Assembly: GCA_027493625.1 (NCBI GenBank)
Contig: JAOSKM010000003.1
Location: forward strand, 599,028-663,027
Direction: 5' to 3'
DNA: 64,000 nucleotides
From: Planctomycetota bacterium
GTDB lineage: Bacteria; Planctomycetota; UBA8742; UBA2392
The notes under the pieces were generated by a model. The model did not search any database, was not told the origin of the DNA, and saw only the letters and a list, made by a program, of their open reading frames with translations. Positions 1-64,000 of the stretch are shown one piece after another. Numbering within the stretch: the stretch's first letter is position 1; each line of letters opens with the position of its first letter. The position numbers and the translations under genes were made by a program.

Positions 1-143
1 TGCGGCAGTAGTTCGCCAAGCTTCATTGCAGCCTGCCGGTAGAGGGCAGTCGCACCGTCCGAATCACCCTTCTTGAGGGACAAGTCTCCCCGAAAGGCAA
101 GTTCTTCGCTCTCGATGCGCAACGGGTGATTCAGGAATTTCAC
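1..143 (-). CDS. partial ORF running off window start; probable third gene of the MTase module (N-term MKFLNHPLRIESEELAFRGDLSLKKGDSDGATALYRQAAMKLGELLP...)
   Basis: Reverse-strand frame open from a GTG at ~143-141 to position 1 with no stop; GTGA start/stop overlap with the upstream 180-aa ORF. Confidence 0.3.
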   Translation of the reverse strand, partial: MKFLNHPLRIESEELAFRGDLSLKKGDSDGATALYRQAAMKLGELLP

Positions 144-682
144 AGTTTCACCCTTTCTGCGTGCATGTGTGATTGCGCGAACCGAGCAACAAATGCCAAT
201 CCCGGAAGATTGGAGTTCCCCTTCAGAATCTGGTCCACTTTTTCGCGTAGTCTCTTGCCTAAGTGGCCATCGGCGATGCCAGACGCCTCCACTCGGACTA
301 TGTCGTCTTCATTGTCCGAGTCCCTTAGCATCCAGAAGTCGGCACCTGTGCCTTGCGGCATTCTACCCACAAGCGTGAAGCCCTCCGTTGCGTGAACAAA
401 AGCGGCAGCCAGTGCGTATGCAGCGTACTCCGTTGCGTCCTTCGAATTCTGGTGCGTTGAAACTTCGAGGTCTGTCGGCTCCCTCCACAGGACCTCGGCG
501 TCTCTCTGTGATCCTGAATCGCCCTCGACCAGCTTTGCCGAGGTAGTTGGAGGTTTGTGATAGCCTGACAGCATCACATACGCAGCCTCCTGCAAATGCG
601 TGCGAAGACCCGCAGACATGACTGTGGTCTTGTCGAGGGCGGTGACATCTAGCTTCGGGACGGAGTTGGTAGAACCGGCCAT
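140..682 (-). CDS. hypothetical protein (180 aa), coupled to the MTase; function unknown, a PD-(D/E)xK nuclease cannot be excluded
   Basis: Six-frame ORF; its ATG overlaps the MTase stop (TAATG) and its stop overlaps the next start (GTGA). Confidence 0.5.
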   Translation of the reverse strand: MAGSTNSVPKLDVTALDKTTVMSAGLRTHLQEAAYVMLSGYHKPPTTSAKLVEGDSGSQRDAEVLWREPTDLEVSTHQNSKDATEYAAYALAAAFVHATEGFTLVGRMPQGTGADFWMLRDSDNEDDIVRVEASGIADGHLGKRLREKVDQILKGNSNLPGLAFVARFAQSHMHAERVKL

Positions 683-3600
683 TACCCAACCTCCATAACG
701 CGCAGGGACTCAATCCCTCGGTCGTCGATGATCTTCACCGCGATGGTGCGTTCTTTGCCTAGCGCGAAGGGCAGCGAAACCGTGCCCCGGTATTGCTCGA
801 TCAGGTCGTCGTCTAGTTCGGCCTTGAGGCTCTTGGCGAGTTTGGCCCAGCCTTCTTCCTTGCCCGCCATCGGGAAGAACACCTGCCTTGGGTACAGGCT
901 GCGCCCGTCGTAGTCGGTGTCGAGCATCCACATGGCGATCTTGTCCGCGCCGCCGCCGTCCACTTTGCCAGTGCGCGGGTCGTAGTAGTCAAAACCCGCG
1001 ACCTCGACGACGTACATGCCCTCCAGAGCCGCTTGCTCGGCCTTGCGGCGCTTCTCGTCGTGGGGCAGTTGCTTTTCCAGCAGCGCCTTCTGGGCCTTGA
1101 TTTCATCCTTGCTCAGCTTGCGCACGGTCACGTCCGGCTGGCCTACCAGCCAGAAGCTCTCGTTGCTGCTGCGCTTCTTCTTGAGGTCGTCGGTCAGCAG
1201 GTCGGTGTTCATCTGCACCTTGAGCACCTGCATCCCGATCTTGTCCGCCTTCAGTTCGTCAATGTCCTTGGCGGCCTCGGGGTCGAACTGGAACGACGCA
1301 AACAGCACGATCTGCGGGCGCGGCTTGAGGTTGTACGCCTCGTCAATCGCCTTCTCGACCTGTCGCTGCTCCAGCGGCGCGTGTTCAGGCCCGAATGAGA
1401 TCACCACGCGCTGTGCGCCAACGCTGGCCGCAGTCAGTTTGCGTGTGTTCGCCCCGGCGACCTTGCCGGTTTTCTTCTTGGGCGCGGCGTCGGCTTCGCG
1501 TGTTTCGGCTTCGGCGTGAAGCCAACGGGTGCCCGCCAGCGGCTCAACGCGGCTGAAATGCAGCATGGCCCCGCCCTTGGCGCGGATGCCGCATTTCAGG
1601 AGTTCGTCGCGCCATTCCTGCTGGCGCAGTGTTTCGCCGGAGCGGGCGACGGAGGCATCGGCCACGGGTTCCGTGAAGCCGATCAAGTTTTTGGCTTGGG
1701 GGTCTTCCATGCCGGGGAGAGTCTTCTTGCCATCGAGGTTGACCAGCTTCTTGCCGCCACGGGCCAGTTCATCGGGCGCAATCGCGGCTGGAGCGGGCAC
1801 GGCTTCGACGGTGAAGGGGCCGGTGACGCGGACCTTGGTCTTGTCCACCTTGGGCTGGTCGTAGAGGGTTTCCTGGTCGGCATGGCGGGCGATGGCCGCG
1901 TCAATCTGCTCGCGTGTCATGCCCGACTTGATCTCCGGGTTGTTGGCGATGGATTTCAGCGTGACGTGCGGGACGGTCTTGTAGATGAAGCCGCTGGCTA
2001 CCCCCTGTTCAGGCCGCGCCATGTCAAAGTAATCAAAGTCGGCGGTCATCAGCCGCTGCTTGGCCAGCGCGACCGCAACACGGCTGGAGTCGCAAGTGAT
2101 CCAGCGCCGTCCCCATTGCTCGGCGACGTAGGCCGTGGTGCCTGACCCACAGGTGGGATCGAACACGAGATCGCCAGGATCGGTGGTCATCAGCAAGCAA
2201 CGTTGAAGAACTGCGTTGCTGGTCTGCACCACGTAAGTCTTGTCGCTCGCGCCACCAACGTCTGTCCATATGTTGTGAAGCGCATAAGCGGGAAAGTCGT
2301 CGAGGTAGCGAACGTAGCGTAGCGCACTGGCTTGGCTGTGGGCTCGTCGCGCTGCAACCAATCTTGCCATACCCTCTTCGTTGGTCTTCCAGCGGTTCTT
2401 CTCGTTCGGCAAGAATGTCTTGCCTTCCACCTCGACAGGGAACCAACACGCTGCGCCCGGCCCCTTGTCTCGACCGACGCTTGCAGACGTGAGGTCGCTC
2501 GCGGTGAATGGGCGCGAACCTGACGGGAGTAGCCGAGGATTTGTTTGCTCATCATCCGACATGCTGCGCCGGGTGCCATCGGGAAGTTCGACCATCCCGT
2601 AATGACCGGCACCATCCGCGCCTAACCCCTTGATGCGGTAAAGCTGGCGGTACTTGGTCTTGGCGACATCCTTCGCGTACCAGATCAGATAGTCACCAAC
2701 TCCGCTCAAGTAGACGTTGGTGGAGCTTGTGGTCTTCTGGACCGTGACAACGGCGACGCAGTTCTTCGCCCCAAACACCTCGTCCATCAGCTCGCGGACG
2801 TGGTGCAGGTTCTCGTCGGAAATCTGGACGAAGCAGGAGCCGCTCTCGTGGAGCAACTGCCGCGCCAGCAGCAAGCGGTCGCGCAGGTAAGTCAGGTAGC
2901 TGTGGATGCCGAGTTCCCAGGTGTCGCGGAAGGCGCGGATCATCTCCGGCTCCTGAGTCAGGTCCTCGTCCTTGCGGTCCTTCACGTCGCGCTTGTTCAC
3001 GAAGGGCTGGAAGTTGCTGCCGTACTTGATGCCGTAGGGCGGGTCGATGTAGACCATCTGCACCTGCCCGCCGAGCCCTTCCTTTTCCAGCAGGCTGTTC
3101 ATCACCAGCAGCGAGTCGCCCGCGATCAGCCGGTTCGACCAGCCGTGGGCGTGGCGGTAGAAGTCGATGGCATCGCGCAGGCCGAGCTTTTCGGACGGGC
3201 GCTCGAACAGGGCAAGCTGCTTGGGGCCGCCGTTCTTGCGTTTGATCGCCTGCATGATGGAGAGCGGGTCGATGCGTTCGTGGACGTGCAGGCTGACGGC
3301 GTCGATGTCGAAGCTTGTGTGCTCGGCCTTGCCTGCCCAGTGAAGCTGGGGGTCAAGGTGCGGGTCGTAGGCGTAGGTCTTTTTGGCGGGCGTCTTGTCG
3401 GGATCGGTCGAGGCGTTGATGAGGCCGACATCGGGGTTGTTCAGGCGCTTGGCTTCGTCGTGGTCGTACTGCTCGATCTCACGCTTCTTTAGCGACCCGC
3501 CAACCTTGGGACCACGCTTCGCCTGCGCGGCCTTGGTGCGCGGCGCAGCCTTGCCAGTCCCGTATGCCGAACGCTGGCCTGCATTGGCTGCCTGCTTGCC

Positions 3601-3708
3601 CCTGCCAACAGATTTCCGCCCCATACCAACCCCAGAATTTCCCGCAACGCTAAGTGGCCGAACAGCATACACACCCGTGCGACATTCCCGCCGCCGCAGG
3701 CCAAGCAA
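682..3708 (-). CDS. Type III Mod-like N6-adenine DNA methyltransferase (beta class) with a ~400-aa C-terminal extension
   Basis: LHWAGK plus MVYIDPPYG (motif IV) followed by FDPTCGSGTT (motif I), the order seen in EcoP15I Mod (LNWLGK, IYIDPPYN); 1008 aa; N-term Lys/Arg/Gly-rich, so the true start may lie up to ~30 codons internal. Confidence 0.8.
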   Translation of the reverse strand: MLGLRRRECRTGVYAVRPLSVAGNSGVGMGRKSVGRGKQAANAGQRSAYGTGKAAPRTKAAQAKRGPKVGGSLKKREIEQYDHDEAKRLNNPDVGLINASTDPDKTPAKKTYAYDPHLDPQLHWAGKAEHTSFDIDAVSLHVHERIDPLSIMQAIKRKNGGPKQLALFERPSEKLGLRDAIDFYRHAHGWSNRLIAGDSLLVMNSLLEKEGLGGQVQMVYIDPPYGIKYGSNFQPFVNKRDVKDRKDEDLTQEPEMIRAFRDTWELGIHSYLTYLRDRLLLARQLLHESGSCFVQISDENLHHVRELMDEVFGAKNCVAVVTVQKTTSSTNVYLSGVGDYLIWYAKDVAKTKYRQLYRIKGLGADGAGHYGMVELPDGTRRSMSDDEQTNPRLLPSGSRPFTASDLTSASVGRDKGPGAACWFPVEVEGKTFLPNEKNRWKTNEEGMARLVAARRAHSQASALRYVRYLDDFPAYALHNIWTDVGGASDKTYVVQTSNAVLQRCLLMTTDPGDLVFDPTCGSGTTAYVAEQWGRRWITCDSSRVAVALAKQRLMTADFDYFDMARPEQGVASGFIYKTVPHVTLKSIANNPEIKSGMTREQIDAAIARHADQETLYDQPKVDKTKVRVTGPFTVEAVPAPAAIAPDELARGGKKLVNLDGKKTLPGMEDPQAKNLIGFTEPVADASVARSGETLRQQEWRDELLKCGIRAKGGAMLHFSRVEPLAGTRWLHAEAETREADAAPKKKTGKVAGANTRKLTAASVGAQRVVISFGPEHAPLEQRQVEKAIDEAYNLKPRPQIVLFASFQFDPEAAKDIDELKADKIGMQVLKVQMNTDLLTDDLKKKRSSNESFWLVGQPDVTVRKLSKDEIKAQKALLEKQLPHDEKRRKAEQAALEGMYVVEVAGFDYYDPRTGKVDGGGADKIAMWMLDTDYDGRSLYPRQVFFPMAGKEEGWAKLAKSLKAELDDDLIEQYRGTVSLPFALGKERTIAVKIIDDRGIESLRVMEVG

Positions 3709-3906
3709 CGCCCGGCGTCGAAGCTCCGGCGCGTCAGGCCCGGCAGAAAGTGGGTGTGCAGCGAAAGCGTTTTACCAAGCCAGAGACGACCGGCCTAGAA
3801 GCACATCCAAAGGCCGGAAAATGGGGGTTTCGTGGGGCAAAAGAAGCTGTTGGAGGCTACGTCAGGCCGCTTACTGCCGATCAGAAACAAAGCCCGTTCA
3901 GGACCG

Positions 3907-4407
3907 CTACTCCTCGAAGATGACGCCGGGAAACGCATTTCGAGCGATTACGAGTTGCTTCTCGAACTTGCCGCGTTTTCCCGGCACGTTCACGTAAGCC
4001 CTGAGGCTCTTCCCCTGCTGCGCAGTTACGCAGACGACGTAGGTCGATTCATCCTCGCCCTTTGCCTCACGTCGCGCAGTCACGAGGTCTTGAAGCTGTT
4101 GGTACGAGATGCAGCAGATTTCACGCGCCCGAACACAGACCAGAACTACAAAGGTCCGCTCGTTCGCTTCGGCAATGCGATCCAGTTCTTCGAGGTGTTC
4201 GGTGGTGAAGCCGAACCTGTACTCGTTGAAGCGGGACTTCGGTTCGTTGCAATACTTGAAGTAGGCGGCGATGTTGTCGTTGATTCGGTAGGCGACCTCA
4301 CTCTTTTTCCCACCAACATTCAGGGCGTTGATGGCTTTGAAGGTTGGATGTTCGGCGATTTGGATCAGGCCCGCCCCGTGGTACATGTGATCGTCGTGGA
4401 TGTGCAT
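3907..4407 (-). CDS. hypothetical protein (166 aa)
   Basis: ORF in a locally lower-GC stretch; the overlapping plus-strand 249-aa ORF looks spurious. Confidence 0.4.
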   Translation of the reverse strand: MHIHDDHMYHGAGLIQIAEHPTFKAINALNVGGKKSEVAYRINDNIAAYFKYCNEPKSRFNEYRFGFTTEHLEELDRIAEANERTFVVLVCVRAREICCISYQQLQDLVTARREAKGEDESTYVVCVTAQQGKSLRAYVNVPGKRGKFEKQLVIARNAFPGVIFEE

Positions 4408-4458
4408 CCGAATTTCTCTCCGGCTTCGACTCGTTCATTTCGCGCAGCAGGTGCTGAA

Positions 4459-6991
4459 CTACGGTACTGCCTGTGCAGAGCCGATTGCGGTGATGCCGAC
4501 CGTATGCCTTTCCAGCGGGAAATTGACCGCCGATGTGGTCGAGCCGCCGACTACAGTTACAGGCGTGGGGATGGTCATTGACGGGTATGCCCCGACCAAA
4601 TCGTTGTGTGTCAGGGAGCCGCTCGTGTCCCGGTCTACGAATCCGACAAGCACGTAGTCCGTCGGGTCCAATCCCGAGATGGTGTAGTTGAAACCTGAGG
4701 CCGCGTCCGTGAACGCCTCTCCATCGGGCTGCCCAGTGGTTGCATTGACTGCTCGGACGCGAACTTGGTAGGTCACCGCCTTGGGAGCCAGCTTGTTCAC
4801 CAGAACCGCAATCACGATGACAGGAGCACTGGAGTCGTTTGTGGAGACTGATGCGACCGCATAGTAGAGATTGCCGTTCGTCAGCAGACCTTGGTTGATC
4901 GACAGCACCACCAAGACCTGTGTGCCGTTCTGTTGCAGCGACACGCCCAACCAGTTCTCCGTGCCGAAGTGCAGCGCCTGCGGGTTGGACACGCTCAATG
5001 TACCGCCACCGATGTTGACGACGCTTGTGTAGGCTGTAGTCGCCCCAGCAGGGACGAGCACAACGCTGTTGGTGACCGCCGCAGTCGGCGGATTCGCGGG
5101 AAGGGTTCCGCCTGCGGCGACAAGCGCAGCCTCTGCCCGCACGAGTCCGAATCCGTACTCTGCGTCGTAGCCAGAGGTACCGAGGTCAAGGGCAGTCCCG
5201 GTCAGCAACGTCCGAACGTTCGTGGGCGTCAGTGCGCCGTTCACAGCGAGCATCAACGCGGCCACGCCCGCCACATGCGGCGCAGCCATCGACGTTCCCT
5301 GTAGCCACTGGTACTTGTTTACGGCGGGCGTCACGGTGTCGTCGCGCCAAGTGCTGAACACACCGTCCTGCGTGGAGAACGGGAAGGTTACTTGGCCCCC
5401 AGGCGCACAAACGGTCGTGCCGCTGGTTGTGTTGCTGTAAATCGCTCGGGAGTAGTTGCGATTGATAGCTCCGACCGCGATGACCTCAGTGTAGGAAGCT
5501 GGGAAATTCGGCGTATTGTCCTGCTGAGCGTCATTTCCGGCCGCGGCTATGATCGTGCAGCCCGCGTTGAACGCCGCAGTTATTGCGTTCTGATACACGG
5601 TCGTGCTGCCTTTGCCGCCGAGCGACATGTTGATGACGTGTGCGCGATTGGGCGGCAGGGTGCCGCTGACGTTGGTCAGCCGAGCGGCATACAGAACGGC
5701 CTCGGCAATGTCGCTCTGCGCGCCACCAGCCGCGCCTAGCACACGAAGTGGCATGATCCTGCAATTCCAGTCAACCCCTGCACCGCCAACGCTGTTGTTC
5801 GACGCAGCGCCGATGGTCCCGGCCACGTGAGTTCCGTGAAAGCTGGAACCCTGTCCGGGCTTATCGCCAGGATCGTCCGGGTTGCTGTCGATGCCGCTGC
5901 CGTCGAGCGCGTTTTGCGGATCGGAAATGAAGTCGTACCCGCCGATGAGCCGCCCTGCGAGGTCTGGATGGCCGAGCACGATGCCGGTGTCAATCACTGC
6001 GACAATCACCGAAGCGGAGCCGGTCGTGATGTTCCACGCCGCTGGTAGGTTCATGGCGTTGTAATGCCACGACTGATAGGCGGAGAAATGGGGGTCGTTC
6101 GGGGTGAGGTAGTGTTCGCAGATGAAATCGGGCTCGGCAACCGCAACGTCGGGATGGAGCGACAAGTGCGCGGAGAGATTTGCCAACTCGACTAGGTGTG
6201 GCAGCGACGAGCGCAACGGGTCGAGCGATGTGGGTTGCTGCCGCTGCGCGACGATAGCTCCGCCTGAGAGCGCCCGAACAGGGGTAAAAGCCGACCGAGG
6301 CGAGGATGTCAACGTAGGCTTGCAGGCTGACGTTCTTTTCAAACGTGACCAGCAAACGATCGGGCACAGCCTCATGCCCAGCGAGAGCGACCTCCATTGC
6401 GTTGTACTCTTCTTTGTAATAGTCAGGCCCCGGCTGCATCATCATAAGGGGGCTGCCACTCAAGACCGTCACGTCCATTCGCCACTGCGTGCCTGCCCCC
6501 GAAAACAGGGTAAGGTCGAAAATGATTGTGGCCCCAGCACCGCCAGCGACGGAAAAGTTCCCGAACTCCGGGTTGGTGGTGCCGTTGAGGGTCAGTAGGT
6601 TTGTTGTGCTCGCCCCGTCGAAACGGCTGACTGTGAGGTCAACGTCTTGGTTTGTCCCGTCAAGCCAACTTATCTTGACGTTGTAGGTTGCCCCGTTGCC
6701 TTCGGTGAAAGTAACGCGGTCCGCTGTGTCGCTGCTGGAAAGAGTTCCGAGCACGAACAGAAGCTCTCCAGCCTTCGGGCCGGTGACCTGCAACGGGCTC
6801 GCGGTTGTGGAGTCAGAAGCCTCCGCGCCAGTGACAACCGGATACTCAGCGAAGGGTGTGATCGTGCCCGAGATGGCCCCTGTTGGCGATCCACCCCCGC
6901 CGCCAGAGCTTCCACCTCCGCCGTCGTCATCTCCTGCACAGCCAGCCAGCATCATTGCGACAAAAACCGCCGACAGTAAGCGGAGTTGCAT
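4459..6991 (-). pseudogene. S8 family subtilisin-like serine peptidase lipoprotein; frameshift at ~6262-6275 (ggcttttacccc)
   Basis: Catalytic triad AVIDTGI..HGTHVAGTI..GTSMAAPHVAG in ORF 4459..6375. Signal/lipobox MQLRLLSAVFVAMMLAGC and an I9-like propeptide (LLVTFEKNVSLQAYVDILASVGF) sit in another frame (ORF 5990..7141); the two join at a T4/C4 run. Confidence 0.75.
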
Positions 6992-7641
6992 GACTACCCC
7001 CACTCCAAAGGTTGTCCCGAGACCGAGTAAATCGCCGATAGGATACGCGAGCCCATACGACTCTGGAAAGCGGAAAAGGTCACCCAACGGCAGATTTGAT
7101 ATGACCGCACGAAGCCTGTTCACGGGTCGAGGGCATCCCAAAGACTCGAACCAACTTTTGCTCGATGGTTGCTTGGTGGCAAGAGGACCGACGAGCCAAC
7201 TACCGTAGACAGAGGAAAACGACGAGCGTGTAAACTGGGATACCGTATCCCAAGCGTCAAGTGGATTGCCGTGGCACTTCCTTGAGGCATTGGCCCCAAG
7301 CGGTTACGCTGGCAGCAGGTTTGGAGACTTGATTGATGGGTTGATCCGGCACTGCCGGAAAAGACGAACGCAATCGCGCACACAACAGCTTTCTGCGGCC
7401 AGAGCAAATCCGCCAGATTTCATATGAGACCGCAGAGCGTGGTGCGCCCCGAAAGGGGCGGCCCGTTCTGCTTCTCATGGGCTCCTGGCGGAGCCTGCTC
7501 TGGGGCGGTTCGGTGTCCGCCCTGTCTTTTTCACTCATGGTGACCGCAGCACGGGTGAGTTCCGGGCGCGGATTCCCGTTCCGCGCTCACTCACGGAGAG
7601 GCGTCCTCTCCGCGTGCTTTCAGCGGGAACAGGAAGAAACA

Positions 7642-8160
7642 ATGACCTACAACGTCATACGGAGTGCGGCGCGTCTGGCAGCACTTCTCACGCTATCGCT
7701 GTCAGTGTTCAGCGGGTGTGCTTCGGGACCCGCACCGATTCCGCGCCTTCAGACTTCGGCGCAGGGGTACTCCGCCGATTTTGATCCTGCCTGGAACGCC
7801 GTCAACGATGTGCTCACGGAAAAGCGGTTGCCAATCAAGGCAATCGAGAAGGAGTCCGGCCTCGTCACCACGGAGTTCGTGAACAGCGGAGCACGATACA
7901 TCTATTGGGGCAAGACAAACGAGGCTGGTCAGGAGATGTCCACGTGGGCGGAAAAGACACGCTACTTCCTGAACATCCGGGTCCGTGAACGCGACGGAGG
8001 GGGCACGACAGTCGATGTCCTGCCACACTTCGAGTACATGCGTTACGAGTACAACTCCGTTCTCAAGCGAAGTGTGGAGGCAGGCTGGGAAGCGTGCGAG
8101 TCCCACGGCGACGTAGAGCGCGAAGTCTACGATGCACTGACGGCAAAGCTAAACCGCTGA
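7642..8160 (+). CDS. lipoprotein, hypothetical
   Basis: Internal start MTYNVIRSAARLAALLTLSLSVFSGC (lipobox) preceded by aggaag. Confidence 0.5.
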   Translation: MTYNVIRSAARLAALLTLSLSVFSGCASGPAPIPRLQTSAQGYSADFDPAWNAVNDVLTEKRLPIKAIEKESGLVTTEFVNSGARYIYWGKTNEAGQEMSTWAEKTRYFLNIRVRERDGGGTTVDVLPHFEYMRYEYNSVLKRSVEAGWEACESHGDVEREVYDALTAKLNR

Positions 8161-8219
8161 ACCATCCGACGGGCGGAGGCACACAAGCTGCCGCCCGCCG
8201 CCGTCAACAGGAGGAGCCG

Positions 8220-9071
8220 ATGACGGTACACGCGATTCGCTGCCCACAATGCAGCGCGGTGCTGGATGTCCAGGCCGGTGCTTCGCTGGTGAGGTGCGGT
8301 TTCTGTTCGACGCCCTGCCGCGTCGATTGGAGCGGTAGTGACCCTGTGGCCACCGAGGAAGCGGGGGAAGTGGCTCGCCTGCTGGACAACATCGATTTCG
8401 ACGCGCTTGAGCAGGGCTTGAAGGAGCTTGAGGAGTACGTTGACCAGCAGAACGCTCGTGACGAACTCGCGTCGAGCGTGGCGCGGCTAGGCACGAGTGA
8501 GCAAATCGACCACCTGGCTGCGCAACTCGCTGCGTCAGGTAAGGCGCATGAATTCATTCAGGGCGTCAGCAACCTGGAAATCGACGAATCCGAAGAACAC
8601 GAAGTCCTGCTTAGGAATCTCCTCGCCCGCGTCGCCGTAAAGGCGGCCACGCAGTCAGATGGCATCGAAACGAGGACGCCTCAACTGAAAGACAATGTCT
8701 TGCACCAGTCAGGTGCGGCAGCGGCACGAACCGACGCCTATCGTGCAGGGTCACGGACCTTCACCGAACCTGCTGCCCCAGACGTCTTTGGCTTGGACGA
8801 GCAGCTTGAGCACAAGGCCAAGCGTTGGCTGTGGCTGCCCTGGGTCGGACTGCTGCTGCTGCCATTAGTCGTGATCGGACTAACCTTCTTGCTGACCATT
8901 GCCATTGCGATCTTGCTGCCACAGCACGAACAAAGGCCCTGGCTGGGTTTGGCCTTCGGTGTTGCAGTGCTCACCTCTCCGGTTGCCGGACTCATCTGGT
9001 TGTGGAGTGGATTGAAAAGACGAAGGTCGTTAGTGGAACAGAGAAGGGCACCACTTGACCGTGCCGGTTGA
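8220..9071 (+). CDS. zinc-ribbon membrane protein, hypothetical
   Basis: MTVHAIRCPQCSAVLD..CGFCSTPC (CxxC x2) with C-terminal TM segments; RBS aggagg. Confidence 0.5.
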   Translation: MTVHAIRCPQCSAVLDVQAGASLVRCGFCSTPCRVDWSGSDPVATEEAGEVARLLDNIDFDALEQGLKELEEYVDQQNARDELASSVARLGTSEQIDHLAAQLAASGKAHEFIQGVSNLEIDESEEHEVLLRNLLARVAVKAATQSDGIETRTPQLKDNVLHQSGAAAARTDAYRAGSRTFTEPAAPDVFGLDEQLEHKAKRWLWLPWVGLLLLPLVVIGLTFLLTIAIAILLPQHEQRPWLGLAFGVAVLTSPVAGLIWLWSGLKRRRSLVEQRRAPLDRAG

Positions 9072-9168
9072 GTTCCCGCCCATCTGATCTTTGACCGCTT
9101 CAAAGACCGGCTGCCGCCACGGGCGTGGCAGCCGGTTTTCCTTTTTCAGGCCCGTACAGGAGATAGTC

Positions 9169-9480
9169 ATGCAGGAGTTCGTTGTGGAGTTCTTCACCGA
9201 GGTGCTTGTGCCTGGGGAGCGTGATCCGCAGCGGGTGTCGCTCAACACATGCATCCTCAGGGGCAAGAGCGAAAGGGCTGTTCAGCTAGAAGCGTTGACG
9301 TTAGTGGACGGAGTTGCAGCCACCGCAGTGGACGCCGTCGGTGATCCGCTGGAGCCTGAGGATGTGCGCGTCGAAGTCACCCCTGTGGACACGTTCCTTG
9401 AACGGCTACGGATAGCGGCGGCCATCGTGCGCAACGATCAGGCCGAGGCGATCAACCGCCACGAGCACGAAGAGGAATAG
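9169..9480 (+). CDS. hypothetical protein
   Basis: ORF with RBS caggagatagtcATG. Confidence 0.35.
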   Translation: MQEFVVEFFTEVLVPGERDPQRVSLNTCILRGKSERAVQLEALTLVDGVAATAVDAVGDPLEPEDVRVEVTPVDTFLERLRIAAAIVRNDQAEAINRHEHEEE

Positions 9481-9553
9481 GCGCAGCCAGCGCAATCGAA
9501 GTTCGTTGACCAGCCGCCGAGTGGCGGCGCTTTTCGTTTTTTAGGAGATCAAC

Positions 9554-9814
9554 ATGACAGACAATCTTGATCGGTTCGACATGGACGCCATCACCGAGGC
9601 GTTCTACAGGTTGGTGACCAGCAAGAAGCCCCAGAAGCTTGGAAAGTTCTTTCGGGACTCTACGGGCCTCCGATGGAAGTACCTTGCGAGGGCCGAAGCC
9701 ACCTATATCGCCAGTCACGGAGAGTTCGGTGTCGTGATGGTCATTCGGGGACAGCCCGACGGCACCAATCAGGTCACGCTCGAACTCAAGAAGTTGCAGG
9801 ACGAGCACAAGTAG
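9554..9814 (+). CDS. hypothetical protein (86 aa)
   Basis: ORF with RBS taggagatcaacATG; lower GC than surroundings. Confidence 0.45.
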   Translation: MTDNLDRFDMDAITEAFYRLVTSKKPQKLGKFFRDSTGLRWKYLARAEATYIASHGEFGVVMVIRGQPDGTNQVTLELKKLQDEHK

Positions 9815-9824
9815 CCTCTGAAAA

Positions 9825-10688
9825 TTGTCGTCGGGTGCGGGTCGCGTTTTGGACTCGCTTCGCTCGTCCAAAACGCGACCCGCACCCGCAGCCATGCAGG
9901 AAACCACGCGAGCAACGCAGGCAGACTTCCACCCGGAAGCCCTGCTGACCGGCGCGTTGGTTTCAGGCACGCACCCGGTATCTGCTCCGGGCGGTCTGCT
10001 CAATCGTGTCTGGCACCTGTTCAACGAAGCCCAGAACAACCGCATCAGCACCGAGCGCGTGCGGGAAATTGTTCGCGGCATTCCTGAACTTCGCCAGATC
10101 GTCGAGCAGTACATCGACCCGGCCACGGGGAAACCACGTGCCGAATGCGCCGACCCGGCTAACCCCGGCATCGTCGCAATGAAAGAGGAAACAGCTTGCT
10201 TCGGCAGGAAGTGCGGTTTCTCAACCGGCTGCTTCCTGCAATGCTCGCTGGGTCCATCACACCGACAGGACGGTCAGCCCCTCGGCGTAGAGGGACAGGC
10301 CCCGGCCTACAACACTGGTGGTCAGCAGCTTGGCCCGGAGCAGTACACAGGCATCCTCAAGGTGGACGAGAACGGCAATCCAAAGAATCCGCCGCGCCAC
10401 CGTGACAACTCGTGCCTGACACTGAGTCTGTTCCTCCGGCTGACGGGCATACCGCCCGCGCATTCAGCCGGGCTGGGAGACAAGCTGTGGGATATTCTCC
10501 CGCAGGCACTGACCGCAGTGGAGCAGGGACTGGCAGCCCAACCACAGCCGACGCCCGCAGCAGCGGCCCCGGCTCCTGCTGTGGGAGACATCAAGCGAGG
10601 TCAGAAGCTCCTTTCCGCTGACCCCTGCACGTGCATTTCGCTGCGCACGTACTGCGTGTCCAGGCGTTGGGATCGGAGGTTGCCATGA
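9825..10688 (+). CDS. hypothetical protein
   Basis: ORF only; start uncertain. Confidence 0.3.
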   Translation: MSSGAGRVLDSLRSSKTRPAPAAMQETTRATQADFHPEALLTGALVSGTHPVSAPGGLLNRVWHLFNEAQNNRISTERVREIVRGIPELRQIVEQYIDPATGKPRAECADPANPGIVAMKEETACFGRKCGFSTGCFLQCSLGPSHRQDGQPLGVEGQAPAYNTGGQQLGPEQYTGILKVDENGNPKNPPRHRDNSCLTLSLFLRLTGIPPAHSAGLGDKLWDILPQALTAVEQGLAAQPQPTPAAAAPAPAVGDIKRGQKLLSADPCTCISLRTYCVSRRWDRRLP

Positions 10689-11644
10689 GCCGGAAGATAG
10701 CGGCGCTGCGCGTACTTTGTGAACGCCGGGTGGCCAAGCGGTTTCAAGAAACGACCAAGGGCATGAAGGCCGAGCAGATCAGCCTCCACCTGCAATCGGT
10801 GTTGGCAGCGGCACTGGTGAATCCCGGCATTGTCGTAGCGGAGATCACTAAGGGAAGGGCGATGGCACTCCAAGTGGGAGGTGTGCGCGGAAGTACGAGG
10901 CCGGTACTGCTTGCGTTGCCATGCAACGGCCAAGAGGAGCGCGAGACTTTTCGGCGACTGGTGATGGCGCTGACCCACGAGGTGTCCGCGCTCGTTACGG
11001 GACCTGTGTTGCCGGATGCCTCAACGGTCGTGCGGGCGCTGATTGCGGAGTGGCTGAAAATCACCACGCTCGAATGGCGCGGCGACCAGTCCGACACCGC
11101 AGAACGCATACGCGGCTCCGTTCCAACGAAGAAGCGAAACGGTCGTTCGCCGAGACGGCGAAGCAAGCCTCGCACCAAGCGTTCCGCACGCACACGACGG
11201 AAAAAGCACATCGAGAAGAAAACCAAGTCGGATTTGGCATCACCACACCCGGACTTTCCAGACGTGAGTGCAAAGCCGATTGACTGGCGACCGGGCAGAC
11301 GAGGGCGACCCCCACGAGGAGCCGTAAGGCGCAGGGACGGAAGCTGGACGATTCCAAAGGGCTTTCGCGTGATCCAGGGAAAGGTGCATCCGCCTCTTAC
11401 GATCACCGGGAAGGCCGTGTCGCTACGGAAAACCTCACCGACATCAAGCCAGAAGGACCGGCACAATCCAGCCCAGCACGCAACCGAAGAGACGGGAAAG
11501 CCCGACACATTCACCTCTGAGGCCGAAGTTCCCCCACAACCGATCTCGGAAGAATCACCGGCCGAGGCACAAACAGAAAAACCTTCGTCATCGGATTCGG
11601 GGACGGAAACGAGTTCCGGCGAAGCCCGCGAAGAGCCCCCATAG
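10687..11644 (+). CDS. hypothetical protein with a Lys/Arg-rich central region
   Basis: ORF; RSPRRRSKPRTKRSARTRRKKHIEKKTK basic tract. Confidence 0.4.
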
Positions 11645-11749
11645 TGCTAGATCGTCACCGCACGGTGTACAGGTCTGCTGACGTTGGCAGAGGCGAGCAC
11701 TAGCTGGCGAGCGGCAGCTTCGTCATCCGTTTCCATCAATCGGTTCAGC

Positions 11750-11830
11750 CCTGTACAAGGTTGCGCCGAGCCGCAAACCTTGTACCCACTACTTGTACCT
11801 ATTGAGTTGGCTCGTGCACTTTCCGTACAA
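11750..11830. repeat. cluster of TGTACA-containing inverted/direct repeats next to the tRNA-Arg 3' end
   Basis: cctgtacaaggttgcg ccgag ccgcaaaccttgtaccc hairpin plus further cttgtacc and ccgtacaag copies. Confidence 0.5.
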
Positions 11831-11833
11831 GCA

Positions 11834-11866
11834 AGCGGCCTCCAGATTGGCTCTGGAGGCCGCTTT
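11834..11866 (+). terminator. rho-independent terminator
   Basis: agcggcctccaga-ttgg-ctctggaggccgc followed by tttt. Confidence 0.7.
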
Positions 11867-11871
11867 TAGGC

Positions 11872-11947
11872 TGGTACACCCGGAAGGAGTCGAACCTTCA
11901 ACCTTCTGATCCGTAGTCAGATGCTCTATCCATTGAGCTACGGGTGC
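11872..11947 (-). tRNA. tRNA-Arg(ACG)
   Basis: GCACCCGTAGCTCAATGGATAGAGCATCTGACTACGGATCAGAAGGTTGAAGGTTCGACTCCTTCCGGGTGTACCA; canonical cloverleaf, encoded CCA. Confidence 0.9.
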
Positions 11948-12149
11948 GTTCGCGGCTGCCTGCGCGGCCGCAAGGGGCAAACGATTACCGCTGTTTGGGG
12001 CGCTTGTCAACTACCGGTCAACCCGGGATACCGCCCCTTGTCCCCGGCCTTACAGGCAACGAATCGCGGTTGCGGCCTGGCGCGGCGGGTCCGTTGACGT
12101 CGCGGCCCTTGCCGGAATAATGGTTGTCTGGATCTTTGCCGGAAACCCG

Positions 12150-13460
12150 ATGTCCGAACGCATCCTGATCGCCGACGACTCCCGTGAGCTCCGCACGGTG
12201 CTGTCCGCCCAGCTTCGCAAGCTGGGTTTCGACGTGCAGGTCGCGGTCGACGGCCAGGACGCGCTGGAGCGCGCCCGCAGCTTCAGGCCCACGCTGATCA
12301 TCATGGACATCATGATGCCGAAGCTCAGCGGCCTGAAGGCCACCAAGAAGATGCGCGACGACCCGGAGCTCGCCCACACGCCGATCATCCTGATGTCCCA
12401 GCTCGGCGAAGAGCAGGACGTGGTGGAAGGCATTGAGGCCGGCGCCGACGAATACCTGGTCAAGCCCTTCCGCCAGGCCGAGCTGGCGGCGCGTGTGCGC
12501 ATCCTGCTGCGCAAGGCTTCCGGTGCCCGGAAGAACCTGGACGAGACCACGGCCCAGGGCCTCGAGTCCGCCGAGGAAAACGATGCGGTACGGCGCTTCA
12601 AGGAAACCGGCCAGATCGTCAGCAAGGACTTCGCGGGCTTCACCATCATCGACAAGCTGGGCCAGGGCGGCTCGGCCACGGTCTACCGCGCCATGGAGCC
12701 GGTGAACCTCAAGCCCGTGGCGCTCAAGATCATCAGCCCCTTCGCCGCGGTCAAAGAGGGTTTCATCAAGCGCCTGGCGCGCAGCAACGAGATCGCCGTG
12801 CGGCTGATCCACCCGCACATCGTGCGCACCTACACCATGGGCGAGTACCAGGACGTGCATTTCATGGTACAGGAACTGGTGGAGGGCCAGGCCCTCGACA
12901 ACTACATCCATGAAGAAGGCGGCCGCCTGCCCGAGGCCAAGGCGCGCCGCTACATGCTGCACATGGCCGAGGCCATCCAGTACCTCGAGCAAAAGGGCCT
13001 GATCCACCGCGACATCAAGCCCGGCAACATTTACGTCAGCCAGGACGACGTCGCCAAGCTGGGCGATTTCGGGCTCTCACGCCAGCGCGACGACCTGGGC
13101 CAGACGGCCGAGGGCTACCTGCTCGGCACGCCGCATTACATCAGCCCGGAGCAGGCTAACGGCGACAAGCAGATCGACAGCCGCAGCGACCTTTACTCGC
13201 TGGGGGCGACCTTCTTCCACCTGCTCAGCGGCCAGCCGCTGTTCCCGGGCGACAACCTGCAGCAGGTGGTGCTCGCGCACCTGACCAAGACGCGCCCGCG
13301 CCTGGCCGACCTGGCGCCCGACACCAGCCCGGAATTCTGCACCATCATCGACAAGCTGGTGGAACGCGAACGGGAACAGCGCCACCAGAGCGCCGCGGCG
13401 CTGATCGAGGCGCTCAACGCCCTGCCGCCGCTGCGCAGCCTGAAGGGCCTCTCCACATAG
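12150..13460 (+). CDS. response-regulator receiver domain fused to a Ser/Thr protein kinase
   Basis: REC motifs (ILIADDS...IIMDIMMP...KPF) then kinase subdomains (GQGGSATVY, ALK, HRDIKPGN, DFG, SPE). Confidence 0.85.
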   Translation: MSERILIADDSRELRTVLSAQLRKLGFDVQVAVDGQDALERARSFRPTLIIMDIMMPKLSGLKATKKMRDDPELAHTPIILMSQLGEEQDVVEGIEAGADEYLVKPFRQAELAARVRILLRKASGARKNLDETTAQGLESAEENDAVRRFKETGQIVSKDFAGFTIIDKLGQGGSATVYRAMEPVNLKPVALKIISPFAAVKEGFIKRLARSNEIAVRLIHPHIVRTYTMGEYQDVHFMVQELVEGQALDNYIHEEGGRLPEAKARRYMLHMAEAIQYLEQKGLIHRDIKPGNIYVSQDDVAKLGDFGLSRQRDDLGQTAEGYLLGTPHYISPEQANGDKQIDSRSDLYSLGATFFHLLSGQPLFPGDNLQQVVLAHLTKTRPRLADLAPDTSPEFCTIIDKLVEREREQRHQSAAALIEALNALPPLRSLKGLST

Positions 13461-13665
13461 CAGCCCGGCGCCCACTGTGCCAACCGGGCGCGCTCGCTCG
13501 ATGAAAATCACCTCACGGTCCGAAACGTCGTGCGGGGGCAGCCGGCACACTTCACCTTGCCCGGGATCGTCCCCTCTTCTTCAAACGCGCTCGGGAAACG
13601 TGACCCGTCACGGGTATACTGTTGCAGCGGCCACCATCACGGTCGCGCGGATCGACAGGTTCAAC

Positions 13666-14322
13666 ATGAAACCAGCCCGCACACTGCGGATCGCCACACT
13701 GGCGCTGTTGCTGCTGGCCGTGAGCGCCTGCCCGGAAGACGTGAAGCAGGAGGAGCGCAAGGCCACCCAGGACCTGCTGCTCGACCAGTTCGACGCCACG
13801 AGCTTCCCGACCTCGACCTGGACCATCACCGGCACCGGCACGCTGGTGCAGGACCTTGCCGTCGGCGCGCCCGCGCCGGCCATGCGCCTGGACAGCACCG
13901 GCACACCGGCCGGGCTGATTTCCGCGCCCCTGGAAGCCGGCGCCCACTTCCGAGTCAGTATCGCCATCGACCCCGCGCCCGGCAGCGGCGCCAGCGCCAG
14001 CTTCGTGCTGCGCAACGCGTCGGGCGGCGCGGTGGTGGCCTCGGTCACCGTAGAAGAAGGGCAGATCACGTACGTGATGGGCGCGGCCGCGCCGGTGGTG
14101 AAGACCTGGACCACCGACGGCGCATTCCATGTGTTCGAGTTCGAGGGCAGCAACTCCAGCGTATCCGGCGGCCACTGGTGGAAGCGCGACGGCAGCCTCG
14201 AGGCCAGCCACCTGCAGCCCACGGGCGCCAGCTATATGACCATGGGCCTGGAAGGCACATCTTCAGGTAACGCCTGGTTCGACCATGCCTGGGTATTCCG
14301 ATACCTGGCCTACCCGCACTGA
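13666..14322 (+). CDS. lipoprotein, hypothetical
   Basis: MKPARTLRIATLALLLLAVSAC lipobox start within ORF 13477..14322. Confidence 0.5.
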   Translation: MKPARTLRIATLALLLLAVSACPEDVKQEERKATQDLLLDQFDATSFPTSTWTITGTGTLVQDLAVGAPAPAMRLDSTGTPAGLISAPLEAGAHFRVSIAIDPAPGSGASASFVLRNASGGAVVASVTVEEGQITYVMGAAAPVVKTWTTDGAFHVFEFEGSNSSVSGGHWWKRDGSLEASHLQPTGASYMTMGLEGTSSGNAWFDHAWVFRYLAYPH

Positions 14323-14369
14323 TAACCGCGCCGAGTTTCAGGCGGCGGAGTGCAGTCAGGGGCCACGAA

Positions 14370-14500
14370 AACACGAAATCACAAAAGGTAAGGCCACAAA
14401 AGTCTCGCTGCGATACTGACGGCCGTCGTGCGATGACGTTCAGCGTTTCGTGCGCTTTACTTTCGTGCTTTTGTGCTTTTGTGGCCCAGGCCGCAGTAAT
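14370..14500. repeat. REP-like imperfect palindrome, same family as the 16.9 and 18.3 kb repeats
   Basis: ggccacgaaaacacgaaatcacaaaagg ... cttttgtgcttttgtggcc. Confidence 0.6.
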
Positions 14501-14542
14501 CCCAGCCCTTCCATGCGGCCGGGGCTTCGGCAAACTGCGCCC

Positions 14543-15503
14543 ATGCGAATCTTCCTGACCGGCGCGGCCGGCTTTATCGGCTCTCACCTGGCCCGGGCCC
14601 TGCTGGCCCGCGGCGACAGCGTGGTGGGCTTTGACGACTTCAACGACTTCTATGACCCCGCCATCAAGCGCCGCAACGTGGAAGATACCCGCAAGCTCGG
14701 CGGCGAGTTTCACGTGATCGAGGGCGACCTGCGTGACGCCGAAGACGTCAACGCCGCGCTCGGCGAGGTGGACGTGGTGGTCAACCTGGCGGCCCGCGCG
14801 GGCGTGCGCCCGTCGCTGGAGCAGCCGGTGCTGTACACGGACACCAACGTGCGCGGCCTGGTGCACATCCTGGAAGCCATGCGCGTGCGCGGCCTCAAAA
14901 AGCTGGTGCACGCCAGCTCCAGCAGCGTCTACGGCGGCCAGGAGAAAGTGCCCTTCAGCGAGGACGACCCCATCAACCTGCCCTGGTCGCCCTACGCCGC
15001 CACTAAGCGCAGCAACGAGCTGATGCTCGCCACCTGGCACCACCTGTACGGCATCGAAAGCCACGCGCTGCGCTTCTTCACCGTGTTCGGCCCGGGCCAG
15101 CGGCCGGACCTGGCGATTGCCAAGTTCATCAGCCTGATCGAGCAGGACAAGCCGATCCCCTTTTTTCGGCGATGGCACCACGGGGCGGGACTACACCTTC
15201 ATCGACGACATCGTGCAGGGCGTGGTCGCCAGTATTGACCGTGTCAGCGGCTGCGAGATCATCAACCTAGGCGGCGACGAGCCGGTGACGCTGACGCAGA
15301 TGGTGGAAACCATTGAGCAGGTGATGGGCAAGAAGGCCAAGCTCGACCGCAAGCCGGTGCAGCCCGGCGACGTGCCGCGCACCATGGCCGACGTAAGCAA
15401 GGCCCGCAGGATGCTGGGTTATGAGCCGAAGACCAGCTTTGCGGAAGGTGTTGCGAAGCAATATGAGTGGTGGAAGCAATTCAAAATTCAAAATGCAAAA
15501 TGA
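14543..15503 (+). CDS. NAD-dependent epimerase/dehydratase (UDP-sugar epimerase-like); frameshifted at the T6 run 15143-15148
   Basis: GAAGFIGSHL Rossmann motif, YAATK; removing one T restores ...[42 protein letters not shown], which is in frame with ORF 15213..15503. Confidence 0.8.
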
Positions 15504-15550
15504 AAAAATGGTCACAGCGGGGCAGTGCCATTTTGAATTTTGAATTTGTC
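15488..15550. promoter_or_regulatory. AT-rich compound inverted repeat (CAAAATG/CATTTTG heptamers around a GC core)
   Basis: caaaattcaaaatg ... cattttgaattttg 14-bp exact arms; overlaps the epimerase stop and lies upstream of 15574. Confidence 0.5.
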
Positions 15551-15573
15551 ATTTTGAATTGATTGGAGTCCGC

Positions 15574-16833
15574 ATGCGAACCACGGTTTGCGTGATCCTG
15601 CTGCTTCTGTTTGCTGTTGAGCCTTTGGCTCGGGCTGACGAAAAGCCCAAGGATACGGCCGTTGCGGTCAAGGCTTTTGAGTCCGAGCACTACCGCCTTT
15701 ACACCAACGTGGACGCCGCGACATCCGAGGAATACTCGCGGGTGATTGAGACCGCGTGGCCGCTGCTGGAAGAATTCTTCGGCGCGGCGCCGAAACTCAA
15801 GAAGGGCGAGAAGCTGGACGTCTACTTCCTCGCCAGCCAGGAGGACTGGCAGGCGCAGATGAAGGGCGACGGGGTCGGCATACCGATGGGTGCCGGCGGC
15901 TATTACTGGCCGGGCAACAAGACCGTCTACCTTTGGAAGCAGCCCACGCTGTACACCTCGCGCCAGTTGCTGCTGCACGAGTGCATGCACCAGTTCCATT
16001 ACCTGGCCTGCTGCGACAACAAGGGGCCGAAGGATGTCTGGTACATCGAGGGCGTCGTCGAGCACCTGTCGCGCCACTACTGGGACGGCGAAAAGCTGAC
16101 CCTCGGCGTGGTGCCGTTCTGCAGCCTGGAAGACTACCCGCGCCTCGCGCTCGAGCTGTACCAGCGCGACGACTACGACCTCGCCGCGCTGATCAGCGGC
16201 GAGCGCGCATCCGCCCGCCCCGAGCAATGGGCCCTGGTGCGCTACCTGCTGCAGCAGGGCGATGCCAAGCAGCTCAAGGCCCTGCGCAAGAAGCTGGACG
16301 GCGGGCAGGAAGGCCGCAACGTGTTCAAGAAGCACTTCGGCGACCCCAAGAAACTGCAGCCCAAAATCCACGAGTGGCTCAAGACCCAGCAGGAGCCCTT
16401 TGTGCCGGTCTGGAACGAATGGCAGGGCCAGGGCGCAAACGCGGTGCTGGGCACGGCCGCGGTCACCAGCGCCTGCCGTGCGCGGGAAGACGCGACCGAA
16501 TTGTCGGCCACGCTGCACGTGCCGGAGGGCGCCTGGAAAGGCGGCCTGCTGGTGGGCTTCAGCGATGCCGACAACTACACCGTGGCGCTGCTGAACAGCG
16601 AGGGCGGCTTCAGCATCAACCAGCGCGCGAACGGAACGTGGAACGTGCTCAAGCGCGGCGACGCGCCGCCGGCCGTGGAGGGCAAGTACCGCCTGAAGGC
16701 CGTGCGCAAGGAAGGCAGCATCAGCATCGGCGCAAACGACGTTGAGCTGGGCAGCTTCGAGCTGAAGGGCGCCAAGCTGGGCGTCTGCCTCGAGAACTGC
16801 TCGCTGCGCTTCACGGACATCACCTGGAAGTAG
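15574..16833 (+). CDS. secreted HExxH-motif protein (putative zinc metallopeptidase-like), hypothetical
   Basis: Signal peptide MRTTVCVILLLLFAVEPLARA; HECMH motif. Confidence 0.55.
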   Translation: MRTTVCVILLLLFAVEPLARADEKPKDTAVAVKAFESEHYRLYTNVDAATSEEYSRVIETAWPLLEEFFGAAPKLKKGEKLDVYFLASQEDWQAQMKGDGVGIPMGAGGYYWPGNKTVYLWKQPTLYTSRQLLLHECMHQFHYLACCDNKGPKDVWYIEGVVEHLSRHYWDGEKLTLGVVPFCSLEDYPRLALELYQRDDYDLAALISGERASARPEQWALVRYLLQQGDAKQLKALRKKLDGGQEGRNVFKKHFGDPKKLQPKIHEWLKTQQEPFVPVWNEWQGQGANAVLGTAAVTSACRAREDATELSATLHVPEGAWKGGLLVGFSDADNYTVALLNSEGGFSINQRANGTWNVLKRGDAPPAVEGKYRLKAVRKEGSISIGANDVELGSFELKGAKLGVCLENCSLRFTDITWK

Positions 16834-16892
16834 CTGGCGCTGCAGCAGTCACAAGTTCTGCCTCCTGCAGAATGGTCCGAAACACAACCTCG

Positions 16893-17392
16893 AAGAACGG
16901 CAACTGCATGCTCACGTGGAGGCGCCAAGGCGCCAAGAACTGCAGTGCTTCTCTTGGCGCCTTGGCGGCTTGGCGTGAGGCCGCTGTGCTTTGGTTTTAG
17001 GGGCCACAAAAGCACGAAAACACAAAAGGTACTGCGCACAAAAGCAGCAGCCTTTTCGTGGCGGTTCCTTTGGTGTTTTCGTGTTTTCGTGGCCTGCTGC
17101 AGTTTCCACGAATCGGTCTGAACCGCGAAGTACCGCCAAGCACCGCCAAGCACCGCGAAGAACGGCAACTGCATGCTCACGCGGAGGCGCCAAGGCGCCA
17201 AGAACTGCAGTGCTTCTCTTGGCGCCTTGGCGGCTTGGCGTGAGTCTGCTGTGTTTCGGTTTTGTGGGCCATAAAAGCACCAAAACACAAAAGGTACTGC
17301 GCACAAAAACAGCGGAGCTTTCGTGGCGGTTCCTTTGGTGCTTTGGTGTTTTCGTGGCCTCCTGCAGTTGCTACGAAACGGCGTGAACCGCG
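16893..17392. repeat. two tandem ~260-bp units of a palindrome-containing repeat family
   Basis: Each unit carries the hairpins ggcgccaaggcgccaaga...tcttggcgccttggcg and ggccacaaaagcacgaaaacacaaaagg...cctttggtgttttcgtgttttcgtggcc. Confidence 0.8.
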
Positions 17393-17436
17393 TCGTTCGA
17401 TGCCTACTACTATGTGAGGACTTGGTTGCCGGCGGA

Positions 17437-18207
17437 CTATAGAGTGATTCCCAGCTTCACCGTGAACCAGCTCCCGCCGCCGTTCTCGAATGCGAACCAG
17501 GTCCAGCCGATGTAGACAAACACCGGCGACAGGGGGCGGCCAAGCCTGATGCCCGCGCTGATCTCGGGCTCCGCGAACACCCCAGGGTCGAAGTTGAGGT
17601 TCAAGGCGCCATCCAGGCGGAACTCGACCACACCGACCCCGAAGAACGCCCAGTGTTGCAGCCGCAGGGCGGCGCGGTGGTCCAAGCCTCCTTCACTATG
17701 TGCGAACTGCGTCCCCTCGCCATAGTGGAACCCCAGAGCCAGTCCGGTGCCTCCACTGAACAGTGTCGAGCGCTGCAGCGGGAAGCCGCCGCTGCGTGAC
17801 AGCGACACCTTCCATTCACCCGGTTCGTCTCCGAAGTAATCGACGCCAAAAGAATAACCGCTTGTAATCCAGGCGCGCATCGGGTTGGGACTGACGCCGA
17901 AGCCGCGTTCCCAACCCGCATCGAAAGTCAATTGATGCGGCGCAAGAAGTTTCTGGTTGAAGCTCAACATCGGACCGAACACACGATCCACACCCACCCG
18001 GAACTGCACCTCCGCGCCGTACCAGCCTGAAGAGTCAAAGTCGGAGCGAAACTGCCCTGCGGCATCCAGCAGGAACGGCAACCGCCACGGCGGTGCGATC
18101 TCTGTAGGTGGCGCAGGTGGCTGCGGTGCAGGGGGTACGGGCGGCTGGCCAGCGCATGCTGCGGATAGAAGAACCGAGACAATCAGGATGGCCAGGCGCG
18201 GAAGCAT
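17437..18207 (-). CDS. lipoprotein / outer-membrane-like protein, hypothetical
   Basis: MLPRLAILIVSVLLSAAC lipobox; Gly/aromatic-rich. Confidence 0.55.
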   Translation of the reverse strand: MLPRLAILIVSVLLSAACAGQPPVPPAPQPPAPPTEIAPPWRLPFLLDAAGQFRSDFDSSGWYGAEVQFRVGVDRVFGPMLSFNQKLLAPHQLTFDAGWERGFGVSPNPMRAWITSGYSFGVDYFGDEPGEWKVSLSRSGGFPLQRSTLFSGGTGLALGFHYGEGTQFAHSEGGLDHRAALRLQHWAFFGVGVVEFRLDGALNLNFDPGVFAEPEISAGIRLGRPLSPVFVYIGWTWFAFENGGGSWFTVKLGITL

Positions 18208-18261
18208 CCTCAGGACCTTCGCAGATCGCGGATCAGCGAGGAGTCTAGCAAGACGGAAGCA

Positions 18262-18790
18262 TCATGCTCAACACCAATGACACGGAGCTTGGCTGCCTCG
18301 AGCTGAAGGGCGCTAAGAACTGCAGAGTTGTTCTTGGCGGCTTGGCGTGAGTCTGCTGTGCTTCAGTGTTAGGGGCCACAAAAACACGAAAACACAAAAG
18401 GTACTGCGCACAAAACAGCGGGGCTTTCGTGGCGCTTCCTTTGGTGCTTCCGTGTTTTCGTGGCCTGCTGCAGTTGCCACGAAACGGTTTGAACCGCGAA
18501 GTACCGCCAAGCACCGCGAAGAACGGCAACTGCGTGCTCACGCGGAGGCGCAAAGGCGCCAAGAACTGCAGTGCTTCTCTTGGCGCCTTGGCGTGAGGCC
18601 GCTGTGTTTCGGTTTTATGGGCCATAAAAGCACGAAAACACAGAAGGTACTGCGCACAAAACAGCGAGGCTTTCGTGGCGCTTCCTTTGGTGCTTCCGCG
18701 TTTTCGTGGCCTGCAGCAGTTGCCACGAAACGGCGTGAACCTCGTGGTTCGGAAACTGCATGCCTCGTTTCACCGATAGCACCTGGAAGC
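18262..18790. repeat. second block of two ~260-bp repeat units, flanked by a degenerate copy of the 3' end of gene 15574..16833
   Basis: Direct-orientation copy of 16893..17392; its ends resemble ...SFELKGAK and ENCSLRFTDITWK coding sequence. Confidence 0.8.
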
Positions 18791-18812
18791 GGCGCGGTGC
18801 TGGAAACCACGG

Positions 18813-20777
18813 GTGAACACAGATAAACACGGGCGTGTGGTTCCGTGTCCTTCCGTGTCCCTTGGTGGCTCACTTTCAATGAAGCTGATCGTCGAAATCT
18901 CGCAGGGCCTGGGCAACTGCGTGCAGGGCACGCCGCTGCTGCACGCGCTGTGGCTGATGGGTCACGAGGTTGACCTCTACATCAACAGCCCGATCGCCGA
19001 CAAGCTCAAGCCCCTGTGGGAGAAGTGGGAAATCCTCGGCCGTATCTTCACGCACCACGAGCAGCTCAACATCAAGGACTACGACTTCGGCGTCAGCGCC
19101 TACGGGCGCCGCCAGCTGGTGCGCATGCTCCCTCCCGGCCTGTGCCTGAAGGTCGAGAAGCGCCACGTGCAGCGCCAGAGTGAAACAGAAGCCAACGTCG
19201 AGCTCGCCCGCTGGCTCGGTTATTCCGGGCCCACGCCGCGCTCGCATGTGATCGGTCATGACCCGAACCTGGAACGCCCGCCCGAGCACCGCCACAAGCG
19301 CACCGCGCCGACCGGCGCCGTGGTGGTGCACGCCGGCTGCGACCCCAGCAATGCAGTGAAGCGCTGGCCCTTCTGGCCGGAGATCTGCCGGCGCATCGCG
19401 GACACCGGGCGCGACGTGATCATCGTCGGCACCCACGACGACCGCAGCGAAGAGAACTGGGAAGATGAGTTCGTCTCGCGCTTCCACATGGAACTGCCCG
19501 AGCTGGCGGCGCTGCTTGACGTGTCAAGCTTATACCTGGGCAATGACTCCGGCGTGGGGCACGTGGCGGCCGCCGTCGGCCTGCCGGGCCTGATGCTGTA
19601 CGGCCCCAGCAACCCGGTGAAGAACGCGCCGAACTCAAGCGTGATGCGCACGCTGGTCGCGCCCGGCGAGCAAGGCGAAGAGCGCGACGTGAAGGCCGCC
19701 CGCCCGGTGCCGATCGAGCGCCTGACCGTGGACCAGGTATGGAGCGAGGTCGAGAAGCTTCTCGCCAACCCGCAGCGCGAGCCGGAGCGCGAGCTGCCGC
19801 AGCGCGTGCAGGACTCGCCCGAGGCGCGCTGGGAGCACTACGTGCACATGACCCAGGCGCAGCCGGAGGTGCCCGGCGTTGAAGAACGGGGACAGTCCCC
19901 TGCGGGGACAGTCCCCAAGGTCAGTGTGGTGATCCCCAGCTACAACCGCGCGGACAACCTGGAGCGCGCCGTGAAATCGGCCTTGGCGCAGACCATGACC
20001 GATCTCGAGGTGCTGGTCGTGGACGACGGCAGCACGGACGACACGCCCACGCGCTTCGCCAGCCCGCCGGCGCGCGTGCGCTACATCCGCAAGCCCAACG
20101 GTGGCGCCAGCAGCGCCCGCAACGCCGGCTTGCGCCGCGCGCGCGGCGAATGGATCGCGCTGCTGGACTCCGACGACGAGTGGATGCCCGAAAAACTTGC
20201 CGTGCAGCTCGTGGCCATCGGCGAGCAGTACGTCGCGGCCGCCTCGCGCCACGTGCACGTCAACGCCGACGGCTCGCGCGAGACCAAGCCGGAAATCCTG
20301 CCCGGCCGTGACAACCACCTGTTCCGCGACCTGTACGAGAATCTGTCATTGAAGACCAGCAGCCTGCTGTTCAAACGCCACCTGCTGGAGAAAATGGGCC
20401 TGTTCAACGAGCGCTTTCCCATTTCAAACGACTGGGACTTTTTCCTGAGGCTGGCCCGCGCGGTCAGCAACTCCGGCATGCGCATGGTTGAGCAGGCCCT
20501 GCTGACCGTGCACCGCAGCCCGGACAGCATCAGCAAGGTCGGGCGCGAACGCGCGCTGGAAGAGGCCTACAGCCGCATCTGCATGGTGAACGCCCTGCTG
20601 CACAACCACGACGAGCAGGCCATCCGCATGCACGTCAACCGTGCCGCCCGCAAGCACCTGGAGCTCTCGCGCGCCTACCGCAAGGCCGGCGACAAACACC
20701 AGGCCAAGCACCACGCGAAAGAAGCCATCCGCGCCGGCCTGATGTTGAAGGGCATCTGGCGCTGGCTGCAGGCGTGA
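18813..20777 (+). CDS. bifunctional glycosyltransferase: GT9 (heptosyltransferase-like) N-domain fused to a GT2 C-domain
   Basis: GT9-like ...VVHAGCDPSNAVKRWP..LYLGNDSGVGHVAA; GT2 VSVVIPSYNRADNLERAV..VVDDGSTDDT..DSDDEW; alternative start MKLIVE at 18879. Confidence 0.7.
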   Translation: MNTDKHGRVVPCPSVSLGGSLSMKLIVEISQGLGNCVQGTPLLHALWLMGHEVDLYINSPIADKLKPLWEKWEILGRIFTHHEQLNIKDYDFGVSAYGRRQLVRMLPPGLCLKVEKRHVQRQSETEANVELARWLGYSGPTPRSHVIGHDPNLERPPEHRHKRTAPTGAVVVHAGCDPSNAVKRWPFWPEICRRIADTGRDVIIVGTHDDRSEENWEDEFVSRFHMELPELAALLDVSSLYLGNDSGVGHVAAAVGLPGLMLYGPSNPVKNAPNSSVMRTLVAPGEQGEERDVKAARPVPIERLTVDQVWSEVEKLLANPQREPERELPQRVQDSPEARWEHYVHMTQAQPEVPGVEERGQSPAGTVPKVSVVIPSYNRADNLERAVKSALAQTMTDLEVLVVDDGSTDDTPTRFASPPARVRYIRKPNGGASSARNAGLRRARGEWIALLDSDDEWMPEKLAVQLVAIGEQYVAAASRHVHVNADGSRETKPEILPGRDNHLFRDLYENLSLKTSSLLFKRHLLEKMGLFNERFPISNDWDFFLRLARAVSNSGMRMVEQALLTVHRSPDSISKVGRERALEEAYSRICMVNALLHNHDEQAIRMHVNRAARKHLELSRAYRKAGDKHQAKHHAKEAIRAGLMLKGIWRWLQA

Positions 20778-20996
20778 CGGATCGCGGGCGCCCGCCCGCA
20801 AAAACCCGGGCTGCAAAGCCCCGGGGATCAGGCGCGGGTGGGTCGGATTTCCATCTCGATCATCAGAGGGAATGTTCTCCGCTTTGGTGTGAGCCTTTAC
20901 AGGTGGTTCCCGGTCATGCCCGATCCCCGGCCGTTGCCGGCCGGGCTTTGGCGCAGGGGGCTACACGCCTGCGTGGTTTGAACGTACATTCCCGGC

Positions 20997-21731
20997 GTGA
21001 CGACGAACCCGGAATCGGTTGCCGAAGCCTTCGCGGACGGGCCTCTCAAGGCCACGCACAAGGCCACGGTGCGCGACGGCAAAAAGCGCGAGAAGCGCCT
21101 GGACCGCCTGCGTCTGCAGGGCTTCTGGCCGGTGTACGCCGCCTTCATCGCGCTGGCGTTGCGCCCACCGCTGGCTGAGGAGCATGTCGCGCTGGTGGTC
21201 ATGCGCTTTGTCGGCCTGGGTTTCGCCCTGCTGGGCGTGGCCATGCGCATCTGGTCTATGGGCTACCTGCTGAAGAAGACCGAACTCGCCACCGCGGGCC
21301 CCTACGGGCGCACGCGCAACCCGCTGTACGTCGGCACCTGGCTGATCGGCTGCGGGCTGGCCCTGCTGGCGGCGTGGCCCTTTAACCTGATACTGCTCAC
21401 GATCTACAACGCGCTGTTTTTCGTGATCTATCGGCTGCAGATCGGCATCGAAGAGGAGATGCTGTCCAGCATCTACGGCGAGCCCTACCGGGTGTACTGC
21501 GCGAACGTGCCGCGCTTCTTCCCGCAGTTGAAGGCCTGGCGCGTGGGCGACGTCAGCCGATTCAGCCTCAAGCGCGCCTTCCAGAATCGCGCCTGGGAGC
21601 CGGTGCTGGGTCTGCTGTTGCTGCTGGCCCTTCAGGTTGCGGCCTGGGGCCTGGTATGGCCGGCGATCAAGGGCGCGGACTTAGGGCAGGCCTGGCGACA
21701 GTTCATCGCCGGCGGCTGGCTGGGCTTCTAG
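20997..21731 (+). CDS. ICMT/PEMT-like membrane methyltransferase family protein
   Basis: Multi-TM with RNPLYVG...EEEML..YGEPY motif region. Confidence 0.55.
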   Translation: MTTNPESVAEAFADGPLKATHKATVRDGKKREKRLDRLRLQGFWPVYAAFIALALRPPLAEEHVALVVMRFVGLGFALLGVAMRIWSMGYLLKKTELATAGPYGRTRNPLYVGTWLIGCGLALLAAWPFNLILLTIYNALFFVIYRLQIGIEEEMLSSIYGEPYRVYCANVPRFFPQLKAWRVGDVSRFSLKRAFQNRAWEPVLGLLLLLALQVAAWGLVWPAIKGADLGQAWRQFIAGGWLGF

Positions 21732-21880
21732 TCCGGTTCCTGCAGAAGCAGCCCCCGAACGAGCTTCAGCAGCCAAGTCCCGCTCACTCCTCCGAAAAAG
21801 GACTTCAAGGCAGACGTCGATCCGCATCTGTCATTTGCCTGCACCGGATTCGCCGGTTAGTGTGCTGTTGAAAAGGGGGC

Positions 21881-22819
21881 GTGATGACTATCGGTGAGAA
21901 CCTGACTGAATTTGCGGGCTTGCCCGTCGAGGACTTCCGGATGTCCGAGGGCATTTCCAGGCCGGAAAGCGTCTGCTACCGCGTCAGGCTGGACTGGGAC
22001 GAGCACGAGGCGGGCACAACCTTCATGGAGGTGCTCAATCGATTCCTTGACGACCCCAATCTGCCGCGTGTGAAGTCCTTCGTGATCGGCCTGTGGGCGC
22101 CGGAAATGGAGGGGGACGCGCTGCTGGTTGTCAGCAGCCTTGCGTCCGCGGCCGACAGATTGAGGAACCTGGAGGCCCTGTTCGTCGGCGACATCACCTT
22201 CGAAGAGCAGGAGATCTCGTGGATCCAGCAGACGGACATCACGCCGCTGTTTGATTCGCTGCCCAAGCTGAAGACGCTTCGCGTACGCGGCAGTGACGGC
22301 CTGCGCATGGCGTCAGTCCCGCACGCCAACCTGCGCGAGTTTGCCCTGGAGTCCGGCGGCCTGCCGTCACACGTGATCCAGGCCGTGCTCGGCTGCGACT
22401 TCCCGGCACTTGAGCATCTGGAGTTGTGGCTTGGAGACAGCGGCTACGGCTGGGATGGAACCGTCGAACTCCTCGATCCCCTGCTGCAGGGAAAGCTGTT
22501 CCCGAATCTCAAGTACCTGGGCCTGCGAAACTCAGAGATCTCCGACGAAATTGCCGAGGCCATCTCCACGGCGCCCATTCTCGAGAGACTGGAGGTGCTG
22601 GACCTCTCCATGGGAACCCTGGGCGACCGCGGCGCCGACGCGCTGCTGAAGGCCCCGGCGCTAGCTAAGCTCAAGAAGCTGGATGTTCACCACCACTACA
22701 TCTCTGACGACAGGGTCCGGCAGCTGGGCAACAGCGTCAAAGAACTCAATGCCGGTGACAAGCAGGAACCCGATGACTGGGGCGGCGAACAGCATCGCTA
22801 CGTCGCCGTCGCTGAATAG
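21881..22819 (+). CDS. STM4015-family-like protein (leucine-rich-repeat-like)
   Basis: Repeated L-rich units; family recalled, not searched. Confidence 0.5.
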   Translation: MMTIGENLTEFAGLPVEDFRMSEGISRPESVCYRVRLDWDEHEAGTTFMEVLNRFLDDPNLPRVKSFVIGLWAPEMEGDALLVVSSLASAADRLRNLEALFVGDITFEEQEISWIQQTDITPLFDSLPKLKTLRVRGSDGLRMASVPHANLREFALESGGLPSHVIQAVLGCDFPALEHLELWLGDSGYGWDGTVELLDPLLQGKLFPNLKYLGLRNSEISDEIAEAISTAPILERLEVLDLSMGTLGDRGADALLKAPALAKLKKLDVHHHYISDDRVRQLGNSVKELNAGDKQEPDDWGGEQHRYVAVAE

Positions 22820-22841
22820 CGCGGGCGGCAGGCGCTCATGG

Positions 22842-23912
22842 GTGGTTGTCGGCGATCCGGCCGATAACCGCGTGGCGCTTTTTCTGCAGGCGTGCCGCGA
22901 GGCAGATGCACGGGCAGAGGTACTCGACTATCGCGCCGTCCTCGACGACAGCGAGCTCCTCGACGCAATCCCGGACCACACGTTCGTGCGGCTGGAGTCT
23001 CCCGGACGTGCGCCGGATCTCTACCTGCGCCTCCTCGAGATAGGCGGCGGATGCCCGCCGGCGCGAATCCCGAAGGGTCTGATCCTGCAGCCCGACGCCT
23101 GGTTCAGGGGCTTTCATTCGATGCTGCGCGAGATCGGCGGGCGCCTGCAAGGCCGCGTGACCTGGACCGCCCACCCCGACGACATCGTCCACCTGTTCGA
23201 CAAGCCCCGGTGCCAGGCAACCCTGGCGGCGGCGGGCATCGCCGTCCCAAGACAGCTTGGCGCCATCCGCGCCTATGACGAGTTGCGGCGGCGGATGCGA
23301 ACCAATGAGGTCAGCCGCGTGTTCGTCAAGCTCCGCAGCGGCTCTGCGGCTTCCGGCGTCATCGCGTTGCGGACGGCGGGCGACCGCGTGCAGGCCGTCA
23401 CCACCGTGGAGCAGACCGAGTCAGGCCTGTTCAATTCGCGGCGCATCCGCGAGCTGTCCACCGAACGGGACGCGGCCGCCCTGGTGGATGCCCTTTGTGC
23501 TCACCAGGTGTTCGCCGAGGAATGGATCCCGAAGGCAGGGCTGCGCGGACGTACATTTGACATTCGCATCGTGACCGTAGCCGGCGACCCGCAGCACGCC
23601 GTGGTGCGGCTTTCAAAGCACACCATGACCAACCTGCACCTGCTCAACGACCGGGCAAGCGTGGACGAGCTGCGCGGGCGGATGACCGGCGAGGCCTGGG
23701 ATTCCCTGCTGGACTCGTGCCGGCGCGTGGCGCGCCTGTTTCCGCGTACGCTTCAACTGGGACTTGATGTCGCGGTGCTGCCGGGCATGCGTTCCCACCG
23801 GGTGCTCGAAGTCAACGCGTTCGGCGACCTGCTCAAGGGCGTGACCCACGGCGGCCGCAACACCTATGACGCGCAGCTGGCTGCGGTACAGGAGGGCTGG
23901 CGCGGTGAGTGA
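22842..23912 (+). CDS. STM4014-family-like protein (ATP-grasp-like)
   Basis: Start inferred at the in-frame GTG after the upstream stop; family recalled from memory. Confidence 0.45.
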   Translation: MVVGDPADNRVALFLQACREADARAEVLDYRAVLDDSELLDAIPDHTFVRLESPGRAPDLYLRLLEIGGGCPPARIPKGLILQPDAWFRGFHSMLREIGGRLQGRVTWTAHPDDIVHLFDKPRCQATLAAAGIAVPRQLGAIRAYDELRRRMRTNEVSRVFVKLRSGSAASGVIALRTAGDRVQAVTTVEQTESGLFNSRRIRELSTERDAAALVDALCAHQVFAEEWIPKAGLRGRTFDIRIVTVAGDPQHAVVRLSKHTMTNLHLLNDRASVDELRGRMTGEAWDSLLDSCRRVARLFPRTLQLGLDVAVLPGMRSHRVLEVNAFGDLLKGVTHGGRNTYDAQLAAVQEGWRGE

Positions 23913-24513
23913 TTTCGAACTGCTGGTGTTCGACCTCGACGGAACGCTGATCGACCGCGACGGCGCGCTGCTTTCCGCGTGCGAAAAACTCCTCGGTCCG
24001 CGTCCGGCGGAGGCGCAGGGCGAACTCGCTTCGCTGGTGGCAGCTTCCGGCAGTATCCGACGCCTCGCGGCACGGTTCCGATTGCCGGCCGATCAACTGC
24101 GCAAGGCCATGCTGGAGGAGCTTCGCCCGCGGGCGGAAGTTCGGCAGCTGCTGGTGCGGCTGCGAAAGGATCACGGCCTCGTGTTGTACACCAACGGGTC
24201 CGCAGCGGTGCAGCATGCAAAGATTCGCGCGGCCGGCCTGGATGGCTGTTTCGACCGTTACCTGGTGTCAGGCGAGGTCGGACTGCGCAAACCGGACACC
24301 GCGTTCCTGAAGCTCGCCCTCGGCGGAACGCCGGCTGCAGACGCGCTGGTGGTCGGCGACGACCCGCGGCTGGACATCGCGCCGGCCGTCAGTCTGGGCG
24401 CTGCGACCTGCCTGGTGGGAAGCGCGGCGAAGCACGAGGCCGCGCAATCCCGATTTCACGTGGACGATGTGCTGGAGCTCACGGAGGTGTTGGCATGTCC
24501 AGCTTCGACATGA
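23905..24513 (+). CDS. HAD-superfamily hydrolase
   Basis: LLVFDLDGTLID motif I; GTGAGTGA start/stop overlap with the upstream gene. Confidence 0.7.
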   Translation: MSDFELLVFDLDGTLIDRDGALLSACEKLLGPRPAEAQGELASLVAASGSIRRLAARFRLPADQLRKAMLEELRPRAEVRQLLVRLRKDHGLVLYTNGSAAVQHAKIRAAGLDGCFDRYLVSGEVGLRKPDTAFLKLALGGTPAADALVVGDDPRLDIAPAVSLGAATCLVGSAAKHEAAQSRFHVDDVLELTEVLACPAST

Positions 24514-25292
24514 ACGCCATCGTGGGCACGCACGACATTCTGTGGATCACGCTCGATACGCTGCGCTTTGACGTTGCCCGAAAAGCGCTTGCCGAAGGGC
24601 GCACTCCCAACCTGGCCGCGCTGGTTCGTGACGGCTGGGAGCGCCGCCACACACCCGGGAACTTCACGCTTGCCTCGCACGCCGCCTTCTTTGCCGGTTT
24701 TCTTCCGACGCCGGCCACGCCCGGGCCGCACCCGCGGCTGTTCGCGGCCGCGTTCGAGGGCAGCGAAACCACCAGCCCGCACACCTGGGTGTATGAAGCG
24801 GCGGACGTCCCCGGCGGGCTTGCCCGCGCGGGTTACCACACGGTATGCATCGGCGGCGTCGGCTTCTTCAACAAGCGCACCCCTCTCGGCTGCGTGCTGC
24901 CGGGTCTGTTTCGCGAGAGCTTCTGGGAACCTTCTTTCGGGGTGACCGGCCGGGACTCCACCCGGAACCAGGTCGATTGCGCGCTGAACGTGATCCAGCG
25001 CGTGAGGCCATCTCTGCGACTGCTGCTGTTCCTGAACGTGTCCGCCCTGCACCAGCCGAACTGCATCTTCGTGGACGGCCAGACAACGGACAGCCCGCAC
25101 ACGATGGAGGCCGCGCTGTGCTATGTTGATTCACAACTGCAGCCGCTGGTCCGCGCGATGAAGGCACGCGCGCCTCTGTTTTTCATGATCATGTCCGATC
25201 ACGGCACGGCCTACGGCGAGGACGGCTATCGCGGCCATCGTCTCGGCCACCCGGTCGTCTGGGAGGTACCCTATGCCCACGGTATCGCCTGA
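24496..25292 (+). CDS. STM4013/SEN3800-family-like hydrolase (alkaline phosphatase / sulfatase superfamily)
   Basis: Start MSSFDMNAIVGTHDILWITLDTLRFD with RBS ggagg; ...MSDHGTAYGEDGYRGH. Confidence 0.55.
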
Positions 25293-26634
25293 ACCGAAGC
25301 CGGCCATGAGAGCGGCCGCGGCAAGCATGCAGCAGTTGCTCGCCGGCACGTCGTACGTCAGCTACAGCTACGGCTATCCGCACAAGACGGCATACCGTGC
25401 GCTGAGTCCGCGCAGGCTGCAGGAAGTATGGAACGCCGAGCCGCGGGACGCATTGTTCCTGTACGTTCACATTCCCTTCTGCTCCGTGCGCTGCGGCTTC
25501 TGCAACCTGCTGGCCACAACCGGCGCCGAGGCAAGCCTCGTCCGGCGCTACATCGACACGCTTGAGCGCCAGGCCGTGGCCACCCGCGAGGCAGTCGGGC
25601 GCCGGACCTTCGTGCGGGCCGCCCTGGGCGGCGGCACACCCACCTTTCTGCAACCCGCAGAGCTGCGGCGCGTCCTGGATGTGATGCGCAACACCATGGG
25701 CGCGGACCTGGCCGCAATCCCGACGGGCGTAGAGGTTTCGCCCGAGACTACGGATGGGGAGCGCCTGGCCGTGCTGCAGGAGTTCGGCGTTGACCGCGTC
25801 AGCATCGGCGTGCAGTCATTTGACCAGCGCGAGGCCGGCGCGATGGGCCGCCCGCAGCGCGACGCCGACGTGCACCGGGCCCTGCGACTCATCCGCGACC
25901 ACCACTTCCCGACGTTGAACATCGACCTGATTTATGGCGGTGCCGACCAGACCACCGCCAGCTGGCTGGCCTCGATCCGCACCGCGATCGAGTACCGCCC
26001 TGAAGAACTCTACCTCTACCCCCTGTACGTGCGGCCGCTGACCGGTCTGGGCCGGCGCGGCCAGTCGTGGGATGAACAGAGGATCAGCCTCTACCGGGCG
26101 GGGCGCGACTTCCTGCTCGAGCAGGGCTATCAGCAGGTGTCCATGCGGATGTTCCGCGCGCCCCACGCGCCGACATGCACCGCGCCCGTCTACTGCTGCC
26201 AGCAGGACGGGATGGTGGGCCTGGGTGCGGGGGCGCGCTCGTATACACGCGAGCTGCACTACTCCACGCGTTATGCCGTCGGCAGAGCGGGCGTAAGCGC
26301 CGTGATTGAAGACTATGTCAGCCAGGATGCCGCGGCGCTGGCGACCGTCGACTACGGCTTTGAGATGGACGACGGTGAACGGCGGCGAAGGTTCGTGATC
26401 CAGAGCCTGCTGCAGGCCGAGGGCCTTTCGCGTACGGAGTACCGCGGCGCCTTCGGCTCGGACGCGCTCAATGAAATGCCGGCGCTGCAGGAGCTGCAGC
26501 AGCACGCGCTCGCGACCGTCACCCAGGACCGGGTCTGCCTTACGCCTGCGGGCCTTGAACGGTCAGATGCGATCGGTCCCTGGCTCTACTCGGCCCGCGT
26601 CGGCCGCCTGATGGAGGAGTTCGCGTGGACATAG
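25273..26634 (+). CDS. HemN-like radical SAM protein (STM4012-family-like)
   Basis: CSVRCGFCN (CxxxCxxC) and HemN-like downstream architecture. Confidence 0.7.
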   Translation: MPTVSPEPKPAMRAAAASMQQLLAGTSYVSYSYGYPHKTAYRALSPRRLQEVWNAEPRDALFLYVHIPFCSVRCGFCNLLATTGAEASLVRRYIDTLERQAVATREAVGRRTFVRAALGGGTPTFLQPAELRRVLDVMRNTMGADLAAIPTGVEVSPETTDGERLAVLQEFGVDRVSIGVQSFDQREAGAMGRPQRDADVHRALRLIRDHHFPTLNIDLIYGGADQTTASWLASIRTAIEYRPEELYLYPLYVRPLTGLGRRGQSWDEQRISLYRAGRDFLLEQGYQQVSMRMFRAPHAPTCTAPVYCCQQDGMVGLGAGARSYTRELHYSTRYAVGRAGVSAVIEDYVSQDAAALATVDYGFEMDDGERRRRFVIQSLLQAEGLSRTEYRGAFGSDALNEMPALQELQQHALATVTQDRVCLTPAGLERSDAIGPWLYSARVGRLMEEFAWT

Positions 26635-27734
26635 GCTTCGACCTGGCGATCCTGTACCGCGGCTCCCTCGAGAGCTGCAACTACGATTGCTGGTACTGCC
26701 CGTTTGCCAAGGCGCAGGACTCGGCGGATTCGCTGGCGGCGGATGCCGCTGGGTTGCAGCGCTTCGTCGACTGGGTCGCAGCCAACCCCACGCGTCGACT
26801 CGGCATTCTGTTCACCCCGTGGGGTGAGGCGCTGGTGCGCGAGTACTACCGCGAAGCGCTGGTTGAGTTGAGCCACCTCCCGCACGTGACGCGCGTGGTG
26901 GCGCAGACCAATCTGTCATATCCGCTCGATTGGCTTGAAAGCGCCGATCGCCGTAGCGCGGCGCTCTGGTGCAGCTATCACCCGAGCCAGACTTCACGCG
27001 AGCGATTCCTGAGCCAGACCGCACGCCTGCGCGAACTCGGCATTCGGCACACCGTGGGAATGGTCGGCCTGAAAGAGGACCTGCCTGAAATCGAGTCGAT
27101 GAGGGCCGCACTGCCGGAACAGACGACGCTTTGGATCAACGCCTACAAGCGTGAAGCGAACTACTACACGGCCGACCAGGTCGCCCGCCTGGGCGCCATT
27201 GACCGGTTCTTCCCGTTGAACAACACGTATCATCCCAGCCGCGGAAAGGCATGCGAAGCGGGCGCGCGCACAATCACGGTCGACGAAAGCGGCGAAGTTC
27301 ACCGATGCCACTTCGTCAACCAGCGCCTGGGCAATCTGTACACCGACGACCTGGCAGCCATGTTGAAGCCCCCCGCGCCCCCGAATAAAAACCCCCCCTC
27401 CCCCAACCGAACCCCCCCGGGGGGGGGGAGGGCACGCCCCCGCCCCGCACGGGGGGCACCGACCCCGGCAAAAGAACCGGAGCCCCGAACCACGCTCGGG
27501 TTATGCCGCGCCGGCCGGGATGAGATTCCGAAGTCTCGCGCGAAGCCTGTCCGGGTAGCGCAACGCGCACTCCCACACCACTGCAACGCGCCACGCTCCT
27601 GGACGCTCTGGAACGGACCGGGCAGGAGTGGCCAGAGACGACGTTTTCCGCCATCTTGCGTATTGTCCGCTGTGAAAGAGCCTGCCCCGGGGCGGCATCC
27701 AACCCACTGCCGGGCCGCCTCGCATCAGCAGTAA
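26625..27734 (+). CDS. radical SAM protein (STM4011-family-like); 3' end beyond ~27360 corrupted by a low-complexity tract
   Basis: CNYDCWYCPF (CxxxCxxC) near the N-terminus; after ...NLYTDDLAAML the frame reads through poly-C/poly-G (PPAPPNKNPPSPNRTPPGGG...). Confidence 0.65.
   Translation: MDIGFDLAILYRGSLESCNYDCWYCPFAKAQDSADSLAADAAGLQRFVDWVAANPTRRLGILFTPWGEALVREYYREALVELSHLPHVTRVVAQTNLSYPLDWLESADRRSAALWCSYHPSQTSRERFLSQTARLRELGIRHTVGMVGLKEDLPEIESMRAALPEQTTLWINAYKREANYYTADQVARLGAIDRFFPLNNTYHPSRGKACEAGARTITVDESGEVHRCHFVNQRLGNLYTDDLAAMLKPPAPPNKNPPSPNRTPPGGGRARPRPARGAPTPAKEPEPRTTLGLCRAGRDEIPKSRAKPVRVAQRALPHHCNAPRSWTLWNGPGRSGQRRRFPPSCVLSAVKEPAPGRHPTHCRAASHQQ
27361..27480. other. C/G homopolymer-rich low-complexity tract (probable assembly artefact or chimeric junction)
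   Basis: cccccgcgcccccgaataaaaaccccccctcccccaaccgaacccccccgggggggggg... Confidence 0.6.
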
Positions 27735-27747
27735 GTCTGCGTTCAAG

Positions 27748-27785
27748 GCTGGAGCCACCTGTCGGATTTGAACCGACGACCTGCC
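27748..27785 (-). repeat. partial 3'-half duplicate of tRNA-Thr(CGT), att-like
   Basis: 36-nt exact copy ggctggagccacctgtcggatttgaaccgacgacct about 165 bp downstream of the intact tRNA. Confidence 0.75.
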
Positions 27786-27951
27786 AGCAGCCCGGTGGGC
27801 TGTCGGCACAGCGAAGCAGCCGGCCGAAGCGCCCGCGTAAGCGAAGCGGCGCGGGCGCAGCCCGCAGGTCGGCGGCGGAAAAAAGAAGAGGCGTGCCGAC
27901 ACATTCGGCACGCCTCTAGCCTGGCCTGCCGGCCGAAGCCTTGGCGAAGGC

Positions 27952-28026
27952 TGGAGCCACCTGTCGGATTTGAACCGACGACCTACGCTTTACGAAAGCG
28001 TTGCTCTACCGCTGAGCTAAGGTGGC
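27952..28026 (-). tRNA. tRNA-Thr(CGT)
   Basis: GCCACCTTAGCTCAGCGGTAGAGCAACGCTTTCGTAAAGCGTAGGTCGTCGGTTCAAATCCGACAGGTGGCTCCA. Confidence 0.85.
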
Positions 28027-28140
28027 TGATTGTCGCGCCTTGGCCGCGCTTGCGCCGCCTGAGGCGTGGGCATGGTCCAATCCACTCCCCCGCCCGTCAA
28101 TGGGGGCAGCCGCACTCCGCTGATTGAACTCGCTGCTGTT

Positions 28141-28722
28141 TCAGCGGGCCGGGGTTTTCAGGCAGTGCTGGGCGATCTCTATAAAATGCTCCAGCGTGGG
28201 CGTTGTGCGGCCGGGGGTTTTGGCGCGGTCGTCCCAGCGCCTTACTGCTATCGCCTGCTGCGCCCAGGGGTTGGCTTCGAACTCCTGCAGCTCCGCCTTG
28301 CCCATGGGGCCGCCCTGCAGTTGCAGCACGTGCACGGACGCGGCCGTGAGCTGGTTTTCGTAGCCGGGCTCGGTGGCGGCCAGATAGCGCTTGGCGGCGA
28401 CGTGCCAGCGGATGGGCTGGGTCACTTCTTCGGGGAATGCGCGCGCCAGCCACTTCTCGGCCACCAGCTCGTGGCCGTCGTCCTGGTTCCAGAAACCCAC
28501 GTAGTTGACGTCCTCCAGCGGCAGGTTGTGGACCATGTGGCCGATGTCGTGCAGCAGCGCCGCGGTGATCATGGCCTCGGGGGCGCGGGCCTTTTCGGCC
28601 TCGCGCGCGGTCTGCAGCGCGTGCTCGAGCTGCGTGACGACTTCGCCGAGGTAGGGTATGTGCCGGTACTTGAAGAAGACCTGCTCGATTTCGGTAAGGA
28701 TCTGCATGGCCGCACCGGCCAC
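28141..28722 (-). CDS. HD-domain phosphohydrolase
   Basis: LLHDIGH motif; ~190 aa. Confidence 0.65.
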   Translation of the reverse strand: MAGAAMQILTEIEQVFFKYRHIPYLGEVVTQLEHALQTAREAEKARAPEAMITAALLHDIGHMVHNLPLEDVNYVGFWNQDDGHELVAEKWLARAFPEEVTQPIRWHVAAKRYLAATEPGYENQLTAASVHVLQLQGGPMGKAELQEFEANPWAQQAIAVRRWDDRAKTPGRTTPTLEHFIEIAQHCLKTPAR

Positions 28723-28803
28723 ATTGTAAGCGAAATCACACCCGAAAGGTCATTAAGGAACGAAAAATCCGGGGCCGCGTGGGCGGCCCCGGTTGTTCGT
28801 GGA

Positions 28804-31593
28804 TCAGCGCATCTGGAAGAGTCGCAGGCGCGGCGTGCCGCTGATGTCCATCACGGCGCCGGCCATGACGCGCATGGTGCCGTCGACTTCGGTCCAGTCC
28901 GGGTTGATGGCGAACTGGGTATTGAAGCCGGGCACGGTCGTGTTGCCGGGGTTGGCCAGGTCAATGTAGACCGCGTTGGTGCCGACGCCGGTCGTGGCGT
29001 TCCAGCCGGGCACCGTGCTGTCGTAGAGGCGCAGGCGCAGGGTGATGGTGGGAACGACGATCGCGCTGTTGAGCCGCGCGCCGATGCACATGGCGTCACC
29101 GGTGCGGTCCGGGTAGACGATGCCGGTCACCTTGGCCTCGACCGTGCCCGCGAGAGACGTGGCCGTATCCGTGCCGTCAACCACGTCCGGTTCGTGCGGC
29201 GTGACCCAGGTAGAGTTCAGCCAATCGGCATTGTTGCCGTTCAGCATCGCGACGCCGATCTGGGGCCCGCCGGCCGTCGAGCGCTGGGCGCGATAGCTGA
29301 TCACGGCCGTCGCGGCGCCCAGCCCCTGGAACGAGAACAGCTTCGGCGGCGTCGGGAAGACGATCGGATTGCCGGCCAGGGTCTGGTTGTACTCGAGCAG
29401 CACGTCGTCGCCGTTGACGCAGTTGTCGACCACGGTCGGGGTTGCGCTGAAGCTCTGCGACGAGTGCTGATACAGCACGCCATAGAGCCGCACGTCGCCG
29501 GCGCCATCGGCCTGCGTGAAGGTGAGGATGCCGTTGCCGTTCAGGTTGTGGTTGATCTCGGCGTAGGTGACGTGGTTGGTGGTGCCGTTGTCGACGCGCG
29601 TGAGCGTCAGCGCGGCCGCGTCGCTGGCGTCTTCCACCGCCCAGCTGCTGCCGTCGAAGGTGTTGACGAACAGCGCCCACTCGCCGGTTGTGTTGACCTC
29701 CTGCTGCCACACGACCGCCCGTCCGGCGAGACGCGGGTTGTTCTTGTTCAGCAGGTCGGTGTTGAAGAACAGGCGTTCCACCCTGGTTGCAGCCTGGTTG
29801 TCGTCGATGAAGAGGCAGCCCTGCCAGGCGGCGCTGTCGTCTTCTTCGTCGGCGTCCCAGTAGTTGGCCAGGCCGCGGCGCACGGCGTTCACGTCCTGGC
29901 AGAACATCGCCAGCACGTGCGCGCCGCGCAGGATGGTCTGCTGGAAGAATTCCGTGCCGCCGCCGAAGATGCGCCCGCCGTAGTTCTGGGCGCCGAGGTC
30001 GGTGCTGTGGCGTGTGGCGTCTCCGGCGCCCGCGCCGCTGTAGGTGATGCGCTGTGCGGCTGAGAAGCTGTCGTTGTGGGCGCTGTAGAACACGTGCCAG
30101 AACGCCTCCACGCTGCCGTCGTCAGCGCCGAACACGATGTGCGCGTTGCCCGCGAGCGTGAACTCGATCGAGAAAATGCTGACGTCAATGCCGCCCGCCG
30201 GGGTGCCCGCGGGCGTCAGCGCCTGGCGCGCCGTGAAACTGCCGGCCGTGTCGTCCCAGCACGACGCGTACAGGTTGTTCGCGGGTCCGTCGACCCACAC
30301 GGCGATCACCTTGCCGCTGCGGTGGGCCTCGATGTGTCCGCGCACGCCGTACATGCCGGTATCGATCTGCGTGGGCGTTGAATACGCGCCGGCTGCCGGG
30401 GTGAAGCGCGTCGCGAACACGGCGCCGCCCGTTTCGCGGAACATCAGGGCGTGCACGTCACCGGCGCTTGCGTCCCATACCACTTCGTGGTCGGCCGCCG
30501 GCGCGGCGGCCGTCAGCGGCGTGATCGCGCCCAGCGTAGGCGACGCAGCCGAGTCGAAGGTGCGATACAGCAGGCGCTCGTTGCTGTTGCCGCTGTCCGG
30601 CTGGCGGAACACGACGGTGCCGCCCGCGGAGTCGCCGTAGTGCACCCAGACACCGGACGTGTTGCCCCAGGTGCCCGGATTGTGGTCGATGTTGCCGAGG
30701 TCGGCGGCGGTCATGCCCGCGAACACGCCGCGGGTGGGCGCCGCAACGTTGTCCACGGCGAAACTGCCCGTGGTGAATGCCGTGCCGACCGTCGTGTTGA
30801 TCGGTGTGAACCGCAGCAGCACACTGTTGGCCGTGCCGGCGATGTCCGCGGCGGTGTCCCAGACAAACATATGGTCTCGGCCCCGCGTGGTGGCCAGCAG
30901 GCCCGTGGTACCGGAGCTGACGGGGTCAGCGGCCTCGGTGCAGTCATTCCAGTTCGCGCCGCTGTCGGTCGAGAACTCGATCTGCACGGTGTTCGCGGGC
31001 TGTTGCGTCGCGTTGGTCTCAATCAGTGAGAACGGCACGAACGCGTTGCCGTAAAGCGTGCGGTCGGGCGTGGGCGCGTACACCTGCGATGCGGTGACCG
31101 TGCTGCCGCCGCCGCTGTTGTCGATTGTGAAGGCGGTGCTGGTCACGGCCGTGCCGGCGCCCGTGCCGTCGCTGGGCGTAATGCGCACGACAAACGAAAC
31201 CGGCGCGGACGTCGCGACAGCACTGGTATTCCACACGAAGACGTGCGCCTCGCCTGCGGCACTGGCGCTGAGCCCGGTGACGCCATCGCTGCCCGTGCCC
31301 TGGGCGCCGCTGATGTCGACGAAGGGGTTGCCGGCGGAGGACTGGTCCTGCACCTCGATGGCAATGTCCACGCCGGCGGAATCCGGGTCCGTGATCGTGT
31401 ACAGGATCGCGACGTCGCCGCTGCTGCCGTTGGCGGGCAACTGGGTGATGGTCACAACCGGCAGGATGCCGCCTCCGCCACCACCGCCGCCACTGCCGCC
31501 ACCGCCATCGTCGTCGTCACCCGGGCAACCGGCGACGAAAGCGAACAGCGCCGTCAGGACCAGCCAATAACGAATCTTCTGAACAGCCGGCAT
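28804..31593 (-). CDS. large secreted lipoprotein (929 aa) with poly-Gly/Asp linker, hypothetical
   Basis: MPAVQKIRYWLVLTALFAFVAGCPGDDDDGGGGSGGGGGGGG...; the long plus-strand ORF 28066..30063 is antisense and rejected. Confidence 0.7.
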   Translation of the reverse strand: MPAVQKIRYWLVLTALFAFVAGCPGDDDDGGGGSGGGGGGGGILPVVTITQLPANGSSGDVAILYTITDPDSAGVDIAIEVQDQSSAGNPFVDISGAQGTGSDGVTGLSASAAGEAHVFVWNTSAVATSAPVSFVVRITPSDGTGAGTAVTSTAFTIDNSGGGSTVTASQVYAPTPDRTLYGNAFVPFSLIETNATQQPANTVQIEFSTDSGANWNDCTEAADPVSSGTTGLLATTRGRDHMFVWDTAADIAGTANSVLLRFTPINTTVGTAFTTGSFAVDNVAAPTRGVFAGMTAADLGNIDHNPGTWGNTSGVWVHYGDSAGGTVVFRQPDSGNSNERLLYRTFDSAASPTLGAITPLTAAAPAADHEVVWDASAGDVHALMFRETGGAVFATRFTPAAGAYSTPTQIDTGMYGVRGHIEAHRSGKVIAVWVDGPANNLYASCWDDTAGSFTARQALTPAGTPAGGIDVSIFSIEFTLAGNAHIVFGADDGSVEAFWHVFYSAHNDSFSAAQRITYSGAGAGDATRHSTDLGAQNYGGRIFGGGTEFFQQTILRGAHVLAMFCQDVNAVRRGLANYWDADEEDDSAAWQGCLFIDDNQAATRVERLFFNTDLLNKNNPRLAGRAVVWQQEVNTTGEWALFVNTFDGSSWAVEDASDAAALTLTRVDNGTTNHVTYAEINHNLNGNGILTFTQADGAGDVRLYGVLYQHSSQSFSATPTVVDNCVNGDDVLLEYNQTLAGNPIVFPTPPKLFSFQGLGAATAVISYRAQRSTAGGPQIGVAMLNGNNADWLNSTWVTPHEPDVVDGTDTATSLAGTVEAKVTGIVYPDRTGDAMCIGARLNSAIVVPTITLRLRLYDSTVPGWNATTGVGTNAVYIDLANPGNTTVPGFNTQFAINPDWTEVDGTMRVMAGAVMDISGTPRLRLFQMR

Positions 31594-31681
31594 GCTCTCC
31601 CCCTCTTGGTCCGTTTGTGAGAATGAGGGACAACAATAGGCTCACGCCCGTGAGGTGTAAATCAGAAATCACAAGCCCTGC

Positions 31682-33448
31682 TCAGTTCCTCGGAAGATGC
31701 AATACAAAGCAACACGAGGACGGGCATGCCGCTTCGTGCCGAAGCTCGCCGCCCATGGCCCGCGCCAGCCGGCGGCTCAGCGTCAGGCCCAAACCCACGC
31801 CCGGGGCGGAGTTCGCGGCCGCCTGCGCCGACTTGCGGAAGGGCTTGAACATGCGCGTGCCTTCTTCGCGGCTGATGCCGGGGCCGTGGTCGCGCACCAC
31901 CAGGCGCACTTCGCGCGCGTCGAGTTCGCACTCGATGTGGACGCGCTTGTCGTCAGCGCTCGCGGCGTACTTGCAGGCGTTGTCCACCAGGTTGAAGACG
32001 ATCTGCTCCACGGCGCCGGGGTCGGCGCGCACGCTGACCTCCTGCGGGCAGGGCTCGACCACCAGCTGCATGCCGGCCTGCTCCGTGCGCAGGCGCAGGC
32101 GCTCCGTGGCGCGCTCCAGCAGGCGCGGCAGGGCCAGCGTCTCGATGCGCCCGGCCGGCGAGGAATTCTCCAGCCGCGCGTAGGCCAGCACGTTTTCGAC
32201 CAGATGGCCGAGGCGCAGCGCCTCCGAGTGCAGGGTGTTGAGGTATTCGAGGCGCGTCTGTTCGTCGCGGATGCGCCCGGCGGCCAGCATCTCGGTGTAC
32301 ATGCGGAAGGTGGTCAGCGGCGTGCGCAGCTCGTGTGAAACCGCCGACACGAACTCCGCCCGGCGCTGCGCCAGCCCCAGCGTGCGCTGCAGCACGAACG
32401 CGAGCCCCAGCGCCACCAGCGCCAGGCAGGCCCACGCCACGTACATCGTGAGGCGCAGCGGCGAGCGCCCCTCGGGCGCCGCCACTGGCACCTCGCCGGG
32501 CAGCACCTCGATGGGCAGCGCCGCCAGCCGGTGCACGTTGGCAGCCTCAACTGTGGTGGGGTCCATGGGCGCGGCGCGAAAGCTGGCGTTCGGCAGCGCC
32601 TCGGCGCCGGCCGCGCGCAGGTCGGCCTCGATGCGCGCGCGATCAAGCAGGCAACCCTGCACGTACTCGGAGTCGCCCAGGCTGATGCGCCGCGCCAGCA
32701 GCAGGTTGTCGCCGACCCACACGGCCGTCATGGGGCCTTCGCGCACGTCGATTGGCTTCTGCAGGGTGTTCAGCTGGTACTGGCCGGCCTGCTCGATCCT
32801 GCGTTTGACGGCCTGCTGCTTGTAGGCGTCGGCGCGCTGCTGGTACTCGGCCTGGTTGACGGTGTTCTGCGCGGCCCAGCTTTCGTCGGCGAGCACCATC
32901 TCGGGCAGCACCGGGTCTCGCAGCTCGAGCTTGCGCTCGGGCAGCAGGGTCAGCAGCTGCTCGCGACTGGTGGCGGCGCCTACACGCGCGAGCTGTTTGT
33001 TCGCGTCGTCGATCTGTTGCTGGCTCAGGAAGCGCAGGGCGGCCATGGTGCGCCACTCGCCGCGCGGGACCTGGGGCGAAGTCAGCGAGCCGTCGGGCTC
33101 GAACTGGAAGTGCACCACGATCTGCGGCACCTGGTTGCGCAGCAGCGGCGAGGGCAGCAGCACGTCGCCTTCCTGCATGTCGTTGAACATGCGGGTGTAG
33201 GCCCCCTCGGCCGGGAAGAACGGCACGTACTGGAAGTAGGGGCGCGCGGCCTCGTCGGTGACGACCGGCGCTAGCTCACCGTCCATCTGCCAGAGCGCGA
33301 GGCGGATGTTTTCCTCGGCCAGGGCCCGGCGGGTGTTTTCGGCCTGGGCGTCTTCAAGCGCCATCAACCGCACGCTGACGTACGCCATCAGGCCGCCCGC
33401 AAGCAGCAGGCCCAGCGCGAAGACACTCCAGAGCAGGCTGGTCTTCAT
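31682..33448 (-). CDS. sensor histidine kinase
   Basis: N-terminal TM, H-box SHELRTPLTT, HATPase C-terminus; 4-nt overlap with the upstream regulator. Confidence 0.85.
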   Translation of the reverse strand: MKTSLLWSVFALGLLLAGGLMAYVSVRLMALEDAQAENTRRALAEENIRLALWQMDGELAPVVTDEAARPYFQYVPFFPAEGAYTRMFNDMQEGDVLLPSPLLRNQVPQIVVHFQFEPDGSLTSPQVPRGEWRTMAALRFLSQQQIDDANKQLARVGAATSREQLLTLLPERKLELRDPVLPEMVLADESWAAQNTVNQAEYQQRADAYKQQAVKRRIEQAGQYQLNTLQKPIDVREGPMTAVWVGDNLLLARRISLGDSEYVQGCLLDRARIEADLRAAGAEALPNASFRAAPMDPTTVEAANVHRLAALPIEVLPGEVPVAAPEGRSPLRLTMYVAWACLALVALGLAFVLQRTLGLAQRRAEFVSAVSHELRTPLTTFRMYTEMLAAGRIRDEQTRLEYLNTLHSEALRLGHLVENVLAYARLENSSPAGRIETLALPRLLERATERLRLRTEQAGMQLVVEPCPQEVSVRADPGAVEQIVFNLVDNACKYAASADDKRVHIECELDAREVRLVVRDHGPGISREEGTRMFKPFRKSAQAAANSAPGVGLGLTLSRRLARAMGGELRHEAACPSSCCFVLHLPRN

Positions 33449-34140
33449 GACGCCACCGCCAGCATGTAGCCCTTGCCGCGCACGGTCAGCAGGATGCGCG
33501 GGTCATCGCCGGAATCGCGCAGCTTGTCGCGCAGGCGCGCCACGTGCATGTCGATGGTGCGCGTGCTGATGCCCGAGGGGTCGATGCGCCACACGCGGCT
33601 TAATATCTCGTCGCGCGAAATGGCACGGCCGGGGTTGACCACGAAATAGCGCAGCAGCTCGCGTTCGCGCTCGGACAGCTCAACGCGGGTGCCGTCGTGG
33701 TAGCGGATTTCGCAACGGGCGAGGTCGGCGACGCCCTCGGCGAATTCGAACTCCTGCACGTCCTGCGGACGCTCCGGCGAGCGGCGCATCACGGCCTCGA
33801 CGCGCGCCATCAGCTCGACGACGCTGAAGGGTTTGACCACGTAGTCGTCGGCGCCGAGTTTTAAACCCGCAACGCGGTCTTTCTCGTTGCCCAAGGCGGT
33901 CAGCACGATCACGGGCAGGGTGGGGCGCACGCGGCGGACTTCGCGCAGGATTTCAAGGCCGTGGAGTTTGGGCAGGGCAAGGTCAAGCAGCACCAGGTCG
34001 CAATCCACCTGCAGGGCGGATTTCAGGCCGGCCTCGCCGTCGGCGGCCTCCAGCGCGGTGAAGCCCTCGAACTTCAGGGCGTCCACCACGCCGCGGCGGA
34101 TGGCGGCGTCGTCTTCAATCACCAGCACAGTACGCAACAT
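33445..34140 (-). CDS. OmpR-family response regulator
   Basis: MLRTVLVIEDD...DLVLLDLALP...KPF plus winged-helix C-terminus. Confidence 0.85.
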   Translation of the reverse strand: MLRTVLVIEDDAAIRRGVVDALKFEGFTALEAADGEAGLKSALQVDCDLVLLDLALPKLHGLEILREVRRVRPTLPVIVLTALGNEKDRVAGLKLGADDYVVKPFSVVELMARVEAVMRRSPERPQDVQEFEFAEGVADLARCEIRYHDGTRVELSERERELLRYFVVNPGRAISRDEILSRVWRIDPSGISTRTIDMHVARLRDKLRDSGDDPRILLTVRGKGYMLAVAS

Positions 34141-34316
34141 GCGCCCATTGTAAGGAAGCGGCGTCGCCCGCGCCTGAGAATTGAAGGTGGTCTGCACAAA
34201 GCCTCCATCTCGACTGCACACAAATGATAGGCCGTGCCGGGCATCACCCGTGTAACAACGCTGTAAAAGCCGCGGCAGTCAACTTATAAATGTAGTAGCA
34301 GATGCGAGGAGTCGGT

Positions 34317-35939
34317 ATGAAATGGCAGCCAATCCTGTTCGTCGCTTTGCTGCTGCTTGTGGTTGGGTTGGTAGCGCTATGGATTTTGAACGCTGACGGA
34401 CCAGATTCTACGACTTCACCCGCCTTCGGGTTTGACGGGCAGACTGCAAGCAACTCCGCACCACTCGCGCAAGGTGAACGCACGCCCTCGGCACCCGAGT
34501 TAGCGGAGCCGAAGTCGGATCAACCTGCCACAACTCCGCCGGTTGAGGGGCCGCCTGAGCTTCCCTCCATGCCAGAAGCGCCTGTCGAGACTGCGGTCCT
34601 CAGCGGTGAGTTGTGGGTACCGCTGGCCTATGGAGATGCTGTGTTCGATGTCTTCCATTGGGCTGGCATCGAGACCCCGGCAACCCGCGCCGAGTGGGAA
34701 CACGGCGGTACCCGGCTGATTGTTCAGGACAATCGATTCAGTCTCGAGGGTGTCAAACCGGGGGCCTGCAGCCTGGCAGTGTTTCAAGGCGATCTGCTTC
34801 TTGTTTCGGAAGCGGTCGTGGTCGAACCGGTCGGCAAACACGTAGTCATCAAGTTGCCCGAGCCGGACCCCGGCTTCCTCGTCATTCACGTCTTCGACCC
34901 TGACGGTGGTCCTGCATCCGACGTGAGCGTTAATGTCTGGGTGGAGGCACCGCGCGGTGGATTGCACGTAGGACGAGCCGAGTTGCAACCCGACATGACC
35001 TATCGGATACGGCGCGTCAAGGAAAGTGAAGTCCTGGCCCGGCGCGGGAAACGCGAGCAGGTCGATCAGTGGGTCTATTCAGTTGCGGTAGGGAACTCTG
35101 CTTACGGTGAGTTGAAGGTGGAGCACCCCTGGCTGTCGGTTGAGGATCCGACAGTCCGGCTTACGCCTCCTGCCTTCCTCAACATCACGCTGACTGGAGA
35201 ATCCGTCGACGCGGACCCTGTTCGCTATGCATTTGCTCTACACCGCATGACTGGCGGCAGGGGAGTTTCATCGGTAATAGCTCCTGCTACGGACACCCCC
35301 ATCCGGCTCGGGCCAGTCCAGAGCGGCAGGTGTCTTTTAAGACTCTCGCTACTGTTCCGCAGCAACCGGAACGATTTCGACGGATACGCAATAGACAGTC
35401 GTGAGATCGAACTGCAGCCCGGTGAGAACCAGTACGAATTTGCCCTGCCCCTGCTGCATGCCGTGCGTTTTCACTACGCCCAGGAGCGCAAGGCGAGAAT
35501 CGAGCTAACTCTGCGGGAAGAGGTCGGCCTGCCGCTCACTTGGGACGCCGACGGATTCTCCGCTTTTGACGGCCTGCCAGCCGGCAAGTGGAAGCTCGTG
35601 GATCGCCTGTACGGCGAGATGGAGTTCGAAGTGCCGACTGCGGGCGATGTGGAAGTCGTGCTGCGCCCCTACGATGCCCTGGTAATCACCGCCTGCGATG
35701 AAGACGCCGAGGCGTTCCGGCAAGGCTTGCGCCAGGGCGACATCATTGTTGCGATCGAGGGGGTGCGTTTCACCAGCGCTCTGGATGCGGGTAGACGATT
35801 TGCCGAAGCGGCCGAGCAGGCCAATCCACGACTCACCATTATCCGCGATGGCACGGAGCAACAGGTGACGCTTACGGATCCAAAGCAGGCTGTCCGCGAC
35901 CGGACGCTGCGCAAAGAGTACGGCTACCGCCCGCAGTAG
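34317..35939 (+). CDS. membrane-anchored protein with C-terminal PDZ domain (paralog 1, intact)
   Basis: MKWQPILFVALLLLVVGLVALWIL anchor, Pro-rich linker, C-terminal GLRQGDIIVAIEGV PDZ-like motif. Confidence 0.65.
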   Translation: MKWQPILFVALLLLVVGLVALWILNADGPDSTTSPAFGFDGQTASNSAPLAQGERTPSAPELAEPKSDQPATTPPVEGPPELPSMPEAPVETAVLSGELWVPLAYGDAVFDVFHWAGIETPATRAEWEHGGTRLIVQDNRFSLEGVKPGACSLAVFQGDLLLVSEAVVVEPVGKHVVIKLPEPDPGFLVIHVFDPDGGPASDVSVNVWVEAPRGGLHVGRAELQPDMTYRIRRVKESEVLARRGKREQVDQWVYSVAVGNSAYGELKVEHPWLSVEDPTVRLTPPAFLNITLTGESVDADPVRYAFALHRMTGGRGVSSVIAPATDTPIRLGPVQSGRCLLRLSLLFRSNRNDFDGYAIDSREIELQPGENQYEFALPLLHAVRFHYAQERKARIELTLREEVGLPLTWDADGFSAFDGLPAGKWKLVDRLYGEMEFEVPTAGDVEVVLRPYDALVITACDEDAEAFRQGLRQGDIIVAIEGVRFTSALDAGRRFAEAAEQANPRLTIIRDGTEQQVTLTDPKQAVRDRTLRKEYGYRPQ

Positions 35940-35953
35940 CTGACAGGAGCTAG

Positions 35954-38220
35954 CATGAACAAGGCAGTACACGTCGCGCTTGGGCTGGTGCTGGGGCTGC
36001 TGGCCGGCCTGGCGATTGGTGTGGCCGTGACGCAACGGGCGCCTGGCGCCCATGGTCGCTGACGCCCTGCCCGCAGCCGACGAGCCGCTTGCCGACACGC
36101 CGCCGCCGGAAGCGCTGCCGACCGAAACATCGCCTGAGCCCACGAGGGAGTCCGCGAAAAAGCCCGCGGCCGGCAGCAGCCTTGCGGATCTCATCGCCGC
36201 CGCGGACACGCTGCCACTGCCCAAGGGGGACGGCGTGATCACCGGCGTGGTGCGCACGCAGGCGGGCGAGCCGCTGGCGGGAGTGACGATTACCGCCACG
36301 CCCAGCTACCCCGAAGAGCGCAACTGGAGCGGCCTGGACACGGAGGCGCGCATCCGTGAGCAGATCCGCTACGAGAAGTGGCGCGAACTCGCACGCCGCA
36401 ACGTCGTCACGGGGGCGGACGGCAACTACCGTCTCGAAGGACTGGCGCTCAAGACCGATTACAGCGTGTGGGCGGAACTGGAGGGCTGGCGCTTCGAGCG
36501 CACACCGCACCGCAACTATTTCCAGGCCGGCATGGAGGCGAATTTCAAAGCACTGGTGAACATCATGGTGCCCTTGGAAGTGCGGTTGCCGGACGGCCGC
36601 GCGCCGCGGCAGGCGGAAGTCAAGTTCCACAAGGCGGGAGAAGAGAACTCGGTGTTCGCCACCCGCCCGCGCAACGGCACGGGCGTAATCGGCCTGGAAC
36701 CGGGCGACTGGGTCGCCAGCGCCAAGGCCGGCGACGCATGGGAGTACGAGTCAGAATTGGTCACCTTCAAACTCGCGGCCGGCCAGGCGCCGCCTGCGCT
36801 GGTGTTCGAGCTGAAGGGGCGCTCGGGCTTGCAGGGCAAGGTCTCGGTTCCCGCTGGTTATCGCTTTGAGTCCCTCGAGGTCGTGGTGCTGCCGGGGGAA
36901 GGAGTCGAGCCGCCGCCGCTTCTGACAGCCAGTATGCTGGAGAGCAAGGTTGCCGAAGTCGTGGTGTGGCCGCGTGAAGCATGGTCGTTCCAGGTCCTGG
37001 ATCTCGCGCCCGCAACCTACCGTGTCGTGCTGCACTATGGAAACCGCGTCCTGGACTGGCGCAATGTCACGGTCGGCGGCGACCTGGCAGCCTGTGACCT
37101 CGCCGTCCCGCCCGCCCGCGCCGAAGACTACTTCGCAGTTCGCGTCTACGATCCAGAGGGTGAAGCGACCGACGCCGTTCAGGTCTATCTGGCCGTGACA
37201 TCAGATCAGCACGGCTACAGTGGCTGGAGTGAACAGTACCGACCGGAGCCGGACACCAGGTTGATCTGGATTCGACGCGTGACGCTTGAAGAACTGATCG
37301 GAGAGCATGCGGAACAGTGGATGTACACCATCACTGTCAGGAGCAAGAAGTACGGCCAGCTCAGCCAGCCCTATGCCCCGACCGACCGGCACGAGCTGGT
37401 ATTCCGTTTCCAGCACCCCGCCCACGTCACAGTGACTGTGCCCGGCTACAACGAGCATGATCTTCGCGAGCGCCTGACCTGGAGCGTGGTCGAAGTCGGC
37501 AAGGAGGGACGACTCTTCAGGCGCTGGGAGCGTGAACGCCTGGGCACGAGCTGGAACGTCGCGCCGCTCAAGTTTGGCCCGCTCGTCCCCGGCCGATATG
37601 AACTGGTGCTGATGTTTGAGATGAAACACAGCAAACGCGAGCTGCTGCGCCGCCCCATCGACCTGGCGGGGGGTGAAAACGCGGTCAGCGCGGAAGTGCC
37701 GAGCCTCTACACGCTGACAGTGCGCTGCCGGACCAAGGCCGAGGCCGAGGGCGTCTCCCTCTATCGCGGGACGTCGAGGTACGCGACCTGGGAGGATGAA
37801 GTGGTCCGCGAGGGCGCGGTGGCGCGATTCCTGGAGTTACCGGAGGGCGAGTACCGGCTGGAGACCGGCGCCGGCACATTGGCGCTGGAGCTGTCCGCCG
37901 ACAAAGAGGTGGATTTCGCGCCCCGGGTCTACGACTGCCTGGTGATCAGCGGCATCAAGCCGGGTGGTTTGATCGAGGGGCTGGGCCTGTGCAACGGCGA
38001 CAAGCTGATCGCCGTGGACGGCAATCCCTGCGAGGACCTGAAGCTGTTCCGCGCGCACCTTGACGTGTCAAAGGGCAAGGACAGCACCACCTGGACCGTG
38101 CTACGCAACGGCGTGCCCATCGACGTGACCTTCAGCGGCAAACAACTCACTGAAATCCTGAAGAACCGCAGCGAGAACAGCGAAGACATCGACCTCGACC
38201 GCGCCTATCGCGACGACTGA
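35954..38220 (+). CDS. membrane-anchored PDZ-domain protein (paralog 2); frameshift near 36040
   Basis: MNKAVHVALGLVLGLLAGLAIGVAVTQRAP in one frame, then ADALPAADEPLADTPPPEALPTETSPEP... (ORF 36052..38220) in another; carboxypeptidase-regulatory-like and PDZ (GLCNGDKLIAVDG) regions. Confidence 0.6.
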
Positions 38221-38233
38221 ACAGGAGGTTGGC

Positions 38234-40488
38234 ATGAACGGGAAACTGGCGATTTCCACCGCGCTTGGGCTGGTGCTGGGGCTGCTGATCGGCCTGGCGA
38301 TTGGTGTGGCCGTGACGCAACGGGCGCCGGCGCCCACAGTCGCTGACGCCCGGCCGGCAGCCGACGAGCCGCTTGCCCACACGCCGCCGCCGGAAGCGCT
38401 GCCGACCGAAACATCGCCTGAGCCCGCAAAAGAGCCCGCGAAAAGCCCGCGGCCGGCGCCAGCCTGACGGAGATCATCGCCGCCGCCGAGATTCCCGAGG
38501 TCCCCCGTGGCAACGGCGTGATCTCGGGTTCGGTGAAGACCATCGACGGCGCACCCGTCGAGGGCGTGCTGGTGTACGTCTCCAGCGATTACCCGGAACG
38601 GCGCTACTACCAGGGTATGGCCGCCGAGGAGCGCGTCAGGCAGGAGATCCGCTACGCGCGCTGGCTTGAACTCGCGCAGCGGCAGGTTGCCACGGACGCT
38701 GAGGGCAACTATCGCGTCGAGGGGCTGGCGGAGAACGTCCGCTACGCCGTGCGGGCGGAGTCCCCTGCCTGGAGCATCGAGTCCGCGAATTCCAACCGTG
38801 GTCGCACCAGGCCGCCTGCGGAAATTCAATTCATTGCGCGGCCTGCAACGACCCTGCTGGTTCAGGTGCGGTATGAAGACGGCAAACACGTGGAACACGC
38901 GACCATCAAGTACCGCGCCCGCGCGCTCAGCAGGGAGAGCGAAAGCTACACGCGGGACGCAGGGCCCGCAGAACTCCGGCTCACGCCGGGAGAGTGGATC
39001 ATCTACGCCACTTCGGATCAGTTCGGCGCTGACGACTCACGGCTGCGCTATCGTTCGTCCGAGGTCGAGGTCCGTTTCGAGGCGGGCCAGACACTGCAGC
39101 CGATCGAGCTCACGCTGATCCGCACGCCCGGCATCGGCGGAATCATCGAGACACCCAAGGGCTTCAGCAGGTTGCCCCTTGATGTAAAGGTACAGCAGGA
39201 TCCGCCCAGCGAACCGCCGAACAGCGAGAACGTGGAGCGCACCCTCCGAAGCGACGTGTGGTCCGACGGCGACGTGCTGCGCTGGCGCTGTCACGACCTG
39301 GAGCCCGGCTGCTACCGCGTCATGCTGTTCGGGGAAGAGCGGGTGCTGGACTGGGCGGACGTCACCCTGGCGGGCAACGATGCGGAGCACAACCTGCGCA
39401 TGCCCCAGCCCAGCACTGAAACCCACATCGTCATCCGCGTGTACTCGCCCGAGGGCGAACTGCTGCGCGACCCGAACATAAGCGTTGATGCGTACTCGAA
39501 AGGCGGCTCCCACGGGTACACGCCACGGGTCATGCCGGCCGAAGACGGCAGCATCTGGCTGGCGCGCAATGCCCGAGGACGGGATGTCGAGTACCAGTAC
39601 TACGACATCACGGTATCTCACACCGAGCACGGTCAGCGCACCGTTCGCTACGAAGCTTCTTCACGCGAGGTGCTGGACATCCACCTGCAGAAGCCGGCCT
39701 GGCTGCTGCTGAACGTCACCAACGGCAAGGATCACCCGGCCGGCAACGTCCTGGAATGGAGCCTCTGGCAGTCTGACGGAGACCGAGGTTCATACCGGCG
39801 GCTGGACAAGCACGGCGGGAGGTCCGCTGCACCCATCCGCATGGGCCCCGTGGCACCCGGTGAGTATGAGCTGATGCTGGAACTCAGTATCGGGCAATTC
39901 GAGTCGTACACGCTTCTGAGGAGCACGGTCAGCTTACGGCAGGGAGACAACGAGTTCAGCGAAAGCATTCCCGAACTGTGCAGCCTGACGATCCGCGCCG
40001 AGGATGAGTCGAAGCCGCCCAATCTGGACCTGAAATCCACCACGGGCGGACTGAATGTCGACGTGTCCCGGGGCAACTTCAGGCAAGGAGTGCTTACCAT
40101 CCCGTTTCTTCCGGCCGGAACCTATCTGTTGAAATCGAGCGTTGGCCAGATGAAGGTTACACTGCCGACCTCGTCAGAGGTCGTGTTCCGCCCGCGCCCG
40201 TGGGACTGCCTGAAGCTTGAGATCCAGCCCGAAGGCGGAGTGATTGAGGCGCTGGGCGTGAAAGACGGCGACCTGCTGATCGAGATCGACGGGAAGGCCG
40301 TCGGGGGCGAACGCGAATCCCTCGAGTTGCAGGCGTCATTTACCAGGCAGAGCACCACCTGGGTGGTGATGCGAAACGGAGTGCGCACCGACGTCACCTT
40401 CGACGGCACGGCGCTCTACGCAATCATGACGAACCGTGACCGTGATTCGCGTGAGTACCTGCACGCCGAGCGCTGGGTGCGAGACTGA
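38234..40488 (+). CDS. membrane-anchored PDZ-domain protein (paralog 3); frameshift at the A4 run ~38448
   Basis: MNGKLAISTALGLVLGLLIGLAIGVAVTQRAP...AKEPAKSPRPAPA* versus the paralog 2 sequence gcgaaaaagcccgcggcc (A5 vs A4); continues in ORF 38518..40488, ending with PDZ GVKDGDLLIEIDG. Confidence 0.6.
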
Positions 40489-40501
40489 GACTGACCCGGT
40501 T

Positions 40502-41512
40502 TCAGCCTGCCGCGTCGCAGGTGATCACCACTTTGCCGAAGTGCCGGCCTGTGGTCAGGCGCTCGAAGGCTTTGGGGGCTTGTTCGAACGGCACCAGATC
40601 ATCCAGCAGGCCGGCTATGTTCAGCTGCTCTGTGAACGCGTTCATGGCCAGGAAATCCTGCTTGCTGCCCACGAACACGCCCCTCAGCGTGGCGGCCTTG
40701 TAGACCAGGCCGTGCACATTGACCCCGCTGGCGACGCCGGTCAGCCTGCCCACCATGCTGACCTGGCCCCCGGGCGCGAGCGCGTTGATGCTGCGCTCCA
40801 GCGTGGCGGCGCCGCCGGTTTCCACCACCAGGTCCACGCCGCGGCCGTCGGTCAGATTCAGCACCTCTTCGTCCCAGTCCTCGTAGCGCCGGTAGTTGAC
40901 GCCGTGGTCGGCGCCCAGCTTGCCCGCGCGCTCCAGCTTGGCGTCGTCGCTGCTGGTGATGATCACCCTCGCCCCGCTGGCCCTGGCGAACTGCAGGGCG
41001 AACAGGCTCACGCCGCCGGTGCCCAGCAGCAGCACGGTATGGCCGCGCGACAGGTGCGGCACGGTGGCGTTGAAGGCCGTCACGCCCGCGCAGGGCAGGG
41101 TGGCGCCCTCGGCGAAACTCAGGTAGCGCGGCAGCTTCACCAGCGCGGCCTGCGGAAACACGCGCAGCTCGCTCAGCACGCCCTGCAGGCCGAAGCCGAG
41201 GTCGCTGCCGTACACGCCGGCGTGCAGCCGCCCGGCCTGCCAGTTCTGGAAGAAGCAGGCGGCCACGCGGTCGCCCTTGCTGAATTCGTCGGCGCCTTCG
41301 CCCAGGGCGAGCACTTCGCCGGCGCAGTCGGAAAGCGGCACCAGCGGGGTGTGTTTGAAGGCGCCGTATTCGCCGCGCTGGATCATCAGGTCGCGGTAGT
41401 TGAGCGCGCAGGCGCGCACGCGCACCAGCACCTCGCCGGGGCCGGGCACGGGCTCGGGTGCTGATTCGACGCGCAGCTCGGCGCCGGGTTTGTCCAGCAG
41501 GTATCGCCGCAT
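40502..41512 (-). CDS. zinc-binding alcohol dehydrogenase / quinone oxidoreductase (MDR family)
   Basis: GEVLVRVRACALNYRD, LLLGTGGVSLFALQFA nucleotide-binding motif. Confidence 0.8.
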   Translation of the reverse strand: MRRYLLDKPGAELRVESAPEPVPGPGEVLVRVRACALNYRDLMIQRGEYGAFKHTPLVPLSDCAGEVLALGEGADEFSKGDRVAACFFQNWQAGRLHAGVYGSDLGFGLQGVLSELRVFPQAALVKLPRYLSFAEGATLPCAGVTAFNATVPHLSRGHTVLLLGTGGVSLFALQFARASGARVIITSSDDAKLERAGKLGADHGVNYRRYEDWDEEVLNLTDGRGVDLVVETGGAATLERSINALAPGGQVSMVGRLTGVASGVNVHGLVYKAATLRGVFVGSKQDFLAMNAFTEQLNIAGLLDDLVPFEQAPKAFERLTTGRHFGKVVITCDAAG

Positions 41513-41569
41513 GACCCCAGAATAGAAAACGGGGAGGCCGAAGCCTCCCCGTTCTTGCTGTCTTTGCTG

Positions 41570-44500
41570 CTAGGCTCGGCGCCTGCGGATGGCAACCAGG
41601 CTGACCAGCGCCAGTGCCAGCAGGGCGAACAGCGGGGTGCTGCTGTCGCCCGCGACGCAACCGCCGCCGCCGCCACCACCGCCGCCTCCGCCGCTGACGC
41701 CGCCCAGTGCGGCCGTGCCGGAGACGTTGATGTCGTAGGGGCTTTCATCCGGGTCGTCGCTGGTGATCGCGATCGCGAACGAGAACAAGCCGTCGGCGGT
41801 GGGTGTGACGCTGACCGTGAAGGTGGTGCTGGTACCCGGCGCGACAGTTGCAGCCGGGGCGGCACTGAGGCTGACGGTGCAGTTCACGGTCGCCGAGGTG
41901 TTGACGCCGGTGATGTTGAGGTCGACGTTGCCGGTGTTGGCGACGGTGTAGGTGACCAGCGTGGCCTGGCCGGTGTTGCGGGTTCCCAGGTTGTCGGTGC
42001 CGCCGTCAGGGATGACGGTCGATGCGGCGTCGCTGACCTCGATGTCGGGGGCCCCGCGGCGGTGCCGTTGACCGAGAAGTCGTAGGGGTTTTCGTTGACG
42101 TCGTCGTTGTTGATCGAGATGTCGAAGCTGAAGGCGCCCGGAACGGTGGGCGTCACGCTGACGGTGAAGGTGGTGGAACCGGCCAGGGCGACAGGCGAAC
42201 CGGGGTTGGAGGTCACGCTGGCGGCGCAGTTCACGGTGTTGGAGATGACCACGGTGGTGATGTTCAACTCGGCGCTGCCGTTGTTCTCGATGGTGTAGGT
42301 GATCGGCAGGGCCTGCCCGGTCTGGGCGCCGGTCACGGTGTCGCTGCCGCCGACGGGGATGGCGGTCGCGGTGGCGTTCAGGACGTCGATCTCCGGCGTC
42401 ACCACTTCAACCGCCACGAACAGCGTGGTGGTGTTGGTTCCGTCGGTGACATCCACCTCGAACACGTGGGTTCCCAGGTCCGCGAGCTGCAGCGCCGCGG
42501 TGGGTGTGGCCACGATCGAGCCCGCCACCAGGCTGATGTTGAAGCCCGAGCCGCCGGCGGGGTTGCCCGCGTCGGGCGTGACGGTACCCAGCGCCGGGTT
42601 CTGGCCGGTGTTCGGGTCATCCACGTCGGCCAGGGTCAGCGCGGCGACGCTGCCGACCAGGGCCTGTCCGGTGTAGGCGGTGCCGGAGGTCTGGCCGGTG
42701 CCCGCGCCGGCGTCGACGCCGATGGCGTGGGTCGGCGCGAGGTCGAGGATGATGATGGAGGCCGTGAAGTTCACGGTGTTGATGCCGTCGTTGACGGAGA
42801 TCTGCCAGGTGTAGCTGCCCGGCGTGTTGGAGGCGTCGGCGGTGCCGGTCCAGTTGAGGGTAATGGGCCCTGCAGTCGGGGTGGCGATGCTGGCCGGCGC
42901 GCTGGTGATGGTGGTGGGGGTGGCTCCCGGCGGGGTGACGGTGACGGTCATGTCGTCGGGCGTGGGGTCATCGACTTCCAGGTCGTCGTTGTAGGCGGCG
43001 CCCGGGTTCAGCGTCAGCTCATAGTTGCCGCCGTTGTTCACCCAGTTCGAGCCGGTGGGGATGGTCACGGAAGGCGGGGTGTTCGCCACGCCGGTGCCGG
43101 TGACTGTGAAGGTGTAGGGGTTCTCGTCGGGGTCGTTGTTGGCGATGCTGACGGTGAAGCTGAAGGCGCCCGCCGCCTGCGGCGCGACGTTGACGACGAA
43201 CGAGCTGGTGCCCGCCGCCGCGATGGGGCTGGTGGGGTTGGTCGTGACGCTGACGTTCACGTTGCTGACCGGGTTGACCGCGACCAGCGGCGTGCCCGTG
43301 AGGTTGAGGTTCACGCCGCCCAGGTTCTCGATGTCCCAGGTGAAGTTCTGGCCGACGGTCATCACGCCGCCGATGGCATCGGTGCCGCCGTTGGACACGC
43401 TGGCCGACGTCGCGTTGTTCTTGACGTTCATGTCGGGTGAATCGCTGAGCGAGAAGTCATCAAGCGCCACGTCGTGGCTGGTGCTGCTGCCGTGGCTCTG
43501 GATGCGGAACTGCAGCTGGACGATCCCCACCGTCACGCTGGACAGGTCCACCACGTGCTCGGTCCAGCCGGAGTTGGCCTGCAGCGCGGTGATGATGTCG
43601 TTGGTGATCGTCTTGCTCATCACGTCAACCAGGTCGACGTGCAGGATGTTGGGACCGGCGGTGGTGCTGGCGTTCACCGAGTGCAGCCAGAAGCGGAACG
43701 CCGGCAGGCTCAGCGCCGAGATGTCGAACGGCGGCGTGCGCATGCGCTGTTCCGCCGTGTAGGAGTTGGAGTCTTCGAAGTAGATGTAGCGGCCGGAAGT
43801 GGTGCCCGGGTTGTGGTCGGTGGCGGGACCGGTGCCGCCGGTCGGGGTGCCGTTGTTGTCCACGTACCAGTCGTTCGTGCCGTCGCTGGTGTCGTTCCAC
43901 CAGCCGTTGGTCAGCGGAACCGGGTTGGTGGAATCCAGCGCCAGGGTCTCCAGGTTGTCGGTCCAGGGGAACGACGCCACCAGGTACACGGTGTGGATGG
44001 TGGTGACCAGGGCGGTGGTGACGCGCACCGGGCCCGGCGTGGCCGAGATGTCCGAGGCCGGGGAAAGAGTCGCGCCGAAGGTGGTGCCGTTGTTGATGCC
44101 GGTGCCCAGCGAGTAAGTGACCACGTAGGAACGCGTCTGGCTGGAGGTCAGCGAGTTCAGCGGCGAGCCGCTGATGGTCAGCGTGCCGCCCGAGAAGGTC
44201 TGGGGCGAGCCGAGCTGGGTTTCGCCGGTGTCCACGAAACCGTTGCCGTTGGCGTCATCCCACAGCTTCACGGCGGTGATGTCGGTGTCGCTGATGGTGC
44301 CGGTGCGGGTCAGCGTGATGCTGTTGATGTCCTGGTTCGCGACGGATGAAGCCGTCAGGGAGAAGGACTGCACCACGTGGTCGGTGATGCCGGACGGCAC
44401 CACGCCCGGCGCGTAAACGGTCTTGCCGTCGAAGGTGACCTCGGGCGCGATGATGTAGACGCCGAGGATCGTGGCGGAAGGCACGCCCAGCACCGCCGAA

Positions 44501-45928
44501 GTACCGGCGGAACTGCCCGCCTGCACCGCGTAGTTGAACGTCTCGGTGACGCTGGCGGTGCCGCCCAGCTTGATGACGATGAAGTAGGTCTTGGTCTCAC
44601 TGGCCGCGAAAGTCGCTTCGCCGCCCGAGAACGGGATGGTCGCCTCGGCCGGGCTGCCGGCGAAGGTAGCCGTGCTGATCAGCGCGTCGCCCGCGTCGTA
44701 CGAACCCACGGTGCCGCTGGCGGTCTGGTCGCGGTACACCGCGAACTCGGCATAGTCGTTCAGGTGGTCGCCGGTGCCGCTGCCCCGGATGGTGAGCGAG
44801 TTCAGCGTCACGCTGCTGAAGGCGTTCGCCGTGACCGTGAACCTGCCGGCCTCAAAACCGATGCCGCCGCCGGTCTCATTGTTCTGCACCGGCTCGGCTG
44901 TGCCGACCACCGCGGATACCGTCACGGCCGGACCGTTGATGACCAGTCCTTCCATGGTGCGGCTGGGGACGTTGAAAATGGTGGCGCTGGCGCCGGTGGC
45001 AAGCGCGGCAACCTTGTACTTGAAGGTCTGCGCCGTGATCGCCGTGCCGTTCAGCTGCACCACGATGAAGAAGCGCTTGTCGGCGGCCGGGGCAAAGGTC
45101 TGTTCGCTGACCGGCACACTGATGGTGGCCTGGGGCGGTCCGCCGCTGAAGGTGCCGCTGCCGATCAGCACGTCACCGGCGTCGTAGGATCCGGACGGTG
45201 CCGCTGGCGGTCTGGTCACGATAGAGCTGGAAGCTGGTGTAGGCGGTTCCGTGGTCGCCGGTGCCCAGGCCTTCGATGGTGATGCTGCTGATGTCGTCAC
45301 TGGCGTTGCCGTTATTCAGGATGCGGAAGGTGGCGGCCTGGTAGCCGATGCCGCCGCCGTTTTCGTTGTTAAGCACGGACGCCGCGGTGCCCTTGATGGC
45401 ATCCACGTCCAGGCCCGGGTCAACGCGTTCGGCGACCGTGAAGTTGGCGGCAACACCGCCGTTCAAGGTGCCGGCAAGCGTGGACCACAGCAGCTGGCCC
45501 TGGGGCAGGTTGGCAGTGGACGTCCCGCGCCAGTGCAGCGCGTCGCCGATGCCGCTCGGCGTCCAGTAATCCAGCACGTAGCTGAAGGTGGGGCCGTTGT
45601 GCCCGCCACCCGAGCTGCTCATGCCGGTCCAGGGACCGACGGGCAACTGACCCGACGAGATCTGCCAGGCCGTGAGCGGTGATGAGGTGGCGTGATCACC
45701 GAAGATCAGCCAGCGCCAGGCCTGACCGGGTTGGTAGGTCATGTCGTTGTTGTCGACCACCAGCACGAAGTCGTACTGGTAAGTGCCGGTTCCAAGATCT
45801 TTGACCTGGTACTTGAGGGTCAGAGGGACGGCTGCGAGCGACCCTGCACCGAGCAGTATGGCCGCAAGCAGCACAACCCGCAGTGTGCGGGTGCTGAAAC
45901 AGTGCATCATGATTGTTTGACTCCCCAC
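41570..45928 (-). CDS. giant secreted surface protein (~1450 aa) with repeated choice-of-anchor-D-type domains and a MYXO-CTERM-like tail; two apparent 1-bp frameshifts
   Basis: Signal peptide MMHCFSTRTLRVVLLAAILLGAGSLAA. Repeats ...TFTVSVTPT..G.FSF.I.I.NDDPDENPY.F.V.GT. C-terminal GGGGGGGGGGGCVAGDSSTPLFALLALALVSLVAIRRRRA. The frame breaks at gtccggatcc (~45190) and gggcccccg (~42045). Confidence 0.7.
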
Positions 45929-46175
45929 GTCGTCAATTGAACTTCATTCTTACATCCAGGAGCTCGCCACCAAACGTGGTATCGGACAGCATGGATGCAA
46001 GTGAGCGGTCATTATGTCCGCAATCCTTGCCAGTTCAAGGGTTCGCACGCATGGTCGTTGGCTTTTCCCATCGGAGAAAGAGAAATAAGTCATACACTAG
46101 TCGTGTGCGTGCTGGGCAAGATGCCGGCCAGCAATCGTGGGACTTCATTGGTTAATAGTAGGAAGCAACCGCTCC

Positions 46176-46245
46176 TGGCAGGACGTGAGAGAGTCGAACT
46201 CCCCCGGCCGGCTTTGGAGACCGGCCCGGCCCCGGGCCCCGTCCT
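46176..46245 (-). pseudogene. degenerate tRNA-like element (70 nt, T-arm and acceptor recognisable, no clean anticodon arm)
   Basis: ...GGGAGTTCGACTCTCTCACGTCCTGCCA with the 5' strand AGGACGG. Confidence 0.25.
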
Positions 46246-46246
46246 G

Positions 46247-46271
46247 TGGTTCGCAGGCAAGGATTCGAACC
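46247..46271 (-). repeat. partial 3'-end copy of tRNA-Gln (25/26 nt), att-like
   Basis: tggttcgcaggcaaggattcgaacc versus tggttcgcgggcaaggattcgaacc at 46400. Confidence 0.7.
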
Positions 46272-46399
46272 CCGAAACAGTCCAGCGGACTGTTTCGGAC
46301 CCGCAGCAGGCCGGCCAAAGCTCGCCGGAAGGGCGAGCGACGCCGGCCGTAAGCGGAGGGGTCGCCCTATCAGGCCGGCATTCCCTTCATCTAGAGGCT

Positions 46400-46474
46400 T
46401 GGTTCGCGGGCAAGGATTCGAACCTTGATTTCCTGGTTCAGAGCCAGGCGTCCTACCAGTTGGACGACCCGCGA
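46400..46474 (-). tRNA. tRNA-Gln(CTG)
   Basis: TCGCGGGTCGTCCAACTGGTAGGACGCCTGGCTCTGAACCAGGAAATCAAGGTTCGAATCCTTGCCCGCGAACCA. Confidence 0.8.
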
Positions 46475-46571
46475 GCGGTGTAGGGACACGCTGCCGCGTG
46501 TCCCTACGTTCCCGGTTTTCGCTTTCGAAGGACGGGGACAGTCCCGAACTTCCGAGACAGTCCCCTTCCGA

Positions 46572-47186
46572 TCAGATGCCCGACAGGATTGTCGGGCCCA
46601 CCCGGTCCTTCAGAAACGCCTTCCAGCTCTCCTGCAGCGCTACTCCACCAAGGATCAGCTGGTCGCGCGTCGGCTGGAACGGCTGGCGGCGCAGCGCCAG
46701 GCCGGCCTCAACCGGCGTGCGGTCGGCCTTCTGGTTATTGCAGCGGCCGCAGGCCAGCACGCAGTTCAGCCAGCTGGTGCCGCCGCCGCGCGAGAGCGGC
46801 TGCACGTGGTCGATCGTCATTGCGCGCTTGTGCACGAAAATGCCGCAGTACTGGCACTGGCCGTTGTCGCGCTCGAACACGCCGCGGCGCGAGTAGGGCA
46901 CGCCGGTGTTGGGGTAGCCGGCGAAGCGGGCGAGTGTGATGACCTCCGGCTTGCGCACCTGCAGATGCGCCGTGCGGATGTAGTCGTGCTCGATTACATG
47001 CGCATCGGCCGGCACGGCCTTCTCGCTCAGCCACTGGGCCCAGTCGAACAGCTGGTAAGTCTCCGGGCACACGACGCGCGCGCGGCCGCGGAAAACCAGT
47101 GTCAGGGCCTGCTTGACGACCACGGTGGTGATCGGCTGCCACACGCGGTTGAGTGTCAGCACACGCTCGAGTTCAACACGCGTCAT
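46572..47186 (-). CDS. HNH endonuclease embedded in the tRNA array
   Basis: GQCQYCG...MTIDHVQPLSRGG...NCVLACGRCNNQKADR HNH motif; start MTRVELERVL within ORF 46572..47336. Confidence 0.8.
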   Translation of the reverse strand: MTRVELERVLTLNRVWQPITTVVVKQALTLVFRGRARVVCPETYQLFDWAQWLSEKAVPADAHVIEHDYIRTAHLQVRKPEVITLARFAGYPNTGVPYSRRGVFERDNGQCQYCGIFVHKRAMTIDHVQPLSRGGGTSWLNCVLACGRCNNQKADRTPVEAGLALRRQPFQPTRDQLILGGVALQESWKAFLKDRVGPTILSGI

Positions 47187-47202
47187 ACAGCCTCCTTTCA
47201 GG

Positions 47203-47253
47203 GTCAGGGTCAGGCTCAATTTCGGCCGGCACGGACGAAATTGTGCCTGACCC
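47203..47253. repeat. long hairpin at the HNH gene 5' end; related copy at 48813..48848
   Basis: gggtcaggctcaatttcg gccggcacgga cgaaattgtgcctgaccc. Confidence 0.6.
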
Positions 47254-47267
47254 TTTTGAGCGTTCGT

Positions 47268-47341
47268 TTGGTAGCGGCGGCCGGAATCGAACCGGCTGGG
47301 TTGGGCGTATGAAACCCACCCGCGTCCAACGCGCACCGCAG
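47268..47341 (-). tRNA. tRNA-like, possible tRNA-Met(CAT); poor acceptor and D-arm, may be a pseudo-tRNA
   Basis: Good T-arm/3' acceptor GCCGGTTCGATTCCGGCCGCCGCTACCA and anticodon arm TGGGT-TTCATAC-GCCCA. Confidence 0.3.
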
Positions 47342-47344
47342 TGA

Positions 47345-47424
47345 TGTTTGGGCGATTGGGTGAATGTGACCTTCACCTATCGAAGGGAAAGCGGTGCTTT
47401 CCCTTCGATACAATCGCTTCGCGA
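47345..47424 (-). ncRNA. conserved spacer element with a covarying hairpin, immediately 3' of tRNA-Lys; homolog at 48076..48154
   Basis: accttcacctatcg-[aagggaaagc ggtg gctttccctt]-cgatacaatcgcttcgcgattgg. Confidence 0.4.
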
Positions 47425-47498
47425 TTGGTCCGCCCGGCGGGACTTGAACCCGCATCTGACCGGGTAAGAACCGGCCGCTCTGCATTGAGCTACAGGCG
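47425..47498 (-). tRNA. tRNA-Lys(CTT)
   Basis: TCGCCTGTAGCTCAATGCAGAGCGGCCGGTTCTTACCCGGTCAGATGCGGGTTCAAGTCCCGCCGGGCGGACCA; two G-U pairs in the acceptor stem, short D-loop. Confidence 0.7.
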
Positions 47499-47502
47499 AA
47501 TA

Positions 47503-47576
47503 GTGGAGCCGCTGGTGGGAATCCAACCCACGTCTCACCGTTACGAAGGGTGGGTCCTTGCATTGGACGACAGCGA
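47503..47576 (-). tRNA. tRNA-Thr(CGT), array copy, unlike the host tRNA-Thr at 27952
   Basis: GTCGCTGTCGTCCAATGCAAGGACCCACCCTTCGTAACGGTGAGACGTGGGTTGGATTCCCACCAGCGGCTCCA. Confidence 0.65.
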
Positions 47577-47635
47577 CGTAGGGGCCGCCCTGTGTGGCGG
47601 CCCGGCGAGAGGGCACATGGGCCCGCCCCTGCAGA

Positions 47636-47709
47636 TTGGACCCCAGTGAGTGAATCGAACACTCGTCTCTTCTTTGTAAGAGAAGCGTCTTGCCATTGGA
47701 CGAACCGGG
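47636..47709 (-). tRNA. tRNA-Val(TAC)
   Basis: CCCCGGTTCGTCCAATGGCAAGACGCTTCTCTTACAAAGAAGAGACGAGTGTTCGATTCACTCACTGGGGTCCA. Confidence 0.75.
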
Positions 47710-47710
47710 G

Positions 47711-47781
47711 GTCGCGATGACAGGACTCGAACCTGCGTTCTCCTGCTCCCGAAGCAGGCGTCCTTCCCTGGACCACATCGC
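47711..47781 (-). tRNA. tRNA-Pro(CGG), CCA not encoded, abuts tRNA-Val
   Basis: CGCGATGTGGTCCAGGGAAGGACGCCTGCTTCGGGAGCAGGAGAACGCAGGTTCGAGTCCTGTCATCGCGA. Confidence 0.75.
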
Positions 47782-47788
47782 GTTGTGT

Positions 47789-47863
47789 TTGGTCGGCTCG
47801 GCCGGAATCAAACCGGCGTTTCGGCTTTCGGAGAGCCGCGTCCTGTTCCCTGGACGACGAGCC
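47789..47863 (-). tRNA. tRNA-Arg(CCG)
   Basis: CGGCTCGTCGTCCAGGGAACAGGACGCGGCTCTCCGAAAGCCGAAACGCCGGTTTGATTCCGGCCGAGCCGACCA; perfect stems. Confidence 0.8.
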
Positions 47864-47920
47864 GGAAAGGGGTCTGGCTCCGCGCAGCGGTGCCTGACCC
47901 CTTTCCGGCGGTCGCCGCGA

Positions 47921-47995
47921 ATGGCGAGCGTACGGGGATTCGAACCCCGACCGTCTGGTTGAGAACCAGAAGTCCTTGCCGTTAGACGATACGCC
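47921..47995 (-). tRNA. tRNA-Glu(CTC)
   Basis: GGGCGTATCGTCTAACGGCAAGGACTTCTGGTTCTCAACCAGACGGTCGGGGTTCGAATCCCCGTACGCTCGCCA. Confidence 0.8.
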
Positions 47996-48000
47996 CGAAG

Positions 48001-48075
48001 CTGGCGACCCCACGGGGAGTTGAACCCCGACCTTCCCGGAGACAACGGGAAATCATAGCCGTTAGACCATGGGGC
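48001..48075 (-). tRNA. tRNA-Asp(GTC)
   Basis: GGCCCCATGGTCTAACGGCTATGATTTCCCGTTGTCTCCGGGAAGGTCGGGGTTCAACTCCCCGTGGGGTCGCCA. Confidence 0.7.
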
Positions 48076-48154
48076 CATGCCTTGGATGAGCTGTGGCAAC
48101 CTTCACCTATCGCGGGCAGAGCAGTGCTCTGCCCGCGATACATTCGCTGCGCGA
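48076..48154 (-). ncRNA. conserved spacer element with a covarying hairpin, 3' of tRNA-Ile
   Basis: accttcacctatcg-[cgggcagagc agtg ctctgcccgcg]-atacattcgctgcgcgaatgg; the stem sequence differs from the 47345 copy but pairing is preserved. Confidence 0.4.
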
Positions 48155-48228
48155 ATGGTAGAGACACGCGGAATCGAACCACGATCTGCCGGTTATCAAC
48201 CGGCTGCTCTGCCATTGAGCTATGTCTC
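48155..48228 (-). tRNA. tRNA-Ile(GAT)
   Basis: AGAGACATAGCTCAATGGCAGAGCAGCCGGTTGATAACCGGCAGATCGTGGTTCGATTCCGCGTGTCTCTACCA. Confidence 0.8.
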
Positions 48229-48234
48229 TGCAGG

Positions 48235-48306
48235 GCTGGCTCGGCAGGACTCGAACCTGCATCGCAGACTTCGCACGCCTGTATCCTTCCGGTTAGACGA
48301 CGAGCC
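48235..48306 (-). tRNA. tRNA-like, anticodon possibly GCG (Arg); no encoded CCA, G at position 32
   Basis: TGGCTCGTCGTCTAACCGGAAGGATACAGGCGTGCGAAGTCTGCGATGCAGGTTCGAGTCCTGCCGAGCCA. Confidence 0.35.
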
Positions 48307-48399
48307 ATTGGTTGTTTGCGCCAACGGCCGCTCATGCAGAGCCGCGCCCATGTGCCGGGATCGGATGGCCTGCCATGAGCGGGCCGAAGGCGAGTGAAA

Positions 48400-48473
48400 T
48401 GGTAGACCGGCTGGGATTTCAACCCAGACTGCACGCTTGCAGGGCGTGTGTGCTCGCGTTGACACTACCGGCC
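48400..48473 (-). tRNA. tRNA-like (anticodon arm CACGC-CCTGCAA-GCGTG, TGC?); mismatched acceptor, probable pseudo-tRNA
   Basis: Good T-arm and CCA; the 5' acceptor strand GGCCGGT does not pair with 3' CCGGTCT. Confidence 0.25.
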
Positions 48474-48533
48474 CGTAGCGCAGGCGCCCCGCCTGCACCG
48501 GCCGGGGCGCCTCGCCCCCGGCGGTTGGTTCGT

Positions 48534-48608
48534 TGGAGCCCCCGGGCGGAATCAAACCGACCGTCTTCTGAATGGCAATCAGAGATTCTGTCACTGAACT
48601 ACGGAGGC
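48534..48608 (-). tRNA. tRNA-Gly(GCC)
   Basis: GCCTCCGTAGTTCAGTGACAGAATCTCTGATTGCCATTCAGAAGACGGTCGGTTTGATTCCGCCCGGGGGCTCCA. Confidence 0.7.
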
Positions 48609-48720
48609 AAGCGGCGGCAAAGCCGCCTTGAGAATTGCGCCCCCGCCCAGGCGGGGGCGTGTACTGACTCAGCACCGTTGTCAAAGAACTGGCCTGCCCG
48701 CCATAGCCTTGGCGAAGGCG

Positions 48721-48794
48721 GGTGGAACAGCCTGGACTCGAACCAGGATCTTCCGGTTTTCAGCCGGACGCTCTGCCCGTTGAGCTACCGATCC
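48721..48794 (-). tRNA. tRNA-Phe(GAA), 3' tail ACCC
   Basis: GGATCGGTAGCTCAACGGGCAGAGCGTCCGGCTGAAAACCGGAAGATCCTGGTTCGAGTCCAGGCTGTTCCA. Confidence 0.65.
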
Positions 48795-48812
48795 GTTCTC
48801 CCGCCATCGGGA

Positions 48813-48848
48813 GGGGGTCAGGCACAATTTCGTTCCGAAATTGAGCCA
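48813..48848. repeat. hairpin related to 47203..47253, flanking the 5' side of the tRNA array
   Basis: ggtcaggcacaatttcg ttc cgaaattgagccagacc. Confidence 0.55.
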
Positions 48849-49139
48849 GACCCCAAGCTGGGTGCAGGCGCAGAGTCAAACTGCCCCTCCGCGGTCACAA
48901 CGCGGCGTGCTTTCGCTACACCAACCCGCACATGAATTCCCCAAACGAAAGCGGGGACCCCGCATGGAGTCCCCGCCGCGTAAAACCGGGCATTTCAGCC
49001 CCGCGGTGGACTCCTCAATTCGCGATCATGGCCCGCTTCCGGCCGTGGACCGCGCAGACTCGCCTGGATACCTCGCTTCGACATGACTCTGCTTTCTGGC
49101 TCAACCTGCTTCGTTCGGTACCACACAGATACACCATGC

Positions 49140-49175
49140 ATATTGACACGTCAATACTATTCTTGACGTGTCAAT
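49140..49175. promoter_or_regulatory. AT-rich perfect palindrome with TTGACA-like hexamers; candidate promoter/operator for leftward transcription into the tRNA array
   Basis: ttgacacgtcaa tactattc ttgacgtgtcaa. Confidence 0.45.
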
Positions 49176-49223
49176 ATAAACGCGGTTGCCGGCCGCGCGG
49201 TTTCAAAAAAACTGCCGGCGCTT

Positions 49224-49634
49224 CTACTGGCGGCGCCGGCGACCCGTCAGGAATCCGCCTCCTCCTCCGATCAGCCCGCCCAGGATCAGCCCCAGCACGC
49301 CCTCGAGGTAGCTGTCCTGCGCCCGGGCGCGCTCCAGCTCGCCCTTGGCGGTTTCGAAGGCGTTGCGGGTCTGCTCGAACTTCAGCTCGCGGCTGCGGCG
49401 CTCGTCCTCTGCTGCCTGCAGCGCGGCCAGCGCCGCCTGCACGCGGTCGCCTTCGCCTTCCTTCAGCGCCTCGATGTACGCGCCGCGCGTTTTCTCGGCC
49501 ACTTCCATGGCGTCGCGCAGCTCGGCGCCGGCTTGCTCCATGGCGTCGCGGGTGCGCTCGGCGGTTTCCAGGGCGTACTGCAGGCTGCTGCAGCCCGCCA
49601 GCACAACAAACAACAGGGGGATGACGTACTTCAT
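49224..49634 (-). CDS. lipoprotein with coiled-coil and C-terminal TM segment (unimolecular-spanin-like architecture)
   Basis: MKYVIPLLFVVLAGC lipobox; C-terminal GVLGLILGGLIGGGGGFLTGRRRRQ. Confidence 0.45.
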   Translation of the reverse strand: MKYVIPLLFVVLAGCSSLQYALETAERTRDAMEQAGAELRDAMEVAEKTRGAYIEALKEGEGDRVQAALAALQAAEDERRSRELKFEQTRNAFETAKGELERARAQDSYLEGVLGLILGGLIGGGGGFLTGRRRRQ

Positions 49635-49658
49635 GGGGAACTCCTTTCGGGATGGGTG

Positions 49659-49877
49659 TCAGCGGGTTTCCAGCACGGCCAGGCGCTCGGCGTGTTCGCT
49701 GCTGGCGCGATACAGCTCACGGATGTCGTCGCGCTGCAGCTCGGACTGCTTGGCCAGCGCGTCCACCACGCCGGCCAGCTTCAGCACCGCGTTGTTCAGT
49801 CGCAGGCACACGCCGATCAGCCCGATGCCGATCGCGCCGATCCACGCGCTGGCCACGCTGATGATCACGGCTTCCAT
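49659..49877 (-). CDS. small membrane protein (72 aa), holin-like
   Basis: N-terminal TM MEAVIISVASAWIGAIGIGLIGVCL plus charged C-terminus; ATGA coupling to the upstream ORF. Confidence 0.4.
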   Translation of the reverse strand: MEAVIISVASAWIGAIGIGLIGVCLRLNNAVLKLAGVVDALAKQSELQRDDIRELYRASSEHAERLAVLETR

Positions 49878-50134
49878 TACCGGCCTCCCAGCAGTGCGAT
49901 GTCTTCGGCGCTGGCGCCCAGGGCCAGCAGGCGTTGCTCGGCGGCGAACACCCGGTCGCGCTTCGCCAGCTCGCTCCGCAGGCGCTCGGCCTCCGCGCGC
50001 GCGTCCGTGTTGATGGCGGCGCGGAACTCAACCAGCAGCGAGGGCCAGGCCTGCTCGAAGTCAAACCCCGGCTCGAAGCTGCGCGCCGTCAGTACCAGGT
50101 TCAGGAGTTGGGTTGCCGCTGCCTGCCAGTCCAT
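49877..50134 (-). CDS. hypothetical protein (85 aa)
   Basis: ORF in operon context. Confidence 0.3.
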   Translation of the reverse strand: MDWQAAATQLLNLVLTARSFEPGFDFEQAWPSLLVEFRAAINTDARAEAERLRSELAKRDRVFAAEQRLLALGASAEDIALLGGR

Positions 50135-50143
50135 TGGATTTCC

Positions 50144-53100
50144 TCAGGTTGGAGTGCCGATCACCAGCAGGCGGAACGCGACACCGCTCGCGTTCCAGGC
50201 GCCGTTGGTGCTGTTGATTGTCAGGGTTTGCGCGCTGCCGGCGCCCGGGGCGTTCAGGCTCCAGGTCGCCCAGTGAGAGCCGTCGGCGTCGTACTTCAGG
50301 TTGATCGTGCCCGTGCCGCCCATCGGCCAGCTTGAACTGGGGCCGCTGCCGCTGCCGTCGCGGCACTGGTAAATGAAGTGCGCGCGGTTGATGCCGGTCA
50401 GCGCCACCGTCTTGCCGCTCACGCCGCTGCCGCTGTACTCGACCACGCTGGCGACCAGGTTGGCGCCGGCCGGATGCAGGTCCTCGAACTTCGCGAACTT
50501 CGCCACCCCCGCGTCATCGATCACCAGCAGCTTGTAGCCGTCAGTGACGGCCGAGAGCTGGCCGAGCCCCGCCACCGTGGCCAGCAGGTGCTGCAGTTGC
50601 GACTTGCGCCCGACCAGGCTGGTGCGGACCATGAATTCATCGGTGGGGCTTAGCGTGGAGTCTGAGGTGGCGTTATTGATCAGCTCGTTGATGGCGCCGT
50701 CTGCGCTGCTCGCGGCGGTTCCGCCGTTGGCCAGCGACAGCGGCAGGGCGGGCAGCTCGCTGCTGTAGGCCAGCTTGTTCGCGCCGTGGTAGAGGCGCGA
50801 GTCGCTGCTCTTGATCCAGGCCGTGTTCGCCGCCACGCCGCCCGGATTGGCGCTCTGCGGCGTGAGTTCAAGCCCCGTGGGGTCGATCAGCCCGGCCACG
50901 CCCAGCTTGCCCCCGACTTCCAGGTTGCCGTCCGTACGCAGGGTGTTTGATCCGTCGCGATAAAGCTCGACGTCCTTGCCGAATGCGATGCCCTCGTCGT
51001 CACCGGCCCCCAGCCGCAGCGCCTGGCTGTCGCCGAAGTTCGCATCCGCCGGCCCGACCTGCAGGTGACCCGTAACGTGCACGCCGCGCGACAACCCGGC
51101 CGGCGTTGACGCGTCAACATCTCGCGGCAGCAGTTCAAGATGACCGCCCGATGTGGCAAGGCGCACGTCCCAGCCCGAGTGCACACGGCCGGCGGCGAAG
51201 TGCGGGTGGCCGAACGCCAGCACCACTTCGGGGTGCAGCGCGAGGAACGTCTGGCGCGCCCCCGAATCGAGTTGCGCGGCGGGCATGGCGACGCCCGGCG
51301 GCAGGTAGATGCAGCCGCCGCCGAGGCTGGGGTCGGGTACGCCGTTCGCTTCGCCGGCCCAGCCTTGGCTCTTGATGCTGGGGCCGGGGTAGGGCGTTTC
51401 GCGCTCCTGCCCGCGTTCGCTGGGCGCCGGCACCCAGTCGTGGCTGGGCGCCCACAGCTCGTACTCGCTGACCGCCGGCCGAATGTCGTACGGCACGCAC
51501 AGCATGGTCGGCACGTAGGGCGGCGGCGGGTCCTCGACCGGCGGCGCGGGCGGCGGGCCGATCGGCGGCTTCCAGGTGGGCGGGATCTCGGGCAGGAAAG
51601 GCACCCGGTACTGGATCTTCCAGCGCCCTTCGCGTTGCGTGTGGTTCCAGGGGTGGCGCTCGGCGGCGTCGTACTTGAGCTGCGCCTCATAGGGCGGCCA
51701 GGGCGGGATGCCGCCCGCAAATGGCTCAGCGTAGAACTTCACGGGCGCGTCGTGCACCGCGTCGCCCGGGACCTTGAAGAACGCGTCCGTGCTGATGTGC
51801 CCCGCGCTCTCGCGGTACACGCCGTCCTTCACGGCTGTGCCGTACAGGTGTTTGCTGCACGCGTCGGCGTCGGCCAGTATCGGCCCTCCCTGCAGCGTAG
51901 CCGTGAGGCGGCCGAGCGAGCGCCCGTCGGTTTCCGCGAACAGCCCGCGCCCGAGCACTTCCGGGTTGGCGGTGTCGCCTTCGCGCAGGTTCAGCGCCGG
52001 GGCCCAGCCGCCGTCGCGGGCGCCTTCCTGCCGGTGCGCGGGGCTGAGCGCCAGCACGCTCAGGAACTGCAGCCCGCCGCGCCGGCCCAGGCTTGACCCG
52101 TCAAGGTCATAGACCAGGCTGGAAGATGCACCCGGCTCAGGCCCACGTGCGTCGGCAACCAGCGGCCCGCAATCCACGAAGTGCGGCTCGTCGCCAAGGC
52201 TCACAATCAGGCCGCGCATAGCCTGCGGCAAAACGTGGCGGGCTTCGAACAATTGTTTGGGCGCAATCTCCGCGTGGCGTTCGTCCGGCGCCAGCACGCG
52301 CAGCCGGCCGGAGTCTACGACCTCCACGCCGGCGACGAAGAACCAGCGCCCGAACTTCGCGGCGTCGCTGCTTTCGAGAAAGAACGGAAACGCCAGCGGG
52401 CCCGGGTGGCGCAGCTCCAGCGCGCCTGTGTCGTCGCGGCGGTGCAGCGCTTCCACCGCGAGCACGCTTTCGCCTTCGGGTGCTTCGCCGCTCGCGCGCA
52501 GCACCAGCGGCCCCGCACGGAAAGCGTTGATCGGCTGGTGCAGCCCGCTAGGTGTCGGCGCCGACGAGCGCGAACCCGCCAGGCGCGGAGCGCCAGCGTC
52601 AGGCGCGGCCGGCAGAACATGCGCGCGCTCGCTGATGGTGCTGACCAGCCCATCGGGGCCGGCCTCGATAACCACACGTTCGACCGCACCCTGGGCCAGC
52701 GCTTCGCAGACACCTGCCAGCTTCGCCACGCGCCGTGAATGCACGTGTTGGTGAACGGCGGCAAGTTCGGAGGCCGCCGCGCGCAGGGCGCCGGCGTTCA
52801 CCACCGCGCCGCTTTTGTACAGCGCAACCAGGTGCTGCGCGTGCAGCGTGATCGGCTCACCTTCGCCGCCGGGGAAGTCCGCCGTAAAAGGCGGGCGCGT
52901 CGCAACGTGCGCAACGCGCAGGCTCAGCTTCGCGGCGCCGCTCAGGCGGCGATCCTGCAGCGTGGGATCGTCGGCGCCGCCGCCTGGCTGAAGCAGCGCA
53001 AACGGCGGCCGCGGCAGGTAGACCAGGCCGGCGTCGGCCTCCAGCTCAAAACCCTCAATCGGCTCGGCAACCGTCTCTTCAATACTGCGCTGCGCCGGGT

Positions 53101-54061
53101 GTTTCGGCGCCGTGTTCAGTGGCCGTGCGATGTGTGCCGTGAGCGACGGCGGCTGAAAGGTGCCGTCCTCATTCAATCCGCCCACGGGCAGCCAGGGCAG
53201 CGTCACCCCGCGCGCGCGGAACAGCCGGAACGCGTAGCGCTTCAGCGCCGCCAGGCGCGCAGCACCGTTGGGAGCCGTGGCGGGCAGCAGCGTCTCGAAG
53301 CCGCCGTCGCTGAGGCAGGCCTGGCGCGCGACGTGCTCGCTGACTCCCCACTGCGCAAGCACCTCGGCCAGTGGCTGCAGCGCGCCGCTGTCGTCCGGTA
53401 GCACCGGCTCGAAGTCGGTCAGCTCGGACAGCTCCAGTGCAGGGCCGCCGACCACCGTCACGCTCGAGGGCCGCTGTGCCTGCGAGGCACTGATCTCGAT
53501 CAGCCGTGTTTCATTCAGCGCCGCAGTTGTCTCGGCTGAAGCAACTGCAACCTGGCCCTCGTCATTTACCGTGCAGCTCAGACCCACGCTTGCCAGCAGG
53601 GCCTCGACGGCATGGCCAAGATCGCCGTTGGCGCGCAGGTTGACCGGCGCCGCCGTGCCGCCCGGCAGGCGCGGCGCTTCTGTCGCGTCCAGGCCGGCGG
53701 CCTCGAACAGGCGTTCGATCGCGGCCTGGGCGCTCAGTGGCTCGCCCTCGCGCCAGGCCGTGCCGTCGCCGACGGGCGCGTTGATTTCGCATCGCACCGG
53801 CCGGCGCCAGCTTTCGCGCAGATCGCTGCCGGTCACGCGCACGCGGCCGTCACCCAGCGCTTCGACACGCCGGGCGGTGAACTGGCTGAAGGTGCGCCGT
53901 GTTTCGGCGTCCGCAACGTGCAGCACCACCGGCCCCGTCTGCGCGATGGCGCTGGGCGGCAATACGGCTTCAAAGCTGGAAGCGCTGCCGCCGCGCCGCA
54001 GCTCGATGCGCAGGCCGAGCAGCGATTGCCCGTTGAGTGTGGCTGTGACGTGCTCGTTCAT
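50144..54061 (-). CDS. phage tail fibre / host-specificity-like protein (1305 aa)
   Basis: Large size; ...ELYRDGSNTLRTDGNLEVGGKLGVAGLIDPTGLELTP... fibre-like motifs. Confidence 0.55.
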   Translation of the reverse strand: MNEHVTATLNGQSLLGLRIELRRGGSASSFEAVLPPSAIAQTGPVVLHVADAETRRTFSQFTARRVEALGDGRVRVTGSDLRESWRRPVRCEINAPVGDGTAWREGEPLSAQAAIERLFEAAGLDATEAPRLPGGTAAPVNLRANGDLGHAVEALLASVGLSCTVNDEGQVAVASAETTAALNETRLIEISASQAQRPSSVTVVGGPALELSELTDFEPVLPDDSGALQPLAEVLAQWGVSEHVARQACLSDGGFETLLPATAPNGAARLAALKRYAFRLFRARGVTLPWLPVGGLNEDGTFQPPSLTAHIARPLNTAPKHPAQRSIEETVAEPIEGFELEADAGLVYLPRPPFALLQPGGGADDPTLQDRRLSGAAKLSLRVAHVATRPPFTADFPGGEGEPITLHAQHLVALYKSGAVVNAGALRAAASELAAVHQHVHSRRVAKLAGVCEALAQGAVERVVIEAGPDGLVSTISERAHVLPAAPDAGAPRLAGSRSSAPTPSGLHQPINAFRAGPLVLRASGEAPEGESVLAVEALHRRDDTGALELRHPGPLAFPFFLESSDAAKFGRWFFVAGVEVVDSGRLRVLAPDERHAEIAPKQLFEARHVLPQAMRGLIVSLGDEPHFVDCGPLVADARGPEPGASSSLVYDLDGSSLGRRGGLQFLSVLALSPAHRQEGARDGGWAPALNLREGDTANPEVLGRGLFAETDGRSLGRLTATLQGGPILADADACSKHLYGTAVKDGVYRESAGHISTDAFFKVPGDAVHDAPVKFYAEPFAGGIPPWPPYEAQLKYDAAERHPWNHTQREGRWKIQYRVPFLPEIPPTWKPPIGPPPAPPVEDPPPPYVPTMLCVPYDIRPAVSEYELWAPSHDWVPAPSERGQERETPYPGPSIKSQGWAGEANGVPDPSLGGGCIYLPPGVAMPAAQLDSGARQTFLALHPEVVLAFGHPHFAAGRVHSGWDVRLATSGGHLELLPRDVDASTPAGLSRGVHVTGHLQVGPADANFGDSQALRLGAGDDEGIAFGKDVELYRDGSNTLRTDGNLEVGGKLGVAGLIDPTGLELTPQSANPGGVAANTAWIKSSDSRLYHGANKLAYSSELPALPLSLANGGTAASSADGAINELINNATSDSTLSPTDEFMVRTSLVGRKSQLQHLLATVAGLGQLSAVTDGYKLLVIDDAGVAKFAKFEDLHPAGANLVASVVEYSGSGVSGKTVALTGINRAHFIYQCRDGSGSGPSSSWPMGGTGTINLKYDADGSHWATWSLNAPGAGSAQTLTINSTNGAWNASGVAFRLLVIGTPT

Positions 54062-55195
54062 CTAAACCTCCGGCGCCAGCTCGACCATGGCCGCGCGCCC
54101 GCGCGAAACGTAGCGCCAGCTGGTGACCCAGCGGCGGTCGGCGGGCAGGCCCCCGTGCGGCAGTGAGTACTCGACGTGCCGCTCGATAAGCTCGGCGGCG
54201 TAGCGCGGCGCGGGCGGGCTGACGTGGCGGCCGTCGCCGACCGCGCTGCCCTGCTGAATGATCTCCGTCTGCGGCGCGCCCACCTGCTGGCGATATGCTG
54301 GCAGCGCGGTGTCGAGCAGCGGGTGGTCGATAACGCGCCGCGTGGTGGTGAACGAAAGCGTTTCGGTCAGCGCCAGGCTGCCGGCCTCTTCCAGCAGTTC
54401 CACGAACTCGAAATCAACGCGCCGCGTGAACGGGTTCGCCGCGATGCGCGTCGAGACCAGCCGCTCACCGGCCGGGCGCAACTCCAGCGCGCGGGCCCGG
54501 GCCGAGGCGCCCACGAAGAAGCCGCTCAGGGCCCGCACCGTGCGGCCTTCGGCATCTGTGAACTCGCTGGCGACATAGTGGCCGTCGTCCACGCCGCCGG
54601 GCAGCGGCGTGAACACCTGCTCATCTTCGACTTCGTACTCGAGCGCGGGTACCACCGTGTCGCGCGTGACCACCGTGCGCACGCGCCGCCAACCGGCGCC
54701 CAGCACGGGCTGCAGCAGCGCCTCGAAGTCGGCGGGGTTCTCGTTGCGGCGCAAGATTGCCAGCCCCTTGGTGACCAGCCTGGCGGGCTGGCCGGCGGCC
54801 GTCGCCTCGCGCACCGTGTACTGGTGCGACTGCACGGCGCTCGCGGACTCCTGCAACGTGGCGCGGAATTCCAGCGTCACCCCGCGCCGGTTGTGGGCCT
54901 GGCCGGGCACGCGCTCGCGCTCCGTGACCGCGTGCAGCGTGGGGCCGAGCCGGCAGTCCGCGACAGTCAGCACGCGCACGTCCGTGCCGTCGGCCTGCAG
55001 CTTCAGGTCGCCGCCGCTTCCCTGCGCGTCGCGCAGGCTCTGCAAGGCGGATTCCAGGGCGGCGGGCGTGGCTGCTTCGACTTCCAGCTCGATCAGCCAG
55101 CGCTCGGTCACCTCTGGTGACTTGCCCGTGCGGCAGACGTCCAGGCTGGTAGCGGCGCCGAGTGCGGCGCCGTTAAAATGCAGTGCGAGTGTCAT
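54062..55195 (-). CDS. phage virion-associated protein, hypothetical (377 aa)
   Basis: ORF coupled to the tail-fibre gene. Confidence 0.45.
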   Translation of the reverse strand: MTLALHFNGAALGAATSLDVCRTGKSPEVTERWLIELEVEAATPAALESALQSLRDAQGSGGDLKLQADGTDVRVLTVADCRLGPTLHAVTERERVPGQAHNRRGVTLEFRATLQESASAVQSHQYTVREATAAGQPARLVTKGLAILRRNENPADFEALLQPVLGAGWRRVRTVVTRDTVVPALEYEVEDEQVFTPLPGGVDDGHYVASEFTDAEGRTVRALSGFFVGASARARALELRPAGERLVSTRIAANPFTRRVDFEFVELLEEAGSLALTETLSFTTTRRVIDHPLLDTALPAYRQQVGAPQTEIIQQGSAVGDGRHVSPPAPRYAAELIERHVEYSLPHGGLPADRRWVTSWRYVSRGRAAMVELAPEV

Positions 55196-55197
55196 GG

Positions 55198-56508
55198 CTA
55201 CTCCGCCAGGGTGTCCGAGATGGTGGGCGTGCCGGACGACGGCAGGGCGATCTCCAGGCGCTCGCGCGCGAACACCTGGAACGCGCCGGCCTCGTCACTG
55301 GTGCTGTCCAGCGTGAAGCGGTCGGCGACAGGCGCAGTCTGCGGGGCCGCGGCGCCTTGAAAGATCGCCAGCCGCAGGCCCGCATGGGGCACTTCGGTCG
55401 CGGGCGCCAGCGACACGCCGTCCAGGTACACCGCGCCGTTGAAGGTCGCGCCGCAGCGGATGCGCACCTTCACCTTGTTGGGGAAGCTGCCGCGCGGCAG
55501 GTATTGCAGGCCGCCGAGGTGCAGCCACTGGCCCGTGGGTGTTGACCCGTCAATGGTGAGCGTCAGCGCCGAGGCCGCACCGTCGATCAGCAGGTCCAGC
55601 TTCACGTCGCCGCCGGAGTAGCTGCCGACGTACACCCAGGCGCCCAGGGCCCAGAAACGGCCGGATTCCAGGGGCGGGTCGCGATCGGCCAGGTCCTGCT
55701 GCAACTCGCCGGACGTGGCGCCGTTGCCGGTGATCTTCAGTGATCCGCCGCCGAAGAGCTTGGTGGCGGTATCGCGGCTGAACGCGCTGCCGCCGCTGAT
55801 CACGCTCCAGTGGTCCAGCACGCCCGCGGTATCGTCCTCGAAGGCGCCGTCCGTCACCACGTTGCGCGCGTCCGTGATCGCCCCGTAGGTCACCGGGATC
55901 GCGCGGGTGCTGACCGGCGGGCCGACTTCCGGCCGAATGCGGAACTCTTCCTGCCCCACGGGCACGCGGTGGCGCGGGTTGTCGCGCACGCACTCGATGC
56001 AGATGCGCTGGTTCACGATGCGCTCGTCATCGACCAGGTTCTCAGCGGCGTCCACGGTCTGCTTGCTGACGTAGCAGGCCGCGTCGCCGGCGTTGGCGAC
56101 GTCCGCGCTGACTGCACCCAGGCTGACCGCGTTGGCGGCCACGCTCTCGGCGTCGGCCAGCATGGCGCGTTGCAGCTCACGCAGCAGCTCGGCGCGAGAA
56201 GCGCCCTCGGAATTCAGCTCGGCGGCCAGGGCATCGCGGATCCAGGCGTCGAGGGACTGCTGCAGCTGCGCGCCCCAGCCGCGGGCCACGCGGGCGGCGT
56301 CGGCCAGCACGCCCACCGCGTCAAGGCGGTCGCGCTCGGCGGGTGCGTCATTGAGCACATCCACGAACTCTTCGCGCAGCTTGTCCAGGCTGCGGAAAAC
56401 CTCGCCGCCGCTGCTGAAGCTCAGGTTGCGCTCGGCCAGGTTGTCGAGCTGCGTGAAGGCGCGGGCGTACTGGCCCAGCACCTGGAAGATCGTCGTGTAG
56501 TTCGGCAT
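55198..56508 (-). CDS. phage virion-associated protein, hypothetical (436 aa)
   Basis: ORF in a co-directional cluster. Confidence 0.45.
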   Translation of the reverse strand: MPNYTTIFQVLGQYARAFTQLDNLAERNLSFSSGGEVFRSLDKLREEFVDVLNDAPAERDRLDAVGVLADAARVARGWGAQLQQSLDAWIRDALAAELNSEGASRAELLRELQRAMLADAESVAANAVSLGAVSADVANAGDAACYVSKQTVDAAENLVDDERIVNQRICIECVRDNPRHRVPVGQEEFRIRPEVGPPVSTRAIPVTYGAITDARNVVTDGAFEDDTAGVLDHWSVISGGSAFSRDTATKLFGGGSLKITGNGATSGELQQDLADRDPPLESGRFWALGAWVYVGSYSGGDVKLDLLIDGAASALTLTIDGSTPTGQWLHLGGLQYLPRGSFPNKVKVRIRCGATFNGAVYLDGVSLAPATEVPHAGLRLAIFQGAAAPQTAPVADRFTLDSTSDEAGAFQVFARERLEIALPSSGTPTISDTLAE

Positions 56509-56514
56509 GGGAAC

Positions 56515-57177
56515 CTAGCTGCGCAGGATCTGCGCGGTGAAGGGTTGGACCACCTGCCCGGCCACTGACACGCGTACGCGCGGCAGGCTCATCCGCGCCT
56601 CGCAGCGCCAGCGCGCGGCCAGGTACGCCGAGGGGTCGTCGGCGCGGCTGCTGAGGTGGTCATAGAGGAAGAAAAGGGCGTAGCGCGCTGTGACGTCGGC
56701 CAGCGGCTGCAGGCTGTCGGCGCGCCAGCCCTGCGGGAAGCGGGCGTTCAACAGGGCGTCCAGCACGCGCTTGGCGCGGGCCAGCGGGTCGGCGAAGCCG
56801 GGGCGGTTCGCAAACTGGCCGTTCGCAAGAAACGCGCTGATGCCCTTGTGCAGTGCGGCGAGGTCGTCGTCATCGGCGTAGAAGGCGTCGATCACGGCCT
56901 CGAAGGGCGTCGCGTCCGTGATGCGCACGCTGCCGCTGAGGCCGCTGGCGTTCTGGGCCGCGAGGCTGACGTCGCCGGTGTCGGCATCGAGCGTGCCTTG
57001 GGCCACCATGGTTGAGCGCGCGGCGTCGCTGAACAGGCTGACGGTGAAGTTGCCGCCGGCCTCCGTGATGCGCGTGTACAGGCGCCCGTGGTCGGTGTTG
57101 GCGCGGCTGGCGCCGTCGAGCACCCAGCGCGAGAACACGCCGTGCGGGTCGTCATGTGTGGTTACGTATTCGAGCAT
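56515..57177 (-). CDS. phage virion-associated protein, hypothetical (220 aa)
   Basis: ORF in a co-directional cluster. Confidence 0.45.
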   Translation of the reverse strand: MLEYVTTHDDPHGVFSRWVLDGASRANTDHGRLYTRITEAGGNFTVSLFSDAARSTMVAQGTLDADTGDVSLAAQNASGLSGSVRITDATPFEAVIDAFYADDDDLAALHKGISAFLANGQFANRPGFADPLARAKRVLDALLNARFPQGWRADSLQPLADVTARYALFFLYDHLSSRADDPSAYLAARWRCEARMSLPRVRVSVAGQVVQPFTAQILRS

Positions 57178-57245
57178 GGTTCACTTTGGGGAAGGCGCCG
57201 GGGCGGACAGGCCTGCCCGCCCCGGCCGGGGACATCCTGCGCGGC

Positions 57246-58382
57246 CTAGCTGGTGGCCAGGTTGGTGATGACGCCATGGCCGCCGTCACCGCCGTTCAGG
57301 ATTTCGAGGGTGTACTCGCCGATCAGCTGCGCCTTGCGGAAGTCGCCGCTTTCGGCCAGGGGCTTCACGAAGAAGCTGCGCCCCTGCAGGGGCATGACCT
57401 GCAGCTTGTCGAGATCCAGCAGCAGGATCTTGTCCGCGGGCACCCAGCGGCTCAGGATCACGCGCTGCACGCCGAAGTCGGACTCGTAGACATCCACCAC
57501 GTTGCGCAGGGCTGCGCTCTCCGGCTCGTAGCGCCGGCTGCTCTGGATGAAGCTGCTGATCTTGCGTTTCTGGAAGCCGTTGCAGACGATGGCCGTGGGG
57601 CGCCCGCCCTTCTCCCACACGTTGCGCAGGCTGGCGTTCAGCAGCGCTTCATCGAGCGCCGCGGCGCCGGCGTCGTCCACGCTGCCGGTGATGAACTGCA
57701 GCAGCCCGCCCATGGTGCGGCGCACGGAAGCGCTGCCCTGCGGGTTGGCGGCCGCCTTGAAGCCGCAGATCACCGTCTGCTCGAGGCTGCGCATCAGCTC
57801 GCGCAGGCGCTGGATCACCTGGTAGTCGAACTCGCGCTCCACGGCGTGCAGGCCGACGGCATCCATGCTGCCGCTGATCGTCACGGTCTCGGTGAAGATC
57901 TGGCTGAAGTTTTCCTTCCGCACGCGGGCGCGGTAGTTGGCGGCCGCGGCGTCTTCGCCTTCGAGTGCCGCGTGGCCGATCACGCTGACTTTCTGGTTGT
58001 CGACCACGGCCTCGGCCGTGCTGCCGCCGTAGCCGCGCGTGACGGTGAGTGTGTTGGTGCTGATGCCCGTGACCTGCAGGACTTCGTCGCTGCCCTCGGG
58101 GCGGATGATGTCGCCGACGCGGAAGACGCTGCCGTCGTCAACGACCCAGCTGGTGGCGACGTCGTCGTAGCCGGCGCCGTTGTTGACGGCGCTGAAGTTG
58201 GGGTTGAGCTGGTCTTCGAACCACTCGTGGCGCGTCGACTTCGCGCTGTAGCGCGGGCTGCCGATGGCATCGAGCAGCGGTGTGTCGAAGGGCGAGATCA
58301 GTCCGACGAGGTCGCTGACGTCGTCGACCAGCTCGGGCAGGCTTGCGCCCGCGTCGTAGGTTGCTTTGCCGGTGAAACTCAT
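57246..58382 (-). CDS. major capsid-like protein (378 aa)
   Basis: Size and position after scaffold-like and portal-like genes; no motif-level proof. Confidence 0.45.
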   Translation of the reverse strand: MSFTGKATYDAGASLPELVDDVSDLVGLISPFDTPLLDAIGSPRYSAKSTRHEWFEDQLNPNFSAVNNGAGYDDVATSWVVDDGSVFRVGDIIRPEGSDEVLQVTGISTNTLTVTRGYGGSTAEAVVDNQKVSVIGHAALEGEDAAAANYRARVRKENFSQIFTETVTISGSMDAVGLHAVEREFDYQVIQRLRELMRSLEQTVICGFKAAANPQGSASVRRTMGGLLQFITGSVDDAGAAALDEALLNASLRNVWEKGGRPTAIVCNGFQKRKISSFIQSSRRYEPESAALRNVVDVYESDFGVQRVILSRWVPADKILLLDLDKLQVMPLQGRSFFVKPLAESGDFRKAQLIGEYTLEILNGGDGGHGVITNLATS

Positions 58383-58463
58383 GGGGTTTGCTCCTTATGG
58401 GGTGGATGGGATGTTCGGGGTGCGTGAGGGTCCGACTTCGCCAAGGCTTCGTCGGACAGGAAA

Positions 58464-58880
58464 TCAGCGCCTGCGGCGTCTGATCTCCTGCACTTGACGT
58501 GTCAAGCTTCCGTGCCGGAGCTGCGTTGGGGCCGGCGCGGGCTCGGACAGCTTCTGGTTGGCGGGCGAAACCGGGGACCGGGCAAACAGGTAAGGGCGGG
58601 AGGACCGCAGGGAGCTGAACACGTCCTCGAGTGCCTGTGCGGTGTCCCCGGCCTCGCGCAGCCGGTTGACGACGTCCTCGAGCTTGAGGGCGTCGCCCGG
58701 GTAGAGCAGGCCTTCGCGCGGCGCGCGGTCGTAGAAGGCGCGCTCGACGCGGGCCTGCTCCAGGGTCGCGGCGTGCTCGTGCTCGAGGCGCGCGACCTGC
58801 TCAATGGCGGTGGTGATCTCGTCCGTCGGCTCCGGCAGCAAAGCGCGGAGCTGGTCGGTGATGGATGGGGGTTTGTTCAT
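58464..58880 (-). CDS. scaffold / head-decoration-like protein
   Basis: Start MNKPPSITDQ with RBS aaggacacaatcATG; acidic, helical. Confidence 0.4.
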   Translation of the reverse strand: MNKPPSITDQLRALLPEPTDEITTAIEQVARLEHEHAATLEQARVERAFYDRAPREGLLYPGDALKLEDVVNRLREAGDTAQALEDVFSSLRSSRPYLFARSPVSPANQKLSEPAPAPTQLRHGSLTRQVQEIRRRRR

Positions 58881-60271
58881 GATTGTGTCCTTTGGGGATG
58901 GTTCTGGTTCCTGAGCCAGGCCTGGCGTGCGGCCTCGAGTGTGGGCCAGGCGTCGGGGTCGTCGCGGCGCATGATCTCCCACGGTGTGGTCATGCCCTGA
59001 TTCAGGCGCCAGTCGTCCACCTGCATGCGCTCGGCGGCGCTTTGCTCGAGTTGCGGCTCGGGGTAGTTGACGTGCAGGCGGGCGTCACCGTGCAAGCCTT
59101 CGTGCTCGCGCAGCACGGCCAGGGTCACGTCGATCAGCTGCTGCTCAAAAGCGCGGAACACCTGCTGGCGCTCGACGCGGTCTTCCAGCACCGGCGTCTG
59201 CTGGGCCAGCACGCTGACGCCGCTTACGTTGGCGCCCACGTTGACGCTCAGCACGCTTTCGGGGATGCGCTGCGTGCGCAGCAGGGTCTGCAGCAGGAAC
59301 TCGAGGTCGGCGATCAGCTCACTGATCGGCGCGTTGGGCGACTTGAAGTTCACGCCAAAGGGCTCGTTGCCGCTGACATTGAAGCTGATCGCGCGCGCCG
59401 GCCCGATGGCGATGGGCTGGGCCGGGTCCGGGTTCACGATCTCCATCACGCCGAAGCCCTGCATGGCCACGGTGTGCGCGAGCTCGGACAGCTTGGCGTT
59501 GAACTCGGCGTTGGCCAGCGCAACGGCGCGCCCGCGGCCCTCCGTCCAGAAGCCGTCCACGGGCAGGCGGTCGTGCACGAAGGCGAAGGGCACGCGCCCC
59601 AGCCCGTGCTCTTGCTCTGTCAAGACTCGACCGCCGGCGACGGTGGCGACACTTTCGGAGGACCACACGTGTGCAAGGGAGCCGTCGCCGGCGGCGAATG
59701 CGATCACCGCGGCCGGGGTGTCCGGGCGGTTGAAGTCAGGAATCACGGCCAGGCGGTGCGCGGGCCAGGGCCACCAGCAGACCTCGCCATGCTCATAGCT
59801 GACGCGCACGGCCGACACGCCCTGCAGGCGGGTGAGGCGGTCGAGATTGAGCAGCAGCAGGTCCGGGGAGTTGCGGTCCCAGACGCGCTGGATACGCTCG
59901 CGCACGCGCTGGTCGGCCTCAAGGCTGCGCTCCACGGGGCGGCGGTAGAGCTGGCTGAGCACGTCGATCACGACGCGGGTGATGTTCAGGAATTGCTTGT
60001 GGGGGCGGCGCAGGAACTCGCCCGCGGGCTCGCCGGGCAGGCGCGGGATGTGGCGCAGCTGGTCGCCGCGGTACATGTCCCAGGTGAAGCGGCACTGCTC
60101 GCGGAATGCGTCGTCGCCCTCGGCAGTGTAGAGTGCGAACAGCTCTTCGGGCGTGGCCGCCGCCGGGCGCGGTTTGCGCAGCAGCGGCGCGGTGTGCTCG
60201 AGGGCGACTGACAACGCTTGGGTGAACGGGTCCGGCATCGGCTTGCTCCGCGGGGGCAACCTGCCCCTCAC
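58877..60271 (-). CDS. portal-like protein (464 aa)
   Basis: Size and position; no Walker A, so not a terminase. Confidence 0.4.
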   Translation of the reverse strand: MRGRLPPRSKPMPDPFTQALSVALEHTAPLLRKPRPAAATPEELFALYTAEGDDAFREQCRFTWDMYRGDQLRHIPRLPGEPAGEFLRRPHKQFLNITRVVIDVLSQLYRRPVERSLEADQRVRERIQRVWDRNSPDLLLLNLDRLTRLQGVSAVRVSYEHGEVCWWPWPAHRLAVIPDFNRPDTPAAVIAFAAGDGSLAHVWSSESVATVAGGRVLTEQEHGLGRVPFAFVHDRLPVDGFWTEGRGRAVALANAEFNAKLSELAHTVAMQGFGVMEIVNPDPAQPIAIGPARAISFNVSGNEPFGVNFKSPNAPISELIADLEFLLQTLLRTQRIPESVLSVNVGANVSGVSVLAQQTPVLEDRVERQQVFRAFEQQLIDVTLAVLREHEGLHGDARLHVNYPEPQLEQSAAERMQVDDWRLNQGMTTPWEIMRRDDPDAWPTLEAARQAWLRNQNHPQRTQS

Positions 60272-60318
60272 CCCCTTGCGGCCGATGGAGTCGGATTTCG
60301 GTCAAAACGAGGCGAAAC

Positions 60319-62281
60319 GATGGGCTTTCTCGAAGACAGGGTCGCGGCCGAAATGGCCCAGTGGGGCGGGTTTGCGGCCGGCGGCATCGACGCGGAAAAA
60401 ATATCCGGGAATTTTTCGCGCCCCCCGAAGCCCGAGCTCGGGGACCTGGCGTTTGCCACCTTCAAGTTCGCCAAGGACGCCGGCCTGAAGCCCAACGAGC
60501 TGGCGGCGAAGTTGATCGAGGGCGCGAAGCCCGAAGGGCTGGTGGTCGAAGTCAACGCGGCGGGGCCCTACGTCAACGTGCGACTCAACCGCACGCTGGC
60601 CGCCAAGGCGGTGCTGGAGGAAGTCGAAATGCGCTCGGCCGGCGCCGAGCCGCAGGACTGGCGCTTCGGCGACGGCGAGGCCGGTCGCGGCAAGACGCTG
60701 GTCATTGACCTGTCAAGCCCGAACATCGCCAAGCCCCTGGCCGTGCACCACCTGCGCTCGACCATGATCGGCTACAGCATCAAGAAGCTGCGCGAGAGCC
60801 AGGGCTGGCGCGTGATCGGCATCAACCACCTGGGCGACTGGGGCACCGGCTTCGGCAAGCTGATCGCCGGCATCAAGAAGTACTTCCCGCAACTGGCCGA
60901 GGCCGCGAAGACCAGCGACCGGCCGCTCGGCGCCATGACGGTGCAGGAGCTGAACGAAACCTACGCTCGCTTCAACCAGGAAGCGAAAGACGACGAAGGG
61001 CTGGCCGAAGCCGGGCGCGACGAGTTCGCGGTGCTGGAGCGCTACATCGAGGCGCTGCTTACCAAGCCCGCTGGGGGCGAAGGCAATCGTCTGGATGAGC
61101 AGGCGCGCGAAAGCGGTGTCGTCAACTTCCGCATCTGGGAGCACGCCCGCGAAATCAGCCTCACCGAGTTCGAGCGCATGTACGCACACCTCGGCCTCAG
61201 CTTCCGCATGTGGCCGGTCGTCGATGAAGTGCACGCGAAAGTGCTGACCGAAGAACCCGAGGCCTTCTACCGCGAGCACTGCATCTACGTGGGCGAAAGC
61301 TACTACGTCACGGCTGAGGACCTGTGCCGCCGTCTGATCGCCGACGCCGTGGCCAACAAGGTCGCCGAGGAAAGCGAAGGCGCGCTGGTGATCTTCACCC
61401 ACGGTGCGAAGAAGCCGCCGCTGATGCTGGTCAAGAACGACGGCGCTACCAGCTACCACGCGCGCGACATGGCCGCGGCCCTGTACCGCAAGCGGCACTG
61501 GGGGCTCGACGAAATGACCTACGTGGTCGGCGGCGAGCAGAAGCTGCACTTCGAGCAGCTGTTCAAGGCGCTCGAGTTGCTGGGCCACGACTTCGCGAAA
61601 CACTGCACGCACACCGACTTCGGCCTGCTGCTGTTCCAGCAGACGGACGGCAAGTGGGCCAAGACCAGCACCCGCAAGGGCACCGCCATCATGCTGGAAG
61701 ACCTGCTGGATGAGGCCGTGCAGGCCGTGCGCGACATCATCGCCGAGAAAAACCCGGAGCTTGCCCAGGACGCCAGCCTGCGCGAGCACATCGCGCACGC
61801 GGTAGGCGTGGGCGCCGTGGTGTTCAACGATTTGAAGAACGGGCGGCGGAACAACATCAAGTTCGACTGGGACGCGGTGCTCGATTTCCAGGGCGAAAGC
61901 GGCCCCTACATGCAGATGCAGTACGTGCGCATGGGCAGCGTGACCGAGAGATTCCGCGAGGTGTACGGAGAGCCGGTGTTCGAGGACGGCAACGCCGACC
62001 GCCTGGGCCTCGAGGAAGAGTGGCGCATCGTGCAGCAGCTCGCGGGCTTCCCGGACGCTGTGGCGAAAGCCAGCAGCGAGTTCGAACCCAGCATCGTCGC
62101 GCGCCACCTGGTTGAGCTCGCCGGCCTGGCCTCAAGCTGGTGGACGGCCACCAAGGACACCCGCATCGTCGGCGACGACCGCGAGCTGAGCCTCGCGCGC
62201 CTGCGCCTTGTGAACGCGATCCGCAAGGTGCTGGGCCGGGGCCTGCAACTGCTGGGCATGGAGTTGGTCGAGCGCATGTAG
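60319..62281 (+). CDS. argS: arginine--tRNA ligase
   Basis: HHLRS class-I signature, GDWGTGF; start MGFLEDRVAAEMAQ is internal to ORF 60218..62281. Confidence 0.9.
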
Positions 62282-62282
62282 C

Positions 62283-63461
62283 TCAAACGGGCAGCGCGCC
62301 GTCTTCACTCAGCGGCGGCAGGCCCGCGAGCTTGAGCGCGTGGTTCATGCCGCTGCGCATGTGCATGGTGGTGTAGGCGTCGTTGCGCGCCACGGTTGCC
62401 GCCCATGCCGGCCCCCACAGCCTGCGCGCTTCCTCCATGCGCCCGGCCTGCGCCAGCGCGGCGGCCAGGTAGGCCTCGGCGAATTCGCGCCGAACGTCCA
62501 GCCCGTTGGCGGCGGCACGCGCAATCACGTCGCGATAGAGCTTCTCGGCGAGTTCCAGCCGGCTGGTCTGGCGATACAGGTTGGCAAGGCTGCACGACCA
62601 GCTGAGTTCAACCGGCAGGTTGCGCGAATCGCGGGCGATCTCGATCGCGCGCTTCAGCCCCGCTTCAGCATCTTGAACCCGTCCGTCCATGGAATCCAGC
62701 ATCGCCAGCGTGCCGACGGCCGCGTCCTCGGCGCGCCGGTAGCCGGTTTCGCGGGCACGAGCGATCACTCCCTGCAGAGTTTCGCGGGCGATGTCGTGGT
62801 CGCCCTTCTCGCAATGCCAGACGGCGAAATTGATCAGCGACAACAGCTGCTTCTTCAGGTCGCCGCGCTCGCCCCAGAACCTGGCGGCTTCCGCGTGCGC
62901 CGCCGCGACCTGAGGGCCATTGTCCGTGTGCGACTCCACGATGACCCGGTTCGACTTGAGAACCATGTAACCCGGGAGATCCCGAACCGGGTCGATCAGC
63001 GTTTCCGCCTTGGCGAATTCCTCGAGCGCCGCCGGCAGGTCACCGAGGCGATAGCGCAGCATGCCGCCATCGAGCAGAGCCACGGCGCGCAGGTAGTTGC
63101 CGGCGGCGGGGTGGGCTGCCAGTTTCGTGAAGAGATGCAGGGCCGAGAGGTGGCGGAAGCCGCGGCTCTCCAGCTCGGCGGCGCGGTACAGGTACAGCGC
63201 CGCCTTGCCTGCGGCACGCTCGCCGGCAAGTTCCGCGTGTTCGGCCAACTCCAGTGCATAGCTGTCGGTGGGGTGCGGATCGAATTGATCCGTCCAGCGG
63301 GACTCCGCGAATCCCGGCGCGCCGCCGCACAGCTCCTCAAGGATCCCCAGCGCCAGCGCGTGCAGTGCCGCGCGCTCGCCGGGCGGCTGCAGCTCATAGG
63401 CCGCCTCGCGCACCAGCGCGTGGCGGAACAGGTAGGCAGTCTCGGCCGGGATCTCGTTCAC
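62283..63461 (-). CDS. TPR-repeat protein, possibly the C-terminal part of a larger regulator
   Basis: Repetitive TPR-like helices. Confidence 0.45.
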   Translation of the reverse strand: MNEIPAETAYLFRHALVREAAYELQPPGERAALHALALGILEELCGGAPGFAESRWTDQFDPHPTDSYALELAEHAELAGERAAGKAALYLYRAAELESRGFRHLSALHLFTKLAAHPAAGNYLRAVALLDGGMLRYRLGDLPAALEEFAKAETLIDPVRDLPGYMVLKSNRVIVESHTDNGPQVAAAHAEAARFWGERGDLKKQLLSLINFAVWHCEKGDHDIARETLQGVIARARETGYRRAEDAAVGTLAMLDSMDGRVQDAEAGLKRAIEIARDSRNLPVELSWSCSLANLYRQTSRLELAEKLYRDVIARAAANGLDVRREFAEAYLAAALAQAGRMEEARRLWGPAWAATVARNDAYTTMHMRSGMNHALKLAGLPPLSEDGALPV

Positions 63462-63470
63462 GCGCGGATT

Positions 63471-64000
63471 CTAGTCGCCCTGCCCGTCGCGGTCAGGTGT
63501 GCCGGGGAATCGCTCCCGCAACTCCGCCTCCAGTCGCCCGATCGCGGCCAGGTCGCCTGATTGGCGGATGAATTCAATGCCGCGCCGCCACTCGGCCTGG
63601 TCCGGTGCGACGTTGTCACGCCGCGCAAGCGTCATCACGCGATGGCACACCGTGTAGCCCTGCAGGCGCGGGTCGCGGACCTGTTCCGCGAGCAGCGCCG
63701 CGCGCTCCAGCTCGCGCAAGGCTTCCTCGAAGTCTCCGTCTTCGAAAAGCGTGTCCGACAGGTTCAAGCGCCCCACGCACTCGGCGCCTGCATCACCGCT
63801 CGCCTGGTGCATCGCGAGCGACTCGCGGGTAAGGCGCAGCGCCTCCGCCTTGCGTCCGGTGCGGAAGTACAGCACGCCCAGGTTGCCCAGTGTTGTCGCC
63901 AGCTTGCCCAGGTTGCGGGTTTCGCGATGCAGCTCGATCGCGTCGCGCATGGCGGTCTCGGCTTCACTGAAGCGCTCGGCTTCCGTCAGCGCGTGGCCGC
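63471..64000 (-). CDS. TPR-repeat protein; may continue beyond the window and may be the same gene as 62283..63461 split by a frameshift
   Basis: TPR-like repeats (LGNLGVLYFRTGRKAEALRL...). Confidence 0.4.
   Translation of the reverse strand, partial: GHALTEAERFSEAETAMRDAIELHRETRNLGKLATTLGNLGVLYFRTGRKAEALRLTRESLAMHQASGDAGAECVGRLNLSDTLFEDGDFEEALRELERAALLAEQVRDPRLQGYTVCHRVMTLARRDNVAPDQAEWRRGIEFIRQSGDLAAIGRLEAELRERFPGTPDRDGQGD

Follow-up and report, generated by a model that had tools for sequence, protein, structure and literature searches.

The linkage between HNH endonuclease genes, long accessory tRNA arrays (L-arrays) and RtcB is already on record (PMC8421152, PMC10272220). In Anabaena/Nostoc sp. 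PCC 7120, the HNH protein All8564 (WP_010999558.1) is encoded on the plasmid pCC7120delta. Its gene is co-oriented with a long accessory array, in which 24 tRNAs were found, and lies about 200 nt upstream of it with its own mapped promoter. There, rtcB is linked or co-regulated (PMC8421152, PMC10272220); inhibition of translation induced all8564 jointly with the trn operon and rtcB (PMC8421152), and the gene belongs to the TrcR regulon (PMC10272220). In mycobacterial arrays, HNH is the most widespread coding sequence (PMC5966550). One example is WP_084259957.1 of the M. intracellulare plasmid NZ_CP084587.1, a protein of 164 aa encoded within a co-oriented array of 28 tRNAs, directly after tRNA-Met. 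The mycobacterial genes are plasmid- or phage-borne and clearly horizontally mobile. Members of the family were termed 'homing endonucleases', with a possible part in the spread of arrays (PMC8421152, PMC5966550). SegB of T-even phages is likewise encoded among tRNA genes, and its activity was demonstrated: by cleaving within tRNA genes, it causes tRNA loci to recombine and to be amplified (PMC13096335). It has the GIY-YIG fold, is unrelated to HNH and occurs in phages only. An HNH enzyme that cleaves tRNA is PtuB of Septu (PMC13096335). IshB, of the IscB/IsrB OMEGA lineage (Altae-Tran 2021), is described in two later summaries as a protein of ~180 aa with PLMP and HNH domains and without RuvC (PMC10734217, PMC11610941). 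The PLMP domain of IsrB is an RNA-contacting fold (PMC9581776).

The window analysed here, a stretch of 64,000 nt, contained genes for ArgRS, sensor kinases, glycosyltransferases and a subtilase and showed 91-96% identity to a contig of a Planctomycetota MAG. By this content it is identified as part of a Planctomycetota chromosome and not of a phage. A phage origin was ruled out by the housekeeping and regulatory genes together with the synteny with planctomycete MAGs. The only phage trace, located upstream in the window, was a head-module remnant with an SU10-type capsid gene and a scaffold-like gene.

Seventeen co-oriented tRNA genes were detected at 46177-48931 by ARAGORN and Rfam combined (Table 1). 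As the sequence-only reading had proposed, an HNH gene lies within this array. It is separated by 86 nt from the preceding tRNA-Met and by 97 nt from the tRNA-Gln that follows. That reading had also called such nucleases typical of phage tRNA regions, which holds for the family, common in phage arrays, but not for this chromosomal locus. The array tRNAs reached Rfam scores of 35-69 bits versus 71-72 bits for the stand-alone tRNAs. Identity between the array tRNA-Thr(CGT) and the stand-alone Thr(CGT), the sole isoacceptor pair comparable within the window, was ~57%. On this one pair and the scores, the array is assigned to the accessory L-array type, whose tRNAs are divergent, redundant copies of isoacceptors encoded elsewhere. 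The Rfam search of the array returned tRNAs only and no group I/II intron signal at E<=0.1, leaving the 'intron-like invasion' suggested earlier unsupported. Just downstream of the HNH gene, an insertion of 152 nt was present, and its borders were marked by a duplicated stretch (25 nt) of the T-arm/acceptor end of tRNA-Gln.

Table 1. [quoted passage not shown]
Feature	Position	Strand	Basis
tRNA-Trp(CCA), last gene of the array, non-canonical	46177..46247	-	ARAGORN; sub-threshold tRNA-Sec match in Rfam (34.5 bits)
tRNA-Gln(CTG), directly downstream of HNH	46400..46474	-	ARAGORN and Rfam (67.4 bits)
Two stable hairpins straight after the stop codon, 46530-46569 (with GACAGTCCC motifs) and 46480-46507	46480..46569	-	Together -55 kcal/mol, z=-6.2
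CDS, two-domain HNH nuclease of the L-array-associated HNH family	46572..47186	-	ORF and translation, Pfam, ortholog, dN/dS
HNH (beta-beta-alpha-metal) nuclease domain, codons 100-160, with CxxC...CxxC zinc site and D126-H127...N141...N150	46707..46889	-	Pfam, homolog alignment, solved relatives
N-terminal beta-beta-alpha-beta... domain, codons 1-98, with conserved LxLNRxWQP motif; possibly PLMP/IF3-N-like	46893..47186	-	AF2, homologs, weak fold and profile hints
Ribosome-binding site AAGGAGG, 5 nt before ATG	47191..47197	-	Read directly from the sequence
5' hairpin between tRNA-Met and HNH start	47206..47254	-	23-nt arms, 91% complementary, -36.6 kcal/mol, z=-4.9
tRNA-Met(CAT), directly upstream of HNH, non-canonical	47273..47342	-	ARAGORN, without detection in Rfam; conserved in the clade with compensatory changes
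Upstream part of the array: His Phe Gly Ala Arg Ile Asp Glu Arg Pro Val Thr(CGT) Lys	47426..48931	-	ARAGORN, Rfam; order kept in relatives
Terminator/attenuator-like hairpin in the leader, between promoter region and tRNA-His	48950..48977	-	Consensus match only
Probable regulated promoter/operator: two TTGAC(A/G)(C/T)GTCAA palindromes, 20 bp apart, ~210 nt upstream of the first tRNA	49140..49177	-	Conserved tandem pair

The HNH ORF comprised 204 aa, with ATG at 47186 and TGA at 46572-46574, coordinates identical to those of the sequence-only reading. Its start codon agreed with the call in a 96% identical ortholog (P0001). The HMM search that had been proposed as a check matched PF01844 (HNH) at 58.7 bits (cutoff 21.4, E=6e-16). 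HNH_5 and HNH_4 matched as well, and PF14279 scored 44.9 (cutoff 27.5); all matches were of HNH type, RuvC being absent. PHROG 16726 'HNH endonuclease' matched residues 7-193 (E=2e-26). Residues D126, H127, N141 and N150 and the cysteines C111, C114, C146 and C149 were invariant across 52 homologs. The protein belongs to the HNH superfamily by a profile match above the curated threshold and by the catalytic His, the metal-binding Asn/His and the zinc site, all of which were intact. The HNH domain scored best against IscB/Cas9d models, and its nearest solved relatives were the Gme HNH nickase and the HNH domains of Cas9, Cas9d and IscB. Among solved structures, the best sequence match for the HNH core was the nicking endonuclease Gme HNH of Geobacter metallireducens (PDB 4H9D, E=2.6e-8). 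It differs from the window protein in that it consists of a single domain (~110 aa), lacks the N-terminal domain and has no known association with tRNA arrays. The ORF is predicted to encode an intact nuclease composed of an N-terminal domain of ~95 aa and a Cas9/IscB-type HNH domain with a Cys4 zinc site. In the JGI annotation, the HNH family is labelled McrA. Some mycobacterial array HNHs are mis-annotated as 'Cas9', and likewise planctomycete homologs.

The N-terminal domain had no match in Pfam. It was modelled by AF2 with a pLDDT of 82-95 and is conserved in the Anabaena and mycobacterial homologs; specific to the clade of the window were a 6-aa insertion and a longer linker compared with All8564. 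Homology to a solved structure was sought and rejected: the domain profile found nothing among PDB sequences, and Foldseek against PDB and BFVD gave nothing significant. Eight IscB/IsrB structures were among the top 32 Foldseek matches and two IF3 structures among the top 45, all with E>=0.8. The hhalign match to the PLMP domain of DtIsrB was gapless and in register but sub-significant, with a probability of 25%. A search of the N-terminal profile against 5.8 billion proteins recovered solely proteins that combine this domain with HNH, and no IscB/IsrB. The fold hints suggest that the N-terminal domain may be PLMP-like.

BLASTP aligned the protein to All8564 with 33% identity (E=1e-26), and hhalign supported homology over the full length including the N-terminal domain (probability 99.9%). 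The mycobacterial protein WP_084259957.1 belongs to the same family (hhalign probability 99.8%, again including the N-terminal domain), although its N-terminal domain is shorter. By full-length homology, the long co-oriented array and the accessory nature of the tRNAs, the gene is classified as a planctomycete member of the L-array HNH family, together with Anabaena All8564, the mycobacterial plasmid-array HNH and many phage-array HNHs. Whereas all8564 is placed upstream of its array on a plasmid of another phylum, the window gene lies inside the array, between tRNA-Met and tRNA-Gln, on a chromosome. Unlike the mobile mycobacterial genes, it is vertically stable.

For the distribution of the family, the best-scoring 80 of >550 loci per collection were sampled, which is not a random sample. 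In this set, a tRNA was present within 300 bp of HNH at 25 of 67 planctomycete loci (37%) and 18 of 70 viral loci (26%); some of the 'viral' IMG/VR contigs look like host fragments (e.g. L094). The tRNAs were co-oriented with the HNH gene in 354 of 355 planctomycete and 303 of 313 viral cases, with up to 34 and 41 tRNAs per locus, respectively. Conserved slots were His|HNH|Trp in many Planctomycetia and Met|HNH|Gln in the clade of the window. About 60% of the planctomycete homologs had no tRNA nearby, for example in Isosphaera and Alienimonas, where the gene stands among ordinary genes far from tRNAs. These homologs were conserved and intermixed in the tree with array-embedded ones, and the action of the protein would therefore not need linkage to an array. 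The family was found in phages, plasmids and chromosomes of at least three phyla. The closest homolog outside the clade was located on a phage-like 167-kb contig, and a tmRNA was found beside HNH in the phage-like relative. The locus extends the company of the two-domain HNH family with tRNA arrays to a third phylum and many large phages.

Within the clade, the HNH gene was present at the array in 13 of 13 retrievable loci. The synteny of array, HNH, ADH or VIT-VWA, response regulator (RR) and HisK was kept down to 63% protein identity, and the position of the HNH gene remained stable while the flanking genes co-diverged to saturation. The dN/dS of the HNH gene was 0.17-0.41, and its dS was similar to that of neighbouring genes. 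Because of the retained synteny, these substitution rates and the presence at every locus, the gene is regarded as vertically inherited with the array under purifying selection, in the fixed slot Met|HNH|Gln. The tRNAs beside it varied in the clade, with the arrangements Met|HNH|Gln-Trp, Met|HNH|Trp, Met-Gln|HNH and Met-Trp|HNH. A metagenome scan of limited sampling found no HNH-less Met-Gln junction, and the single-gap pattern gave 0 matches. A scan with the 3' half of tRNA-Met returned 40 loci, mostly unrelated housekeeping Thr-Met...Trp loci. One locus in which Met is directly followed by Gln (L214) was considered as an empty site and turned out to be an unrelated AT-rich array. In relatives, RtcB-RtcA adjoin the array, with Ro60 in addition in one of them (L001), in agreement with the trn/all8564/rtcB regulon known from Anabaena (PMC8421152, PMC10272220); RtcBA was absent from the array flank in the window itself.

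Promoters of planctomycetes are poorly described. The tandem pair of palindromes upstream of the array was found in the same place in all clade loci, and the motif TTGAC(A/G)(C/T)GTCAA was likewise frequent in other parts of the window. The palindrome was rejected as the mark of a regulon common to Rtc and Ro60: Ro60 of L001 is preceded by a single imperfect site and RtcB by none. Between the tRNAs and the HNH ORF, sites resembling promoters or terminators were not found. A stable 3' stem-loop between the HNH gene and the next tRNA was conserved across planctomycete arrays and some viral ones. Because of the lack of such sites before the ORF, the conserved dual palindrome and the conserved 3' hairpin, we infer that the tRNAs and the HNH gene share a transcript, which starts in the palindrome-controlled promoter region located ~210 nt ahead of tRNA-His. 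RNase P/Z-type processing would then remove the flanking tRNA-Met and tRNA-Gln and free the HNH mRNA. The terminal hairpins, above all the 3' stem-loop conserved family-wide, would protect the excised mRNA.

Most likely, the HNH protein introduces nicks or breaks into DNA within or close to tRNA genes and thereby stimulates homologous recombination. As with SegB at the tRNA region of T-even phages, recombination would serve the maintenance, rearrangement and amplification of the array or, in the long term, its transfer. The HNH gene would then be kept by selection as a partner of the array and would not be invading empty sites selfishly. Activity at the DNA level is suggested because the HNH-adjacent tRNAs vary, the 152-nt insertion carries a tRNA-Gln duplication and SegB provides a precedent. 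The family has indeed moved between phages, plasmids and chromosomes at deeper time scales, so that the nuclease may promote recombination, a role argued by analogy to a GIY-YIG enzyme of unrelated fold. The rearrangements near the gene could also be ordinary tRNA-repeat recombination. The fixed slots and purifying selection over long vertical descent in planctomycetes argue for a nuclease that selection retains as part of the array system rather than for a passing parasite. As a whole, the explanation of an intact L-array HNH that is co-transcribed with the array and serves as its recombination-promoting, selected partner has about an even chance of being correct.

The default in the literature, proposed by the authors of PMC8421152 and PMC5966550 and shared by the sequence-only reading, is a classical free-standing homing endonuclease, a selfish gene that would cut HNH-less array alleles and thereby be copied into them along with neighbouring tRNAs. 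In its favour, homing nucleases typically have the HNH fold, the family is spread over phages, plasmids and chromosomes of at least three phyla, and a phage-like contig holds the closest homolog outside the clade. Population signs of active homing were not seen in the lineage. Presence/absence polymorphism was lacking among the clade loci, no empty site emerged from the metagenomes scanned with limited sampling, and the locus with its flanks was stable across deep divergence. Purifying selection and invariant catalytic residues left no visible degeneration cycle, slots were fixed across many Planctomycetia, and conserved stand-alone copies occur far from any tRNA, so that homing is considered unlikely here. 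The same stand-alone copies, among ordinary genes, would fit a generic cellular McrA-like HNH nuclease of repair or restriction, for which the tRNA operon is a convenient, strongly transcribed and tolerated insertion site without a functional tie. The McrA label of JGI agrees with this, and tRNA spacers do tolerate insertions, as their palindromes illustrate. However, linkage of 26-37% across three phyla plus phages is far above the ~1% estimated for a random gene from typical tRNA-locus density. Co-orientation reached ~99% in genomes and ~97% in viral contigs, and slots were conserved. With the prevalence of HNH among coding sequences of mycobacterial arrays (PMC5966550) and its co-regulation with the array in Anabaena (PMC8421152), a gene without any tie to the tRNAs is very unlikely.

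An alternative at the RNA level is a role in a translational-stress or RNA-repair module. In concert with the array tRNAs and the repair genes RtcB/RtcA/Ro60, the nuclease would have tRNA or pre-tRNA as its substrate, be it for processing, for quality control or to clear away tRNAs that are damaged or compete. It would account for RtcB-RtcA, and Ro60 in L001, directly beside the array in relatives, for the tmRNA beside HNH in the phage-like relative and for the stress induction of all8564 within the TrcR regulon (PMC8421152, PMC10272220). Cleavage of tRNA by PtuB (PMC13096335) and a PLMP/IF3-N-like N-terminal domain, RNA-contacting in IsrB (PMC9581776), would also be consistent with it. The nearest characterised relatives are DNA nucleases, however, the PLMP link was not significant and RtcBA was missing from the array flank in the window. 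Beta-beta-alpha-metal nucleases leave 5'-phosphate/3'-OH ends, and RtcB needs a 3'-phosphate or 2',3'-cyclic phosphate plus a 5'-OH; the products would thus be no RtcB substrates. An RNA-level role is fairly unlikely on balance. Highly improbable is an IshB-type OMEGA relative guided to nucleic acid by an omega-like RNA or an adjacent tRNA-derived RNA. Its architecture matches IshB as described in the literature (PMC10734217, PMC11610941) in size, two-domain layout and lack of RuvC. The IscB/Cas9d-like HNH domain, a possibly PLMP-like N-terminal beta-beta-alpha-beta unit, the IscB/IsrB structures among the top Foldseek matches (E>=0.8) and the in-register, sub-significant DtIsrB alignment point the same way. 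But the N-terminal domain measures ~95 aa versus ~55 aa in IshB, and its profile search recovered no IscB/IsrB. Neither an IS200/605 TnpA nor transposon ends were found at any locus examined, and the window gene has no IS200/605 context and no omega-RNA candidate. No conserved structured RNA was found upstream; the 5' spacers were short, variable and unstructured in most arrays, and the identity of the upstream tRNA varied.

Long accessory tRNA arrays are increasingly regarded as translational-stress or anti-defence devices, and HNH is the one protein gene that recurs with them. The family is a well-defined target for biochemistry, with a possible structural link to the IshB/IscB lineage. It is conceivable, though distinctly unlikely, that the protein serves not for homing but as the effector of the arrays, being a PLMP-like plus HNH (IshB-type) nuclease for which the structure of tRNA or pre-tRNA is the recognition signal. 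Host or damaged tRNAs, for example, might be removed or discriminated by the nuclease while the array supplies replacements. If so, the origin of IscB/Cas9 nucleases would be tied to tRNA biology, and the sole gene common to L-arrays of Planctomycetota, Cyanobacteria, Actinobacteria and phages would be explained.

The hairpins at both ends of the HNH gene, pointed out in the sequence-only reading, were real, and neither is a feature of a homing site. The 5' hairpin is one of several related spacer palindromes that occur in the array alone, with other copies at 47861-47909 and 48814-48854. It was unaligned in the 96% identical relative and had no conserved counterpart upstream of the HNH gene in other arrays. 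As a repeat of the array, it was rejected as an HNH-specific element or omega-like RNA. The GGGGACAGTCCCC repeats noted at the 3' end correspond to GGGGACAGTCCC at 46534 and GAGACAGTCCCC at 46554, both of them imperfect, which form the arms of a single hairpin at 46530-46569 and would represent a structure of the mRNA end. The pair of 12-mers GGGGACAGTCCC and GAGACAGTCCCC recurred at 19888 and 19904, and enrichment in the window was marginal, with 15 matches versus 7.9 expected.

The HNH gene recognised in the sequence-only reading corresponded to a minus-strand ORF of 204 codons (46572-47186) whose ATG follows an AAGGAGG site by 5 nt. It lay between tRNA-Met and tRNA-Gln in an array of 17 co-oriented tRNA genes (46177-48931, ARAGORN and Rfam combined), in the order His Phe Gly Ala Arg Ile Asp Glu Arg Pro Val Thr Lys Met, HNH, Gln Trp. 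An HMM search detected Pfam PF01844 at 58.7 bits (cutoff 21.4), and PHROG 16726 'HNH endonuclease' matched residues 7-193 (E=2e-26), so the presence of an HNH domain was confirmed. The protein comprised two domains, an N-terminal domain at residues 1-98 and a Cys4-zinc HNH domain at residues ~100-160. The catalytic residues D126-H127...N141...N150 were unchanged in an alignment of 52 homologs. The nearest solved relatives of the HNH domain were the Geobacter HNH nickase 4H9D and the HNH domains of Cas9, Cas9d and IscB; the best partial NCBIfam matches of the protein were IscB and Cas9d.

On tRNA sequence, the array is classed as accessory (L-array) type. Its tRNA-Thr(CGT) showed only ~57% identity to the canonical stand-alone tRNA-Thr(CGT) 19 kb away. 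Rfam scores of array tRNAs were 35-69 bits, Met and Trp falling under the threshold; two stand-alone tRNAs scored 71-72 bits. About 210 nt upstream of tRNA-His, two TTGAC(A/G)(C/T)GTCAA palindromes were found 20 bp apart. This tandem pair held the same position in every clade member, which suggests repressor control of the array. The 12-bp palindrome TTGACRYGTCAA was over-represented in the window, with nine matches where 0.39 were expected, a count attained in no shuffle, and only the tandem pair kept its position in relatives. Several copies fell within coding regions. Between tRNA-Gln and tRNA-Trp, a hairpin-rich insertion of 152 nt (46248-46399) was bounded by 25-nt, 96%-identical copies of the tRNA-Gln 3' end, comprising T-arm and acceptor (46247-46271 and 46400-46424). 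In the closest relative, L001, tRNA-Gln directly abutted tRNA-Trp. The insertion resembles a scar left by recombination or integration, or a small MITE.

The phage setting ascribed to the array was not borne out. The window is a Planctomycetota chromosome, encoding arginyl-tRNA synthetase, histidine kinases, response regulators, glycosyltransferases, a subtilase and a radical-SAM enzyme, and the array with its flanks was 91-96% identical to JAJVIO010000001.1, a contig from a Planctomycetota MAG. A segment of ~14 kb (49184-63329) was missing from the 96% relative, and RtcB-RtcA occupied that position in relatives. Besides the capsid, scaffold-like and synthetase genes listed in the table, it held unannotated minus-strand ORFs, one of them of 1305 aa. 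The segment may be the remnant of a prophage head/tail module beside the array.

Coordinates of features in the window and in related loci
Feature	Position	Remarks
SU10-type major capsid gene	57246-58382	274 bits; upstream of array, within ~14-kb segment
Scaffold-like gene	58464-58982	weak match
Arginyl-tRNA synthetase	60218-62281	in ~14-kb segment
tRNA-Met, non-canonical	47273-47342	ARAGORN call; missed by Rfam
tRNA-Trp, non-canonical	46177-46247	Rfam match to tRNA-Sec model only, below threshold
tRNA-Thr(CGT), non-canonical	47507-47577	Rfam 43.9 bits; missed by ARAGORN
TTGACRYGTCAA sites	19516, 38060, 49143, 49163, 51106, 52093, 55542, 58494, 60705	
5' hairpin of HNH gene	47206-47254	z=-4.9
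3' GACAGTCCC structure and second hairpin	46530-46569 and 46480-46507	z=-6.2
Spacer palindromes, first family	47369-47429, 48099-48159	
Spacer palindromes, second family	47206-47254, 47861-47909, 48814-48854	
RNA-repair genes directly ahead of tRNA array	L001 990-7546; L006 5464-7760; L007 6399-8679	RtcB and RtcA; Ro60/TROVE protein in L001
L010, phage-like contig	7810-9834	partial tRNA, tRNA-Lys, HNH, tRNA-Ile(TAT), full tmRNA (77 bits)

Across 1.84 billion cluster representatives, 1,350 clusters matched in a profile search at E<=1e-30. Linkage was counted in a non-random sample, the 80 best-scoring loci from planctomycete genomes and the 80 best-scoring from IMG/VR, each of >550 matches, keeping those flanked by 1 kb or more on each side. 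Within these, a tRNA lay <=300 bp from the HNH gene in 25 of 67 planctomycete loci (37%) and 18 of 70 viral loci (26%), although some 'viral' contigs, such as L094, are possibly host fragments; the chance expectation, reasoned from typical tRNA-locus density, is ~1%. In linked loci, 354/355 (genomes) and 303/313 (viral) tRNAs were co-oriented with the gene. tRNA-array linkage is a trait of the L-array HNH family. In many Planctomycetia the arrays were very large and the slot of the gene was fixed, '...Ala Ala Ser Arg Ser Arg His -~46 nt- HNH -~70 nt- Trp Thr Arg Arg Arg Cys', and phage contigs held the gene inside arrays of 20-41 tRNAs. A homolog 59% identical to the window protein was present on the phage-like 167-kb contig L010, where a Lar-like gene and another small HNH gene lay close by. 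The Pirellulales MAG SMAG_U8579 had two copies (L042 and L063), each beside a large tRNA array, with 19 and 16 tRNAs within the flanks retrieved. A neighbour-joining tree placed the window's clade with the phage-like contig and viral sequences. Array-embedded and stand-alone copies were intermixed in the main Planctomycetia clade; the linkage is therefore old and was repeatedly lost with the gene kept, for example in Isosphaera and Alienimonas.

Long 'L-arrays' were defined in seven phyla including Planctomycetes by Santamaria-Gomez et al. 2021, who linked cyanobacterial L-operons to rtcB and a conserved HNH gene, all8564, both induced together with the trn operon upon translational stress, and proposed that all8564 may have a SegB-like homing role (PMC8421152). 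Both all8564 and rtcB belong to the regulon of the TrcR repressor (PMC10272220). In mycobacterial arrays, HNH, at times annotated 'Cas9', was the most widespread CDS (Morgado and Vicente 2018, PMC5966550). Since this association is already published, the window locus is a new planctomycete member of it. Plasmid searches with tblastn retrieved the HNH genes of Nostoc/Anabaena PCC 7120 pCC7120delta and of a Mycobacterium intracellulare plasmid, with full-length homology in profile-profile comparison (probability 99.9% and 99.8%, respectively). The Anabaena gene lies 200 nt upstream of 24 co-oriented tRNAs, whereas the window's gene is inside its array; the mycobacterial gene lies within a 28-tRNA array directly after tRNA-Met, as in the window.

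Within the window's clade, orthologs from 96% down to 63% protein identity occupied the same array, with RtcB-RtcA upstream in several loci and a conserved downstream flank of ADH, VIT-VWA, response regulator and histidine kinase. The slot was Met, HNH, Gln(-Trp), with the local variants Met/HNH/Trp, Met-Gln/HNH and Met-Trp/HNH. DNA identity of the HNH gene to relatives (96%, 83% and 75%) exceeded that of the adjacent ADH gene (93%, 69% and 70%). Its dN/dS was 0.17-0.41 by a simple NG86 estimator at high GC, and its dS of 0.17 to the closest relative was in line with the 0.20-0.23 of its neighbours. The gene was present in 13/13 retrieved clade loci, and no HNH-less junction was recovered in two metagenome scans. 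The sole candidate, L214, was rejected as an unrelated AT-rich array. The conserved flanks, dN/dS, neighbour-like dS, presence in every retrieved locus and lack of recovered empty junctions do not resemble an active homing element cycling via invasion and decay. The gene encodes an intact member of the L-array HNH family, is under selection and occupies a fixed slot of a co-oriented accessory tRNA operon; it is inherited vertically in the clade, with deep mobility among phages, plasmids and chromosomes. The sequence-only reading is confirmed for an HNH nuclease in a tRNA array and partly supported in its interpretation: mobility holds for the nuclease family, and phage origin and active homing in this clade are not supported.

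The function of the L-array HNH family is now a well-posed question. The HNH gene would be co-transcribed with the array tRNAs, and its mRNA would be cut out of the transcript by tRNA processing; no promoter-like or terminator-like sites were found between the ORF and the flanking tRNAs in a scan of the window sequence. The nuclease may nick or cut tRNA-gene DNA and stimulate recombination that would maintain, rearrange, amplify or transfer the array. Circumstantial support comes from the tRNAs changing position among relatives, which are those adjoining the HNH gene, and from the 152-nt insertion with its tRNA-Gln-end duplication just downstream of it. Chihara et al. 2026 (PMC13096335) demonstrated for SegB, a GIY-YIG enzyme, that it cleaves within tRNA genes and drives amplification of the tRNA locus of T6 that depends on recombination. 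A classical homing endonuclease, compatible with the family's mobility, is unlikely given the clade's lack of invasion-and-decay signatures. The RtcB/RtcA genes ahead of the array in L001, L006 and L007 mirror Anabaena trn/rtcB co-regulation and would fit an RNA- or tRNA-level role together with the Rtc repair module, which we consider doubtful. HNH nucleases leave 5'-P/3'-OH ends that RtcB does not join, which argues against a cleave-and-reseal partnership. That a generic nuclease is merely parked in the tRNA operon is quite improbable.

An RNA-guided IshB is the least probable of these alternatives. IshB has been described with ~180 aa and PLMP and HNH domains without RuvC (PMC10734217, PMC11610941), an architecture with which the window protein agrees. 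PLMP is reportedly IF3-N-like (PMC9581776). The N-terminal domain was predicted as beta-beta-alpha-beta-alpha-beta (pLDDT 82-95) with the conserved motif LxLNRxWQP, which resembles PLMP (Anabaena homolog 'KNYLPL...RAIVLLVTGQA'); it had no match among Pfam families or PDB sequences. Among the top 45 Foldseek entries, eight were IscB/IsrB and two IF3, all sub-significant (E>=0.8), and hhalign against the authentic DtIsrB PLMP gave 32 gapless columns in the expected register at a sub-significant probability of 25%. HMM-level searches with the protein and its N-terminal domain found no IscB/IsrB for PLMP, and the loci examined showed no IS200/605 context and no omega-RNA candidate in spacers. Membership in IshB is therefore unproven.

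The hairpin reported at the 5' end of the HNH gene and the GACAGTCCC structure at its 3' end were both present and very stable. The 5' hairpin belonged to a palindrome family limited to array spacers, was not present in the corresponding spacer of the 96% relative, and 5' spacers were short and unstructured in most other arrays examined. Nearly all of the examined planctomycete arrays, and some viral arrays, had a stable stem-loop directly after the HNH stop codon (in spacers of 37-90 nt, -20 to -49 kcal/mol, z=-3 to -7). It would protect the 3' end of the HNH mRNA freed from the polycistronic precursor by processing of the downstream tRNA. Two very stable palindrome families (z=-5 to -7.7) occupied tRNA-tRNA spacers. 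They varied between close strains, the spacer upstream of the HNH gene in L001 holding the other family, which points to small palindromes that are mobile, or to elements of processing or stability. The exact 12-mer GGGGACAGTCCC, the motif found downstream of the HNH stop codon, formed a second tandem pair 16 nt apart at 19888-19915, within a glycosyltransferase ORF region.

Follow-up and report, generated by a model that had tools for sequence, protein, structure and literature searches.

Two spacers of a long tRNA array in the window (the whole stretch of 64,000 nucleotides of Planctomycetota DNA that was analysed) hold a real, uncatalogued and dispensable structured repeat. It is taken as such because relatives carry copies behind other tRNAs, because its stems change yet still pair, and because close relatives are without it. 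The element is optional, with a history of gain, loss and copying from one tRNA 3' end to another, and it is one of several families of small palindromic modules that fill the array spacers. The explanation that we prefer, with a confidence that stops a little short of even, is a lineage-specific double-hairpin cassette, anchored at the tRNA CCA, whose candidate role is that of a 3' trailer co-transcribed with the tRNA and removed in maturation.

As the preliminary description held, the element lies 3' of both tRNA-Lys and tRNA-Ile. These genes are on the minus strand, and the two copies, which read from right to left, are their 3' trailers, within spacers at 47343-47425 (between tRNA-Lys and tRNA-Met) and 48077-48155 (between tRNA-Ile and tRNA-Asp; Table 1). 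The extent first given, about 80 nt, has to be trimmed: a repeated element is there, but the conserved part is 61-64 nt (47369-47429 against 48099-48159, 80% identity), and the other ~20 nt of each spacer, on the side of the next tRNA, cannot be aligned between the copies. The right flank that was reported to end at the CCA is indeed conserved, but is itself a 7-bp hairpin (P1), whose outer two pairs involve the C and A of the CCA; in copy 1 these belong to tRNA-Lys. P1 abuts the second hairpin (P2) with zero bases between them, and 22 bp are available if both stack. P2 has 15 bp rather than the 10-11 bp first described, with an invariant base (UAUCG/CGAUA), a copy-specific middle and an AGC/GCU top that is the same in both window copies. 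The unpaired tail that follows is identical, or has 1-2 substitutions, in the remaining simple copies. Copy 1 has in addition a downstream repeat, a second version of the P1 arm next to the CCA, which could pair in its stead with the P1 3' arm. The core of copy 1, as delimited, takes in the discriminator and CCA of tRNA-Lys. Neither the conserved flanks nor covariance model R1 picks out anything in the 64-kb window other than these two copies. Two additional features were considered and rejected. A small ORF behind the tail's Shine-Dalgarno-like AGGUGA would find no suitably spaced start codon in the two copies, and a tRNA comes next; a third short hairpin, GGUG-AAGGU-CRCC, would have only 3-4 pairs and is not present in all copies.

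Table 1. Coordinates of the two copies of the element, their parts and the host array within the window
Feature	Position	Strand	Description	Basis
Copy 1, core (64 nt)	47366..47429	-	3' of tRNA-Lys(CUU)	Covariance model R1, 90.0 bits; repeat family D6
Copy 1, P1	47411..47427	-	CAAUCGC-GAA-GCGAUUG, 7 bp	Fold and pair counts
Copy 1, P2	47378..47410	-	UAUCG-AAGGGAA-AGC / ACC / GCU-UUCCCUU-CGAUA; 15 bp, 3-nt loop	Inverted repeat I11, 100% complementary
Copy 1, tail	47369..47377	-	GGUGAAGGU; unpaired, the same in the two window copies	
Copy 1, downstream direct repeat	47352..47359	-	CCAAUCGC	Read from sequence
Copy 2, core (64 nt)	48096..48159	-	3' of tRNA-Ile(GAU)	Model R1, 90.2 bits; D6
Copy 2, P1	48141..48157	-	CAUUCGC-GCA-GCGAAUG	Fold
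Copy 2, P2	48108..48140	-	UAUCG-CGGGCAG-AGC / ACU / GCU-CUGCCCG-CGAUA	Inverted repeat I7; fold
Copy 2, tail	48099..48107	-	GGUGAAGGU	Repeat comparison
Long tRNA array	46177..48931	-	16 tRNA genes	15 by ARAGORN; 47507-47577 by Rfam only
tRNA-Lys(CUU)	47426..47499	-	Encoded CCA opens copy 1	ARAGORN; Rfam tRNA, 57.4 bits
tRNA-Ile(GAU)	48156..48229	-	Encoded CCA opens copy 2	ARAGORN; Rfam tRNA, 69.3 bits
HNH endonuclease gene	46572..47186	-	204 aa	Pfam HNH, 6e-16; homologues; exact-protein look-up

A lack of further copies, which the preliminary description would have counted against itself, was not borne out. Fourteen were found in related arrays, bringing the total to 16, and every one lies within a homologous tRNA array of uncultured Planctomycetota, at 1-3 copies per genome. 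All 16 have the same orientation and start at the CCA that ends the tRNA, or at what decay has left of that CCA, behind tRNAs of seven kinds (Ile, Lys, Pro, Val, Met, Ala and Arg-GCG). Twelve are simple copies that open at the tRNA CCA (UCA in one), two are composites that start at CCA and continue with a duplicated P1 and then an inserted hairpin, and one is a degraded copy behind a truncated tRNA-Ala (locus L060). The searches of genomes and phages proposed at the outset were productive on the first side alone. A scan of the genomes of 185,579 species returned true copies only inside two homologous arrays, with none elsewhere in those two carrier genomes, and a JGI metagenome scan added one copy, again in an array. 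In IMG/VR, four pattern scans turned up no true copy; one of them gave seven chance matches, in coding sequence and without the hairpin. The element is also absent from Rfam 15, since a cmscan run over 45500-49500, with E values up to 1, gave only tRNAs and chance matches, none of them over 47343-47425 or 48077-48155.

The pairing of the stems is maintained far better than chance would allow. The two window copies differ at 12 positions, which resolve into five compensatory pairs and two loop positions, with no difference in the tail; four of the compensated pairs are in P2 and the fifth is in P1 (A-U to U-A). When 12 random substitutions were simulated, all 22 pairs survived in 63 of 1,000,000 trials. 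The stem had been called wholly different yet paired; the pairing is complete, but the stretches quoted differ at 4 of 10 positions, all four compensated. Over all 16 copies, pairing holds in 96.8% of pair cells, 54 cells carry changes on both sides, and 10 of the 22 pairs show double changes. These values were reached in 0 of 500 shuffles, and controls in which the pairing was slid gave 30-43% paired. P1 covaries with the base after the CCA (A-U, U-A or G-C), and in one strain variant (L082) the P2 pair 48134/48114 of copy 2 has switched from G-C to C-G, between strains that are 98.2% identical over the stretch compared. A test for the strand under selection, by G-U against A-C among the non-Watson-Crick P2 cells as read on the transcribed strand, was set aside (7 against 3, not significant).

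Bases outside the variable pairs are conserved as well. All intact copies keep the UG junction, which only the degraded L060 copy behind tRNA-Ala has lost; the P2 base is invariant in most copies; and the GGUGAAGG tail has taken no more than a few substitutions, while no alignment can be made over the remainder of each spacer. This conservation of unpaired bases spans genomes in which the four-fold degenerate sites of the HNH gene are only 66-81% identical. The earlier step from covariation to selection on RNA can be followed only part of the way. Structure is clearly maintained, but covariation is no proof of selection on RNA because template switching from arm to arm in a perfect DNA palindrome gives the same result.

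P2 is very stable and GC-containing (folding energy of the whole trailer -39 to -43 kcal/mol; z-scores of the two trailers -8.4 and -5.4), and its 15 perfectly paired bp would serve as the hairpin of a Rho-independent terminator. However, there is no U run 3' of either hairpin, P2 being followed by GGUGAAGGU, and a terminator scan is silent at both copies; functional-looking tRNA genes go on downstream in the same orientation, and no promoter-like site is called at the copies. The terminator role first suggested is accordingly rejected, and it is barely credible that the element tunes how far transcription runs on through the array, as an intrinsic terminator or an attenuator.

How optional the element is can be seen at L012, which is near-identical to the window across this locus (its HNH is 96% identical) but is empty at both sites, the spacers there being 'TC' and 'ACTTT'. 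Neither a simple slippage deletion nor a clean insertion reproduces these exact junctions, and both were dropped as accounts of the empty sites. In array L064 nearly all junctions have spacers of just 0-6 nt, and the more distant arrays L069-L072 have no copy.

Such presence and absence at two sites between near-identical genomes favours the main rival to the trailer reading, a selfish or mutational DNA palindrome with no host function, which we consider unlikely but deserving of real weight. It could have spread by transposition-like insertion, by microhomology template switching at ...CCA ends or by co-conversion during the repair of HNH breaks. It would be tolerated because tRNA processing discards the spacers, and its stems would stay paired because the arms correct each other in replication and because propagation needs the hairpin. 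Near-identical variable stems are indeed found behind different tRNAs in different genomes: CAGUCAA between Pro and Val in L056 against CGGUCAA between Ile and Asp in L063, and GAAGAAA between Pro and Val in L045 against GAAGAAG between Val and Met in L049. CAWTCGC direct repeats of 7-8 nt flank five copies (window copy 1, three in L045 and that in L063); elsewhere they are absent, as in window copy 2, or degraded, with a one-mismatch version in L056. Two copies contain a second hairpin nested in P1, each flanked by an 11-nt direct repeat whose sequence agrees with the local loop variant; L065 has a variant without P2; and some copies are decaying, that after Met in L049 with two mismatches and that in L060 truncated along with its tRNA-Ala. 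Other hairpin families share these spacers, one of them in both orientations, and this, together with the nested insertions and their direct repeats, looks like mobility at the DNA level rather than designed RNA signals. The G-C to C-G switch between strains is the one-step outcome expected of arm-to-arm copying, and the GCGAAGC of P1, known as an exceptionally stable DNA mini-hairpin, also counts for a palindrome that acts as DNA.

Other properties sit poorly with a selfish palindrome. Its 1-3 copies per genome are all in one tRNA array, no other copy having come up in the rest of the window or of the two carrier genomes that the genome scan picked out, and its orientation and position at the CCA are fixed in 16 of 16. 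Its unpaired bases are nearly unchanged across diverged genomes in which the adjacent spacer is unalignable, it lacks terminal inverted repeats, there is no transposase or RAYT-type gene in the window, and most copies are without direct repeats.

If the element is instead a 3'-trailer cassette, it would be transcribed as the trailer of the upstream tRNA wherever it is present. In the polycistronic precursor, the terminal C and A of the CCA would be paired by P1, and P2 would stack directly on P1 to form a helix of ~22 bp. Such a compact and stable fold may spare the neighbouring tRNAs from misfolding interference and may stop 3'-to-5' exonucleases until an endonuclease has cut, which could be an RNase III-type double-strand-specific nuclease that attacks the stacked P1 and P2, or one that cuts single-stranded RNA at the GGUGAAGGU tail. 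The product would be a discrete hairpin RNA of ~60-80 nt, with RNase P releasing the downstream tRNA, and the copy-specific middle 7 bp of P2 would avert cross-pairing between copies in one transcript.

Comparable to such a signal are the RNase III sites of rRNA and tRNA operons and the RNase III hairpins of phage T7, long stable spacer helices in which shape is conserved over sequence. These operon processing stems are constant features, usually of at least 20 bp and often with internal loops, whereas the element, known here from its sequence, is optional and has 15 bp plus an abutting 7 bp. For bacterial RNase III, whose sites comprise about two turns of double-stranded RNA, the 15 bp of P2 alone make a short substrate, which weighs against an RNase III step. 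The dispensability of the element and the presence of decaying copies weigh against a trailer function more generally. In E. coli, as reported in PMC2190699, RNase P alone is able to separate closely spaced tRNAs, so a long structured trailer would be an addition that needs its own removal route.

The conserved tail and hairpin loops could also belong to a stand-alone small RNA of ~60-80 nt (for example one that binds a protein through its GGUGAAGGU tail) or to a bistable trailer switch, readings that we regard as quite improbable. In the bistable version, the 3' arm of P1 would toggle between the CCA-proximal arm, with the CCA sequestered, and the downstream CAWUCGC, with the CCA free and a three-way junction closed by a 7-bp stem, thereby gating 3'-end maturation. 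The predicted ensemble is split 0.67/0.33 for window copy 1 and 0.52/0.48 for L063, the downstream pairing is predicted to dominate in L045 A, L045 B and L056, and the downstream repeat of window copy 1 shares the A variant of its P1. The tRNA cluster of phage T4, moreover, encodes stable small RNAs of unknown function. On the other hand, the downstream repeat is intact in only 5 of the 16 copies, with the exceptions noted above for L056 and window copy 2, the alternative stem has only one independent covariation event behind it, nothing in the element was found that would pair with the tail, and the element is dispensable. A tRNA-like fold (a 7-bp closing stem, a long arm, a T-like arm and CCA) fits window copy 1 only, and was demoted to a minor rival because elsewhere neither the CCA nor the abutting arm is present; ARAGORN and Rfam RF00005 recognise the tRNAs on either side and give the element no score.

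It is improbable that mobility and switching are joined in a tRNA-3'-end-specific mobile module that installs itself exactly behind the CCA and then acts as a bistable trailer, gating CCA exposure and tRNA maturation in a stress-induced array. The 3' arm of the module (..GCGAWUG) would pair with the CA of the target and the base that follows, and installation might proceed by nick-primed snap-back synthesis tied to the array HNH or by template switching at the CCA microhomology.

A protein site at the DNA level is very improbable. HUH-type enzyme substrates (REP/RAYT, the ends of IS200/IS605, transfer or replication origins) consist of a hairpin and an adjacent conserved single strand. The element has a similar architecture, with a stem of constant base, free middle and largely constant top, and then a conserved 9-nt flank; an integron attC-like site may be imagined along the same lines. 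But no HUH, RAYT or integrase gene is found in the window or beside any related array, the copies are confined to tRNA trailers, and there are no attC R or L boxes, no GTTRRRY box and no bulged or extrahelical bases. There is a likeness to REP/BIME sequences, in that these too are short, co-transcribed intergenic palindromes whose stems covary between families, which serve as exonuclease barriers in RNA and are mobilised as DNA. REP/BIMEs, however, number tens to hundreds across a genome, lie either way round and come with a RAYT gene, while the element has 1-3 copies per genome, confined to one tRNA array in a single orientation from the CCA, its two copies in the 64-kb window and those from the genome collection all lying in arrays. 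It is also headless: REPs carry a GTAG or CGTC head, according to PMC3733652, and neither is present in the element, the flanks of intact copies being ..AUG|UAUCG and CGAUA|GGUG.

Miniature mobile elements offer a further comparison. MITEs, mitochondrial GC clusters and the double-hairpin elements of Allomyces are small non-coding modules of 1-2 hairpins in the spacers of tRNA and other genes, and the element resembles MITEs and mitochondrial double hairpins in its presence polymorphism, its nesting and its intergenic location. It is unlike MITEs in that it has no terminal inverted repeats (the core ends, UUCGC.. and ..GGUGAAGGU, are not inverted copies), and in its fixed site at tRNA 3' ends and its conserved unpaired bases; direct repeats that might be target-site duplications flank a minority of copies. 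The PeSLs of T4-type phages are mobile promoter/stem-loop cassettes, with an early promoter, that are shuffled as modules between protein genes; the element is likewise a short recurring hairpin cassette, but has no promoter-like motif and is tied to tRNA 3' ends.

The array spacers of one bacterial clade are thus not inert, but hold several families of strongly structured modules, of which one is locked to the tRNA CCA end and combines textbook covariation with the lack of an Rfam match. If this module acts in RNA, it would add a processing or insulation signal to those known for polycistronic tRNA precursors, and natural alleles with and without it are at hand, the element-free ones in GCA_013328895.1. 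If it is selfish, it would be a miniature element of unusual target specificity, and would show cleanly how evolution that looks compensatory can arise in DNA palindromes.

The structure that hosts the element is a horizontally mobile L-array of one clade of uncultured Planctomycetota. L-arrays are reported to be linked to HNH and rtcB genes and to be induced under translational stress, and Planctomycetes are among the phyla said to have them (PMC8421152). Two roles have been proposed for long accessory tRNA arrays: a reserve of tRNAs for times of translational stress (PMC8421152) and a putative anti-defence system (PMC12803027). The host array agrees with the type in being long, dense (16 tRNA genes on one strand in 2.75 kb) and accompanied by dispersed tRNA genes (two in the window), with an HNH gene inside and rtcB in relatives. 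The text of PMC8421152 contains no occurrence of hairpin, stem-loop, palindrome or spacer, and the cassette is therefore presented as a new feature of L-arrays, distinct from the array itself. A phage origin of the region was not borne out: when 44-52 kb was compared by megablast with 50,697 phage records, no match came up.

Homologous arrays were found at loci L012, L045, L049, L056, L057, L060, L063-L066 and L069-L072, and several SRA runs contain an array of the window type. The HNH gene is the sole protein gene within the array and is kept wherever a homologous array extends over that part of the locus. The nuclease domain of its product belongs to the generic Cas9/IscB/McrA type, and for the N-terminal half there is no match. 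The gene was dropped as a clue to the element, and no specific link between the two is drawn because arrays that lack the element have an HNH gene too. RtcB and RtcA lie beside the array in eight related loci, and in the window a phage-like block takes the place that they hold in these relatives.

The spacers that follow tRNA-Lys and tRNA-Ile each carry a copy of one repeated hairpin element, as the preliminary description had noticed. ARAGORN places 17 tRNA genes in the window, 15 of them in a single minus-strand array (46177-48931), to which Rfam adds a sixteenth (47507-47577); the element therefore has minus-strand sense. The repeat finder aligned 61 nt of the two copies at 80% identity, with perfect inverted repeats of 15-16 nt at both. 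In RNA sense the shared unit is CCA-W-UCGC-GNA-GCGA-W'-UG, then UAUCG-N7-AGC-loop3-GCU-N7'-CGAUA, then the unpaired tail GGUGAAGGU. The first part forms a 7-bp hairpin, P1, to the first two pairs of which the encoded CCA contributes C and A, and the second a 15-bp hairpin, P2, which begins at the base immediately after P1. The copies differ at 12 positions, ten of which make up five compensatory pairs and two of which are loop bases; when 12 random substitutions were simulated, all 22 pairs stayed intact in 63 of 10^6 trials. Both trailers fold far better than shuffled sequences (z = -8.4 and -5.4). The stems, first described as ‘entirely different but fully paired’, are indeed paired, but the ten-base stretches quoted differ at only 4 of 10 positions, and the ‘conserved right flank’ is present at the tRNA CCA but is itself a hairpin (P1), which had been missed.

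A search for further copies had been proposed, and it yielded 14 more in related arrays. Pattern scans of a species-genome collection, JGI metagenomes and IMG/VR gave true copies in homologous arrays only: two of 27 matches in the species-genome collection (the Planctomycetota MAGs HKST-UBA88, locus L045, and HKST-UBA84, locus L049), the one match in the JGI metagenomes (L056) and none in IMG/VR. Seven copies served to build a covariance model, which gave 16 distinct copies when run on all fetched arrays; no Rfam family matches the element.

Location of hairpin elements in the window and of element copies in related arrays (coordinates of copies 1 and 2 are those of the aligned 61 nt)
Feature or locus	Window coordinates	Strand	Context	tRNA source
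Copy 1	47369-47429	-	spacer between tRNA-Lys(CUU) 47426-47499 and tRNA-Met 47273-47342	ARAGORN
Copy 2	48099-48159	-	spacer between tRNA-Ile(GAU) 48156-48229 and tRNA-Asp 48002-48076	ARAGORN
GGGTCWGGCWC family	47206-47254, 47861-47909, 48808-48853	both orientations	array spacers	
Window			copies after Ile, Lys	
L082 (strain variant of the window)			copies after Ile, Lys	
L045			copies after Ile, Pro, Met	
L049			copies after Ala, Val, Met	
L056			copy after Pro	
L063			copy after Ile	
L060			copies after Arg-GCG and, degraded, after a truncated tRNA-Ala	
L066			copies after Val, Ala	

All 16 copies share one orientation; simple copies begin at the CCA, and two composite copies begin there with a duplicated P1. 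Standard pairs occupy 96.8% of the pair cells, both-sided changes occur in 10 of the 22 pairs (54 cells), and in 500 shuffles neither the pairing, nor the number of doubly changed cells, nor the covariation score came up to the observed value. With the partners slid by 1-3 columns, pairing falls to 30-43%. Whichever base follows the CCA (A, U or G), the 3' arm of P1 carries the base complementary to it. Very little variation is seen in the UG junction, the base of P2 and the tail, whereas what remains of each spacer is unalignable; the HNH genes of the carrier genomes are just 66-81% identical at four-fold degenerate sites, yet these constant parts hold. It is established that these structured repeats form a genuine family, tied to the 3' ends of tRNAs within a single type of array, and that their hairpins are maintained.

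Because the element lies within an array of tRNA genes on its own strand, where neither promoter nor terminator signals are seen, it is inferred to be transcribed as a 3' trailer of the tRNA, and maturation would then have to remove it. A role at the RNA level, that of a compact trailer cassette, is possible and is tentatively favoured because orientation is fixed and anchored at the CCA, unpaired bases are conserved, the element is restricted to the array and sense-strand G-U mismatches exceed A-C mismatches (a non-significant excess). P1 would tie down the CCA end and could stack on P2 to give a helix of about 22 bp, which may insulate the folds of neighbouring tRNAs, block exonucleases and offer endonucleases a defined site. 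With its unique middle, P2 may avoid cross-pairing between copies in the same transcript. Minor alternatives are that the element acts as a stand-alone small RNA or bistable switch, as an attenuator, or as the hairpin substrate of a HUH-type enzyme. The earlier suggestion of a terminator module is ruled out by the lack of a U-tract and of terminator signals at the element, and identity as a tRNA-like gene failed its defining test.

The element is also dispensable and has been copied between sites, as a comparison of arrays establishes. The related locus L012 (GCA_013328895.1), near-identical to the window in this region, has the same array and an HNH 96% identical, yet neither copy: its Ile>Asp spacer is ‘TC’ and its Lys>Met spacer ‘ACTTT’. 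Spacers are 0-6 nt at almost all array junctions of L064, and the more distant arrays L069-L072 hold no copy. The Ile>Asp junction carries the element in the window, L045 and L063; two other hairpin families take its place, in L056/L066 and L065 respectively, and in L012, L049 and L064 nothing fills the junction. Variable stems one pair apart occur behind different tRNAs (CAGUCAA at Pro>Val of L056 and CGGUCAA at Ile>Asp of L063; GAAGAAA at Pro>Val of L045 and GAAGAAG at Val>Met of L049). A 7-8 nt direct repeat (CAWUCGC), duplicating the CCA-proximal arm of P1, flanks five copies. Strain variant L082, 98.2% identical to the window over the compared stretch, differs in copy 2 by one P2 pair (G-C to C-G) and in copy 1 by a single uncompensated change.

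Within P1 of two copies an extra hairpin (CCCCGGCAAC..GUUGCCGGG) is nested, flanked in each case by an 11-nt direct repeat that carries the local P1 loop variant (GCGAAGCGAAT or GCGCAGCGAAT); these look like independent insertions with target duplication. The nested 32-nt palindrome (CCCCGGCAAC..GC-NNN-GC..GTTGCCGGG) lies behind different tRNAs on the minus strand of L045 (2177-2252) and L049 (4030-4103), and a shorter relative sits inside another hairpin in L057 (4211-4229). The spacer after tRNA-Arg(GCG) in L065 (4057-4107) lacks P2 but has P1, a tail-like stretch and a CATTCG repeat downstream; P2 may therefore have joined an older and simpler trailer as a module in its own right.

The main rival is a DNA palindrome, selfish or arising by mutation, whose perfection is kept up by template switching from arm to arm. 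In its favour are the presence/absence pattern, the direct repeats and nesting, the decay of some copies and the change of G-C to C-G in one step. It is considered somewhat less probable than the RNA-level role; against it stand the very low number of copies, their confinement to the array and the conservation of single-stranded bases. The two need not exclude each other, since spread at the DNA level is compatible with shaping by limits that the precursor RNA imposes.

A second hairpin family (arms GGGTCWGGCWC; GGGUCWGGCWC in RNA) occupies three array spacers, with stems of roughly 20 bp containing two conserved A-A or U-U mismatches. Elsewhere in the window there is only an isolated half-site without a hairpin (2138-2148); the family recurs in L012, L056, L057 and L060.

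The closest known kinds to the trailer element are REP/BIME palindromes, MITEs and mitochondrial double-hairpin elements, and RNase III processing stems. Unlike REPs, it lacks the GTAG/CGTC head and is not dispersed; unlike MITEs, it has no terminal inverted repeats and its duplications are inconsistent. What sets this small, structured intergenic repeat apart is that it is locked to the CCA end and occurs only in an accessory tRNA array. Its distribution is narrow and the RNA role is a proposal; the covariation is clean, and natural alleles with and without the element are available for testing.

The window is bacterial chromosome, encoding a response-regulator kinase, a histidine kinase, glycosyltransferases, an alcohol dehydrogenase and ArgRS. 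The sole protein gene within the tRNA array encodes an HNH endonuclease (46572-47186), whose homologues are in every case from uncultured Planctomycetota, in loci that keep the order RtcB, RtcA (RNA cyclase), tRNA array, HNH, tRNA-Gln, and a giant DUF1573 protein or alcohol dehydrogenase. The array matches the ‘L-array’ type of Santamaria-Gomez et al. (PMC8421152): long tRNA operons that have spread horizontally and are commonly linked to rtcB and an HNH gene, are induced in Anabaena under translational stress and are listed for phyla that include Planctomycetes. The words hairpin, stem-loop, palindrome and spacer are absent from that paper.

Upstream of the array, between it and ArgRS, the window and L012 have a block (window ~49200-60240) that encodes a major capsid protein of SU10 type (57246-58382) together with large proteins without a family match; no portal or terminase was recognised in it. 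Among the loci compared at this position (L057, L060, L063-L066, L070-L072), RtcB and RtcA (RNA ligase and cyclase) occupy it in eight. Just upstream of the first tRNA are perfect inverted 15-mers (ATATTGACACGTCAA / TTGACGTGTCAATAT, 49140-49177), kept in L012 except for the final base of the second (T in the window, C in L012). The pair could serve as an operator that overlaps the promoter of the array, reminiscent of the repressor-controlled promoter of the Anabaena array. Hairpins of GGGACWGTCCC repeats lie directly after and overlap the HNH gene 3' end (window 46515-46600; L045 ~1380-1480); they are not in L012, and alter the HNH C-terminus (204 vs 200 aa).

The tRNA gene at 47507-47577 (-), missed by ARAGORN, scores 43.9 bits with the Rfam tRNA model; its L082 counterpart, called as tRNA-Thr(CGU), differs at 11 positions clustered in 47513-47553, which points to a recombination patch or, alternatively, to decay of the gene. 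Divergence between the window and L012 is far above the rest of the array at tRNA-His (48860-48931) with its trailer and at tRNA-Met, whose alleles are each common to more distant genomes (the window with L045, L012 with L049), a pattern that indicates recombination patches inside the array. Between tRNA-Gln and tRNA-Trp, at 46247-46305 (-), a perfect 12-bp hairpin precedes a 25-nt stretch 96% identical to the tRNA-Gln 3' end (46400-46424); this looks like a tRNA remnant with its body replaced by the hairpin.
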